From: an uncultured Bdellovibrionales bacterium
GTDB taxonomy: Bacteria > Patescibacteriota > Minisyncoccia > Moranbacterales > UBA2206
NCBI GenBank assembly: GCA_964630615.1
Contig: CAZVVG010000003.1
Location: 1-38,180, forward strand
DNA length: 38,180 nucleotides
Reading direction: 5' to 3'
Notes under the pieces: generated by a model
Databases searched by the model: none
What the model was told of the DNA's origin: nothing
What the model saw: only the letters and a program-made list of their open reading frames with translations
Program-made: the position numbers and the translations under genes
Shown here: positions 1 to 38,180 of the stretch, one piece after another
How positions within the stretch are numbered: the first letter of the stretch is position 1
Layout: every line of letters begins with the position of its first letter

Positions 1-755
1 TGCCAGGTGCAAGGATTGCCATTGACAACATGATAAATCCCAAAAGGTTTCCCTGCTTCTAAAATCTCCTTGGTTTTCCGAGCCAAATCAGGAGCATAAG
101 TAAAGCAACTGATTTCCTCATTGACCACTTTGACGGTTTTGTTTTTTTTGCCCAGTTCCAGCATGAGGTCAAAAAAACTGCGTTTTCCGTCTTGGATTTG
201 AGCGGGCTGGCCAAACAGCTTGGAAGTTCGGATTAGATAATATTTATTAGTATTTTTGGCTACCTGAACTTCCCCAAGGAGCTTGGATTTTCCGTAATTA
301 TTCATTGGTCTGGGCTGAGCCTCTTCTTGGAAACCGATTTCCGGAACGAAGTTTTCGTGCAAATGGCAATGAGCGCAAACCCCAGAACAACCGACCGGCT
401 TTTCTCTTTCCGGCTGACCGTCAAAAACATAATCGGTGGAATAGTGAACCAAAATTGCTCCGATTTTTTTCGCGGTCTTGGCCAGATAACCGGGGGCCAG
501 TCCGTTTATTTTTTTGGCCGTTTCAAATTCTTTTGGATCTTCGCATTTATCCACTCCATTATAAGCGGCGGCATTAATAATCACGTCGGGATTAACAACT
601 TTAATTTTCCTATAGACAGCTGATTCTTTGGTGATATCCAAATCTTTCTTATCCCAAGCTAAGACTTTAACGTTCTGGTCTTTTTTAAAGACTCTTACCA
701 GCTCTTGGCCGAGCATTCCTTTAGCTCCCAGAATCAGAATTTTTTTATCCGCCAT
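1..755 (-). CDS. rfbD: dTDP-4-dehydrorhamnose reductase (RmlD/RfbD), C-terminus cut by the window edge
   Basis: Absent from the ORF track because it runs off the window. Hand translation of the minus strand from the ATG at 755 is open to base 1: MADKKILILGAKGMLGQELVRVF...NAAAYNGVDKCE...HYSTDYVFDG...YGKSKLLGE (GxxGxxG Rossmann motif and YxxxK). The start overlaps the rfbB stop. An alternative in-frame ATG lies at 767. Confidence 0.85.
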   Translation of the reverse strand, partial: MADKKILILGAKGMLGQELVRVFKKDQNVKVLAWDKKDLDITKESAVYRKIKVVNPDVIINAAAYNGVDKCEDPKEFETAKKINGLAPGYLAKTAKKIGAILVHYSTDYVFDGQPEREKPVGCSGVCAHCHLHENFVPEIGFQEEAQPRPMNNYGKSKLLGEVQVAKNTNKYYLIRTSKLFGQPAQIQDGKRSFFDLMLELGKKNKTVKVVNEEISCFTYAPDLARKTKEILEAGKPFGIYHVVNGNPCTW

Positions 756-1749
756 ATTGTTTTTCATAATATTTTTGGTATTCCCCGCTTTTGATACTTC
801 TCCACCAGGATTCATTATCTTTGTACCACTCAATCGTTTTTTGCAATCCGTTTTCAAAATCGGTTTGGGGTTCCCATTCCAGGTGATATTTTATTTTGGA
901 AAAATCAATGGCATAGCGCTTGTCGTGGCCAGGGCGATCTTTAACGTATTCCAGCTGGTCTTCGTTTTTTCCCATTAATTTGAGAATTTTTTGGGCAATT
1001 TCTAAATTGGTTTTTTCCGCCTGGCCGCCGAGACAATAAGTTTCTCCAACTTTCCCCTTGTGGATTATTAGATCTAGCGCGGCACAATGATCTTCGACAA
1101 AAAGCCAATCACGAATGTTCAGGCCGTCTCCATAAATCGGAACTTTTTTTCCTTCCAGAAGATTGGTAATCGCCAGAGGAATAAATTTTTCTGGAAATTG
1201 ATAAGGACCATAGTTATTAGAGCAGTTGGAAAGAGTAATCGGAAGTTGATAAGTATGAAAATAGGCCTGTACCAAGTGATCCGAAGAAGCCTTGGAGGCG
1301 CTGTATGGGCTCCGCGGAGCATAGGGAGTTTTTTCGTTAAAAGGGGGCCAATTGAGCTCCAAAGAACCGAAAACTTCATCCGTAGAAATATGATGAAATC
1401 TTTTCAATCCGTTCTCCTTGGCTGCTTCTAGCAAAGTGTGGGTTCCGATTATATTCGTTTGGATAAAGTTTTGAGAATCGGCAATGGAGCGATCCACGTG
1501 CGATTCAGCGGCAAAATGAACAATTAGGTCGGATTCCTTGAGCAATTTTGCCACCAACTCTTTATCGCAGATATTTCCCTGGACAAATTGGTAATTCGGA
1601 TTTTTCTCTACCCCTTTCAGATTTTCCAAGTTGCCGGCATAAGTCAAAAGATCCAGATTGATAATCTGGTCTTGGGGGTATTTTTTAAGCCAATAATGGA
1701 TGAAGTTGCTGCCAATAAAACCAGCGCCGCCAGTGATTAATAATTTCAT
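745..1749 (-). CDS. rfbB: dTDP-glucose 4,6-dehydratase
   Basis: 334 aa. MKLLITGGAGFIGSNF Rossmann start, YSASKASSDHLV (YxxxK) and DGLNIRDWLFVEDH are typical of RmlB. Confidence 0.95.
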   Translation of the reverse strand: MKLLITGGAGFIGSNFIHYWLKKYPQDQIINLDLLTYAGNLENLKGVEKNPNYQFVQGNICDKELVAKLLKESDLIVHFAAESHVDRSIADSQNFIQTNIIGTHTLLEAAKENGLKRFHHISTDEVFGSLELNWPPFNEKTPYAPRSPYSASKASSDHLVQAYFHTYQLPITLSNCSNNYGPYQFPEKFIPLAITNLLEGKKVPIYGDGLNIRDWLFVEDHCAALDLIIHKGKVGETYCLGGQAEKTNLEIAQKILKLMGKNEDQLEYVKDRPGHDKRYAIDFSKIKYHLEWEPQTDFENGLQKTIEWYKDNESWWRSIKSGEYQKYYEKQYGG

Positions 1750-1757
1750 ATTTGAGA

Positions 1758-2153
1758 TTATAGGTTTTGGGAAATTAATTTTTTCGCGGTTTTTTCAATT
1801 TCCCCCTCCGGATATTTTCGGGTCGGCCAAAAATTAGCCAAACTGTCGTTTAATTTCCGGGGGATTAGGTGAATATGGAAATGCGGAATATCCAAGCCGA
1901 CTACCGAAACTGAAACATAATCCACCTCCAGGCCAGCTTTGATTTTAGGCATCAATTCTTTGGCCTTCAGGTAGCAATCGCTCAAAAGTGCGTCTGGAAC
2001 ATCCGGCATCATTGCGTGGTGTTCTTTGGGAATGAGTAAAGTGTGGCCGTAGGTTACGGGATTAATATCCAAGAAAGCCAGCAGTTTTTCGTCTTCATAA
2101 ATTTTTTCCGCTGGAATTTCTCCGGAAACGATTTTGCAAAAAATACATTCCAT
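1758..2153 (-). CDS. HIT-family (histidine triad) nucleotide hydrolase/transferase
   Basis: 131 aa. CIFCKI start and the histidine triad HFHIHLIP. Sits between rfbC and rfbB. Confidence 0.9.
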   Translation of the reverse strand: MECIFCKIVSGEIPAEKIYEDEKLLAFLDINPVTYGHTLLIPKEHHAMMPDVPDALLSDCYLKAKELMPKIKAGLEVDYVSVSVVGLDIPHFHIHLIPRKLNDSLANFWPTRKYPEGEIEKTAKKLISQNL

Positions 2154-2168
2154 ATTTTTGAAGTTAAA

Positions 2169-2621
2169 TTATTTTAAATGAAAAGGAGAATGAGGATCTT
2201 GTTCATGGCGGATTTCATCTATTTTGCCTTTCTTTTTTCTTCCCCGATAGAGTCGATCAGGAAGGTTGAAAGAAAGAGCCGGGGTCCGAGAAACACATTT
2301 ATAGCCATGCACGATCCCGGGAGGAACTAAGAGGGAAATTGGATTTTTTTCTCCCGCTTTTATTTTCAAATATTTTCCTCGTGTTGGACTTTTTTTCCGG
2401 TTATCCCAAAGATGGACCTCAAATTCTCCCGGACCGGCAAAGATAAAAAAATCCGATTGCTTAGTGTGTTCGTGGGGTCCCCGAACGATTCCTGGCCGGG
2501 TAAGACTCAGGTAGCCCATGGCGGGCTGATACCGGTCTTCGTCTTTTCGGAAAAACTCGCCTAACCAACCCCGAGCATCTTGGAATTTTTCTATTTTTTT
2601 TATGATTACGCCTGGAAGCAT
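2169..2621 (-). CDS. rfbC: dTDP-4-dehydrorhamnose 3,5-epimerase-like cupin (RmlC-like)
   Basis: F(Q)DARGWLGEFF, GPHEH and PPGIVHGY cupin motifs. The track ORF extends to 2645, but that extension abuts the upstream terminator, so I prefer the ATG at 2621 (MLPGVIIKKIEKF). Confidence 0.75.
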   Translation of the reverse strand: MLPGVIIKKIEKFQDARGWLGEFFRKDEDRYQPAMGYLSLTRPGIVRGPHEHTKQSDFFIFAGPGEFEVHLWDNRKKSPTRGKYLKIKAGEKNPISLLVPPGIVHGYKCVSRTPALSFNLPDRLYRGRKKKGKIDEIRHEQDPHSPFHLK

Positions 2622-2649
2622 AAGCCAATGATAATACAAAAACAAACAA

Positions 2650-2677
2650 AATAAAAGAGGCGACCCAGTCGCCTCTT
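2650..2677 (-). terminator. Intrinsic terminator after DUF4012-like gene 1
   Basis: Minus-strand hairpin agaggcgac-tgg-gtcgcctct followed by ttttattttg. Confidence 0.7.
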
Positions 2678-2712
2678 TTCTCTCTATTTAAGGATAATTT
2701 TTTTAAATGTAA

Positions 2713-4089
2713 TTATTCCCCGACGATTTTTTCTTGGGCTAACTGGAATTGATAGTCCCGAAGGTTTCCGTCTCGACCGATAATTTTTACCGTAACTGGA
2801 ATTTCTCTCACTCCCGATTGCTTTTGAATTTTGAGTTGATAATTATCGGGGTTGATTTTGCCGGAGACATTGTATTTCATTTCCACGGTTTTAGTCTGAC
2901 CAAGCGGTACTTCCACCAGAGAACCAAAGAATTTTTTCCCCAATTCATTGGCAAAAACCATTTTTCCGGTATTTGTGGAAGTTGTCAGCCAAGATTCTTC
3001 CGGCACATAAGCGCGCAGATAAGTGAGATAATTCTTAGTCATCCAATCCTTTTCTTTAGCTGTATGTGTGTAAGTTATTTTTAAAACTGCTTCCGGCGTG
3101 GATTTGGAAAAATCAACCGTATAGTCAATGGCTCTTTGCATTACTCGGTCGCTTTTTAGAGCGCCCATATTAGCATCAACGATCATCAAATAGTCATTTT
3201 CCCACTCCTGATCCACTAATCCGGCCCAGTTAGCGGCCGTGGCTTGCTTTTGCATTTCCGGATCCTTGAAATAAAGTTGAATGTCTTTGCTGTTCAGATC
3301 CTGCAAAATAACTTCAGCCAGCCTTACTTTTCCGCCCAAGCTTAAAGAAGAGATTTTTTTCATTATTTCCCGGGCTAAAGGACCCATGACGGATTTTCGT
3401 TCTCCGATTTCAAGATCCTGGTGGTAGTATCCTTTTTCTACCTGGTATTCAAGAGCCAAGACTCCGTTTTCACTGTCATAAGAACCTTCAAAACCAGGCA
3501 CTTCGACCGGTCCGGTAACTTTCAAAAATGAAGTCAGCACATTGGAATTGAGGCTAATAATTCCGTCAAAATTTTCCTCTCCTTTTCCCATTTTATAGAA
3601 TAACTCGGCCTTTTTGGCGTTGGTTAGGAAATCTGGAGAAAAGTTGGAATCACGCATTTTCCAGGAAGAAACTCGAAGAGTTTCTTTGATTGGATAGGGT
3701 GGCTCGATTCCATCTGGAATACGTCCGTCAAAGTTTGAAAGATCATGAGTTTCCAGCTTAGTGACTTCGCCATTTTTTACTTTTAAAATACCAAAAGATC
3801 CGATGTAGCCTCCGCCAGGACGCAATTCCATATTATTCTGGAAAAGAACCAGAAAGGTTCTTTCTTTCTCATCTTTCTGTAAAAGATAATTGGCAAACTG
3901 ACCCAAAGCTTCAAATTCTTTTCCGCTAGGCAGTCCCCAGGAAAGGAGGGTGGAAGCGGCGCCCAGCCCCGATTCGTTATCCGCCTTTCTTTGATTGAGG
4001 AACTGGCAAAAGAAATACCAGCCAATCAAAAAAATTAGGGAAAAAATCCAGAAAATTATCCAAAATTTTAGCGATCTTTTCTTAGCCAT
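2713..4089 (-). CDS. DUF4012-like membrane-anchored envelope protein, paralog 1
   Basis: 458 aa with an N-terminal TM helix. The FLVLFQNNMELRPGGGYIGSFGILKVKNGEV block matches the corresponding block of the 802-aa paralog at 22628-25036. Confidence 0.75.
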   Translation of the reverse strand: MAKKRSLKFWIIFWIFSLIFLIGWYFFCQFLNQRKADNESGLGAASTLLSWGLPSGKEFEALGQFANYLLQKDEKERTFLVLFQNNMELRPGGGYIGSFGILKVKNGEVTKLETHDLSNFDGRIPDGIEPPYPIKETLRVSSWKMRDSNFSPDFLTNAKKAELFYKMGKGEENFDGIISLNSNVLTSFLKVTGPVEVPGFEGSYDSENGVLALEYQVEKGYYHQDLEIGERKSVMGPLAREIMKKISSLSLGGKVRLAEVILQDLNSKDIQLYFKDPEMQKQATAANWAGLVDQEWENDYLMIVDANMGALKSDRVMQRAIDYTVDFSKSTPEAVLKITYTHTAKEKDWMTKNYLTYLRAYVPEESWLTTSTNTGKMVFANELGKKFFGSLVEVPLGQTKTVEMKYNVSGKINPDNYQLKIQKQSGVREIPVTVKIIGRDGNLRDYQFQLAQEKIVGE

Positions 4090-4101
4090 AAATTTGGTTG
4101 A

Positions 4102-4281
4102 TTAAAGTTTTCCTTGTAAAAGTTTGTTTAAGCGGGCTTTAACTTCTTCTGGGGTTGCTTCCGGAAAAACCGTTTGGCTCTCTTCTGGAAAGACATCGCC
4201 TTTTTTCAATTCCTCAGTTCTCTGAGGCGTAGGCAAATTTTCTGGCGGAGCCGATTTTCTGGCATAAGTGGCAAAATAATC
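4102..4281 (-). other. 59 open codons in frame with, and directly downstream of, the TAA stop of the Wzz-like gene
   Basis: Hand translation after the TAA at 4282-4284 gives DYFATYARKSAPPENLPTPQRTEELKKGDVFPEESQTVFPEATPEEVKARLNKLLQGKL, then TAA at 4102-4104. That second stop is 12 nt before the next gene start. Confidence 0.45.
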
Positions 4282-5094
4282 TTATTCTTCAGCCGGAGGA
4301 AAAGAAAATTCTTCCCTTTCAGGAAAGGAAGAGAGTTCTCGGCTTTCATTTTTTGGCTCAGTTGGAATACTTTCTCTTTCTCGAGCAGAAAATGTTTGCG
4401 GTTTTTTGACAAGATAAATGGAACCGCTTTCTTCGCTCCGGAAAAAATAGAAAAATCCGAAAGATCCGACGGCCCCGATAATCAAAGCCAATAGGGAGTT
4501 TAGAAAGACATTAGGACGCGCCTGATTTTTGCTGGTTATCGGTCCGTCAATCGTGCTTATAACGACTCTTTCTCCCCCACCGTGATATTTGGCGCTGTTA
4601 GCAGAAAGGTTTTCGGAAATCGCTTGAACAATTTTTTCCGCTTCTTTGCGGGAGGGATCAAAAACGCTGATTTTGATAATCCCGGTATTATTAATTTTTT
4701 TGGTTTTCACGTCTCTTTCCCATTCCTTTTTTCTTTCTTCCCGATCACTGGAAAATTTCCGCTGAATTCCTGCCGGGGATTTGAGAACCTCATCAATGAA
4801 GGAATCCGTATAGATGATTTTGGAAAAAATGTCGCTTAGGTATTCCGCCGACTTAGCAGCCGAATAAGCGTCCACTTTATCTTCCGGTTGTTTCTGAATA
4901 ACCAGAACGCTCATCTGCGATTCATACTTGGGAGTCAGAAACGCTGAAACGGCAAAAACAATCGCCGTCAAGAAAAGCGTGGTGAGAGAAATGGAAGTCC
5001 AATTCTCTTTGAGAGTTTTCATAAAATTGTTCATAACTTTTTTTAGCTTTATTAAAGGTTTCTTTTCGTCCTGAATCGGGATTCCGAGAAACAT
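4282..5094 (-). CDS. Wzz/polysaccharide co-polymerase-like chain-length determinant, paralog 1
   Basis: Short N-terminus, then a TM helix (ISLTTLFLTAIVFAVSAFL), then PKYESQMSVLV, and a C-terminal TM helix (LLALIIGAVGSFGFFYFF). An alternative start at 5034 (MNNFMKTLKENW) is plausible. Confidence 0.7.
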   Translation of the reverse strand: MFLGIPIQDEKKPLIKLKKVMNNFMKTLKENWTSISLTTLFLTAIVFAVSAFLTPKYESQMSVLVIQKQPEDKVDAYSAAKSAEYLSDIFSKIIYTDSFIDEVLKSPAGIQRKFSSDREERKKEWERDVKTKKINNTGIIKISVFDPSRKEAEKIVQAISENLSANSAKYHGGGERVVISTIDGPITSKNQARPNVFLNSLLALIIGAVGSFGFFYFFRSEESGSIYLVKKPQTFSARERESIPTEPKNESRELSSFPEREEFSFPPAEE

Positions 5095-5097
5095 TAT

Positions 5098-5126
5098 AGG
5101 TTAGCACAAAGCCAAAAATTTGTCAA
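5098..5126 (-). promoter_or_regulatory. Candidate sigma70-type promoter for the Wzz-like gene
   Basis: Minus strand reads TTGACA, 17-nt spacer ending in TG, then TAACCT (a weak -10). It lies just downstream of the lipoprotein terminator. If it is used, the ATG at 5094 would not be transcribed, which favours the 5034 start. Confidence 0.35.
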
Positions 5127-5180
5127 GCAAAGACTAAAGCTGGGTTGGATGGTTTTTTAAAATAAAGCCTTTTTTAAGAA

Positions 5181-5217
5181 ACAAAAAGAGCGTAGGAAGC
5201 AGTTTCGTTTCCTACGC
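5181..5217 (-). terminator. Intrinsic terminator after the lipoprotein gene
   Basis: Minus-strand hairpin gcgtaggaa-(10 nt)-ttcctacgc followed by tctttttgt. Confidence 0.75.
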
Positions 5218-5227
5218 CCAAAAATAT

Positions 5228-6127
5228 TTACTGTTCGATTATTTTTAGCTCTTTTAGCTGATAAGTCCCAGCCTGAAAGCCAAAAATAATTACCAGGCTG
5301 GCGGAGCTGTCTGTTTGGGAGGGAATAATCTCTGCGATGAGATTTTCCCCATACAGCTCTACTGCCTTCTCGCCGTAACTTCGGCTACCCTGTTTCAGCT
5401 GAATAATAACTTCAGCCGAAGGTAAGGAGTAGCCGGACACGATAACTTTATACACTCGGCCGGCGGTAATGGAAATCCCATCCCACCGAAGCATGGTACT
5501 CCATCTCTCTTGACCCATCCGGACATTTAATGTTCCGGATGAAGGATCCCAAGTGGAGCCGCTATTTGACCAAAATATTCCCTGACTTATATTAACAGGG
5601 ATTATTCTGGTTTGACTCGTAGTGGTTTTCAGCCGCGATCGCTTTACAGCGATATCACCGGCGAAAACATACTTGCCGGCTTTCTGGCCGAACATAAGTA
5701 AAAATTCGGCCTGATTATCATCCGCTTCAACCGCAAGCTGGATGATATTTTTCCCTTGAAAACCAAACTCTTGGGAGGCATAGGTTATATCCCCGCCTTT
5801 GTTTTTGATTTTCAGGGAAACTCCATCATTTCCCGATCCGGAAACGGTGAATTCTAATCGGTCACCTTTTCGAATTGGGAAATCTTCCCATTTTAAGGCA
5901 GACTGATATGGTTCTCCGTCTCTGGCAACCCAAATTTCAGGATTCTTATACATACCACCATTGTTTGACCAGAATTTTGCTCCGGCCAAATTAAGGTTAA
6001 AGTTTTCAACCACGTATTCGCGGTTGTCAATTTGAGGTTGAACTTCTCCCTCATCATCTCCGCCTCCACCACAGCCAATGAGAATAAGGGTGGCCATAAC
6101 AAAAACAAAAAACCTCTTTACCTTCAT
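5228..6127 (-). CDS. Lipoprotein with two tandem related domains (family not recognised)
   Basis: 299 aa. Signal peptide with lipobox LIGC and a GGGG linker. Perfect AGGAGG at 6141-6136, 8 nt from the ATG. The internal duplication is visible: FWSNNGG..LKWEDFPIRKGDRLEFTVSG versus FWSNSGS..LRWDGISITAGRVYKVIVSG. Confidence 0.85.
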   Translation of the reverse strand: MKVKRFFVFVMATLILIGCGGGGDDEGEVQPQIDNREYVVENFNLNLAGAKFWSNNGGMYKNPEIWVARDGEPYQSALKWEDFPIRKGDRLEFTVSGSGNDGVSLKIKNKGGDITYASQEFGFQGKNIIQLAVEADDNQAEFLLMFGQKAGKYVFAGDIAVKRSRLKTTTSQTRIIPVNISQGIFWSNSGSTWDPSSGTLNVRMGQERWSTMLRWDGISITAGRVYKVIVSGYSLPSAEVIIQLKQGSRSYGEKAVELYGENLIAEIIPSQTDSSASLVIIFGFQAGTYQLKELKIIEQ

Positions 6128-6326
6128 CTTTCTCTCCTCCTTTTTTTATTTTTTATTTTCCTATAATTTATTTTTAATTTCCGGCCAGATTAGACTAAAC
6201 CAGAAATAAAAAAGGTATTAAATTGTCAAAGAAATGACCCTGAAGCCTAGCATAAAATTAAAATAAAGTAAAGCCCCGAAATTCCTGTGCTTAAATTTAA
6301 GGCTTATATTAAGGATATTTTTCCTA

Positions 6327-6355
6327 TTGACAAAAAATTTTATTTAGTGTAAACT
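6327..6355 (+). promoter_or_regulatory. Near-consensus sigma70-type promoter with extended -10
   Basis: TTGACA (6327-6332), 17-nt spacer ending in TG, TAAACT (6350-6355). Confidence 0.65.
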
Positions 6356-6509
6356 ATTTTGTTAAAGCTAGAACCTTGAAAATTCAATTTTCTACCCACC
6401 CTTTTGGAAGTCAAATTTATTTTTGGCTTTTGGAATGGTGGGTGGGACAGGTAAAAAAGTATATAATAATAAAAAAACGAAACAACAAAGAAGGAAGAAG
6501 GAGGAGAAA

Positions 6510-7298
6510 ATGAAGAAAGTGCTGTTTTTTTGTGTCGTTTTTATTTTTTTTACTGCGGGTGCCCTGGCCGCGGATGTCACCGTAAGGGGTGACACCGTTC
6601 GTGGTCCGGTAGTTTCCGCACTTATCAACAGCTATTTCCCGGGAGTGAAGGGAGTGGCTGTTGTTGATAACTCCCTTGGCGAGAATGTTCTCGTCACGGG
6701 AGCGGGAGGTTCGGAGAGGATTCACTTTTCTGGGCCTTTGGTCGCGAAGCTCCAAAAGCTGACGGCCAATCCCCGGGCCGGCGAAGGGCTTATGTCCATT
6801 TGTCCTGGACAGGCCAAGCAGCTCGCGAGAGCTGTTGGTCCGATGCCGGTGGCAGTGGCAAAGGCTCCCATCATCACCTGGGAGGAGAAGTCCTCTCACT
6901 GTGATCGGAGCGGCGGGTGTTACGGCAAGGTCCTGACTGGCAAGTACAGGACCCTCAAGCCGTTCCAGGGGGTAAGATTGGTTTCTAATGTTGGAAACCA
7001 GAATTATCCCAACAATTCGATCTCTTTCAAGATCGAATACCATGAGGCCGGTCTTACAGGATGGCCTTATGGGACTGGCTGGGGTCCGACCATCGTAGTT
7101 CGCAACGCAACGGTAGAAAACCCGTTTGAGTTGCTGAATATGGCGGCCCCCTGCATACTGCCCTATCTTGAGCGCATCAAGGCGCTTAAGAAGGGGCAGC
7201 CTGGAACCGAAGGTGATTCCTGCTGGGAAGTCGTCCTTCTTAGAGACGGAAGTCTCTATAAGGATGAAAGCCCGGCCGAAGCACCTTTCGGCCGCTAA
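6510..7298 (+). CDS. Secreted Cys-containing protein of unknown family (GC-rich)
   Basis: The track ORF starts at a TTG at 6423. I prefer the ATG at 6510, which is preceded by AGGAGG (6499-6504) and followed by the signal peptide MKKVLFFCVVFIFFTAGALA/AD. The protein has six Cys residues after the predicted cleavage site. A sampled line (6781-6840) is 58% GC. Confidence 0.8.
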   Translation: MKKVLFFCVVFIFFTAGALAADVTVRGDTVRGPVVSALINSYFPGVKGVAVVDNSLGENVLVTGAGGSERIHFSGPLVAKLQKLTANPRAGEGLMSICPGQAKQLARAVGPMPVAVAKAPIITWEEKSSHCDRSGGCYGKVLTGKYRTLKPFQGVRLVSNVGNQNYPNNSISFKIEYHEAGLTGWPYGTGWGPTIVVRNATVENPFELLNMAAPCILPYLERIKALKKGQPGTEGDSCWEVVLLRDGSLYKDESPAEAPFGR

Positions 7299-7317
7299 CC
7301 TGTTACCCACCACCCAA

Positions 7318-7353
7318 AGCCCGTCAGTGCATTGCACCAACGGGCTTTTTTAA
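7318..7353 (+). terminator. Intrinsic terminator of the plus-strand secreted-protein gene
   Basis: aaagcccgt...acgggcttt stem with an inner gtgc/gcac extension, followed by ttttt. Confidence 0.8.
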
Positions 7354-7357
7354 TACC

Positions 7358-7380
7358 TAAAAACCGGTTGACGCCGGTCA
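7358..7380 (-). terminator. Possible weak terminator after the 7405-7959 gene
   Basis: Minus strand reads gaccgg-cgtcaa-ccggtt followed by tttagg. The stem is short. Confidence 0.4.
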
Positions 7381-7404
7381 CAAAAGATAATTTTTTTAAC
7401 TTAA

Positions 7405-7959
7405 CTAATATTCAGAGCAGTTCGCTTCGGTGGATTCTTTTATGGATTTAATTTTTTCCTTAAGTTCAGTATATTCAGTTTCGAGATAATTCTCCTGACC
7501 GCGGTAGGAATAATTATAAGAAAATCTTTGTTCCAGCGCCCGGACTAAGCCTAGCCCGTAAAGAGGTAGATTTTCCGTGTTCGCGTAAAGGTGCTTGATT
7601 TTTGAGTCCTCGGGTGAGAAAATTTTCAGGCTCAAATCGGAAAAAGAAGCTAAATAATCTTTTTCAAGGGCAAAGGAGGTTTTTTCTAATTCCCTTATTT
7701 CCAGAAGTGCCTCTTTTTGTTTTTCTTCGGTAATATACCTTTGGGATCCGAAATCGTCTGCCCTTTCTTTCAAAGTGTCGGCGGTTTTTTCCAGAGCCTT
7801 TATTTTTTGGCAAAGCGTTTCATAATGAATCATCGCTTCTTTTTCCAGAGAGAAATAAAATAATTTTTTGTAAAAATAGAAACTGAAAATCAAGGTTCCC
7901 AGGAGAAGCGAACAAAGAAGGTAAAAATAAATTTTCTTCTCTTTAAGAAGATTTTTCAT
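7405..7959 (-). CDS. Membrane-anchored coiled-coil protein (unknown function)
   Basis: 184 aa with an N-terminal TM helix (IYFYLLCSLLLGTLIFSFYFY) and a charged E/K-rich remainder. Its start overlaps the end of the upstream ligase-like gene by 17 nt. Confidence 0.6.
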   Translation of the reverse strand: MKNLLKEKKIYFYLLCSLLLGTLIFSFYFYKKLFYFSLEKEAMIHYETLCQKIKALEKTADTLKERADDFGSQRYITEEKQKEALLEIRELEKTSFALEKDYLASFSDLSLKIFSPEDSKIKHLYANTENLPLYGLGLVRALEQRFSYNYSYRGQENYLETEYTELKEKIKSIKESTEANCSEY

Positions 7960-9298
7960 GGGAATTTTTTAGCGGCTCTTTTTTTGCGAGCGCAAAGGAG
8001 GTACCCAAAAGCGCCCAAAGCGTCCATTGGGTAACCGTTTCCCGAAGCGTATTATTCGTCAAAGAAAAGCTTATTAAAGCCAAAAATAGGGCCAAAACAA
8101 AAAGGTGAAAATCCTTGAGATATTTATTTTTAGCTTTCACATAAGGGGTAAAAGAATTTTTAAGGGCCACCATGATCAAAAGAAAATAAGCCAGGAGCCC
8201 CGGAATTCCGGTTTCCAAAGCGACGCGCAAGAAATCATTGTGGGTGTAGGGATTGCCGGCGTAAGGTCCATATTCCTGTTCGTGAGCAAGGGTTTCCGTC
8301 CCAATCCCCTGCCCGATGGCGGGATTCTTGAGAAAAATCTGATACATCCTTTCCCATTGGGCAAAGCGCCAGCGCACAGAACTGTCCGCCGGCGGATTGT
8401 AGATATCTTCAATCCTCTCCTGAACCAGCGGAAAACTGAAATATAAAACGAGAGCCAGCCCGGCCGCTAGGAGAATCAGCTTGGGAGATTTTTTGAGAAT
8501 TAAGATTAAAATAAAAATCAGGAAAGCAAACCAGGCGCCGCGGGAAAAAGTTTCAACCAGTAAAATTAAACCCCAAAAAATCAAACCGGAAAGAAAGAAT
8601 CTATACATCTGCTCTTTTTCCCAAGTTACAAGAAAAGAAGCAGCGACAAGGACAATGACAATAAAAGAAGCAAAGGGATTGGGATGGCTGAAAGTGCCAA
8701 AAAGTCGGCTTTCAATTCCCGAGGTGCCGCCCAATCCGGTCCCGGTGGCCAATTGATAAGTCGCGAAAAGAAAAGGAACCACGGCGGAAGAAGCAAGTGC
8801 CCAAAGAATCAGAGACGGATTTTTTTCCTTCCGCGCCAGGAGGTAAAAGGAAGCAAAAACCAATAAAATGCTTAGCAGGCGAATTAATTCGTAAAAGCTG
8901 GCCGATTTGTCAATGGAAAAGAAAAGGCTAAGAAGAGAAATTAAAAGAAACATTAACCAAAGAAAAACGGCGGGTAATTTGCTGAAACTTCCAAGATTCT
9001 TGAGAATGAAAAAGGAAAGCAATCCGATTACCAGAATTCCCAACATCGCTCCGGCGTTGAAGGTCAGATTTTCATTCAAACTCAGAGTAATGTTCTCGCT
9101 GAAGCGGTCAATTGAAGGACGCAGAAAAATAATCAAAAAGAGTCCCCACTTGGGATTGGCCAAAAAAACGATGGCCAAAACCAAACCCAAGACCAGCAAA
9201 AAGCTGTTAAGAATGGGCTGATGGGAAACTAGATTAAAGAGAAAGATCACAGTCAATCCCGCCAGCAACAAAAATCCGTTAGTTTTTTTTGACAGCAT
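7943..9298 (-). CDS. O-antigen ligase/polymerase-like (Wzy_C-type) polytopic membrane protein
   Basis: 451 aa with many TM helices. Contains an ETFSRGAWFAFLIF-type motif and a large loop carrying HNDFLRVALETG. Confidence 0.75.
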   Translation of the reverse strand: MLSKKTNGFLLLAGLTVIFLFNLVSHQPILNSFLLVLGLVLAIVFLANPKWGLFLIIFLRPSIDRFSENITLSLNENLTFNAGAMLGILVIGLLSFFILKNLGSFSKLPAVFLWLMFLLISLLSLFFSIDKSASFYELIRLLSILLVFASFYLLARKEKNPSLILWALASSAVVPFLFATYQLATGTGLGGTSGIESRLFGTFSHPNPFASFIVIVLVAASFLVTWEKEQMYRFFLSGLIFWGLILLVETFSRGAWFAFLIFILILILKKSPKLILLAAGLALVLYFSFPLVQERIEDIYNPPADSSVRWRFAQWERMYQIFLKNPAIGQGIGTETLAHEQEYGPYAGNPYTHNDFLRVALETGIPGLLAYFLLIMVALKNSFTPYVKAKNKYLKDFHLFVLALFLALISFSLTNNTLRETVTQWTLWALLGTSFALAKKEPLKNSHEKSS

Positions 9299-9305
9299 CG
9301 GAAAG

Positions 9306-9334
9306 TTGAATTATTCTTTAATTTAGCTTATAAT
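9306..9334 (+). promoter_or_regulatory. sigma70-type promoter placed for a nearly leaderless transcript
   Basis: TTGAAT (9306-9311), 17-nt spacer, TATAAT (9329-9334). Only 9 nt separate the -10 from the ATG at 9344, and there is no SD. Confidence 0.55.
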
Positions 9335-9343
9335 ACAATAAAA

Positions 9344-10603
9344 ATGAGAATTCTTCAAGTCCATAAATACTTTACTCGAAAAAGAGGAGGCGGTTCCGTC
9401 ACGGTCTTTTTTGAAATGATAAAATTGTTGGAAAAGAAGGGTCATATGGTTTCGGTTTTCGCGTTGGCTGATTTGCAAAACGAGGAAACTCCTTTTGCTA
9501 AATATTTCCCCTCCCACTTTGACTTAAACGAAAAAACAGGATTCTTTCGGAAACTGTATCTGGCCGGTAAGCTGATTTATAATCGAGAAGCGGAAGATAA
9601 GCTGAAAAAATTGATTGAGGAATATCCTCCGGAAATTGCCCACCTGCATAATATTTATCATTATCTCACTCCTTCCATTATTCGGCCGCTCAAGAAAAGA
9701 AAAATTCCGGTTGTGATGACGCTTCACGATTACAAATTGATTTGTCCGAATTACAAACTTTTCAATAAAGGCCGGATTTGCGAAAAATGCAAGGGTGGGA
9801 AATATTATCAGTGCTTTTTTAATAAATGCCTGAAAAATTCCCGAAGTGCCAGTTTTTTGGCAATGCTCGAGGCCTATGTTCACAGACTACTCAAAAGTTA
9901 CGAAGGGGTGGATCTTTTTCTCGCGCCTAGCGACTTTATGCGGGAAAAATGTGTGGAATTTGGGATTCCTCCGGAGAAAATAAGAAAGCTGAGGAATGTC
10001 TTTGATGCCCGGAAATTTGAAATTGATGAGGAAAACCCAACGGAAGAAAATTATTTTGTTTTTTTTGGAAGAATTTCTGAGGAAAAAGGTCTGAAAAATC
10101 TTATCCAAGCGGTTGGGGACCTTATTGAATTGGGAAAAATGAAAGAAAACCGCCTATTGATTGTCGGCAAGGGACCGCAAGAAGCCGAGCTCAAAAAATT
10201 AGTAAAAGAAAAAAAATTGGAGGATAAGATTATTTTTGCCGGATTCAAACAGGGAGCGGAACTCAGAGAAATAATCTTAAAAGCTAAATTTGTGGTTGTG
10301 CCTTCTCTTTGGCACGACAACTCACCGTCGGTGATTATTGAAGCGCAATTTTACGCCAAGCCGGTGATTGTTTCCGACCGGGGCGGTTCGAAAGAATCTA
10401 TTCTTCCGGGAGAAACCGGTCTAGTTTTTCAGGCGGAAGAGGTTTCCGATTTGGCGAAAAAAATAAGCCAGCTGCTCGAGCTGACTTATGATGAAAGACT
10501 GGCATTGGGCAGGAAGGGCCGGGAAAACATCCTAAAAATCAATGACGAAGAGAAGCTTTATCAGGAGCTTTTAGGTATTTACCGAGAACTTCTGGCGGGT
10601 TAA
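9344..10603 (+). CDS. GT4-family glycosyltransferase
   Basis: 419 aa. MRILQVHKYF start, a Cys cluster (CPNYKLFNKGRICEKCKGGKYYQC), a C-terminal GT1/GT4 block (FVVPSLWHDNSPSVIIEA) and GETGLVF. Confidence 0.85.
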   Translation: MRILQVHKYFTRKRGGGSVTVFFEMIKLLEKKGHMVSVFALADLQNEETPFAKYFPSHFDLNEKTGFFRKLYLAGKLIYNREAEDKLKKLIEEYPPEIAHLHNIYHYLTPSIIRPLKKRKIPVVMTLHDYKLICPNYKLFNKGRICEKCKGGKYYQCFFNKCLKNSRSASFLAMLEAYVHRLLKSYEGVDLFLAPSDFMREKCVEFGIPPEKIRKLRNVFDARKFEIDEENPTEENYFVFFGRISEEKGLKNLIQAVGDLIELGKMKENRLLIVGKGPQEAELKKLVKEKKLEDKIIFAGFKQGAELREIILKAKFVVVPSLWHDNSPSVIIEAQFYAKPVIVSDRGGSKESILPGETGLVFQAEEVSDLAKKISQLLELTYDERLALGRKGRENILKINDEEKLYQELLGIYRELLAG

Positions 10604-11749
10604 GGGGGATTTTTTCTTTTTTTGGTTTAATATCTGGCGATAAATCGCCAAAGTTTCGGCCACATTGCGATCCCAATTGTAGAAAAATTCCACCCGTTTC
10701 TTGGCCCGTTCTCCCAGAATTTTCAGTTCTTTCTTTTTTTCCAAAGAGAAGATTAGTTTTTCTTTCAAATCTTCAATATTTTTTGATTCAAAAATTATTC
10801 CTGTGTTTCCGACTGGCAGGAGATTTTCTTCAATATTGCTGACAATCGGCGCCAGGCCGTAGCCCATAGCTTCTAGGAGGGCATTGGAAAGGCCTTCCGC
10901 CTCGGAAGGCTGGACGAAAGTATAGGCGCAAGAGTAAAGCCGGGCCAGGGTCAGGCCTTTTTGGTTTCCGGTAAAGACAATGTTGGCGTTATTTTTGGCC
11001 AAGTCCTTGATAAATTCCACGTAATCATCCGTAAAAGCACTGTCGCCGACAATGACCAATTTGAAATCGGCGGGAATTTTTCCGGATTTTTGCAGCTCAT
11101 CAAAAGCCTGAATCAGATAATGAATCCCCTTGTGCTTAACCAGGCGACTGACCACCAAAAAGTAACGGTGGTTTTCCAGTTTCCACTTTTTAATTTCTTC
11201 GTAATTTCCCGGTTTTTTAATCACCGCAGAACCGTTATTAATCACGACTGTTTCCCGACCGTATTTTTCTCGGGCGTATCTTTTCAGGATCTCGCTAACC
11301 GTAATGGTCTTGTCCGGGACATTCACAATGATTTTTTCTCCCAGCTTCAAATAGCGCTTGGCAATTTTCCCCCATTTTTGGTGTTGGCTGTCGAGGGAAT
11401 TGAAGGTCGCGATCAGGGCGATTTTCGGTCGAAAGATTTTTATTAGCCAACATAAGGAAGAAGGTCCTGGCGCCTGATAGTGAACCACGTCGTAATTTTG
11501 AAAAATGGCGTGCACCGTAGCCAGAAAGGTATGAAAAATTGTATCCAGATGCTTGGTCGCGATGGAAGGCAAGTGAATTAGTTTAACCCTTTTGTATTCC
11601 CGAATGTTTTTGGAAGTATAATCGTTTCTGACATAAACAAAAACCTCATGGCCTAATTGAACCATTTTGGTGCTCAATTCTTCCACTCTACGTTCCACGC
11701 CTCCGAATTGAACTGGTATTCCCTTTTGTCCGATAAATGCAATTTTCAT
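10571..11749 (-). CDS. GT4-family glycosyltransferase
   Basis: MKIAFIGQKGIPVQFGGVERRVEEL start and SEAEGLSNALLEAMGYG (EX7E region). The track ORF begins at a TTG at 11854, which is itself the -35 box of the promoter, so I start the gene at the ATG at 11749. Confidence 0.8.
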   Translation of the reverse strand: MKIAFIGQKGIPVQFGGVERRVEELSTKMVQLGHEVFVYVRNDYTSKNIREYKRVKLIHLPSIATKHLDTIFHTFLATVHAIFQNYDVVHYQAPGPSSLCWLIKIFRPKIALIATFNSLDSQHQKWGKIAKRYLKLGEKIIVNVPDKTITVSEILKRYAREKYGRETVVINNGSAVIKKPGNYEEIKKWKLENHRYFLVVSRLVKHKGIHYLIQAFDELQKSGKIPADFKLVIVGDSAFTDDYVEFIKDLAKNNANIVFTGNQKGLTLARLYSCAYTFVQPSEAEGLSNALLEAMGYGLAPIVSNIEENLLPVGNTGIIFESKNIEDLKEKLIFSLEKKKELKILGERAKKRVEFFYNWDRNVAETLAIYRQILNQKKKKSPLTRQKFSVNT

Positions 11750-11825
11750 CTGTTTAGATATCCCTGAAATAAAGGATATTTTTTTAATTTTTTCGTGTCC
11801 CAAACTGATTCTTTCTTGACCTGAA

Positions 11826-11854
11826 ATAATAGCACTTTTCAGAAAAAAAGTCAA
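11826..11854 (-). promoter_or_regulatory. sigma70-type promoter with extended -10
   Basis: Minus strand reads TTGACT, 17-nt spacer ending in TGC, TATTAT. It lies immediately downstream of the terminator at 11857-11894. Confidence 0.6.
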
Positions 11855-11856
11855 GT

Positions 11857-11894
11857 TAAAAAAAGGGCCTCGAACGAATTTCGTTCAAGACCCT
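11857..11894 (-). terminator. Strong intrinsic terminator closing the two-gene cassette
   Basis: Minus-strand 14-bp stem agggtcttgaacga-aat-tcgttcgaggccct followed by ttttttt. The two non-Watson-Crick positions are G-U wobbles on the minus-strand RNA and C-A mismatches on the plus strand. Confidence 0.85.
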
Positions 11895-11904
11895 TTATGA
11901 TGTT

Positions 11905-12714
11905 TTAGGGGTTGACTTTTTCCACTTGTTTCGCCGCATTGTATCTGATTACGGTCGAAACAAGATTAGATGTGTCTAACCCCGCGTTCACGAAGGAAAA
12001 GTTACCTCCGTGTTTTAGGTCGAATTCTGGCCCAACGGACAGGTAGAGTATTTCATACTTATCCGTCAAGCCTACGGCTAAACTCAGGGATGCGTATTGC
12101 CCGGGGGTTCCTATGGACAAATCAGCCTGAAGGTAGGGTTTTATCCACCATCCTTCATGCAGATACTGTCGGCCCCCGATGTCAAAAATCCCGTCAGTCT
12201 TGCTCTTAGAATTCCGGCCGTCAGCCCACAAGGCCTGACCCCAGAGCTCCGTTTTGGGAAAGGAATTCCTTCCCCAATCATCCTCGTGTCTCAGGGCAAG
12301 ATATCCCCCAACCCCGTAAAGATTATACCGGGGTTGAGTCTTGCCATAAGACTCTTTCTGCGTTCCGGCCAGTGCGGACAGCCGATAGTCACCCCAGGAG
12401 TGATAACCTCGAAAGGCTATCTGCCCGAGGTGTCTCTGACCATAGCCGGTGTCGGAGTCCCAATAATTCCCTTTATAACCAACCCCAAGAAGGTTGGCCC
12501 CATTTTCGTTTACCCAAGCAAATGGGTAAACGATAATGTTTCCATGAGCGCTTGTGGAATTTTTAGTATCTTTCCACTTCGCACCCACGAAACTATCCAC
12601 TTTGGATACTCCTGACCACTTGGCCAGTTTGTCCTTGTCACTATTACCTCCATCTGCAAATGCAGAAGAAGCAATAAATAACAAAATAACAATTACATTC
12701 ATCAACTTTTTCAT
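11905..12714 (-). CDS. Secreted Gly/Tyr/Trp-rich all-beta protein, beta-barrel-like (family not recognised)
   Basis: 269 aa. Signal peptide MKKLMNVIVILLFIASSAFA/DG. AGGAGG at 12729-12724, 9 nt from the ATG. About 11 amphipathic 9-13-residue segments are separated by short G/D/N turns. A sampled line (12241-12300) is 53% GC. Confidence 0.8.
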   Translation of the reverse strand: MKKLMNVIVILLFIASSAFADGGNSDKDKLAKWSGVSKVDSFVGAKWKDTKNSTSAHGNIIVYPFAWVNENGANLLGVGYKGNYWDSDTGYGQRHLGQIAFRGYHSWGDYRLSALAGTQKESYGKTQPRYNLYGVGGYLALRHEDDWGRNSFPKTELWGQALWADGRNSKSKTDGIFDIGGRQYLHEGWWIKPYLQADLSIGTPGQYASLSLAVGLTDKYEILYLSVGPEFDLKHGGNFSFVNAGLDTSNLVSTVIRYNAAKQVEKVNP

Positions 12715-12732
12715 TTCTGAAAACCTCCTTTT

Positions 12733-13929
12733 TTATTTTTTAGTTATTTTTGTGAGATAGCTTATCTCCTCCTGGCATTCTGCCAGATAAGGGGCTAATG
12801 CTTGAGCGGCTTGATATCCTGAAACTTTCGCTTCAAGAAAGTTGCCAGTCAAAGTATCATCAGCGGCTGCGATTGACCAGACAATTAACATTCTGATCAA
12901 CTCGCAAGGAGGACAAAGAACCGAACTGATACTGATATTAGGCAATCCCCCTTTTTCCACTACTCTCCTTGCGAAACTCGCGTTATTGCTTGAGCCCACA
13001 AGACTTTTCAGGGTTTCCTCATCCGTTTCGGAAGAAACTCTTTTCCCTTTAACATAATAATCATTGGGAAAAATTTTCTTTAGATCTCGGATAAATGCCT
13101 TGCCGTTCTCAGTTTCGGGAGAAATGTCAATCAACATTTCTTCCGTAATCCGAGAATTATGCTCCGTGAAAAATTCAACCTGTTTTTCAGAGTTAAACTC
13201 AACCATTTTGCCGGAAAGAGTAAGCGCGAACTTACCACTGCCGGAAATAATGGCCAGATTTTTTCCCAACAGGTCAGACTGCTTCTTTCCCTTGGCTATA
13301 ACGAATACATGTGTTCCGTATTTTGTTATAACCGCAGGAAAATCTTCTTCCGTTGTCCGCCAAACTTTACGGACAAAGAACTTCTCTGATTCTTTGCCAT
13401 CTTTCTCGGAAATAGAGTACATTCCGAGTCCATCCCCAATCCAATTAGATCGGAAAATAGGAACAACGATGGCCGTTATCTGCTCTTTGCTCAAGTTCTT
13501 GAGATCTAACGGTAAGGCCACTGACTCAAAAACTTCCTCAACGCCCCTAGTAATTTTGGAGTCAGCTTTTTCCTTAATCGGAGGTAATTCACCGGTTCTG
13601 AAAAGCACCTCCCCCTCATTTTCGAGACGATATAAAACAAAATTATCCGTCTCGTATTTTTCCGCTTGGAAGAAATGGTTTCCATCCCACTTCAACTTCC
13701 CATCTCTTCCTAAAACATCTTTGCGGATTATAGCCGAGACGGCCATCCCCTTCGAAATGTCTATCTTCCCGGAAAAATTATTCTGCTCCACTAAACTATT
13801 TAGTGAAGCAGCGATTGACTCGGGGAACCCGAGCTTCTTAATTTTTTCTAACCTAGAAATTTCCGCAATTGCAGAAGAAACTAGGCAGAAAAAAACCACC
13901 GCCACAATAACTGCAACCTTTCCTTTCAT
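12733..13929 (-). CDS. Secreted protein of unknown family
   Basis: 398 aa. Signal peptide MKGKVAVIVAVVFFCLVSSAIA/E. AGGAGG at 13942-13937, 7 nt from the ATG. A Cys-containing C-terminal segment (CPPCELIR...AECQEE). Its stop is 18 nt upstream of the next gene start. Confidence 0.8.
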   Translation of the reverse strand: MKGKVAVIVAVVFFCLVSSAIAEISRLEKIKKLGFPESIAASLNSLVEQNNFSGKIDISKGMAVSAIIRKDVLGRDGKLKWDGNHFFQAEKYETDNFVLYRLENEGEVLFRTGELPPIKEKADSKITRGVEEVFESVALPLDLKNLSKEQITAIVVPIFRSNWIGDGLGMYSISEKDGKESEKFFVRKVWRTTEEDFPAVITKYGTHVFVIAKGKKQSDLLGKNLAIISGSGKFALTLSGKMVEFNSEKQVEFFTEHNSRITEEMLIDISPETENGKAFIRDLKKIFPNDYYVKGKRVSSETDEETLKSLVGSSNNASFARRVVEKGGLPNISISSVLCPPCELIRMLIVWSIAAADDTLTGNFLEAKVSGYQAAQALAPYLAECQEEISYLTKITKK

Positions 13930-13979
13930 TTTTTGGCCTCCTATTTTTATTTTTTTATATTCACTTTTTAAGTAACTTT

Positions 13980-14037
13980 CCTGAAAATTCAGGAGGAGAA
14001 TCCCTAAGGAAAGAGATTCTCTTCTTAACTTTTCAGG
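13980..14037 (-). promoter_or_regulatory. Long imperfect hairpin in the 5' leader, containing an anti-SD-like CUCCUCC
   Basis: Minus strand reads cctgaaaa gttaagaagagaatc tctttccttagg gattctcctcctgaa ttttcagg. The outer 8 bp are perfect, and the inner arm pairs aagaagagaatc with gattctcctcct. Confidence 0.45.
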
Positions 14038-14065
14038 CTTAAAATAAACAAATTTTTAACTCACA

Positions 14066-14094
14066 ATACTAGCACAACAAAGCAATTTTGTCAA
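14066..14094 (-). promoter_or_regulatory. sigma70-type promoter of the two-gene cassette
   Basis: Minus strand reads TTGACA (14094-14089), 17-nt spacer ending in TGC, TAGTAT (14071-14066). Confidence 0.6.
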
Positions 14095-14124
14095 ATGAAA
14101 AACCCTCTTCTCAAAAAGAGGGTT
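14095..14124 (-). terminator. Intrinsic terminator after the HtrA paralog
   Basis: Minus strand reads aaccctctt-tttgag-aagagggtt followed by tttc. It directly abuts the next -35 box. Confidence 0.65.
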
Positions 14125-14146
14125 AATTACCAAAAAAACGGTAATT

Positions 14147-15280
14147 TTAAAGATTAACCTCGATTTTCATTTCCTGCTCATTCCGAATCAGCGTCAGCTC
14201 AATAGTATCGCCTTTTTTATACTTGTAAAGAAGATCGGGCAAGGTATTTTTTTTGTTGATTTCTTCTCCGTTGAGAGCAATCAGCATATCTCCGATTTTC
14301 AGGCCCGCTTTTTGTGCAGGAGAACCTGCAATGACCGCCAACCCCTGTTGTCCGGAGGCGGAATAGACAAGCGCTCCGTTTTCCCGAGTGATTTTTCCTA
14401 GAGTCAGATAAGTTTTATTGGCCGGAAGGAAATAGATTCCCAAATAAGGATTCTGTTCCAGCCTGTTTTGTAGGACTTTATCCAAAACCCTTTTTATCTT
14501 ATTGGCTGGAATTTGAAAATAAGTTTTTTCCGGTCCGCTCTCTACCACACCGGTAACTCCGATGACCTGCCCAAGATAATCTACGATCGGTCCGCCGACA
14601 TACTCATCTTTGGAAGTAAAAGTGTCCTTAAAGACTCCTTCCATTTTTTCCGAGGAGGAAACCTTTCCTCCGAAAAGATTAAAATCCGAGCTCCAACCTC
14701 CCAAAATAGAGGTAGTGTAATTATTGGAATAATCCAATGAATTATTGCTCAAGGCGACGATTTTTTCCCCAATTTTAGCATCTTCCGAATTGGCAAAAGA
14801 AATCGTGGGCAAGTTGCTGGCTTCTATTTTCAGGAAGGCCAAGTTGCTATAGCTGTCAATGCCGAGGAGCTTGGCTTCTTTGACATTACCGTCAAAAAGA
14901 AACACCTGGTAGGTGGAATTTTCTTTCAGAAGGGCACTTGCGTAGGTCATAATGATGCCATCACTGGTCACAATCATTCCCGTTCCATTTTTTATGAGCG
15001 CCGGTTCTTTTTTGGAAATAGTCTCATTTTTTGAAGCCGAAACAATGTTGACCAGGGAGGAAGAAACCTGGTTGATAACTTTTTCAATGGAAAATTCCTC
15101 TTTGACCGTTACTTGCTCCGTTTTGTTTATGATGGTCACGTCTTGAGCTGCTTTTCTGACAATATCGTATTTGGAAAAAAAAGAAACCGTGCTTAGGTAA
15201 GGAAAAAGAAAGCGATCAGCCAGGATTCCACCGAAACCCCCCAATACGACCACTAAAAAATAAAAACCTATTTTTTTCAT
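14147..15280 (-). CDS. HtrA/DegP-like trypsin-fold plus PDZ protein with all three catalytic residues substituted (predicted inactive)
   Basis: 377 aa with an N-terminal TM helix. It aligns by eye to the active paralog at 16060-17322. TNKHVV becomes TYASAL (His to Ser), NNDIAIIKI becomes YSNLAFLKI (Asp to Asn), and GNSGGP becomes EYVGGP (Ser to Val). The PDZ-like C-terminus is retained (GSPAQKAGLKIGDMLIALNG). Confidence 0.8.
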   Translation of the reverse strand: MKKIGFYFLVVVLGGFGGILADRFLFPYLSTVSFFSKYDIVRKAAQDVTIINKTEQVTVKEEFSIEKVINQVSSSLVNIVSASKNETISKKEPALIKNGTGMIVTSDGIIMTYASALLKENSTYQVFLFDGNVKEAKLLGIDSYSNLAFLKIEASNLPTISFANSEDAKIGEKIVALSNNSLDYSNNYTTSILGGWSSDFNLFGGKVSSSEKMEGVFKDTFTSKDEYVGGPIVDYLGQVIGVTGVVESGPEKTYFQIPANKIKRVLDKVLQNRLEQNPYLGIYFLPANKTYLTLGKITRENGALVYSASGQQGLAVIAGSPAQKAGLKIGDMLIALNGEEINKKNTLPDLLYKYKKGDTIELTLIRNEQEMKIEVNL

Positions 15281-15298
15281 AGCTTTGATTTTTTTAAT

Positions 15299-16036
15299 TC
15301 AAATAAGAGGGATCCATTTGGAGGTTAGGAGAACCAGGGAGGCTAGAAAGAAGAAAAAAACCAGATTAGTAATTACCTTTTTTTTATTTAATTGATGAAG
15401 GAAGTAGCTTCTAATCAGATCCCAAAATATGTAGTAAAGTATGAGTCCAATGACGCCGGTTGTCAAATAGCCGAAAGGCCAAAAATTCATGGTCCAGATC
15501 AATTCTGTCATCAGAAAAGCCAAGATTAGGGTATAAAGCCATACCTGTTTCCGGTCCTGGTTAATCAGGGAAAAATAGGGAAAGCTGACAAAAAGGGTAA
15601 CGAATAAATAATCCAGCATCAGAAAATAAGCGGGAACTAAAAAGTTTAAGTAAAGTCCGTAAAGACTGGAATAGGAAAAAAAAATCGTGGAAACCGAAGC
15701 GGTTACGAGCATTCCTTGCGCGGTTTTATCTTTAGCGTAAAGACCAAGTCGGTTGGTTCCCAAGAGTCCTAAATAATAAACTAAAACCGAGAGGAAAATA
15801 AAAGCCTGTTCTTCTATCCAGAAAGAAATAAGGTAAAGAAGCGCAATAGAAAAAAGGGCGAAAAAGAAAGGAATAATCGCGAAAATCCATTTTTTTCCAA
15901 TTTGTGCTCCAATATAGAAAGAAAATATCAAGATAATGGATAAGATCCAAAAGACTTTTTCGGGAAAAAAAACCAAGGCCTCCAGACCGAGAAAAAAAAC
16001 CAAAGCGAAAATTAGGGGTCGGATCTTAATAAACAT
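15299..16036 (-). CDS. Polytopic membrane protein (unknown function)
   Basis: 245 aa and almost entirely hydrophobic, with about 7-8 TM segments. Lies between the two HtrA paralogs. Confidence 0.6.
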   Translation of the reverse strand: MFIKIRPLIFALVFFLGLEALVFFPEKVFWILSIILIFSFYIGAQIGKKWIFAIIPFFFALFSIALLYLISFWIEEQAFIFLSVLVYYLGLLGTNRLGLYAKDKTAQGMLVTASVSTIFFSYSSLYGLYLNFLVPAYFLMLDYLFVTLFVSFPYFSLINQDRKQVWLYTLILAFLMTELIWTMNFWPFGYLTTGVIGLILYYIFWDLIRSYFLHQLNKKKVITNLVFFFFLASLVLLTSKWIPLI

Positions 16037-16059
16037 TGAGACTCAAATAAATAAATAAC

Positions 16060-17322
16060 TTATTTTCTTTCCTCCAGCTTAACTTTAACGTTTTTTTCAT
16101 TTCCTTTGTGCCAGATTTTAAGCACGACTTCTTCACCCACATTATGCTGAGAAATCAAGTCACCCAGACTGTTATTTTCGTCAATTTTTGTTTCATTGAG
16201 TTCCAGGATTATGTCATTTTCAACCAGACCGGCCAAATCGGCTGGTGAGCCAGGAATAACAGCGAGATCGGTAATTTTTTCTCCTCGAGAAACCAAGGCG
16301 CCATAGGCAAAAGGAAGACTGTTGGCTTTCTGGAAACCTTTATCAATGAGAACGTAACGAATGCCCAGATAAGGAGTGGAAATTTTCCCCGTGGATTTTA
16401 CCTGATCCACGACTCGCTTAATATTGTTAGACGGAATAGCGAAGCCGATATTTTGAGCACCTTGAGCCATGGCGACATTTATGCCAATAACATTTCCAGT
16501 TATATCCAAAAGCGGGCCTCCAGAATTTCCCGGATTAATGGCGGCGTCTGTCTGGATTATGTCGTTCAATTTTTCCTGTTCCCCCATCAATGAGCCTGAG
16601 GCAGTAATATTTCTCTTAAGTCCGGAAACAATTCCCCTACTGACCGTGTTGGAAAATTCTCCCAGGGAGTTTCCAATCGCAATCACGGATTGTCCAATTT
16701 TTAAGGATTCCGAATCCCCCAACTCTAGGATAGGGAAATTTTCCCCAGATATTTTTATAATCGCAATATCATTATTCGGGTCTCGAGCCAAAACGGAAGC
16801 TTCATATTCTTGGTTATCATTTGTCAATACCGTATAGCTGGCGGCCTCGTCCGCAACCACGTGTTTATTGGTGACAATCATTCCATTGGCGGTTATCAGA
16901 AAACCTGTTCCTCCACCGATTTTTTCTTTTTGGTTTTCACCCTCTTTCGGCTGCGTTTCTTCCCAGGGAGAGAAAAAATTAGGAAAATTAAAACCAAAAG
17001 GGGAAGAAAAAAAGTCTTGCATTTTAGGGATATCTTTGGAAACCACAATGCTCACCACTGCCGGCGCGCTTTTTTCTACGACCTCGGTAACGGCGGAATC
17101 TTCTTCAATAACTTTTTGTTTAATGATGCTGGTTTCGGGAGATCTTTTTTCTAAAGAAAAGAAGGGATATTTTTTTGAAAACTGAATTTCCGACTTTTGG
17201 TAAAATCCGGCAGCCAGAAAACCGAAAACAGCTCCAAAAAACACAGAAATAATTAAACTGAGAGCTAGCACGAATAAAATCAGGAACTTGAAATTCTTTA
17301 TTTCCTCTTTTTCCATATGCAT
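16060..17322 (-). CDS. HtrA/DegP-family serine protease with PDZ domain (catalytic triad intact)
   Basis: 420 aa with an N-terminal TM helix. GTGFLITANGMIVTNKHVV (His), NDIAIIKI (Asp), NPGNSGGPLLD (Ser) and PDZ (GSPADLAGLVENDIILELN). Confidence 0.9.
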   Translation of the reverse strand: MHMEKEEIKNFKFLILFVLALSLIISVFFGAVFGFLAAGFYQKSEIQFSKKYPFFSLEKRSPETSIIKQKVIEEDSAVTEVVEKSAPAVVSIVVSKDIPKMQDFFSSPFGFNFPNFFSPWEETQPKEGENQKEKIGGGTGFLITANGMIVTNKHVVADEAASYTVLTNDNQEYEASVLARDPNNDIAIIKISGENFPILELGDSESLKIGQSVIAIGNSLGEFSNTVSRGIVSGLKRNITASGSLMGEQEKLNDIIQTDAAINPGNSGGPLLDITGNVIGINVAMAQGAQNIGFAIPSNNIKRVVDQVKSTGKISTPYLGIRYVLIDKGFQKANSLPFAYGALVSRGEKITDLAVIPGSPADLAGLVENDIILELNETKIDENNSLGDLISQHNVGEEVVLKIWHKGNEKNVKVKLEERK

Positions 17323-17335
17323 AATTTTTTAGTTC

Positions 17336-17515
17336 TTATTCCAGGGCAATGGCTTTGACCGGACAACTGTCAACGACTTGTTGACAATCGCATTGAGTGC
17401 ATTCCGCTCCAATAACTTTTGATTTTCCTTCTTCAACCTTAAAAACTTCAGGACAAAGCGATTCGCAGGTACCGCAACCAATACACAGCTCTTCGTTTAC
17501 TTTTGCTTTTGGCAT
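17336..17515 (-). CDS. Small 4Fe-4S ferredoxin (59 aa)
   Basis: Below the ORF-track size cutoff. Hand translation gives MPKAKVNEELCIGCGTCESLCPEVFKVEEGKSKVIGAECTQCDCQQVVDSCPVKAIALE, with CxxCxxCxxxCP and a distal CP. Confidence 0.8.
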   Translation of the reverse strand: MPKAKVNEELCIGCGTCESLCPEVFKVEEGKSKVIGAECTQCDCQQVVDSCPVKAIALE

Positions 17516-17542
17516 AATTTTATTTATTAATTATTATTTTAG

Positions 17543-18589
17543 CTAAAAGAGAACTGATAAATCTCCAGAGAAATTATTTCTAAGGTATTCCTCAAATTCT
17601 CGCAAAGCTGGATCGCGAAATTCCACCACCTGTCTTTCCTTGTCCCAATAGTAATCTTTTAGTAAGATTTGAACCTGGAAGTCCTTCTGTTTTTCCAGAA
17701 ACCATTGAGCGAAAGTTGGAGTTCGGACAAAAACCTGCTTAATTTTATATTTTTCCACTCCCTCTTCAATTTTCTTATCTTCTAACTTAATCAGGTGAAA
17801 GCCAAGCGGACTTTCAATAATTTGACTAATATCGCCTTTTTCCAAGGAAAAACAGGTTAGAGCGATTTCGGGAATCATTTGGTCCGCAGGAAACCAGCCC
17901 AATTCCCCTTCGTTCTTAGAGCTTTCTCCTTCAGAATATTCATTCGCTACTTCTTCGAAAGACAGACCTTGGTTAAGTTCTTGTTGGGCTTTTTCAATTT
18001 TATTCCGGGGGACCAGAAATTGCGTTTCTTCTTGACGCGAAGCTTCTTCCAATTTTTTTCCAAGGATCTGAGGCTGGATTATTTTTTCTTCCAGATCCTT
18101 GAGAGTCCAACCATAGAGCTGGCTGAGTTTTTCCAGGCCTTCGTCCGTTTCGGAAAATTGGGATTGCAGCTTCACTTTTTCTATTTCTTCTCTAATCATT
18201 TGAGGAGTGACTTCAAGGTTTTTTTCTTTGGCCAACAGGGCCATTATTTTATTTTCAATTAGCTTGTTGAGTAAATATTTTTCTTTTATCTTTAAGCGCT
18301 TTTCCCCTCCTTCAGTTGAAAAATCCACCCGTAATCCGGAATTAGAAAGATCCTGTTTTTCGTAAAAATTTTTTACGGCGCTAAGATTATCCTGAAGTTC
18401 TTGGTACATAATCGGGTGGGAAAAATTAACCAAAGCGGCCGGGTAAGGCATCCATCGAGCAGAAACCCTGAGCCAGTTATTTTGTAAATTAAAACCGTAA
18501 ACTAAGACGGCTGAAGTCAGAAAATAAAACAAAAGGACGATAAAAATACCGCTAAACAATATCTTGGGTTTGACCTTAGTTTTTTTCAT
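17543..18589 (-). CDS. Membrane-anchored parvulin-type peptidyl-prolyl isomerase (PpiC/PrsA/SurA-like)
   Basis: 348 aa with an N-terminal TM helix and a parvulin block (FEEVANEYSEGESSKNEGELGWF...ESPLGFHLIKLEDKK). Confidence 0.8.
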   Translation of the reverse strand: MKKTKVKPKILFSGIFIVLLFYFLTSAVLVYGFNLQNNWLRVSARWMPYPAALVNFSHPIMYQELQDNLSAVKNFYEKQDLSNSGLRVDFSTEGGEKRLKIKEKYLLNKLIENKIMALLAKEKNLEVTPQMIREEIEKVKLQSQFSETDEGLEKLSQLYGWTLKDLEEKIIQPQILGKKLEEASRQEETQFLVPRNKIEKAQQELNQGLSFEEVANEYSEGESSKNEGELGWFPADQMIPEIALTCFSLEKGDISQIIESPLGFHLIKLEDKKIEEGVEKYKIKQVFVRTPTFAQWFLEKQKDFQVQILLKDYYWDKERQVVEFRDPALREFEEYLRNNFSGDLSVLF

Positions 18590-19008
18590 AAAGATTTTTG
18601 ATCAAAGAAATAGCGCCACCATTTAAGAAAATTAGGAATTTCGGAAACTCTTTCAGTTTTTAGAGAAAAATCTTTTTCTTCACTGACATTAGTATTTTCT
18701 ATTTGCTCAATTATTTTAGATTTAATGAAAACCACGGATTCTCCCGGATCTTGTAAGCCTAATTTTTCTTTAGCTTCTTTTTTTTTGTAGGCCTCGCTTT
18801 CCAAGTAGGCCAAGCGTTCCTGAATTTCAAAATTTTCGCGGTCAATTTCTTTAGCTTGAGCCTCTAGAGTCTCTATTTCTTTCCGGATCCGGTTTTTTTT
18901 ATAAGTTTCCTTGAGAAGAGAGGAAACAATAAGAATCAAGCTGGCTAATCCGATAAAAATCAGGACTTTTAGCAAAAGGGGCCCTTTTTTTGTTTCTTGA
19001 TCGGGCAT
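18586..19008 (-). CDS. Septum formation initiator-like (FtsB/DivIC-type) protein
   Basis: 140 aa. One TM helix followed by a coiled coil (IRKEIETLEAQAKEIDRENFEIQERLAYLESEAY). The ATGA overlaps the downstream gene. Confidence 0.6.
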   Translation of the reverse strand: MPDQETKKGPLLLKVLIFIGLASLILIVSSLLKETYKKNRIRKEIETLEAQAKEIDRENFEIQERLAYLESEAYKKKEAKEKLGLQDPGESVVFIKSKIIEQIENTNVSEEKDFSLKTERVSEIPNFLKWWRYFFDQKSL

Positions 19009-19017
19009 TTTTTAAAA

Positions 19018-19131
19018 TCATAAGCTCATAAGAGGAGCAATCGTGAAGGCAATCATAGCTAAAACAGCTAAAATAGAAATCACTACCCAAATTTTATAAA
19101 TCTTCTTTTTCCGTCTTTTAATGTAACTCAT
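19018..19131 (-). CDS. Candidate 37-aa single-pass membrane peptide
   Basis: Hand translation gives MSYIKRRKKKIYKIWVVISILAVLAMIAFTIAPLMSL, a basic N-terminus followed by one TM helix. It ends 10 nt before the FtsB-like start. No SD. Low confidence. Confidence 0.35.
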   Translation of the reverse strand: MSYIKRRKKKIYKIWVVISILAVLAMIAFTIAPLMSL

Positions 19132-19137
19132 AAGAGT

Positions 19138-19166
19138 ATTTTAGCAAATTTCCTTAAAAGTACCAA
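19138..19166 (-). promoter_or_regulatory. Candidate promoter giving a leaderless transcript for the 37-aa ORF
   Basis: Minus strand reads TTGGTA, 17-nt spacer, TAAAAT, then 6 nt, then the ATG at 19131. Confidence 0.35.
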
Positions 19167-19176
19167 GGTTTGAAAA

Positions 19177-20967
19177 TTATTTTCTCAAAACCGCTAAAAA
19201 AGCTTCTGAAGGAATATTCACCTTTCCGATTTTTTTGAGCTTTTTTTTGCCTTTTTTTTGCTTTTCCAGAAGCTTTTTTTTACGGGTTACGTCTCCGCCA
19301 TAGAGTTTCTCCGTAACATCTTTCCGAAAGGCTTTGACTGTTTCCCGGGCAATGACTTTTCCTCCAATCGCTGCCTGGAGAGCGATTTGGAAATTTTGTT
19401 TAGGAATAACAGCTTTGAGTTTCTCCACCATTCTTTTTCCTTCAGCAAAAGCTTTTTCTTGGGGTACAATACGAGAAAAAGCTTCAACCTTTTCTTGAGC
19501 CACGAGAATATCCATTTTCACTAAGTTGTATTTTTTATATTCCGAAAGAGTGTAGCTCATGGAAGCATATCCTGAAGAAGCGCTCTTTAATTCATCGTGA
19601 AGATTGATAATCACTTCCGTAAGCGGACAGTCAAAAGTCAAAATGAGGCGTTCCTCATCAACGTAATGGGTGTTCAGATATTGCGATCGGGCGTCTTTCA
19701 TTATTTCCATAATGGAGCCGAGATATGAACTGGGAGAAACAATGTTTAACTTCACGTAGGGTTCAAAAATTTCTTCAATCGAAGACGGATCAGGCATTTC
19801 CGAGGGAGAATAAATTTTTTTCCTCCCCTCCTGATTTTTTAGCTTTATTTCGTAAACCACACTGGGAGTTGTAACTGTAGGACTGATTTTAAATTCTCTT
19901 TCCAGGCGGGACTGGATAATTTCCAAATGCAACATACCCAAAAATCCACAACGGAAACCTCTTCCGAGGGCAATGTTTGATTCCGGCTCAAAATCAAAAG
20001 CCGCGTCGTTTAATTTCAGTTTTTCCAGAGCCTCCCGCATAAAATTATAATCGTCACCTTCAATTGGATAAAAAGAAGCGTAAACCATAGGGACAACTTT
20101 TTGATATCCCGGTAATTTTAGAACCTGATCTTTCAAGTTTGAGAGGGTCAAGGTATCCCCGACTTGGCAGTGGGAAACACTTTTTAGTCCGGTGGCGATA
20201 TAACCGATATCGCCAGCCGCTAAGAATTCTTTTTTTTCCAATTCGGGCTTGAAACAGCCGACTTCAATAACTTGACCTTCCACTTGACCCTCCATAAGAA
20301 AAATTTTTTCCTCCGCTCGCACTTTTCCGTCCATTATTCTTACGTAAGCCAAAACCCCTTTGTATATGTCATATTTGGAATCAAAAATTAGTCCTCTAAA
20401 TTTATTTTTTTCGTTTCCTCTTGGAGGAGGAATTTTTTTTATAATTACTTCAATTAATTTTTCTATTCCCGTTCCTTCTTTTCCGGAAACCTCTAAAATT
20501 TCGTCTTCCCGACAGCCGAGAATATGAACAATTTCCTTTTTTGTCTTGGCAGTGTTGGCGCTGGGAAGATCAATCTTGTTGACGGCCGGAATTATCTCCA
20601 GCCCTTGCTCTATGGCCAGGTAGAGATTGGAAAGGGTTTGCGCTTGCACTCCCTTTGAAGCATCCACGAGCAAGACGGCGCCTTCAACCGCCGCCAAAGA
20701 ACGGGAAACTTCATAATTAAAATCCACATGTCCAGGAGTATCAATCAGGTTAAGTACGTATTTTTTCCCTTGCCAGAAATGTTCCATTCTTACAGGTTGG
20801 AGCTTAATTGTTATCCCCCGCTCTCTTTCCAAATCCATTTGATCCAGAAATTGTTCTTTCATTTTTCTTTTTTCCACTGTCCGCGTCACTTCTAAAAGAC
20901 GATCAGAGAGAGTCGATTTACCATGATCAATATGAGCAATAATGCAAAAATTACGAGTATTTTCCAT
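19177..20967 (-). CDS. lepA: Elongation factor 4 (LepA)
   Basis: 596 aa. NFCIIAHIDHGKSTL, DTPGHVDF and NKIDL G-motifs, plus the LepA-specific C-terminus. Confidence 0.95.
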   Translation of the reverse strand: MENTRNFCIIAHIDHGKSTLSDRLLEVTRTVEKRKMKEQFLDQMDLERERGITIKLQPVRMEHFWQGKKYVLNLIDTPGHVDFNYEVSRSLAAVEGAVLLVDASKGVQAQTLSNLYLAIEQGLEIIPAVNKIDLPSANTAKTKKEIVHILGCREDEILEVSGKEGTGIEKLIEVIIKKIPPPRGNEKNKFRGLIFDSKYDIYKGVLAYVRIMDGKVRAEEKIFLMEGQVEGQVIEVGCFKPELEKKEFLAAGDIGYIATGLKSVSHCQVGDTLTLSNLKDQVLKLPGYQKVVPMVYASFYPIEGDDYNFMREALEKLKLNDAAFDFEPESNIALGRGFRCGFLGMLHLEIIQSRLEREFKISPTVTTPSVVYEIKLKNQEGRKKIYSPSEMPDPSSIEEIFEPYVKLNIVSPSSYLGSIMEIMKDARSQYLNTHYVDEERLILTFDCPLTEVIINLHDELKSASSGYASMSYTLSEYKKYNLVKMDILVAQEKVEAFSRIVPQEKAFAEGKRMVEKLKAVIPKQNFQIALQAAIGGKVIARETVKAFRKDVTEKLYGGDVTRKKKLLEKQKKGKKKLKKIGKVNIPSEAFLAVLRK

Positions 20968-20974
20968 CTTTTAT

Positions 20975-22564
20975 TTAAATTCCACTAACCTCCTTGGTAT
21001 CTTCAGTAATCAATTCCGGCTGTTTAAATAATTTTTTGGAGAGGGATTGCTTGAAATTAAAAAACTCTTCCAGTTTGAGCCAGTAGCAAGACAAGGAAAA
21101 AACCAAAAGACCAAGAAAAAGAGAAGCAAAAAACTGGACGAAGATTCCCAAAAAAGTATCAATTTCTAAGTGCACTCCGATATAATTCTTTGAAAGTTGA
21201 ATCGTGCCAGCAGCCAAAAGAGAAGCTAGGATAATTTTCAGCGTAGAGTGGATCATTTTTCGGTCATCTTTGATGGAGAATTTTTTCCTAAGGAAGAACA
21301 AGAGAAGAAAAAATTGCACAACGCTGCCAAGAGAAAAAGCCAAAGCTAAGCCGGCGACCTGAAATTTTCCAATAAAAGCGAAAACAAGGGAAATATTAAT
21401 TATTTCCGATACGAGAGCCACATAAAAAGGAGTTTTAGTGTCCTGAAAAGAAAAAAAGGCTCGAGCGAGAAGCGGGATAGCGCTTTGGGCAAAAAGACTT
21501 AGGGCAAAAATACCCAGGCATTCAAAAGTCAGAATCGTATCTTCCCAGTCAAATTTTCCAGAACCGAGAATGACTCTTACGATTTGAGCTCTTAAAACAA
21601 AAATAAAAGCACTTAAAGGAATTATAAAGAAAAATATTTGCCTTAGGGTGGAAGAGAAAGTATCGGAAAATTCCTTCTTTTCCTTTTTCGCGGCTAGAGC
21701 GGAAAGAACGGGAAAAGCGGCAATGGCAAAGGAAATTCCAAAAAGACCCAAAGGAACGCTTTGCAAATTTTGAGCAAAGCTAAAAATTGCCAAACTACCG
21801 GATTTCAGAGTCGAAGCGAAAATCGTAATGACAAGGAGATTGATTTGGCTTAAGGCGATTCCTAGGGCGCGCGGAATCATTAATTGAAAAACTCGGCGAA
21901 CACTCGCTTCTTTAAAAGCTTTAAAAAATTTACAGCGAAATTTAAAACCGAGTTTTTTGGCGGCCGGATATTGAATCAGCATGTGTAAAAAGGCACCTAA
22001 AACCACACCCCAAGCCAATCCGCTTGGCCCAAAAATTCTCACTAAAAAAACTACTCCAATAATAATTCCTAGGTTATAAAAAACCGGAGCCAGAGAATAA
22101 ATAAAAAAATGTTTAAAAGAAGTCAAAATCCCTCCAAAAATTCCACTAATGCCTAGAAAGATTGGACTTAAAAACATTATGCGCGTGAAAGAAACTACCA
22201 CTTTTATTTTTTCCTCGGAAAATCCGGGAGTAAGAATTTTTACGATAAGAGGCGCGAACAAGAAGCAAATAAAAGAGAAGACGAAAACAAAAAAAATAAG
22301 AATGCTCATCATCCCATTTATTAATTTCCAAGCTTCCTGATTTTTTTCTTGACTTATAAGCTCGGTAAAAACCGGTATCAGGGCGGCACTTAAGGCGCCT
22401 AAAATCAGTAAATTATAAATCAAATCTGGGATTCTGAAAGCGGCGTAATAGGAATCTAAAACATCTCCCGCGCCAAAACTGTAAGCTAAAAGTCGATCTC
22501 GAAAAAGACCTAAAACTCGACTCGTGATTCCAGCCAAGGTAATTACGAAAGCCGCCGAAACCAC
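20975..22564 (-). CDS. murJ: MurJ/MviN-family (MOP superfamily) lipid-linked oligosaccharide flippase
   Basis: 529 aa and polytopic. N-terminal TSRVLGLFRDRLLAYSFGAGDVLDSYYAAFRIPD is characteristic of MurJ. GTG start. Confidence 0.85.
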   Translation of the reverse strand: MVSAAFVITLAGITSRVLGLFRDRLLAYSFGAGDVLDSYYAAFRIPDLIYNLLILGALSAALIPVFTELISQEKNQEAWKLINGMMSILIFFVFVFSFICFLFAPLIVKILTPGFSEEKIKVVVSFTRIMFLSPIFLGISGIFGGILTSFKHFFIYSLAPVFYNLGIIIGVVFLVRIFGPSGLAWGVVLGAFLHMLIQYPAAKKLGFKFRCKFFKAFKEASVRRVFQLMIPRALGIALSQINLLVITIFASTLKSGSLAIFSFAQNLQSVPLGLFGISFAIAAFPVLSALAAKKEKKEFSDTFSSTLRQIFFFIIPLSAFIFVLRAQIVRVILGSGKFDWEDTILTFECLGIFALSLFAQSAIPLLARAFFSFQDTKTPFYVALVSEIINISLVFAFIGKFQVAGLALAFSLGSVVQFFLLLFFLRKKFSIKDDRKMIHSTLKIILASLLAAGTIQLSKNYIGVHLEIDTFLGIFVQFFASLFLGLLVFSLSCYWLKLEEFFNFKQSLSKKLFKQPELITEDTKEVSGI

Positions 22565-22627
22565 CGAGCGCGAAGGCTGGGAATTGATTAAATTGTTATT
22601 AAAAAATCTTTTAATATTAGGTAGTGC

Positions 22628-25036
22628 TTATTTTCTTAAAAAAGTAACCCCAATAAATTTATCAGTTTTTACTCTTTCTTGCAATTTTAGAGTGTTTTCC
22701 GGAACACTTTGTTCTATTTCATTGGGATATCTCCAAATCAGAGAAAAACTATCCGGATAAATTATTTTCCAGAAAAAATTTTCTTCAGAGCTTCCGGCTT
22801 GTTTTTGAAAAAGCAAAGAATAAGACTGGGGGGACTGAGAGAGAAGATTGAGATTAATCTTAAAAGGGAGAAGATAGGTATATTTAAGAGTGGTTGTTTC
22901 TTGGGGACTAACATAAACCCAATTAGCAAAAACTGTTTTATTCGCGTCTTCATAAATTCGCGTTCCGCTTTCCTCATCAATTTTCATAAAATCCTCTTCC
23001 TGGCGAATCTGAGAGTCGTTTTTGAAGCCCAGAAGCTTATAATCCAAGGGAGAAGAATTAAATTCTCTTGTTTGTCCCTCCACGGAAATTAAGGAAGATC
23101 CGCGGGGCACATAAACACGCAGATAATCTGAATTTACTTTGTTCCACCAATCATACTCACTGTTTCCGCCTTTATGCTGGCGGGTAATGGTGACGGTATT
23201 TTGCAACGAACCATCGGCTTGAATTTCCGTCTGGTGCTCAATCGTTTGCTCAATTACTCCATCGGTTTTATAACCATTAATGTTGGAATTTATGACACTT
23301 AGGTAGTCCTTGTCCGTGTCCAGAATTTCTCCGGACCAACCCATAGCAGAAATTTTTTTCTCGATTTCGTGATTTCTTGAATAAACTAGAATTTGTCTTT
23401 CTTTTAAGCTTTCATTAAGAACCTCAATAAGTTTATTTATCTGAGTCAAACTGTGATCGTTAAAAAGACGGTCTAGGATCTGGGGCGCCAAATCTGCCAA
23501 GATTTTTTTTGGTTGATTAAGTTCCTTATCGTAGTCAATCTCAACTTCTTGCTGGATTTTTTCAATAAAATTATCCTTATCGATGGTTACTTCGTATTCA
23601 GGCATTTCAATGGGTCCAGTAATTTCTAAGAGTTTTTGCATTATGGAGGGTGTCATGGTGATGACTCCGTCAACTGTTGGCCCTCCGGTTTTTTCATAGA
23701 ACCAAATAGCTTTTTCCGCAGAAACCGGAAAATCAGGAAACCAGTTGCTGTCATGCAGACTCCAGGCAGCGCTTATTTTTTGCAAGGGAGCGGGTGGAAT
23801 AATCTTTTCTTTTAATTGTCCGTCGGGATTAAAAATTCCGTCAATAAAGAACTTTCTGACCCTTCCGTTGAAAATATCCAAGATGCCGTAAGAACCAATG
23901 AATCCTCCGGTCGCTCGCATCTCCTGGTTATTTTGAAAAAGAAAGAGATATTTTCTTGGTCCGTTCCCGCCTAAAATTTCATAAAAGATATCCCCGTTGT
24001 TTTTCAGACTAGAAGCCAAAACCAAAGCCTCAGGCAATTTTTCCCTTAACTCTAAAAACTTTTTCTGATAATTTTCAGGCAGGTCTTTGAGATTAACTTT
24101 TTCTAGGTTCTTTTGGGCGCTTTCCAGCAACTTGACAACTTGTTCTGATTTTTCCTGAGAAGCTCTTAAGATCTCTAAAAAGGAGTCAGGATTTTGTTTT
24201 TCAGAAAAAGATCCATCTGGCTGGCTAGTACTTTCAATTAAGCTAAGCGCGATTATTCCTGCCTGGGAAATATCTTCTCCGGCCTGAGCCAAATGGGATC
24301 CGGTAGAAATTTTTGAAAAATAGGGAAGGAAACGGGTGGCTTGAGTCAAGGAACCTCCGAGTTCCTCAATTTCCTTGGAAATCTTATTAAATTCCAAATA
24401 AGCTTCCTGAAAATCCGAAGACGCTTGGGTAAGGTTTTTATTTTCAAGATTATCTTTAGCTTGAACTAGGCTTAGAAAAGCTCTTTCCCCTTTCTGACTT
24501 ACGGAATTCTTGGAGAGAGAAGCCTTTTGATAAAAATTAAAACCATAAAAAGAAAGAAGAAAAGCTAAAGGGATTCCAGCCAGAGAAAGGGCAATTTTTT
24601 TATAATTTATACTCGCCAAGACTTCTCTAAATTTTTTTTGTAAATCAGAAAAAAATTTTCTCCTAAAACTTTTTTGGGAGGAAGATGGAATTTTAATTTT
24701 ATCTTTTTTAGGAACTTTCTTAGTAAGGGATTTGGTAGTTAGGGGTAATTTCTTGAAGGGTTGGAGTGTAAATTTTTTTTGGTTTTCGAAAATTGGATAG
24801 GCGGGCTGATTTTTCGGTTGAGAAAAATTTATTTTCGGCTGGGAAAATTTTATTAAAGGAACTGGTTGTTTTGATTCTTCATAGCGAAAAGTTATTTTTC
24901 GTTTTGCTAATTTTGGTTTTTCCGCCAATTCTTTCTTAAGCAAAAGTTTTATTCTTCTGGTGTCTAAATTACCGTTCTTATCAACAGGTCGAACATCTAG
25001 CATTAAGGGGAGAATATTATTTTTTTTGAAAGCCAT
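22628..25036 (-). CDS. DUF4012-like membrane-anchored envelope protein, paralog 2 (long form)
   Basis: 802 aa. Basic, repeat-containing N-terminus (FSQPKINFSQPKNQP), a TM helix, and the YLFLFQNNQEMRATGGFIGSYGILDIFNGRV block shared with paralog 1. Confidence 0.75.
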   Translation of the reverse strand: MAFKKNNILPLMLDVRPVDKNGNLDTRRIKLLLKKELAEKPKLAKRKITFRYEESKQPVPLIKFSQPKINFSQPKNQPAYPIFENQKKFTLQPFKKLPLTTKSLTKKVPKKDKIKIPSSSQKSFRRKFFSDLQKKFREVLASINYKKIALSLAGIPLAFLLSFYGFNFYQKASLSKNSVSQKGERAFLSLVQAKDNLENKNLTQASSDFQEAYLEFNKISKEIEELGGSLTQATRFLPYFSKISTGSHLAQAGEDISQAGIIALSLIESTSQPDGSFSEKQNPDSFLEILRASQEKSEQVVKLLESAQKNLEKVNLKDLPENYQKKFLELREKLPEALVLASSLKNNGDIFYEILGGNGPRKYLFLFQNNQEMRATGGFIGSYGILDIFNGRVRKFFIDGIFNPDGQLKEKIIPPAPLQKISAAWSLHDSNWFPDFPVSAEKAIWFYEKTGGPTVDGVITMTPSIMQKLLEITGPIEMPEYEVTIDKDNFIEKIQQEVEIDYDKELNQPKKILADLAPQILDRLFNDHSLTQINKLIEVLNESLKERQILVYSRNHEIEKKISAMGWSGEILDTDKDYLSVINSNINGYKTDGVIEQTIEHQTEIQADGSLQNTVTITRQHKGGNSEYDWWNKVNSDYLRVYVPRGSSLISVEGQTREFNSSPLDYKLLGFKNDSQIRQEEDFMKIDEESGTRIYEDANKTVFANWVYVSPQETTTLKYTYLLPFKINLNLLSQSPQSYSLLFQKQAGSSEENFFWKIIYPDSFSLIWRYPNEIEQSVPENTLKLQERVKTDKFIGVTFLRK

Positions 25037-26159
25037 ATTTTTGGTATAAAGAAAGGGTTTTTTCGGCCATTACCTTCCAGCTATATTTTTTTATTTGTTC
25101 CAAGCCTCGAGCAATTAAAGTTTTTTTGAGATTTTCATCTTGCAAGAGAAGGTGTAATTTTTCCGCCATATCTTCTTTTTTTTGAGCGTCAAAATATAAA
25201 ACACTGTTTTCCAAAATTTCCTTCATACAGGGATGATTAGAAGAAGCTACGGGAACGCCTTGAGCCATTGCTTCCAGTGGCGGCAAGCCAAAACCTTCAT
25301 AAAGAGAGGGAAAAACATAAATCTGGGCGTGTCGGTAAATTTCCTCAAGCTCAAAATCAGGAACAAAGCCGGTAAAGATAATTTTCTCGTTCGTCTTCTG
25401 TTTTTTAGTTTTTTCTTTTAATTTTTTAAAAAAATAATCTTCTTTTCCGATTAAGACCAAGTTTAGATTACCCACCCTTTTTCTTAGAAGTTGAAAAGCT
25501 AAAATAAGCTTCTCTAGATTTTTGTGAGGATAAGCGTTCCCCACGTAAAGAAGATACGGTTTAATTATACCATATTTTTCCAAAACCTGGACAGATCTAT
25601 TTTTATCCGATTTAGATTTTAGTCGTGGTTCGCAAGCCTCATAGGTAATCGCTATTTTTTCAGCAGAAAGCGAATAATTTCGCAGCAGATCTTTTTTTGT
25701 GAATCTGGAAACGGTTATTATTTTTTTCGCTCTTTTAATTGCAGAATTAATCACGAAGCGGTAAGCTAAAAATTTTAATCGGTAAAAAAGTGGGTTGAGA
25801 GTCGTTCTCCGGAGAGTGGGAAAACTAATAAGAATAAGATCATGAATGGTAACGATAAAATTTTTCCGATAGAGAAGAGGGACATTGAAGTGAGGAAAGT
25901 GAACCAGATCTAGCCGATATTGGTTCAAAATTAAAGGTAAGCTTATTTGCTCTTTTAGGGTATACCAACGACAATTAACTATAATTTTGTGAAAATTTTG
26001 AGAAACAATTTCGCATTCTTGGAAATTTTCTTTCAAGAGAAAAATAAAATATTGATTTTTCTTATCAATTTCTTGGAGATTTTTTATAAGTTTTTCCGTA
26101 TAACGACCCAGCCCTTTTCCTAAACTACCATAAAAACGGGCGTCAATCCCGATACGCAT
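25017..26159 (-). CDS. GT4-family glycosyltransferase
   Basis: 380 aa. MRIGIDARF start and PSLYEGFGLPPLEAMAQGVPV (EX7E). Overlaps the next gene by 20 nt. Confidence 0.9.
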   Translation of the reverse strand: MRIGIDARFYGSLGKGLGRYTEKLIKNLQEIDKKNQYFIFLLKENFQECEIVSQNFHKIIVNCRWYTLKEQISLPLILNQYRLDLVHFPHFNVPLLYRKNFIVTIHDLILISFPTLRRTTLNPLFYRLKFLAYRFVINSAIKRAKKIITVSRFTKKDLLRNYSLSAEKIAITYEACEPRLKSKSDKNRSVQVLEKYGIIKPYLLYVGNAYPHKNLEKLILAFQLLRKRVGNLNLVLIGKEDYFFKKLKEKTKKQKTNEKIIFTGFVPDFELEEIYRHAQIYVFPSLYEGFGLPPLEAMAQGVPVASSNHPCMKEILENSVLYFDAQKKEDMAEKLHLLLQDENLKKTLIARGLEQIKKYSWKVMAEKTLSLYQKYGFQKK

Positions 26160-26168
26160 AATAGCTTA

Positions 26169-26177
26169 ATTATAACA
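26169..26177 (-). promoter_or_regulatory. Extended -10 element (TGTTATAAT) 9 nt upstream of an SD-less ATG
   Basis: Minus strand reads tgt tataat ttaagctat ATG (26159). There is no convincing -35. It could be chance in AT-rich DNA. Confidence 0.3.
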
Positions 26178-26224
26178 CCAAAAAAGAGGAAAAACGAATA
26201 AAAAGATAAGTCAGTTTTTTATTC

Positions 26225-27391
26225 TTAACTCCAGCTTTTAAGGATTTGGAGAAACTCTCTAGCCGTCTTTTTCCAGCTTAAATTTTTTGTATTCTCCCTT
26301 CCTTCTCTTCCTAATTTCTCGGCTAAATCTTTGTTTAAAATAAGCTCCCTTAGGGATTGAAAAATTTCCTCTGGTCTTTCCGGATCAATTAAGAGGGCTC
26401 CTTTGCCGGCGACTTCCGGAAAAACGGAATGATGGGAAATTATCGTGGGAATTTGGCAACGCATGGCTTCCAGAGGAGGAAAACCAAAACCTTCAAAAAA
26501 AGAAGGGTAAACAAAGATAGAAGAGAGATTGTAAAAATATTCTTTGTCCCGGTCTTCAATGAAAACTATCCGCTTGATTTCCTCTCGAAAAGGAGATTTT
26601 TTTATTTCATTGTTAATTTTCTTCATTAACCAACCAGATTGTCCGGCCAAGATTAAATTCCACTTTTTTATTTCTTCTTGATTTTCTTGATTCGCCCAAT
26701 CCTTAAGCTGATTATAAGCCCGAATGAGAGCAATTATATTTTTTCTCGGCTCTAAAGTTCCTAAATATAGAATGAATCTATAGGGTAGCTTATATTTTTC
26801 TTTTACCTTCAATAAGCGTTCGTCATTGCGGTCCAGAGGCCTGAATCTCTCTCCCAGCCCGCTCCAAATCAAGGAAATTTTAGCCGGATTTACCCGATAA
26901 AGTGAAACTAAGTCTTTTTTGGTTGATTCTGAGACAGCTATTATTTTATCGGCTCGAAAGCAAAGCCGTCTGGGATTAACAAAGAAATGCCATAATCTTC
27001 TTTTCCGGGAAAAGGTTTCCGGATATCTTTCAAAAGAAAGATCATGAAAAGTCAACACTAACCTAGTTTTTTTACTAAAAGAAGAGAAGGTTATATTGGG
27101 CATGAAAAAAACATCAATTTTTCCTAAGAGTTGGTCAATTTTCGGCCAATCAAAATACCAAAAAAATAAGTTTAAAATTTTGTTGGGAAAGAAAAAACGT
27201 CTGAGCCTGACATTGGGAAATTCCTTGAGCCAGGAAAAATTAGCCAAGGAAGGTTTAAAAGAATTAAAAAAAAGGAGGTATTCATTTCGGGAATCGAGCC
27301 GAAAAACCTCCCTGAGAAGATTAATAGTGTACTCCTCTACCCCTGTCCTCCTTCCTTCCGTTAAGCACCTAACATCAATTCCAATTTTCAT
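26225..27391 (-). CDS. GT4-family glycosyltransferase
   Basis: 388 aa. MKIGIDVRCL start and PSFFEGFGFPPLEAMRCQIP (EX7E). Confidence 0.9.
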   Translation of the reverse strand: MKIGIDVRCLTEGRRTGVEEYTINLLREVFRLDSRNEYLLFFNSFKPSLANFSWLKEFPNVRLRRFFFPNKILNLFFWYFDWPKIDQLLGKIDVFFMPNITFSSFSKKTRLVLTFHDLSFERYPETFSRKRRLWHFFVNPRRLCFRADKIIAVSESTKKDLVSLYRVNPAKISLIWSGLGERFRPLDRNDERLLKVKEKYKLPYRFILYLGTLEPRKNIIALIRAYNQLKDWANQENQEEIKKWNLILAGQSGWLMKKINNEIKKSPFREEIKRIVFIEDRDKEYFYNLSSIFVYPSFFEGFGFPPLEAMRCQIPTIISHHSVFPEVAGKGALLIDPERPEEIFQSLRELILNKDLAEKLGREGRENTKNLSWKKTAREFLQILKSWS

Positions 27392-27395
27392 TTTT

Positions 27396-28001
27396 TTACT
27401 TAAGGTAATGTCTGATTAGGACGGTCCAAAATCCGAGAAAAATTCCAACTAAGAAAGAGAAGAATAAAAGTTTTAAGGGATTAATTTGCGCAAGGACGAT
27501 AATGGGGTCAAAAGCTTGGATTTGAAACCAGGTTTCCTCTTGTTGGTCCTTATTCAAAGATTCAGTTTTTTCAGAAATTATTTCCAGAATGGAAGCAGAA
27601 ATTTTTTTGGCGGTTTCCGGTTCTGAGGCGGAGAATTTAACTGAAATAACTTGAGGAGAAAGCTTTTCGGCCTTTATCATCCCTGATATTTGTCGGAGAC
27701 TAGGGTTTCTTAAATCTTTTCCCGCGTGCGACCAAATATCGCTTATGACCCGAGGACTCTTTAACCATTGAACTAGCGTTTCGGAAAATTTTTCATCGGC
27801 CTGAAGACGGTAAAAATCATCAAAGCGATAATCCTGAGAAGCCTGAGAACCTTTCCGCGTTACGTTTAATATCAAGGAAGTCTCATAAACTACGGGTTTT
27901 AGATAAAAATAAGCGAAACTAACCAGGATTATTCCTCCGACTATCTCCCAAAAAAGTCTTTTTTGGGCCTTAAGTAGGTTTAGATATTCTTTAATTTCCA
28001 T
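27396..28001 (-). CDS. Wzz/polysaccharide co-polymerase-like protein, paralog 2 (short)
   Basis: 201 aa. N-terminal TM helix followed by PVVYETSLILNV, and a C-terminal TM helix (LLFFSFLVGIFLGFWTVLI). Confidence 0.65.
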   Translation of the reverse strand: MEIKEYLNLLKAQKRLFWEIVGGIILVSFAYFYLKPVVYETSLILNVTRKGSQASQDYRFDDFYRLQADEKFSETLVQWLKSPRVISDIWSHAGKDLRNPSLRQISGMIKAEKLSPQVISVKFSASEPETAKKISASILEIISEKTESLNKDQQEETWFQIQAFDPIIVLAQINPLKLLFFSFLVGIFLGFWTVLIRHYLK

Positions 28002-29115
28002 GAAAATTGGAGTTAATTCTTAAGTGGTGTTTTTCTAACTCTTGACCAAGATATCTCATTATTTTAGCTTTAAAAACTTCCCTGTCAAATTTTTTTGATT
28101 CCTCCCGGATCTTTAAGGGGTTAAATTTAAGATTTTTAAACCTTTTTACCGCCTCAACAAGATCCTGACTGGTTTGTTTTTCAAAAAATATTCCCGTTAA
28201 ATTTTCTTTTAAGTGTTCCGGAATATCTCCTCCCCGGTAAGCAATGAGGGGTTTTCCGGACGCCATGGCTTCCATGGCTACTATTCCAAAATCTTCTTCC
28301 TGGGGAAAAATGAAAGCTTGGCAGCGGGCATAATAGTCAGCTAATTTATTATCGTCAACGCGTCCAAGAAATTCTACGTTGGCTTTCGCTATTTTTTTGA
28401 GCTTTTTGAGTTCCGGACCTCTTCCAATTATTTTCAACTTCAAACCTAGCTGATTAAAAGCCTCAATCGCAATATCATATCTTTTATAGGCTAAAAGCCT
28501 TCCGACCATTAAAAAATAATCATCCTTTTTTGAGCTAACATAAAATTTTTCTGTATTAACTGGAGGATGAATAACAATGCAGTCTTTATGGTAATATTTT
28601 TTGATTCTGCGCGAAACAAAGTTAGAATTCGCGATTATGTGATCCACCCGTTCAATACTGATGCGGTCCCAAATCCGAATATAATTCATGGCCAACGGAA
28701 CCAATTTTTTTATGAAAACGGGAAAATAAAAATCACTAGTGTATTTTTGGCAATCATCCCAAGCGTAACGCATGGGGGTATGGATATAAGAGAGATGCAA
28801 AGTTTTCGGACCAGTGATGATGCCCTTGGCATAACTGGAAGAATCAGAAAGAACAATATCGTATTTAGAAAAATCAAACTGTTCAATTGCCATCGGCATC
28901 AACTGAGGAAAAATCCGATGTTTTTTTCTAGCCCAGGGAATTTTTTGAATAAAAGAAGTGCGAATATCTTTCCCTTGAAAAATACCATGCATGGATTCTT
29001 TGTCGTAAATCAGGGTGTAAATCGGAGCGTAAGGAAAAAGTTCAGTAAAACATTCCAAAACTCTTTCCGCTCCCCCATATTGAACTAAATAATCGTGAAC
29101 CAGGGCAATCTTCAT
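27991..29115 (-). CDS. GT4-family glycosyltransferase
   Basis: 374 aa. MKIALVHDYLVQYGGAERV start and PQEEDFGIVAMEAMASGKP (EX7E). Confidence 0.9.
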   Translation of the reverse strand: MKIALVHDYLVQYGGAERVLECFTELFPYAPIYTLIYDKESMHGIFQGKDIRTSFIQKIPWARKKHRIFPQLMPMAIEQFDFSKYDIVLSDSSSYAKGIITGPKTLHLSYIHTPMRYAWDDCQKYTSDFYFPVFIKKLVPLAMNYIRIWDRISIERVDHIIANSNFVSRRIKKYYHKDCIVIHPPVNTEKFYVSSKKDDYFLMVGRLLAYKRYDIAIEAFNQLGLKLKIIGRGPELKKLKKIAKANVEFLGRVDDNKLADYYARCQAFIFPQEEDFGIVAMEAMASGKPLIAYRGGDIPEHLKENLTGIFFEKQTSQDLVEAVKRFKNLKFNPLKIREESKKFDREVFKAKIMRYLGQELEKHHLRINSNFHGN

Positions 29116-29144
29116 TATTTTCTTGCGATTTAACTTTATAAAAA

Positions 29145-30566
29145 TCAGCCATTCCTTCTTTTCTTAAACAAGACCCCGATAGTCTTAAAACAAATTTGGA
29201 TATCCAACCACAAAGACCAATTTTCAATGTAATAGAGATCCAGCTTGTATTCTCTTTCAAAATCCAGATCGGAACGGCCGGAAATTTGAGCCATACCGGT
29301 TACTCCCGGTTTGATGGTTAAAAGTCTTCGGTGGTATTCCATGTACTTTTCCACCTCCCTTTCTTGGTGAGGACGAGGTCCGACAAGGCTCATGCTTCCA
29401 CTGAGAACATTAAAAAATTGAGGAAGTTCGTCAATTGAAAGTTTCTCAATTAAGCTACCTACGTAAGTTTTTCGGGGATCATTCTTTATTTTATAAAGGG
29501 GTCCCTGGCGAACACTTTGTTTTTTTATTAATTCTTTCTCAAAATTTATAGCCTCTTTAAAGTTTGGGTTATTTTTTGTTATGCAGTACTCCCATTTAAG
29601 GTAGCGAAACTTGTAAACAAAAAACTTTTTTCCGTCACTTCCAACTCTTTCATTTTTATAAATTATGGGTCCTTTTCCGCGGCTTTCTAAATAAATAGCC
29701 AGGGCGGTTAAAAGCATTAGAGGGGAAGTTAAAATAATTCCGATTAAAGAAGCTAAAATATCAAAAATTCGCTTAAGAATTTTTCCCCAACCATCCAAGG
29801 GAGTATGTTGAATCTCAATCAGGGGTTCATCTCCCAAAACACTCATTTTAATGTTGCTCGTTTGAAAGGTAGTGGCGATGCTTTTATAAACGATATTATT
29901 AATAGCGCAATAGTCAATAAGCTTTTCCTGCTCGTCATCCGTAATAGAGGGTTCGCACAAAATAATCTCGTCAATTCCTTTATTTTTCCGAATTTCTTTT
30001 ATTAATCTCAAGTGGGGAGATTCAATTTGATCCACAACCTGATAACCCAGTTTTTTATTCTTTTGAATCAATCTTCTAATAGCGTCTAATTTTCCATTCC
30101 TTCCGATTAGTAAGACTCGGTGAACACCTATTCCCCGACTGATCAAGAGATGTTTCTGGAAAAATTGCAGCCAGTAGCGGGCAAAGATGACATAGAAAGT
30201 CCCAATTCCCCAAGCGGCTAAAATAATAAAACGCGAAGAAAACCATTCGCGCTTCAAAAAGATGGCCACAATAATAATTAGGAGACCAATGGAATTAGCG
30301 GAAAAAACCTTCATCGCCTCTTTCCAAAACTTTTTGGTGACTTTAATGCTATAAAGACCTTCTAAAGCGTAAATTAGAATAAAAAGAGGAGCGGTAAGCA
30401 GGACAATTTTTAGATAATCTTCAAAAGGAAAATTATAAAGCTTGGGTTTTAAAATCAAAATTTGCGGTAAATTTCTAATAGAAAAAGCAGAAATGGCCGC
30501 CAACACAATCATAATAAAGTCTACTGGAACTTGCAGGGCGCTAAAAAATAACTCTGATTTTTTCAT
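29145..30566 (-). CDS. Polyprenyl-phosphate sugar-phosphate transferase (WbaP/WcaJ-type priming enzyme)
   Basis: 473 aa. N-terminal TM bundle, and a C-terminal bacterial sugar transferase domain (KRIFDILASLIG...DELPQFFNVLSGSMSLVGPRP). Confidence 0.9.
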   Translation of the reverse strand: MKKSELFFSALQVPVDFIMIVLAAISAFSIRNLPQILILKPKLYNFPFEDYLKIVLLTAPLFILIYALEGLYSIKVTKKFWKEAMKVFSANSIGLLIIIVAIFLKREWFSSRFIILAAWGIGTFYVIFARYWLQFFQKHLLISRGIGVHRVLLIGRNGKLDAIRRLIQKNKKLGYQVVDQIESPHLRLIKEIRKNKGIDEIILCEPSITDDEQEKLIDYCAINNIVYKSIATTFQTSNIKMSVLGDEPLIEIQHTPLDGWGKILKRIFDILASLIGIILTSPLMLLTALAIYLESRGKGPIIYKNERVGSDGKKFFVYKFRYLKWEYCITKNNPNFKEAINFEKELIKKQSVRQGPLYKIKNDPRKTYVGSLIEKLSIDELPQFFNVLSGSMSLVGPRPHQEREVEKYMEYHRRLLTIKPGVTGMAQISGRSDLDFEREYKLDLYYIENWSLWLDIQICFKTIGVLFKKRRNG

Positions 30567-30605
30567 TGTAAATTCAAAACTTTTTTAATCTCCAGTCCAA
30601 AATTT

Positions 30606-30980
30606 ATTAAAGTAAATCTGTAAGCCGGATTCTGTGTCCCGTTTAGACGGGCTGACAATTATTTATCTGGGATTTCGATTACTCGAAATCTCTGGCGGCA
30701 CTTCCTGTCCTTACTAGTATAGGGCAGGACACGACCTTGCATTCAGGTAAGGATTTAGCCGTTTCATTTCCGATGTTTCCGTCGGAACTCATCCTGGCCA
30801 AAAAAGCCAGGATGCCCCGCGATTTTCATCTGGGGGCGTCTCTGTTCGCACCTCTTGGATTGCTCCAGACGGGCGTTACCCGCTACCCTTATCCTAAAAT
30901 AGGATTGAATGTCCGGACTTTCCTCCCCTTTGGCCTAAATTTTCTTTAGAAAAAGGAGCAATTGTCCGATTTACTTTAAT
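30606..30980 (-). ncRNA. rnpB: RNase P RNA, bacterial type A
   Basis: The minus strand contains GGGAGGAAAGUCCGGAC (P4 5' strand), GGUAACGCC, AGAUAAAUAAUUGUC and ACAGAAUCCGGCUUACAG (P4 3' strand). A perfect 13-bp P1 helix forms between 30980-30968 and 30618-30606. Confidence 0.92.
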
Positions 30981-31027
30981 AAATCTCAGACTCGATTTGT
31001 TAAATAACGAAGAAAAAGACACCTCTA

Positions 31028-31056
31028 ATCATAATTAAAAAAAGCCGGGCTGTCAA
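31028..31056 (-). promoter_or_regulatory. sigma70-type promoter upstream of rnpB
   Basis: Minus strand reads TTGACA (31056-31051), 17-nt spacer, TATGAT (31033-31028), about 40 nt before the P1 helix. Confidence 0.55.
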
Positions 31057-31100
31057 TAGAAAAGCCTGATTTATCTTTATTCTAAGCCTTTTATTTGTAG

Positions 31101-33743
31101 CTAGGCGATTTTTCTCAAATTTTCCCGGAGCTCTTTCTGGATTGCCAGTCGACCTTGATAATCGGCAAGTTTTTGACGATTATCTTCCACTATTCTGGGA
31201 GGAGCATTTTTCAGGAAATTAGGATTTTTTAAAAGCGCTTGACCTTGGGTTATCAAATTTTCATAATTCCTAATCTCCTTTCCTAGGCAAAGCAATTCTT
31301 TTTCAAGGTCAATGATTTCTGCTAGATCTATTTTAAGCAAAAATCCTGGCGCAGCAATTTCATAAAGTCTCTTGCCTTTTTTGGGTTTTTCCGTCTCTAT
31401 TTTTACCCTGGCCAGCTTTTCAATTATTTCGGCTTCGGCCGTTCTTAGTGAATAAGCCACTAATGTTTTAGCGGGATTGATATGGTAATTAGAGCGAACG
31501 ACACGAAGTTTGGAAATAATTTCTTGCAATTGATTAAACTTTTTTTCCGACTGAATGTTTAGGAATTTTTTATCAACCGTTGGCCACTTTTTCACAATCA
31601 AGAAGTCCTGCGGTTCTTTTTTAAGATAGGCATAGATCTTTTCCGTGACAAACGGGATAAAAGGGTGCCAAAGAGACAGAATTCTTTCCAAAACATAGTT
31701 CAAAACGGCCGCGTTAGGTTTTAATTTACTTATTTCCAAATACCAATCGGCAAAATCATTCCAGGTAAAATCTTTTAATTTTTCTCCAACTAAGGAAAAT
31801 TTATAATTTTCTAGATCTTGGCTTACCTCTTTAATTAAAACGTTTATTTTGGAGAGAATCCATTGATCAGCCAAACTAAGCCCAGAAAGATTTTTTTGTT
31901 TTTTTGAAGCGCTTTGTGTAATGACAAACCGAGAGATGTTCCAAAGTTTTGTGACAAAATTTCGATAGCTGATAATTTTTTCTTCGCTTAAGTTCAGGTC
32001 GTTTCCCGGAGTGGAACCCATGACTAAGGATAAGCGCGTCGTGTCAGTTCCGAATTTTTTACAGCTGTCCAAGGGATCAATGGAATTACCTAAAGATTTG
32101 CTCATTTTTCTTCCCTGTTCATCCCGGATTAATCCGTGCAGATAGACATCTTTAAAGGGAAGGTCGCGGGTAGTGTAGGTGGTCATAAGAATCATCCGTG
32201 CAACCCAGAAAAAAAGAATGTCATAACCGGTTTCCAGAACGGAAGTGGGATGAAAAATTTGGAAATCCTCACTTTTTATTTCCAGCCTCCCCTTTTTAAG
32301 ACCAACTTGAGCAGGGTTGCGAATCAGAGTTGAAAAAGTCCAAAGACCGGAAGAAAACCAGGTGTCAAGCGTGTCTTCATCCCGTTTCCAGCCGTTACCG
32401 GGTGGCATTTCAGTTCCCACGAAGATCTCACCTTTTCGGTACCAAACGGGAATCTGGTGGCCAAACCAAATTTGGCGACTGATGCACCAATCCTGAAGAT
32501 TGTTCATCCAGTGAAAATAATTTTTCTCAAAGCGAGGAGGTATAATTTTTATTCTTTTTCTATCGAAAATTCCCTTTTTAACCGCCTCCAGGGAAAGCTC
32601 TTTGAGGCTTTTTTTTAGTTTAGGTATTTTTTTATTGACATCGATGAACCACTGGAGGCTAGGCAAGGGCTCAATCGGAGTTTCGCAGCGGTAACATAAA
32701 GAAAGGTTATTCTCAAGTTCCTCTTCTTTTTCCAGCAACTTATTTTTTTTCAGTTCAGTTAAAATCATTTCCCTGGCCAGGTGAACCTCTTGTCTTGAAT
32801 ATTTTCCAAAGCCAGGGTGGATTTTTCCATCTTCATCAATGACCTTGATGATTTCCAAATCATTTTCCTTAGCCATTTTCCAGTCAAGGGCGGAATGAGC
32901 CGGAGTGACTCCCAAAGCGCCCGTTCCAAAATCCATGGCGACCGCCCGATCGGCAATAACCTTTATTTTTAGTGGAAGACCGACAAAATTAACTTTAAAA
33001 ATCCGGCCAAGATATTTTTTATACCGGGGATCCTTGGGATTGACTGCGACCGCCGTGTCGCCCAGTTTAGTTTCCGGCCGGGTAGTGGAAATTAAAAAAG
33101 GAAAATCCGGACTATACCGGAAAGTGTAAAATTTGGCTCTCTGCGGCCGGTATTCTATTTCGTCATCAGCCAGGGTGGAATGACAACGGGGACACCAATT
33201 GACAATGCGGTTTCCGCGGTAAATCAATCCGTCTTCATACATCAGCTTAAAAACCAGATTAACAACCTTGTTTCGGGTTTCATCAAAAGTGTAAGCCTCC
33301 CGTGACCAATCGCAGGAAGCCCCCATTTTTTTGATTTGCTCCTTGATTGTGGCGTGCGACTGGTCGGCGAAAGCCACCACCCTTTTGAGAAAATTTTCTC
33401 TGCCGAGCTTATGACGAGTCAAGCCTTCTTCCAAAAGCAGCTTTTCCACTTTGTTCTGGGTGGCAATAGCGGCGTGATCGCTGCCTGGAACCCAAAGAGT
33501 GCGCTCGCCTTTCATCCGGTGATAACGGGTAAGGATGTCTTCAATAACCAGAGTCAGTGCGTGTCCCATATGCAGAGTTCCGGTCCGGTTGGGTGGCGGC
33601 ATCATTATTGAATAAGCCGGAGCTGTTTTTTTGATTAGACCCTTTTTCAAACAAATATCCGGATTAAAAAATCCGCTTTCTTGCCAAAAAGCGTAAATTT
33701 TTTTCTCTTCCTCTGGATTATATTGCTTGGGAATTTTTTCCAT
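31101..33743 (-). CDS. valS: Valyl-tRNA synthetase
   Basis: 880 aa. PPPNRTGTLHMGHAL (HIGH), KMSKSLGN (KMSKS), an editing domain and a C-terminal coiled coil. Confidence 0.95.
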   Translation of the reverse strand: MEKIPKQYNPEEEKKIYAFWQESGFFNPDICLKKGLIKKTAPAYSIMMPPPNRTGTLHMGHALTLVIEDILTRYHRMKGERTLWVPGSDHAAIATQNKVEKLLLEEGLTRHKLGRENFLKRVVAFADQSHATIKEQIKKMGASCDWSREAYTFDETRNKVVNLVFKLMYEDGLIYRGNRIVNWCPRCHSTLADDEIEYRPQRAKFYTFRYSPDFPFLISTTRPETKLGDTAVAVNPKDPRYKKYLGRIFKVNFVGLPLKIKVIADRAVAMDFGTGALGVTPAHSALDWKMAKENDLEIIKVIDEDGKIHPGFGKYSRQEVHLAREMILTELKKNKLLEKEEELENNLSLCYRCETPIEPLPSLQWFIDVNKKIPKLKKSLKELSLEAVKKGIFDRKRIKIIPPRFEKNYFHWMNNLQDWCISRQIWFGHQIPVWYRKGEIFVGTEMPPGNGWKRDEDTLDTWFSSGLWTFSTLIRNPAQVGLKKGRLEIKSEDFQIFHPTSVLETGYDILFFWVARMILMTTYTTRDLPFKDVYLHGLIRDEQGRKMSKSLGNSIDPLDSCKKFGTDTTRLSLVMGSTPGNDLNLSEEKIISYRNFVTKLWNISRFVITQSASKKQKNLSGLSLADQWILSKINVLIKEVSQDLENYKFSLVGEKLKDFTWNDFADWYLEISKLKPNAAVLNYVLERILSLWHPFIPFVTEKIYAYLKKEPQDFLIVKKWPTVDKKFLNIQSEKKFNQLQEIISKLRVVRSNYHINPAKTLVAYSLRTAEAEIIEKLARVKIETEKPKKGKRLYEIAAPGFLLKIDLAEIIDLEKELLCLGKEIRNYENLITQGQALLKNPNFLKNAPPRIVEDNRQKLADYQGRLAIQKELRENLRKIA

Positions 33744-33748
33744 TTTAA

Positions 33749-36139
33749 TTATTTTCTTAGGATAACTTTTAATTTTTCTTCCAGTTCAGAATTAATTTTC
33801 TCTATCAAAGAATCAACTTCCCGGCTTTCCAAGGTTCTTTGGGAAGAGCCGAAAATAATATGAAAAGCGTAACTGATTTCTCCGTCTTTTTCAAAAATAT
33901 CGAAAAGTTCAATTTCTCGAACCAAATTACCACCGGCCTCACGAATGATTTTCAAAATAGATTCTGCTTGAACCCCTTGGTGGCTGAGCAGAGAAACATC
34001 GCGGACAACTTCCGGAAACTTGCTGATGGATTGGAACTCTTTTTCTTTGGCGGCGACGGAGAAAAGTTTATCTATTGCCAATTCAAAAATCACCACTCTT
34101 TTCTTAATTTCAAAAGCGGCCAAGACAAACGGATTGACTTCTCCCAAAAAACCGATGCTTTCGGGAAACCCTTTAATTTTTATTTCTGCCGTTCGGTTGG
34201 GATGCCAGAAAGCGGCGGGTTTTTCCGGTTTGGCAAAAAAATAATCGGTGATCTTTAGTTTTTGAAACAGCGCCTCTGTTAAGCCTTTCATAAAATAGAA
34301 ACTTTCCGCTTGGGAATCTTTTTCCAGGAGCACGGCCCCCGCGAGCATCTTTTTTTCTTCGGGCAGAACACTCCGACTTTCCCGATAAACATTGCCGATT
34401 TCAAAAAGAGAAAATTCCTTAAAATGCTTGAGATTTTCACGGATATTTTTTAGCAGATTAGGAAGCAGACTGACCCGTAGCAAGAGTTGCTCTGGGTTCA
34501 TTGGATTTTCTAATTCCCAGTGTTTAAGCTGGTCCACTTTTGCCTTTTGAGCTTCCCGGGAACCATAAAAAGAATAATTATAAACCTCATCAAAACCCAA
34601 ACCGGAGAGGACCTCTTTTATTTTTCTTTCAAAAACTTTCTCCGCGTTGATTTTCGCCGGCTTGAGGATTTCTTTTGGCGGCTGAATTTTAATTTTTTCA
34701 TAACCGTACAGCCTTCCAATTTCTTCGATCAGATCTTCCGAGGTTTTAAGATCTAAACGATAGGTTGGAATAATAAACTCGATAATTTTTGAATTTTTAG
34801 TTGGAGTTTTTACTTTTGACTTTTGACCTTTGACTTCAAGAAGATCCAATATTTTGATAATTTCTTTTTTTGAAATAGTCTCTCCCAAAAGTCTCTGAAC
34901 ATAATTTATATCCAATTTTATTTTCCAGGGCTGAACTTTTCGCGGATAAAGATCTTTTCCGCCTTCAACTTCTCCTTGGGCAATTTTCTGGATAATTTCC
35001 ACCAGTCGGTCCATAGCCAAGGAAGCCAGATTGGGATCAATTTCTTTTTCAAAGCGGTCCGAAGCGTCTGTTTTGAGATTGAGTCTCAGGCGGGTCTGAC
35101 GGATGGCCTGAGGATTGAAATTGGCGCTTTCCAGCACCACCGTTTTCGTTTTTACGCTGATTCCACTTTTCATTCCGCCCATAATTCCGGCGATGGCTAA
35201 AGCTTCTTGGTGGTTGGTGATCAGTAAATCATCTTGGGAAAGCCGGATAACCGTTTCGTCCAATAATTTTATTTCCTCTCCCTTTTTTGATCGGCGGACG
35301 ATGATTTCCGCTTGGGAATTTTTCGACTTAATTACTTCATAATCAAAAGCGTGAAGCGGTTGTCCGGTTTCCAACATCACAAAATTGGTCGCGTCCACGA
35401 TATTATTTATCGGACGCAAGCCAGAAGAAAGCAGCTTGGCTTTGAGCCAAAAAGGAGAATCCTTAACCTCAATATTTTCCATTACCACTCCCAAATAGCG
35501 CGAGCACAAATCTTTGTCTTGAATCGTAACCTTTAATTTCTGGGAAGCTTTGAGACGGACCGCTTTTCTTTTGAAAGTGAATTTTCTTCCTTCCAGGGCG
35601 CAAATTTCTCGGGCGAGGCCGATATAGCTCAAAGCGTCATGTCCCCGGTTAGAAAGAACATCAACATTTAAAATAGTGTCTTTAAGGTTCAGGGCCTCTT
35701 CCAAAGAAGCACCGATTTTTGAATTTTCATCTAAAATTAAGATTCCGCTATGATCGCTTCCTAATCCCAGTTCATTTTCCGCGCACAGCATACCGCAAGA
35801 TTTGACACCGCGGATTTCGGTCTCTTTTATTTCCAAGCCATTAGGTAGTCTTGTTCCTACCAAAGCGACTGGCACTTTGTTGCCAATTTTAATATTGGAA
35901 GCTCCGCAAACAATCTCTAATTTTTTTGAGCCGAGAGTGATTTTGACTAGACTAAGCTTGTCTGCGTTTGGATGTTTTTTAATTTCTAGAATTTTCCCCA
36001 CCACAACTTTCTTCAACTCCTCGCCTCTTTTTTCTATTCCCTCTACCTCAAATGACCGCAACATTAAAAGATCGGCTATTTTTTCGGGAACTAATTTGGT
36101 TTGGGACAGCTCCCGTAACCAATTATAGGAATATTTCAT
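33749..36139 (-). CDS. pheT: Phenylalanyl-tRNA synthetase beta subunit
   Basis: 796 aa. MKYSYNWLRE start, a tRNA-binding OB domain, B3/4 and B5 regions, and a C-terminal FDX-ACB-like domain. Confidence 0.95.
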   Translation of the reverse strand: MKYSYNWLRELSQTKLVPEKIADLLMLRSFEVEGIEKRGEELKKVVVGKILEIKKHPNADKLSLVKITLGSKKLEIVCGASNIKIGNKVPVALVGTRLPNGLEIKETEIRGVKSCGMLCAENELGLGSDHSGILILDENSKIGASLEEALNLKDTILNVDVLSNRGHDALSYIGLAREICALEGRKFTFKRKAVRLKASQKLKVTIQDKDLCSRYLGVVMENIEVKDSPFWLKAKLLSSGLRPINNIVDATNFVMLETGQPLHAFDYEVIKSKNSQAEIIVRRSKKGEEIKLLDETVIRLSQDDLLITNHQEALAIAGIMGGMKSGISVKTKTVVLESANFNPQAIRQTRLRLNLKTDASDRFEKEIDPNLASLAMDRLVEIIQKIAQGEVEGGKDLYPRKVQPWKIKLDINYVQRLLGETISKKEIIKILDLLEVKGQKSKVKTPTKNSKIIEFIIPTYRLDLKTSEDLIEEIGRLYGYEKIKIQPPKEILKPAKINAEKVFERKIKEVLSGLGFDEVYNYSFYGSREAQKAKVDQLKHWELENPMNPEQLLLRVSLLPNLLKNIRENLKHFKEFSLFEIGNVYRESRSVLPEEKKMLAGAVLLEKDSQAESFYFMKGLTEALFQKLKITDYFFAKPEKPAAFWHPNRTAEIKIKGFPESIGFLGEVNPFVLAAFEIKKRVVIFELAIDKLFSVAAKEKEFQSISKFPEVVRDVSLLSHQGVQAESILKIIREAGGNLVREIELFDIFEKDGEISYAFHIIFGSSQRTLESREVDSLIEKINSELEEKLKVILRK
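34814..34840 (-). repeat. Triple heptamer repeat (coding strand GTCAAAR x3) inside pheT
   Basis: Plus strand reads ttttgac ttttgac c tttgac ttcaag. It encodes EVKGQKSK. Confidence 0.7.
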
Positions 36140-36143
36140 AGGT

Positions 36144-37196
36144 TTAAAATTGCCTAATAAATCTTAGATCGCCGTTGTGAAAAAGTCGAATATCGTCAAT
36201 TTTATATTTCATCATAGCCAAGCGCTCTAAGCCAAAGCCCCAGGCAAAACCTTGATATTTATTCCGAGGATAACCCGCGGCGACAAAAACCGCCTGGTTG
36301 ACCATCCCGGCGCCACCAATTTCCAACCAACCGGTTTGTTTGCAGGTGCGACAACCTTGGCCACCGCAAACGGTACAACTGATATCAAATTCAAAACTAG
36401 GTTCCGTAAAAGGAAAGAAGCTGGGTCGAAGTCTGACCAACACTTTTTTCTTGAAAAAATTAGAGAAAAATTGCTCCCCAATATACTTGAAATTTCCCAC
36501 GTTAACGTCTTTTCCCACCATCAAAGCTTCAAATTGATAAAAAGTATGCTCGTGCTTAGGATCAGTCGCTTCGCAACGGAAACATTTTCCTGGTGAAATA
36601 ATTCTAAAAGGAGGCCGGTTTTTTTCCATATATCTTACCTGAACCGGTGAAGTGTGAGGTCGCAAAGCCACCCGCTCTTCAACAACTTTCAATCTTTGAC
36701 TTTCGACCCTTGACTTCAACCAGAAAGTATCCCATTTATCCCGGGCGGGATGGTTGGCCGGAATGTTTAAGGCGTCAAAGTTATAAAATTCGGTTTCCAC
36801 TTCCGGTCCTTCAGAAATTTCAAAACCCAAAGAGGAGAAAATGTCTTCAATTTCATTTTGGATTTGAGACAGAAGATGAAGGTGGCCGATTCTAATTTTT
36901 TTTCCTGGCAAAGTTAGGTCGATTCGTTCTTTTTCCCAGTTAAAATTCAGCGTGGCGATTTTTTTCTGGGTTTCTTCCAATGCGTGGAAAATTTCTGCTT
37001 TCACGCCGTTGGCCAGCTGGCCAATTTCCTTTTTTTCCGGCGCGGGTAAATCTTTCAGGCCTTTGAGAATCTCATTCAGAGCGCTTTTGCGGCCCAGGTA
37101 TTTTATCTTTAAGTTTAAAACCTCCCTTTCTTGCGAAGCTTTTTGAATTTCGGCCAAAGCTTGATTTTTAAGCGTGAGGATTTTTTCTGCTAACAT
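36144..37196 (-). CDS. pheS: Phenylalanyl-tRNA synthetase alpha subunit
   Basis: 350 aa. HPARDKWDTFW, RPHTSPVQVR, GGAGMV and FAWGFGLERLAMM class II motifs. Confidence 0.95.
   Translation of the reverse strand: MLAEKILTLKNQALAEIQKASQEREVLNLKIKYLGRKSALNEILKGLKDLPAPEKKEIGQLANGVKAEIFHALEETQKKIATLNFNWEKERIDLTLPGKKIRIGHLHLLSQIQNEIEDIFSSLGFEISEGPEVETEFYNFDALNIPANHPARDKWDTFWLKSRVESQRLKVVEERVALRPHTSPVQVRYMEKNRPPFRIISPGKCFRCEATDPKHEHTFYQFEALMVGKDVNVGNFKYIGEQFFSNFFKKKVLVRLRPSFFPFTEPSFEFDISCTVCGGQGCRTCKQTGWLEIGGAGMVNQAVFVAAGYPRNKYQGFAWGFGLERLAMMKYKIDDIRLFHNGDLRFIRQF
36694..36719 (-). repeat. Near-identical triple heptamer repeat inside pheS, in a different reading frame
   Basis: Plus strand reads ctttgac tttcgac ccttgac ttcaa. 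21 of 23 core positions are identical to the pheT copy. It is read as LKSRVESQ. Confidence 0.7.
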
Positions 37197-37197
37197 T

Positions 37198-38180
37198 TTA
37201 GAAAATTATTTTTATAAAACCAAATTTGCCGATTTTTAAAACCGCGTGATCAGATTCTTTATCTAAAAGTGTTTGCCAATTGGTGATTTTTTCTCCGTTG
37301 ATTTCCACTCCGCCTTGTTCTATTTTCCGACGTGCGTCACTCAAACTCTGGGCGTGCCCGGACTTCACTAAAAGTTCCGTCAGTTTTATATTAAGAGCGT
37401 CCACCCTAAATTCCTGAATATTTTTAGGCAGTTCCTTTTTAGAAAAAGTTTTTACAAAGTAATCCTGGGCCGCCTGAGCCTCTTTGGTGCCCTGATTGAT
37501 TTTAGTAATTTCCAAGGCTAAGCGGAGCTTAAGGTCCCGCGGATTAGTTTTGAGATCCTTAAGGTCCCTCTTAATTTGCTCCACCTCCGGAAGGGACAGA
37601 TTCGTGCAAAGTTCAAAGCCGAGACCGATTAAACTATCCGGCCAGGTCATAATTTGGCCGAACATATTTTCGGCGGTTTCGTCCAGATTAACCACGTTGC
37701 CTTCGGACTTTCCCATTTTCTTTCCTTCCTCATCCGCCAAAAGCTTTAGCGTCAAAACGAATTTATCTTTTCCCCTTAAAGCCTTAAGCAAATCCCGACC
37801 GCAAAGCATATTAAACATTTGGTCGTTGCCTCCAATTTCCAGGTCAACATCCAAAGCGACGCTGTCGTAAGCCTGAACCAAGGGGTATAAAAATTCCGGC
37901 AGATAAATCGGCTTGTCGTTTTTGACCCGCTCCTGAAACATATCCCGCTGGAACATTTGCTGGACGGTAAAATTGGCTCCGATTTCCAAGAGCTTTTCAA
38001 AAGAAAGCTTAGCGTTCCATTCGCTGTTGTAGCGGAGCCGGGCCGGATTGGCTCCGTCAAAATTAAGGTATTTTGAGGCTTGTTTCTGGTAATTTTCGGA
38101 ATTTTTCCGGACTTCTTCCTGGGTTAGTTTTTTCCGGGCGGCAATTTTGCCAGTCGGGTCCCCTATCGTTCCGGTAAAAT
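37198..38180 (-). CDS. tyrS: Tyrosyl-tRNA synthetase, N-terminus beyond the window edge
   Basis: YPLVQAYDS, KMGKS (KMSKS motif) and a C-terminal S4-like domain (LVKSGHAQSLSDARRKIEQGGVEINGEKI). The frame stays open upstream of the track start at 37989 through to 38180. Confidence 0.88.
   Translation of the reverse strand, partial: FTGTIGDPTGKIAARKKLTQEEVRKNSENYQKQASKYLNFDGANPARLRYNSEWNAKLSFEKLLEIGANFTVQQMFQRDMFQERVKNDKPIYLPEFLYPLVQAYDSVALDVDLEIGGNDQMFNMLCGRDLLKALRGKDKFVLTLKLLADEEGKKMGKSEGNVVNLDETAENMFGQIMTWPDSLIGLGFELCTNLSLPEVEQIKRDLKDLKTNPRDLKLRLALEITKINQGTKEAQAAQDYFVKTFSKKELPKNIQEFRVDALNIKLTELLVKSGHAQSLSDARRKIEQGGVEINGEKITNWQTLLDKESDHAVLKIGKFGFIKIIF

Follow-up and report, generated by a model that had tools for sequence, protein, structure and literature searches.

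Strong Shine-Dalgarno sites mark a small, conserved set of exported-protein genes in a Moranbacteria lineage whose other genes largely lack them

The window analysed here is the whole stretch of 38,180 nucleotides, which is assigned to the chromosome of a tiny-celled, uncultured Candidatus Moranbacteria (CPR/Parcubacteria) organism; the closest relatives of its lepA gene come from Moranbacteria MAGs. The gene content of the host locus is lepA-HtrA-GT4-Wzy-Wzz-DUF4012, and the genes designated A and B and the operon D-C are set within this surface-glycan locus (Wzz, Wzy_C, GT4, DUF4012). None of the four matched a Pfam family. All four predicted proteins have a K/R-rich start, then a hydrophobic core, then an AxA site or lipobox, these signal peptides having been called visually and with a rough heuristic rather than with SignalP. 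The relatives compared are labelled L083, L085, L086, L088, L090, L091, L092, L002, L006, and L007.

Gene A (5228-6127, minus strand) encodes a predicted lipoprotein of 299 aa with the lipobox LIGC, which falls in no Pfam or NCBIfam family and gives weak, non-significant CBM/lectin hints. Its Shine-Dalgarno (SD) sequence AGGAGG (6136-6141, minus) is preceded by an A-rich tract, and the SD region belongs to the 18-nt repeat family D2. A TTGACA -35-like hexamer (6224-6229, minus), part of a 19-nt block kept in L083, may serve as the promoter of A, although its -10 element is weak. The terminator 3' of the gene (5176-5219, minus) is a hairpin, GCGTAGGAA...TTCCTACGC, followed by a T-run, and was read straight from the sequence. 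Gene B (6510-7298, plus strand; 54% GC) encodes a predicted secreted two-domain protein of 262 aa with conserved Cys residues. Its promoter, TTGACA-17-TAAACT (6327-6355, plus), and its leader hardly differ between the window and L083. The 5' UTR holds a predicted hairpin of about 25 bp (6390-6447, plus; dG -32.8, z -3.6), which is conserved by covariation: in an alignment of seven B-type leaders, 91% of cells are paired and 10 of the 25 pairs show compensatory changes, a result matched by none of 500 shuffles. The SD AGGAGG (6499-6504, plus) follows in an unstructured A-rich linker, and the hairpin and T-run of an intrinsic terminator, likewise read directly, lie 3' of the gene (7317-7351, plus).

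Gene D (12733-13929, minus; predicted secreted protein of 398 aa) is always the upstream partner of gene C (11905-12714, minus; 269 aa), whose predicted secreted product would form a 12-strand beta-barrel with a C-terminal helix; in Moranbacteria, LysM proteins also have the C domain at their C-terminus. The operon has the promoter TTGACA-17-TAGTAT with a TG (14094-14066, minus) and a structured leader some 130 nt long. The SD of D (AGGAGG, 13937-13942, minus) precedes its start, that of C (AGGAGG, 12724-12729, minus) lies inside the 18-nt D-C spacer, and an intrinsic terminator with a 16-bp stem and T-run (11896-11862, minus) closes the operon. The terminator of the upstream HtrA gene (14124-14101, minus) isolates the unit on its other side. 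The first-pass annotation had assigned TTGACA-17 promoters to B and to the two-gene operon and had bracketed the cassettes with terminators, and these elements are all borne out. Hence A, B, and D-C are each predicted to be a unit with its own TTGACA promoter (putative for A), a long leader, and an intrinsic terminator, the SDs being placed in unstructured A-rich sequence 3' of stable hairpins.

The same annotation had reported exact AGGAGG sites 5-9 nt before four start codons and no SD before the core genes, and both observations hold. The spacings are 8, 5, 9, and 7 nt to the ATGs of A (6127, minus), B (6510, plus), C (12714, minus), and D (13929, minus), respectively. The two strands of the whole window together hold 23 copies of AGGAGG; only five are intergenic, and four of these are the SD sites of A-D. 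From background frequency, about 0.05 such sites are expected by chance at a spacing of 5-9 nt across 30 genes, against 4 observed. SD strength was scored as duplex energy to ACCUCCUUA, a 9-nt anti-SD from which the host's own 16S tail may differ, and the values for A, B, C, and D are -11.6, -11.7, -12.3, and -10.2 kcal/mol. The 23 neighbouring genes with secure starts average -0.8 kcal/mol (best -4.9), against a window background of -2.7 and a mean of -6.55 in an E. coli control of 56 annotated genes scored with the same metric, 91% of which reach -4.4 or lower. The core ORFs have SD-like matches only inside the reading frame, 21-229 codons 3' of conserved N-termini.

Anti-SD scoring of start sites, which had been called for, was run on the window and on the relatives' loci, and the split between the SD-led class and the bulk persists there. 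Within this survey, which took in about 120 genes of a single genomic neighbourhood, 22 class genes (window and relatives) have a mean dG of -11.4 and a weakest value of -7.8, whereas 96 other genes, which include those for L21, S2, L31, EF-Ts, and RF1, have a mean of -1.26, with only 10% at or below -4.4 (Mann-Whitney p = 2e-13, the class orthologues being non-independent and drawn from about six families). The upstream pairing of bulk genes lies below background, at -0.8 in the window and -1.26 in the wider set against -2.7. B homologues of only 40% identity still give -11 to -12, and orthologues retain the SD despite divergence of the flanking leader sequence. In addition, U stands at -1 in 70 of the 96 other genes versus 4 of the 22 class genes, and the bulk genes are depleted of G from -12 to -1. 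The earlier suggestion of a dedicated surface-protein class with a different initiation style is thereby supported: the class is conserved, and its start context departs from that of the bulk in two independent ways, the SD and the -1 base.

Across the close clade, nearly every gene with a strong SD at its first ATG encodes a signal peptide or lipobox. For example, L088 has two further SD-led genes of exported type, one for a lipoprotein of 309 aa and one for a LysM protein of 472 aa. The only exception flagged in the close clade, a GT4a start in L083 (dG -9.0) at an ATG that precedes the conserved MKIL start by four codons, was judged spurious. The link between SD and export is not absolute, since L091 has an SD-led basic ORF of 63 aa, and the higher-GC Moranbacteria L006 and L007 have SD-led YjbQ-like genes, none of which encodes a signal peptide.

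In the lepA-HtrA-GT4-Wzy-Wzz-DUF4012 locus, all four families recur at unchanged positions in at least five further lineages, where the proteins are 40-80% identical; cassette synteny is full in L083, L085, L091, and L092 and partial in L088 and L090. Strong SDs and raised GC are kept in the relatives' orthologues; the SD dichotomy and its positional conservation are shown across lineages. At the corresponding site of L083 the A orthologue shares 52% identity, and the B family constantly adjoins Wzy_C/GT4 glycan genes. The four families are restricted to Moranbacteria/Parcubacteria metagenome bins; family sizes are 13, 20, and 12 proteins among 5.8 billion, one protein being named Moranbacteria by NCBI.

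That the dichotomy is an artefact, with wrong start choices or chance purine runs in A-rich intergenic DNA mimicking it, is next to impossible. Automatic calls did misplace starts in the relatives (B in L083, L090, and L092; C in L092; LysM-C in L091), but the corrected starts, with MKK... and a hydrophobic core, do carry the SD, while core N-termini are conserved among relatives with no SD-preceded alternative start nearby. The chance expectation, the class-versus-other test over its roughly six families, and the expected performance of the E. coli control argue the same way. The first-pass annotation had also proposed recent import of the four cassettes from an SD-using, higher-GC donor, still unadapted to the host, and synteny had been set beforehand as a refutation test. 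Its six GC counts of 60-nt lines are exact on recount, but the claim of raised GC in all four genes stands clearly for B and C alone; D is ordinary and A not clearly raised (z against 24 core genes: B +5.6, C +3.1, A +2.0, D +1.0). The composition check likewise singled out B and C, with larger tetranucleotide distances, AAG/GAG/CAG-rich codon use, and raised GC3, and left A and D ordinary, the GC and GC3 of D being normal for the neighbourhood. These outliers, the self-contained units, and a predicted fold of C like Gram-negative outer-membrane barrels would suit an import. It is nevertheless contradicted, and very improbable, as the cassettes keep their position in relatives with the SD and raised GC in every one, including genomes of 35% GC in which B has 48-53%; such conservation does not describe a transient, unameliorated state. 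Searches found no donor homologues outside the Moranbacteria/Parcubacteria bins, no phage, plasmid, PHROG, or viral-fold matches, and no att-like repeats, integrases, or mobility genes. The SD thus marks a special, old gene class rather than a recent foreign import.

Horizontal exchange is real in one respect, namely within-clade allele replacement of D, C, and A. Between the window and L086 the flanks are 99-100% identical, D and C only 60-85%, and the GT4 and Wzy genes mosaic at 78-100%; dS is 0.65 for D, 1.95 for C, and 0.36-0.48 for GT/Wzy versus 0.02-0.04 for the HtrA genes. Against L002, gene A has a dS of 0.50 and Wzz of 0.13, while B is identical. Recombination between near-identical strains has put divergent alleles in place of the coding sequences of D, C, and A, and the replaced alleles are under purifying selection (dN/dS 0.1-0.2 across the swapped genes). 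These data, with the elevated GC3 of B and C, could be taken to mean that the cassettes are a clade-old pool of surface-antigen alleles shuffled between lineages, in which SD, promoter, terminators, and odd GC persist because the cassette then works in any recipient, with no cellular need for a special translation class; GC-biased gene conversion might be an added source of GC. This is unlikely, though worth weighing. The recombination break falls at the D start codon and leaves the D promoter, leader, and SD within a 99.5%-identical backbone; the signals for expression are therefore part of the resident locus rather than of the allele swapped in. Moreover, B, the most GC-rich gene, is identical in the two strains compared, the SD is kept even in homologues of 40% identity whose genomic backgrounds are quite unlike, and recombination accounts for diversity but not for an SD on exported proteins alone. 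A regulatory SD regulon as in Bacteroidia has a smaller chance still: the anti-SD would normally be occluded or idle, and SD-led mRNAs would be read by a ribosome sub-population in a particular state, e.g. lacking bS21, which would couple envelope-protein synthesis to ribosome status or host attachment. Bulk pairing below background, as in Flavobacteriales, the discrete conserved set of strong-SD genes, and the frequent absence of bS21 in Parcubacteria (PMC9297842) favour it; the energies of -10 to -13 kcal/mol with a 9-nt anti-SD are, however, those of ordinary strong SDs, and the SD-led genes encode exported rather than ribosomal proteins.

The favoured reading, considered fairly probable, is a split between SD-less bulk genes and an SD-led exported class, with a separate strong ribosome route for a few envelope mRNAs. 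The bulk genes would initiate without SD in an A/U-rich, G-poor context with U at -1, and a small, conserved, lineage-specific set of genes for Sec-exported envelope proteins would retain a strong canonical SD. Together with promoter, leader, and terminator, the SD would give these few mRNAs separate, strong access to ribosomes, so that their products are made at high or independently set levels. Ribosomal-protein and EF-Ts genes are surely highly expressed and have no SD; high expression alone therefore fails to explain its possession. Nor is the raised GC3 of B and C the usual high-expression codon bias, since ribosomal-protein genes in L090 have low GC3. A conserved, correctly spaced GGAGG before four to six families implies that the clade still has a working CCUCC tail, which its 16S rRNA probably carries, and the SD may raise or gate translation of A-D. 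The promoter, leader, and terminator architecture suggests high expression, and the A-D proteins may be abundant envelope components; candidates are S-layer-like, cell-wall, or glycoproteins, or substrates of the neighbouring Wzy_C-type enzyme.

In Bacteroidia such as Flavobacterium johnsoniae, initiation is SD-independent, and the rare strong SDs of rpsU/rpsR are tied to bS21-less ribosomes (PMC7797042, PMC9976891, PMC13000453). SDs are rarer than chance in Flavobacteriales (PMC9976891), and rpsU of Bacteroidia has extended anti-SD pairing below -13, with a mode of about -20 kcal/mol. The present lineage is alike in that nearly all genes are SD-less with A-rich upstream regions, SD-like sequence is below chance, and a tiny set keeps strong SDs. 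It differs in phylum (CPR Moranbacteria), in the Sec-exported envelope proteins that replace ribosomal ones, in ordinary pairing in place of the extended rpsU type, and in favouring U at -1 rather than A at -3/-6/-12/-13. About half of Parcubacteria 16S rRNAs are reported to be without the CCTCCT anti-SD motif (Tsurumaki et al. 2022, PMC9297842). The nearly SD-less bulk genes of Parcubacteria loci, ribosomal-protein genes included, agree with such loss; four to six families keeping a spaced GGAGG do not, and an SD-retaining gene class is not described in that study.

The cassettes also resemble the recombination hot spots of O-antigen, capsule, and S-layer-glycan loci in lying inside a Wzz/Wzy_C/GT4 locus with mosaic divergence under purifying selection, dS being up about 10- to 90-fold over the HtrA flanks; here, though, the exported pair D and C is most divergent, not the glycosyltransferases. 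Besides S-layer genes of the Lactobacillus slpA type, E. coli ompA is a further expression unit of this type for an abundant envelope protein. S-layer genes are described as having efficient promoters, a codon bias, and a long 5' UTR that acts as a stabiliser (PMC3666127). Like slpA-type genes and ompA, the units here are mono- or short-operon with a consensus-like promoter and strong terminator, a long 5' UTR in which a stabilising stem-loop precedes an accessible strong SD, a signal peptide, codon usage unlike the bulk, and strain-variable alleles. Homology of A-D to known S-layer proteins was not detectable, nor was an SLH domain or any other known anchor. In Firmicutes and E. coli, moreover, nearly all genes carry an SD, whereas here it is exceptional for the genome.

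The window (38 kb, 40% GC, nearly all genes on the minus strand) carries rfbB, HIT, DUF4012, Wzz, Wzy_C, several GT4 glycosyltransferases, two HtrA proteases, lepA, MurJ, the RNase P RNA, valS and pheST. Searched against a species-level genome collection, its lepA has its closest relatives in Candidatus Moranbacteria MAGs (62-71% identity) and the next closest in other Parcubacteria, and hence the host is placed as a CPR bacterium of the Moranbacteria group. The RNase P RNA is of bacterial class A (30605-30977, minus strand, 145 bits) and lies between the sugar transferase gene and valS.

Four genes of this cell-surface glycan locus, here called A to D, encode proteins with an N-terminal signal peptide or lipobox and give no significant match in Pfam, NCBIfam or PHROGs. 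The first-pass annotation had reported an exact AGGAGG before each of them, and this proved correct: the Shine-Dalgarno (SD) motif ends 8 nt before the ATG of A (5228-6127, minus strand), 5 nt before that of B (6510-7298, plus strand), 9 nt before that of C (11905-12714, minus strand), and 7 nt before that of D (12733-13929, minus strand). The duplex energy (dG, lower for a stronger SD) of these upstream sequences to ACCUCCUUA ranges from -10.2 to -12.3 kcal/mol. AGGAGG occurs 23 times in the window on both strands, and four of its five extragenic copies are the SDs of A-D. When A-D are taken together with their SD-led relatives (‘the class’), all 22 genes in seven loci have the motif, with a mean dG of -11.4, a median of -11.8, and a weakest value of -7.8 once miscalled starts are corrected; automatic gene callers had misplaced several starts of precisely these SD-led genes. 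The spacers are 4-9 nt in the orthologues and the SD cores are of an ordinary 5-7 nt. The leader sequence around the SDs has diverged between relatives while the SD has been kept. The B homologues that a metagenome scan added, at 66% and 40% identity, have dG values of -13.3, -11.8, and -11.2, those of 40% identity still reaching -11 to -12. Because the pattern is conserved in relatives, the observation is confirmed in a form stronger than the window by itself could reveal. Scans of the window and of 13 loci from Moranbacteria/Parcubacteria relatives turned up no rRNA gene; as the GGAGG is conserved and correctly spaced, a working anti-SD has probably been retained in this Parcubacteria clade.

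The SD is missing from the core genes, as had also been claimed. The 23 other window genes with secure starts have a mean dG of -0.8 and a best value of -4.9, so that SD-like pairing in the bulk genes is on average weaker than the window background (-2.7). The 96 non-class genes of the same loci have a mean of -1.26, with only 10% at or below -4.4, and this SD-less set includes ribosomal proteins L21, S2, and L31 as well as EF-Ts and RF1; the class is separated from them with a Mann-Whitney p of 2e-13. In a control with 56 annotated genes of E. coli the same metric gave a mean of -6.55, and 91% scored -4.4 or lower; the contrast is thus not an artefact of the metric. Strong SD-like matches do occur within core ORFs, 21-229 codons beyond N-termini conserved among relatives. 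The start context of the bulk genes (96 non-SD genes from the window and L083, L085, L088, L090, L091, and L092, which are loci of relatives) is rather Kozak-like, with an enrichment of A between -11 and -3 and scarce G (5-12%) between -12 and -1. U occupies position -1 in 70 of the 96 bulk genes (73%) vs 4 of the 22 class genes. The sample as a whole comprises about 120 genes in about 120 kb, from about six independent families and one locus type.

The promoters and terminators described in the first-pass annotation are present. TTGACA-17 promoters precede B and the D-C operon, and the TTGACA of A lies inside a block that is conserved with L083. The leaders are about 65-150 nt long. In those of B and C the SD is unpaired in both MFE and centroid folds and sits in an A-rich stretch downstream of stable hairpins; in that of D, 4 nt overlapping the SD are paired in the MFE fold and the SD is open in the centroid; for A no significant structure is predicted. 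An anti-SD-like CUCCUCC in the D leader (13991-13996, plus strand) was considered as an SD-sequestering switch and dropped, as the predicted folds show no pairing between it and the SD, and the leaders of orthologues lack it. The hairpin of the B leader (6390-6447, plus strand, about 25 bp) is also found in L083, L085, L088, L091, and L092 (two copies). Across seven B-type leaders from six loci, 91% of its cells are paired and 10 of the 25 pairs show compensatory changes; none of 500 shuffles reached its score and slid registers collapsed. Rfam contains no known family matching the leaders, this hairpin included, and returned only chance miRNA-like hairpin matches. The hairpin might serve to stabilise the mRNA or to bind a protein or ligand. 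The B promoter and the first 45 nt of the leader are nearly identical in the window and L083, whose B proteins are just 64% identical. Within this genome the leaders of A, C, and D have in common an 18-nt AAAAATAAAAAAAGGAGG tract of the form AAAAA(T)AAAAA(A/T)AGGAGG at 89-94% identity (6136-6153, 12724-12741, and 13937-13954, minus strand). Its A-rich part is not conserved in the orthologues of other lineages, and hence the tract may have arisen by homogenisation within the genome or by convergent selection that favours an unstructured enhancer.

The style of the cassettes had been explained in the first-pass annotation either by recent horizontal acquisition from an SD-using donor of higher GC or by a dedicated high-expression class of surface proteins. 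The acquisition reading draws on base composition, and here the earlier claim holds in part: all six hand-counted 60-nt lines are exact, but at gene level only B (54%, z +5.6) and C (48%, z +3.1) are clear GC outliers, whereas A is marginal (z +2.0) and D ordinary (z +1.0). The excess of B and C, and in some relatives of D too, is found in every genome irrespective of the background. For example, B has 48.6% GC and a GC3 of 0.51, vs about 0.25 in its neighbours, in the 35% GC locus of L090, and 52-53% GC in loci of 35-38% in L097 and L098. The excess is due partly to amino acid composition (Gly 10% vs 5.6%, with fewer Lys, Ile, Leu, and Phe) and partly to synonymous choice (AAG, GAG, CAG, and GGG favoured). 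Its persistence across deep divergence argues for a property of the genes rather than the signature of a donor or an unameliorated import. It is not supported as the codon bias of highly expressed genes, as the ribosomal protein genes of L090 are low in GC3, and a general need of GC-rich genes for an SD against mRNA structure is rejected on account of D, which has a normal GC and yet a strong SD. A regional GC3 step is also present in the window (0.30-0.38 at 18586-30566, from DivIC and lepA through the second GT cluster, vs 0.39-0.49 at 745-17322 and 31101-37196) and is unrelated to the four cassettes.

Gene order bears on the same question. Contigs of relatives from other samples were reached through homologues of C, B, and D, and the window, L083 (a 109-kb ENA contig whose lepA is 79% identical), L085, L091, and L092 have in common the order lepA, DivIC, rotamase, HtrA2, DUF5656, HtrA1, [D][C], GT4b, GT4a, Wzy, g8, [B][A], Wzz, DUF4012. 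In these four relatives and in the near-identical strain L086, D-C lie between HtrA1 and GT4b, and B, with or without A, between g8/Wzy and Wzz; L085 has B and no A orthologue. The flanking genes were thus found with the cassettes in place and not as empty sites. The orthologues of A-D in L083, L085, L091, and L092 are 45-64% identical, and the distant B homologues of Parcubacteria (33-56% identity, in L088, L090, and one JGI contig) are again beside Wzy_C and two GT4 genes. As the gene order is the same in relatives, the cassettes are taken as old, positionally conserved parts of the surface-glycan locus. The contigs anchored on lepA, L003-L009 (62-71% lepA identity), are too distant for a test of empty sites, their synteny ending after HtrA1; among these distant Moranbacteria, L003 (15492-18098) and L004 (15483-18098) have a clpB-like AAA+ chaperone gene between HtrA2 and DUF5656 that is absent there in the clade of the window. 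The families are small and confined to the clade, with 13, 20, and 12 proteins among 5.8 billion in look-ups with C, B, and D, respectively. The source names among the hits are Parcubacteria or Moranbacteria only, most hits being metagenome proteins without a taxon name, and all hits with inspected contigs are in the same locus. An origin from mobile elements was dropped, as phage and plasmid searches with C and B gave no match and the window has no att-like repeats; it also has no tRNAs, and the neighbours of the cassettes are HtrA, GT4, Wzy, and Wzz. Recent acquisition is hence rejected: the cassettes occupy the same sites in relatives, retain their SD and GC offset, and bear no signature of mobility.

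Exchange is evident at the level of strains. The flanks of L086 are 99-100% identical to the window in nucleotides, and identity drops to 60-85% exactly from the D ATG to the C stop (window 11905-13929 vs L086 7015-9050). The break is at the start codon of D, so that its promoter, leader, and SD are in the identical part, and GT4b, GT4a, and Wzy are mosaic between the two strains. The dS is 0.65 for D, 1.95 for C, and 0.36-0.48 for the GT/Wzy genes vs 0.02-0.04 for the HtrA genes. Likewise, A of the window (5228-6127) and of the near-identical strain L002 (1374-2282) differ with a dS of 0.50, B being identical. The exchanged genes have a dN/dS of 0.1-0.2. The strain divergence stems from recombination that replaces alleles under purifying selection, in the manner of O-antigen or capsule loci, and not from positive selection in situ or foreign import.

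The AF2 model of C (13 sequences, pLDDT 76.7, pTM 0.70) has 12 long antiparallel strands and a C-terminal helix, and in Foldseek its top PDB matches all belong to outer-membrane barrels (KdgM/NanC, PcoB, and the beta-domains of autotransporters, intimin, and invasin), at TM-scores of only 0.35-0.5. C ends in an amphipathic helix and ...QVEKVNP, without a terminal aromatic strand. It was not filed as an outer-membrane protein, since the terminal aromatic signal is missing and nothing points to an outer membrane; no BamA gene is found within the window of about 38 kb. The general view is that CPR bacteria have no outer membrane, and C is thus a predicted 12-strand barrel, like those of Gram-negative outer membranes, in a bacterium presumed to have none. 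In a profile search the C domain was found as the C-terminus of LysM proteins of 400-680 aa, one cluster of which is named Candidatus Moranbacteria by NCBI, and in L091 the position of C is taken by a LysM fusion. As the same domain ends LysM proteins of Moranbacteria, C is considered a clade-typical domain associated with the cell wall. The model of B is confident (pLDDT 82) and its fold search gave no PDB match and no viral match (BFVD). Even where identity falls to 33-40%, genes of the B family always adjoin two GT4 genes and a gene with a Wzy_C domain (window, L088, L090, L091, L092, and L094), and in L085 and a JGI contig a radical-SAM/SPASM gene is inserted beside B. O-antigen ligases and protein O-oligosaccharyltransferases both belong to the Wzy_C family. 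The constant adjacency suggests that B may be a partner or substrate of the neighbouring Wzy_C-family enzyme or glycan machinery. A gave weak, non-significant hints of CBM/lectin (carbohydrate-binding) domains, the PDB sequence search included, and the latter gave nothing significant for D; no SLH or known S-layer domain was detected in A-D.

In the close clade, a strong SD at the first ATG marks an exported protein in nearly every gene. The sole exception flagged there, the GT4a start of L083 (dG -9.0), was judged spurious as it lies 4 codons upstream of a conserved MKIL start. The exported set includes a second SD-led signal-peptide pair beside Wzz and B in the 656-kb Parcubacteria contig L088 (6396-8745, plus strand), a 309-aa lipoprotein and a 472-aa LysM protein, which suggests that the SD-led regime of this locus takes in different exported proteins from one lineage to another; HMM searching ruled out the 472-aa protein as a homologue of the C domain. 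The link of SD to export is not absolute. For example, L091 has a 63-aa, very basic ORF without a signal peptide just after lepA (2528-2719, plus strand), led by AAGGAGG with a dG of -11.4, and in other relatives this position has a 36-37-aa membrane peptide without an SD. Likewise, L006 and L007, which are Moranbacteria of higher GC, have SD-led YjbQ-like genes that lack a signal peptide.

The best-supported interpretation is that of a conserved, lineage-specific class of genes for Sec-exported envelope proteins with canonical SD-led initiation and promoters, leaders, and terminators of their own, the bulk genes being initiated independently of an SD. Of the dedicated high-expression class proposed earlier, the class itself is supported, its SD being conserved and absent elsewhere, whereas a high or separately set translation is probable, as the architecture matches expression units of abundant envelope proteins. 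A wider and rather unlikely reading would set two initiation regimes side by side in Moranbacteria: an SD-independent, A/U-rich U(-1) regime for the bulk genes, ribosomal proteins included, and an SD regulon of exported, strain-variable envelope proteins, including a predicted beta-barrel with a LysM-fused domain, recruited via the anti-SD. If true, the SD would be a class-specific address label by which the output of surface and host-contact proteins could be set or switched apart from bulk translation, possibly by ribosome heterogeneity. Little is known of the surface and host-contact proteins of the uncultured CPR bacteria, and on this reading a simple SD scan of genomes could lead to their long-sought S-layer and host-interaction proteins. 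Provided that SD-led genes in SD-poor CPR lineages are reliably those of exported envelope proteins, the SD would be a cheap genomic marker for them. The misplacing of class starts by automatic callers is a practical point for annotation.

Among known systems, the units resemble those of S-layer and other abundant envelope proteins in having their own promoter, a long structured 5' UTR, a strong SD, a signal peptide, and a terminator, the likeness being one of pattern only. In Lactobacillus, S-layer genes combine efficient promoters with a long 5' UTR that stabilises the transcript and with a codon usage of their own (PMC3666127). Tsurumaki et al. reported that the CCTCCT motif is missing in about half of Parcubacteria and that bS21 is often absent (PMC9297842). 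No gene for bS21, bS18, or bS6 was found in the loci examined. The closest known SD-poor system that keeps a few SDs is that of Bacteroidia, where rpsU retains an extended SD that is read by ribosomes without bS21 (PMC9976891; PMC7797042; PMC13000453), and the loci sampled here (about 120 kb, not a whole genome) are similarly depleted. Unlike in Bacteroidia, the SD-led genes encode exported proteins and not rpsU/rpsR, the rpsU gene lying outside the sampled loci, and their ordinary SD cores are not of the extended type with pairing below -13 kcal/mol; the gene set, the SD strength, and the bulk start context all differ. The pattern also carries beyond Bacteroidia the notion that a lineage which has given up the SD may retain it in a few genes, where it serves as a specialised signal.

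Follow-up and report, generated by a model that had tools for sequence, protein, structure and literature searches.

A two-gene module encoding a predicted 12-stranded beta-barrel and a putative partner protein in a Wzy-type gene neighbourhood of a Moranbacterales genome

Organization of the two-gene unit

The window analyzed here, a 38,180-nucleotide stretch of a Moranbacterales genome of the Patescibacteriota (assembly GCA_964630615.1, contig CAZVVG010000003.1), carries on its minus strand a two-gene unit in which a terminator is followed by a promoter, a leader, gene A, an 18-nt gap, gene B, a second terminator, and the promoter of the next gene. Gene A (12733–13929) is an open reading frame for a secreted protein of 398 aa with an SPI signal peptide ending in AIA before E, and gene B (11905–12714) encodes a secreted protein of 269 aa, the signal peptide of which ends in AFA before D. 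An AGGAGG motif is located ahead of gene A at 13937–13942, and the spacer between the two genes (12715–12732) contains that of gene B at 12724–12729. AGGAGG sites are rare across the window.

The upstream edge of the unit is an intrinsic terminator (14124–14101, minus strand; 10-bp stem and U-run, –13.1 kcal/mol) located 3' of a gene for a pseudo-HtrA, and the downstream edge is another (11896–11862, minus strand; 16 pairs and U-run, –23.7 kcal/mol). Between the upstream terminator and gene A are a TTGACA-17-TAGTAT promoter with an extended –10 TG (14066–14094, minus strand; scan score of 10/12 plus TG) and a 130-nt leader (13930–14059; MFE of –30.5 kcal/mol, z = –2.7 against shuffled sequences) with a strong central hairpin at approximately 13980–14037. 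Beyond the downstream terminator, a TTGACT-17-TATTAT promoter with TG (11854–11826, minus strand) precedes a GT4 glycosyltransferase gene. All elements of this layout had been listed in an earlier note on this DNA and were found on the minus strand, including the downstream terminator, although its stem, given there as 14 bp, was scanned as 16 pairs. The description of the surroundings as a tightly packed gene array is also fair, as many intergenic gaps are ≤30 nt, against the 217 and 158 nt that flank the unit, although a few others are equally large.

A lone promoter-like or terminator-like match is not above chance, as the scan returned 20 promoter-like sites versus 14.9 ± 4.2 in shuffled sequences and 16 terminator-like sites versus 11 ± 3. 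The calls for the A-B unit are supported by their conservation in related loci. Across six loci with A proteins 41–61% identical to that of the window, neither the promoter hexamers nor the TG vary, and one related locus (L001) has a hairpin and T-run at the position matching the upstream terminator, an equivalent of the downstream terminator in the same place, and a TTGACT...TATCAT promoter at the corresponding site before GT4. The leaders of all six loci are 130–209 nt long and have a central hairpin of varying sequence in single-sequence folds; the leaders aligned poorly with MAFFT, so that RNAalifold gave no useful consensus, and an Rfam search of the leader and the unit returned chance-level matches only and no family. 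The 3' arm of the hairpin in the window contains a candidate anti-SD sequence (CUCCUCC), and the arm sequences differ in relatives. The signals proposed in the earlier note to insulate the unit, namely the promoter, the leader hairpin, and both terminators, thus recur in related loci, and the unit is predicted to be sealed transcriptionally, as far as can be judged from sequence. The strong promoter, the AGGAGG sites, and the terminators favour an A-B module, and the signals of gene B suggest that it is strongly expressed.

The predicted barrel and its putative partner

For the product of gene B, structure prediction confidently gave a beta-barrel of 12 strands and of the outer-membrane (OMP) type. 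The AF2 model (pLDDT 87.5, pTM 0.80), for which the underlying alignment had 45 rows, has 12 long, hairpin-connected strands (39–246) and a C-terminal helix (248–263), and the pLDDT of all five models was 84–87.5. A Foldseek search with B returned 27 PDB matches at E ≤ 1e-3, each one an outer-membrane beta-barrel or a model of such a barrel, with a probability of 1.0 to autotransporter, intimin/invasin, KdgM, and OmpG barrels and modest TM-scores of 0.35–0.49. Each strand has 4–5 alternating conserved hydrophobic positions, and the opposite face carries near-invariant charged or glycine residues (D109, K154, E156, D178, R182, D218, and D232), a pattern of conservation suggesting that the hydrophobic face points outward. 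Mature B contains 13% Gly, 6.5% Tyr, and 4% Trp and has neither Cys nor Met; its loops are all short, and aromatic residues cluster at the strand ends.

The best structural matches to B are the 12-stranded barrels of classical autotransporters (type Va: BrkA 3qq2, Hbp 3aeh, AIDA-I 4mee, EstA 3kvn, EspP, and NalP), with E-values of 1e-5 to 3e-4 and a probability of 1.0 at 9–14% identity, that is, with no sequence similarity. Unlike these proteins, B has no N-terminal passenger, as only approximately 17 residues separate the signal peptide from strand 1, no match to PF03797, and a helix that is C-terminal to the barrel instead of preceding it. Inverse autotransporters (type Ve: intimin and invasin) match B with a Foldseek probability of 1.0, TM-scores of 0.44–0.49, and an rmsd of 6.0 (4e1s and 4e1t), and many relatives of B share their order of signal peptide, N-terminal LysM, and then a 12-stranded barrel. 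However, the periplasmic LysM of type Ve is missing from the B protein of the window, their C-terminal passenger of Ig-like or lectin repeats has no counterpart in the 23 residues that follow the last strand of B, and they have no dedicated upstream partner protein, whereas B has A. A Pfam scan of B and its 45 relatives gave no match to IAT_beta (PF11924) or another OMP family, and LysM was the only family found among the relatives. Many of these have the LysM followed by a long linker and the barrel, with tails of approximately 20–95 residues after the barrel, and the B protein of the window is a LysM-less form.

Gene A encodes a clade-specific N-domain (24–118) joined by a short linker to a conserved core (approximately 130–398), which includes conserved C-terminal helices (341–395) and is homologous to lipoproteins encoded upstream of LysM-barrel genes; the family comprises 12–13 clusters. 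Of 18 distant A homologues, at least 13 have a lipobox. Compared with this common form, the A protein of the window is without a lipobox and has the added N-terminal domain, which is confined to loci whose B is without LysM. The idea that the linker in long B proteins gave rise to this domain was rejected, as the profile of the domain matches the close A subfamily only. The AF2 model of A has a pLDDT of 59, with the N-domain alone confident, and a Foldseek search with this model, which is too poor to trust, gave no match at E ≤ 1e-3.

Searches of Pfam, NCBIfam, PHROGs, and PADLOC assigned no family to A or B, the one match being a sub-threshold HTH_36 on the signal peptide of B, and a phage or defence reading of the two genes was dropped for this reason. 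Profile searches of PDB sequences with either family found nothing at E < 0.7, and a Pfam scan of 25 A relatives gave no match. The two proteins, which the earlier note called orphans, are therefore without Pfam, NCBIfam, or PDB sequence matches, but both of their families are conserved across one order.

Conservation of the gene pair and its neighbourhood

In a sample of 301 genomes of the order, the barrel occurs in 58 and A in 53, with both in 50 and neither in 240; A alone occurs in three genomes and B alone in eight, mostly as weak or partial matches (Fisher p = 1e-44 for co-occurrence, uncorrected for phylogeny). A is located directly upstream of B on the same strand in 45 of the 50 genomes that have both, and in relatives the two genes overlap by 4–40 nt or lie approximately 20 nt apart. 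These counts agree with the view of the earlier note that A and B act together, and the pair also recurs as a conserved neighbourhood, both in the order-wide sample and at 12 distant loci. The B gene is single-copy, and the barrel family occurs in 17 of the order's 104 genera, whereas approximately 395 genomes sampled from the other orders of the phylum contain no member. The named relatives are Candidatus Moranbacteria, and we found no published description of the A-B pair. Most relatives have the common form, a lipoprotein A with a LysM-linker-barrel B, and the pair in the window is probably a derived local form of a two-gene module that has been conserved within a single order of the ultra-small Patescibacteria. 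Gene B has a GC content of 0.477 against 0.401 for the genome; an origin as a foreign island was rejected, as the module is syntenic and apparently vertically inherited across the order.

The same counts bear on whether the barrel could be an artefact of prediction, or A and B unrelated surface proteins that share an operon. The short alignment for B, its modest TM-scores, and the poor model of A would suit such an explanation, but the narrow pLDDT range of the five B models, the B sequence itself, in which the pattern of strands, their alternation, and the Gly/aromatic composition can be seen, and the very strong co-occurrence and adjacency of A and B make it very improbable.

Far from standing alone, the unit is part of a Wzz/Wzy/GT4 glycan neighbourhood with deep conservation. 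In the window, Pfam identified a Wzz-like gene (4282–5094, minus strand; weak support), a Wzy_C gene (7943–9298, minus strand), and two GT4 genes (9344–10603, plus strand, and 10571–11749, minus strand), the latter of which is the next gene after A-B. The order Wzz-like, A, B, Y (a 210-aa protein encoded downstream of B in the common form), Wzy_C, and GT4 is the deep synteny of the locus: Wzy_C is beside the pair in 12/12 distant loci, a Wzz-like gene is beside it or within approximately 1 kb in 12/12 (again with weak Pfam support), GT4 follows it in 11/12, and MurJ/Wzx-type genes likewise accompany it. A module in which a Wzz/Wzy_C/GT4 locus contains A directly upstream of a same-strand B is thus found in the window, in the close and distant loci, and in the genome tallies.

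Directly upstream of the unit is the pseudo-HtrA gene (14147–15280, minus strand), which encodes an HtrA paralogue with Trypsin_2 and PDZ domains in which, compared with an intact paralogue, all three catalytic residues are replaced (H to S, D to N, and S to V). This gene is syntenic in loci L001–L006 and not in the distant loci, and a general link of A-B to the HtrA and PPIase neighbours was rejected, as this arrangement is restricted to the clade of the window.

Possible roles in the cell envelope

The A-B pair always occurs with Wzz-like, Wzy_C, GT4, and MurJ/Wzx-type genes, and a role in handling a glycan polymer is therefore proposed. Our best reading, with a probability of roughly 0.45, is a complex of barrel and partner in the envelope that is linked to a Wzy-type surface-glycan pathway; for glycan export, the gene neighbourhood is no more than circumstantial evidence. 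The guess of the earlier note, a pore or anchor plus a partner, fits both the 12-stranded OMP-type barrel predicted for B and the LysM wall anchor of its relatives. In the proposed mechanism, B would be exported by Sec and then fold as a 12-stranded outer-membrane-type beta-barrel, and A, expressed from the same mRNA at matched dosage, would be its dedicated partner and in physical contact with it. In the common form, the lipoprotein A would sit on the outside of the cytoplasmic membrane, and LysM and the long linker would bind B to peptidoglycan, whereas in the clade of the window, where B appears to have lost its LysM and A its lipid anchor, the new N-terminal domain of A may assume the anchoring. 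The complex would lie in the outer envelope and handle the polymer of the Wzy-type pathway, with B as a conduit or anchoring platform and A as a membrane-proximal adaptor, plug, or private assembly factor.

In function, A-B may correspond to an OPX-plus-beta-barrel (Wzp) translocon or to a barrel-lipoprotein pair such as LptD/LptE. Canonical Wza is a lipoprotein, as is the A protein of the relatives. The order of a PCP (Wzz-like) gene, a partner, and a beta-barrel within a Wzy/GT locus resembles that of diderms, in which OPX proteins and beta-barrel porins (Wza-like and Wzp) are encoded beside PCP genes (PMC9603273). On the other hand, Wzp is an 18-stranded, PgaA-like barrel, whereas B has 12 strands, and carriers of A-B have no known outer membrane for a translocon to cross. 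Identification of A as an OPX/Wza-type protein was rejected, as there is no Poly_export or SLBB signature and no Pfam match in A and 24 relatives, and OPX Poly_export (PF02563) was found in none of 16 carrier genomes. The likeness to LptD/LptE, a barrel with a dedicated lipoprotein that is co-encoded and co-inherited, is an analogy only, as LptD has 26 strands, is BAM-dependent, and has no sequence or fold relation to B.

To our knowledge, single-chain 12-stranded barrels of the B type occur only in outer membranes and depend on Omp85/BamA. A search for Omp85/BamA (PF01103) found none in the genome of the window (97% complete) or in 15 other barrel carriers, closed genomes included, whereas the same search found it in 7 of 14 control genomes, with every match above the cut-off of the family. 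B also has no C-terminal aromatic beta-signal, as its last strand (238–246) is followed by the helix and the chain ends in EKVNP. There is thus no known route for inserting such a barrel and, since described CPR cells are monoderm (PMC8871954), no known outer membrane for it to cross, so that an OMP-type barrel is unexpected in this organism. It is conceivable, although doubtful, that this lineage of Patescibacteria makes membrane-type beta-barrels without Omp85/BAM, each assembled or plugged by its own A, in an unseen outer layer of lipid or protein or at a site of host contact.

The absence of BAM would be no obstacle if B were not a membrane protein but a barrel, soluble or attached to the wall, whose hydrophobic interior takes lipid-linked intermediates or scavenged lipids through the wall, with A as the membrane-side donor. 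The alternating hydrophobic face of B could then point inward, and a lipoprotein with a carrier would suit a monoderm cell. However, every significant structural match to B is a closed transmembrane barrel, the polar face holds the most strongly conserved charged residues and many glycines, like the lumens of such barrels, and the short loops and aromatic strand ends also count against this idea, so that a soluble carrier seems improbable.

Another possibility places B in an unrecognised outer layer of lipid or protein, where it would act as a porin or tether fixed to the wall, functionally similar to OmpM of diderm Firmicutes, SlpA of Deinococcus-Thermus, or OmpA, and serve nutrient uptake and envelope cohesion instead of glycan export; A would then be an assembly factor, and the glycan genes would be neighbours only as fellow envelope genes. 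The B proteins of relatives likewise consist of a wall-binding domain, a linker, and an OMP-type barrel, which is the architecture of an outer-membrane tether, B matches two channels, KdgM and OmpG, in structure, and the gene is single-copy with strong expression signals. The known tethers differ in using SLH or OmpA_C where the relatives use LysM and the B of the window has no wall-binding domain, and their strand counts are other than 12. The absence of Omp85, the monoderm nature of described CPR cells, and the patchy distribution of the family (58/301 genomes, 17/104 genera, and 0 of approximately 395 genomes from other orders), which is too uneven for a core envelope part, make this explanation unlikely.

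The genome is of CPR-type size (0.74 Mb), and such small genomes are usually read as those of host-dependent cells. An episymbiont could secrete B as a pore into the outer membrane or envelope of its host for the acquisition of nutrients, with A as a chaperone or adhesin; the secretion and strong expression signals of B, the lack of BAM in the carrier genomes, and a patchy spread among lineages, as host-interaction genes would show, are consistent with this idea. We nevertheless regard it as having little chance of being correct, as the LysM and lipoprotein anchors in most relatives favour retention on the wall or membrane of the producer, the pair is stably linked to the cell's own Wzy/Wzz/GT4 genes, and we know of no single-chain 12-stranded barrel that inserts itself from outside.

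Under the glycan-pathway reading, A-B is a candidate for the last step of a Wzy-type surface-glycan pathway in organisms whose envelope is almost unknown. The variant in the window is a natural experiment, in which the wall and lipid anchors are gone and A has gained a new domain, and the N-domain of A and the putative contact between A and B are thereby singled out for study. An OMP-type barrel in BAM-less, presumably single-membrane CPR bacteria also raises the question of where the barrel sits and how it is assembled. If such barrels are indeed made without BAM, a phylum taken as monoderm would contain barrels of the OMP type, perhaps together with a rudimentary outer compartment, which would bear on the loss or gain of outer membranes.

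Signals around the A-B unit

The genome that holds the window (contig C3) comprises 0.74 Mb in 64 contigs and is rated 97% complete, and the names on related contigs are Candidatus Moranbacteria or Patescibacteria. The earlier note had read an insulated two-gene unit, running from terminator, promoter, and leader through A and B to a second terminator and the next promoter, and every one of these elements is present on the minus strand. A terminator hairpin (14124-14101, minus; -13.1 kcal/mol) is followed by a sequence match to a promoter, TTGACA-17-TAGTAT with a TG before the -10 box (14094-14066, minus), and by a leader of 130 nt on the same strand, counted from 7 nt past the -10 box (MFE -30.5 kcal/mol, z = -2.7). 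Gene A (12733-13929, minus; 398 aa, with an AGGAGG) is separated by an 18-nt spacer, which holds a second AGGAGG, from gene B (11905-12714, minus; 269 aa). A terminator of 16 pairs (11896-11862, minus; -23.7 kcal/mol) and a sequence match to a minus-strand promoter of the next gene, a GT4, complete the layout.

By themselves, such consensus matches are close to chance level (20 promoter-like sites in the window versus 14.9 ± 4.2 in shuffles, and 16 terminator-like sites versus 11 ± 3), and the real support for the signals is conservation. The promoter hexamers and the TG are invariant across six loci, and the A proteins of these share only 41-61% identity with that of the window. Long leaders (130-209 nt) occur in all six, each with a central hairpin of different sequence (e.g., ATCTC/GAGAT versus ATCTT/AAGAT), and the arms are purine-rich on the 5' side and pyrimidine-rich on the 3' side (window 13980-14037, minus, and the close relatives L001, L002, L003, L005, and L012). 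The leader hairpins have no match in Rfam. Both terminators of the unit were found again in L001.

A strong Shine-Dalgarno motif, sought within 25 nt of the start, is present in only 3 of the 30 window genes, namely A, B, and a lipoprotein gene (5228-6127), and is essentially absent from the remaining genes checked, with one weak GAGGT at 19177-20967. The lipoprotein gene (minus) encodes 299 aa with the lipobox LIGC, a Gly-rich tether, and no Pfam match. The GC content of gene B is 0.477 versus 0.401 for the genome. Among the window genes, GC content is highest in 6417-7340 (minus; GC 0.52, GC3 0.565), which has no Pfam match and an uncertain start because the listed TTG lacks a ribosome-binding site.

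Pairing and distribution of A and B

A and B have no match in Pfam, NCBIfam, PHROGs, PADLOC, or PDB sequences, and their close homologues, which share contigs, are scarce, 5.8 billion proteins yielding 12-13 clusters for either one. When B was used for an exhaustive profile search, 32 representative clusters were retrieved, most of them 400-680 aa long with a C-terminal B domain, and 11 of 20 scanned relatives carry an N-terminal LysM. Ahead of every LysM-B gene, and on its strand, a gene encodes a protein of 290-400 aa that is related to the A core (residues ~130-398). The relative in the distant locus L014 aligns with this core at an hhalign probability of 100% (38% identity), and of 30 additional loci, at least 20 gave A-core matches with hmmsearch.

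The order was surveyed in one sample of 301 genomes, using one profile limited to the barrel (A7) and another for the A family (A5); B turned up in 58 genomes, and A in 53. Of the 301, 50 carry the two genes together, 3 only A, 8 only B (for the most part as weak or partial matches), and 240 neither one (Fisher p = 1e-44, without correction for shared ancestry). As the coordinates were read, 45 of these 50 genomes have A immediately upstream of B, with contig and strand shared, and the others come from fragmented assemblies. With 50 of 301 genomes holding both, the two genes clearly co-occur elsewhere, and the earlier description of A and B as "orphan" proteins gives way to that of a conserved pair. 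The barrel is patchy within the order (17 of 104 genera), and in a phylum-wide sample of 401 genomes it was found in only three, all of this order.

Predicted barrel and its partner

The AlphaFold2 model of B (45-row alignment, pLDDT 87.5, pTM 0.80, all five models scoring at least 84) predicts twelve antiparallel strands of 9-17 residues spanning 39-246, with loops of 2-8 residues and a helix (248-263) after the last strand. Foldseek returned 27 PDB matches at E ≤ 1e-3, all outer-membrane beta-barrels (two being computed models of E. coli OmpC), including the beta-domains of autotransporters (AIDA-I, Hbp, EstA, BrkA, EspP, and NalP), intimin, and invasin, as well as KdgM-type and OmpG channels, with probability 1.0, TM-scores of 0.35-0.49, and sequence identities of 7-14%. 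Mature B contains 13% Gly, 6.5% Tyr, 4% Trp, and no Cys or Met, and its composition and strand pattern agree with the predicted barrel. That the barrel is an artefact, or that A and B are an unrelated pair, is highly improbable.

Each strand in the family has 4-5 alternating conserved hydrophobic positions, and the opposite face carries near-invariant charged residues (D109, K154, E156, D178, R182, D218, and D232) and glycines (G77, G79, G117, G134, G180, and G215). The most conserved polar residues share one face, and this one-sided conservation suggests that they line a lumen, with the hydrophobic face outward. A soluble lipid or glycolipid carrier would instead have a hydrophobic lumen, and we consider this function of B quite unlikely.

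By fold, type Va and Ve autotransporter barrels are closest to B. Membership fails on passenger, Pfam signatures, and BAM dependence, and B therefore resembles these barrels in fold without belonging to either family. In the B relatives, LysM and barrel also come in the order seen in intimin and invasin. B has no C-terminal aromatic beta-signal, and Omp85/BamA is absent from the window's genome and from 15 further carriers, of which two are assembled in one or two contigs; in the control for this search it was found in 7 of 14 genomes, all over the family cut-off. Given that there is no BAM, A would be the evident candidate for an assembly factor dedicated to B, and the strict lipoprotein-barrel pairing of the family recalls LptD/LptE.

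A consists of an SPI-type signal peptide (AIA|E), an N-terminal domain (24-118) confidently modelled as two helices and a six-stranded sheet, a short Pro/Lys/Glu-rich linker that is longer in relatives, and a conserved core that models poorly (overall pLDDT 59); a fold search with the A model gave no match. Distant relatives are shorter, with a lipoprotein signal (LSGCAS, LAGCSS, LTGCAS, or similar) in at least 13 of 18 and a C-terminal hydrophobic segment between two conserved cysteines. The window's subfamily has CPPC (residues 338-341; 12913-12924, minus) ahead of a hydrophobic helix, and its last 60 residues are very conserved. A redox role for CPPC is unlikely, since FPPA replaces it in some relatives.

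The N-domain is restricted to the subfamily with a LysM-less B, and where B has LysM, A always lacks the N-domain. This complementarity fits two proteins sharing the anchoring duties of one complex; it probably reflects a single evolutionary event and is thus suggestive rather than repeated evidence. The window's form is derived, having a LysM-less barrel and a partner whose lipid anchor was swapped for a new domain.

Glycan-gene neighbourhood and proposed role

The order HtrA, DUF5656, HtrA-like, A, B, GT4, GT4, Wzy_C ... Wzz in the close loci L001-L003 and L012 is identical to that of the window. The HtrA/PPIase neighbours are confined to the window's clade. Immediately upstream of the unit lies an HtrA paralogue (14147-15280, minus) that has all three catalytic residues altered (H to S, D to N, S to V) and keeps the fold and PDZ domain; as it is syntenic in close relatives, it may act solely as a chaperone. 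The two HtrA paralogues flank a polytopic membrane protein, DUF5656 (15299-16036, minus), and this trio is conserved in L001, L002, L005, and L006.

Twelve 20-kb regions from distant carriers, each centred on a B profile match, have a gene for a 229-aa protein just upstream of the pair position (12 of 12), adjoining A in most and otherwise within ~1 kb. This protein has no Pfam match, and its weak label, Wzz-like, comes from a match to the window's Wzz gene (E = 2e-22). Wzy_C follows on the opposite strand in 12 of 12 and GT4 in 11 of 12; profiles detect A in 9 and the LysM-B gene in 7, though all regions are B-centred. The same glycan genes lie within 10 kb in the window, with MurJ-like and DUF4012 genes upstream. 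NosD-like and GT4 genes occur in 4 of the 12 regions, as does protein Y (210 aa), which is encoded after the barrel gene in L046, L047, L055, and L056 of the twelve and also in L014 (7583-8215) and has no Pfam match and no homologue detected in the window's genome.

The reading with the best support, at a probability of roughly 45%, is that A and B would belong to a single envelope complex centred on the OMP-type barrel of B and functionally tied to the Wzy-type surface-glycan pathway. The PCP-partner-barrel gene order has a parallel in diderms, for which an OPX-plus-Wzp porin arrangement has been described (PMC9603273), but A lacks OPX features and the strands of B number 12 rather than 18. 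These differences, together with the description of CPR cells so far as monoderm (PMC8871954), argue against a literal export role. No OPX (Poly_export) gene was found in 16 carrier genomes. Alternatively, B could be a wall-tethered porin or a tether in an unrecognised outer layer, which is rather doubtful, while a pore directed at a host has still poorer odds.

Full-text literature searches did not find such a protein or pair described in Patescibacteria. The pair represents an OMP-type barrel with a wall anchor and a partner in a BAM-less, presumably monoderm lineage.
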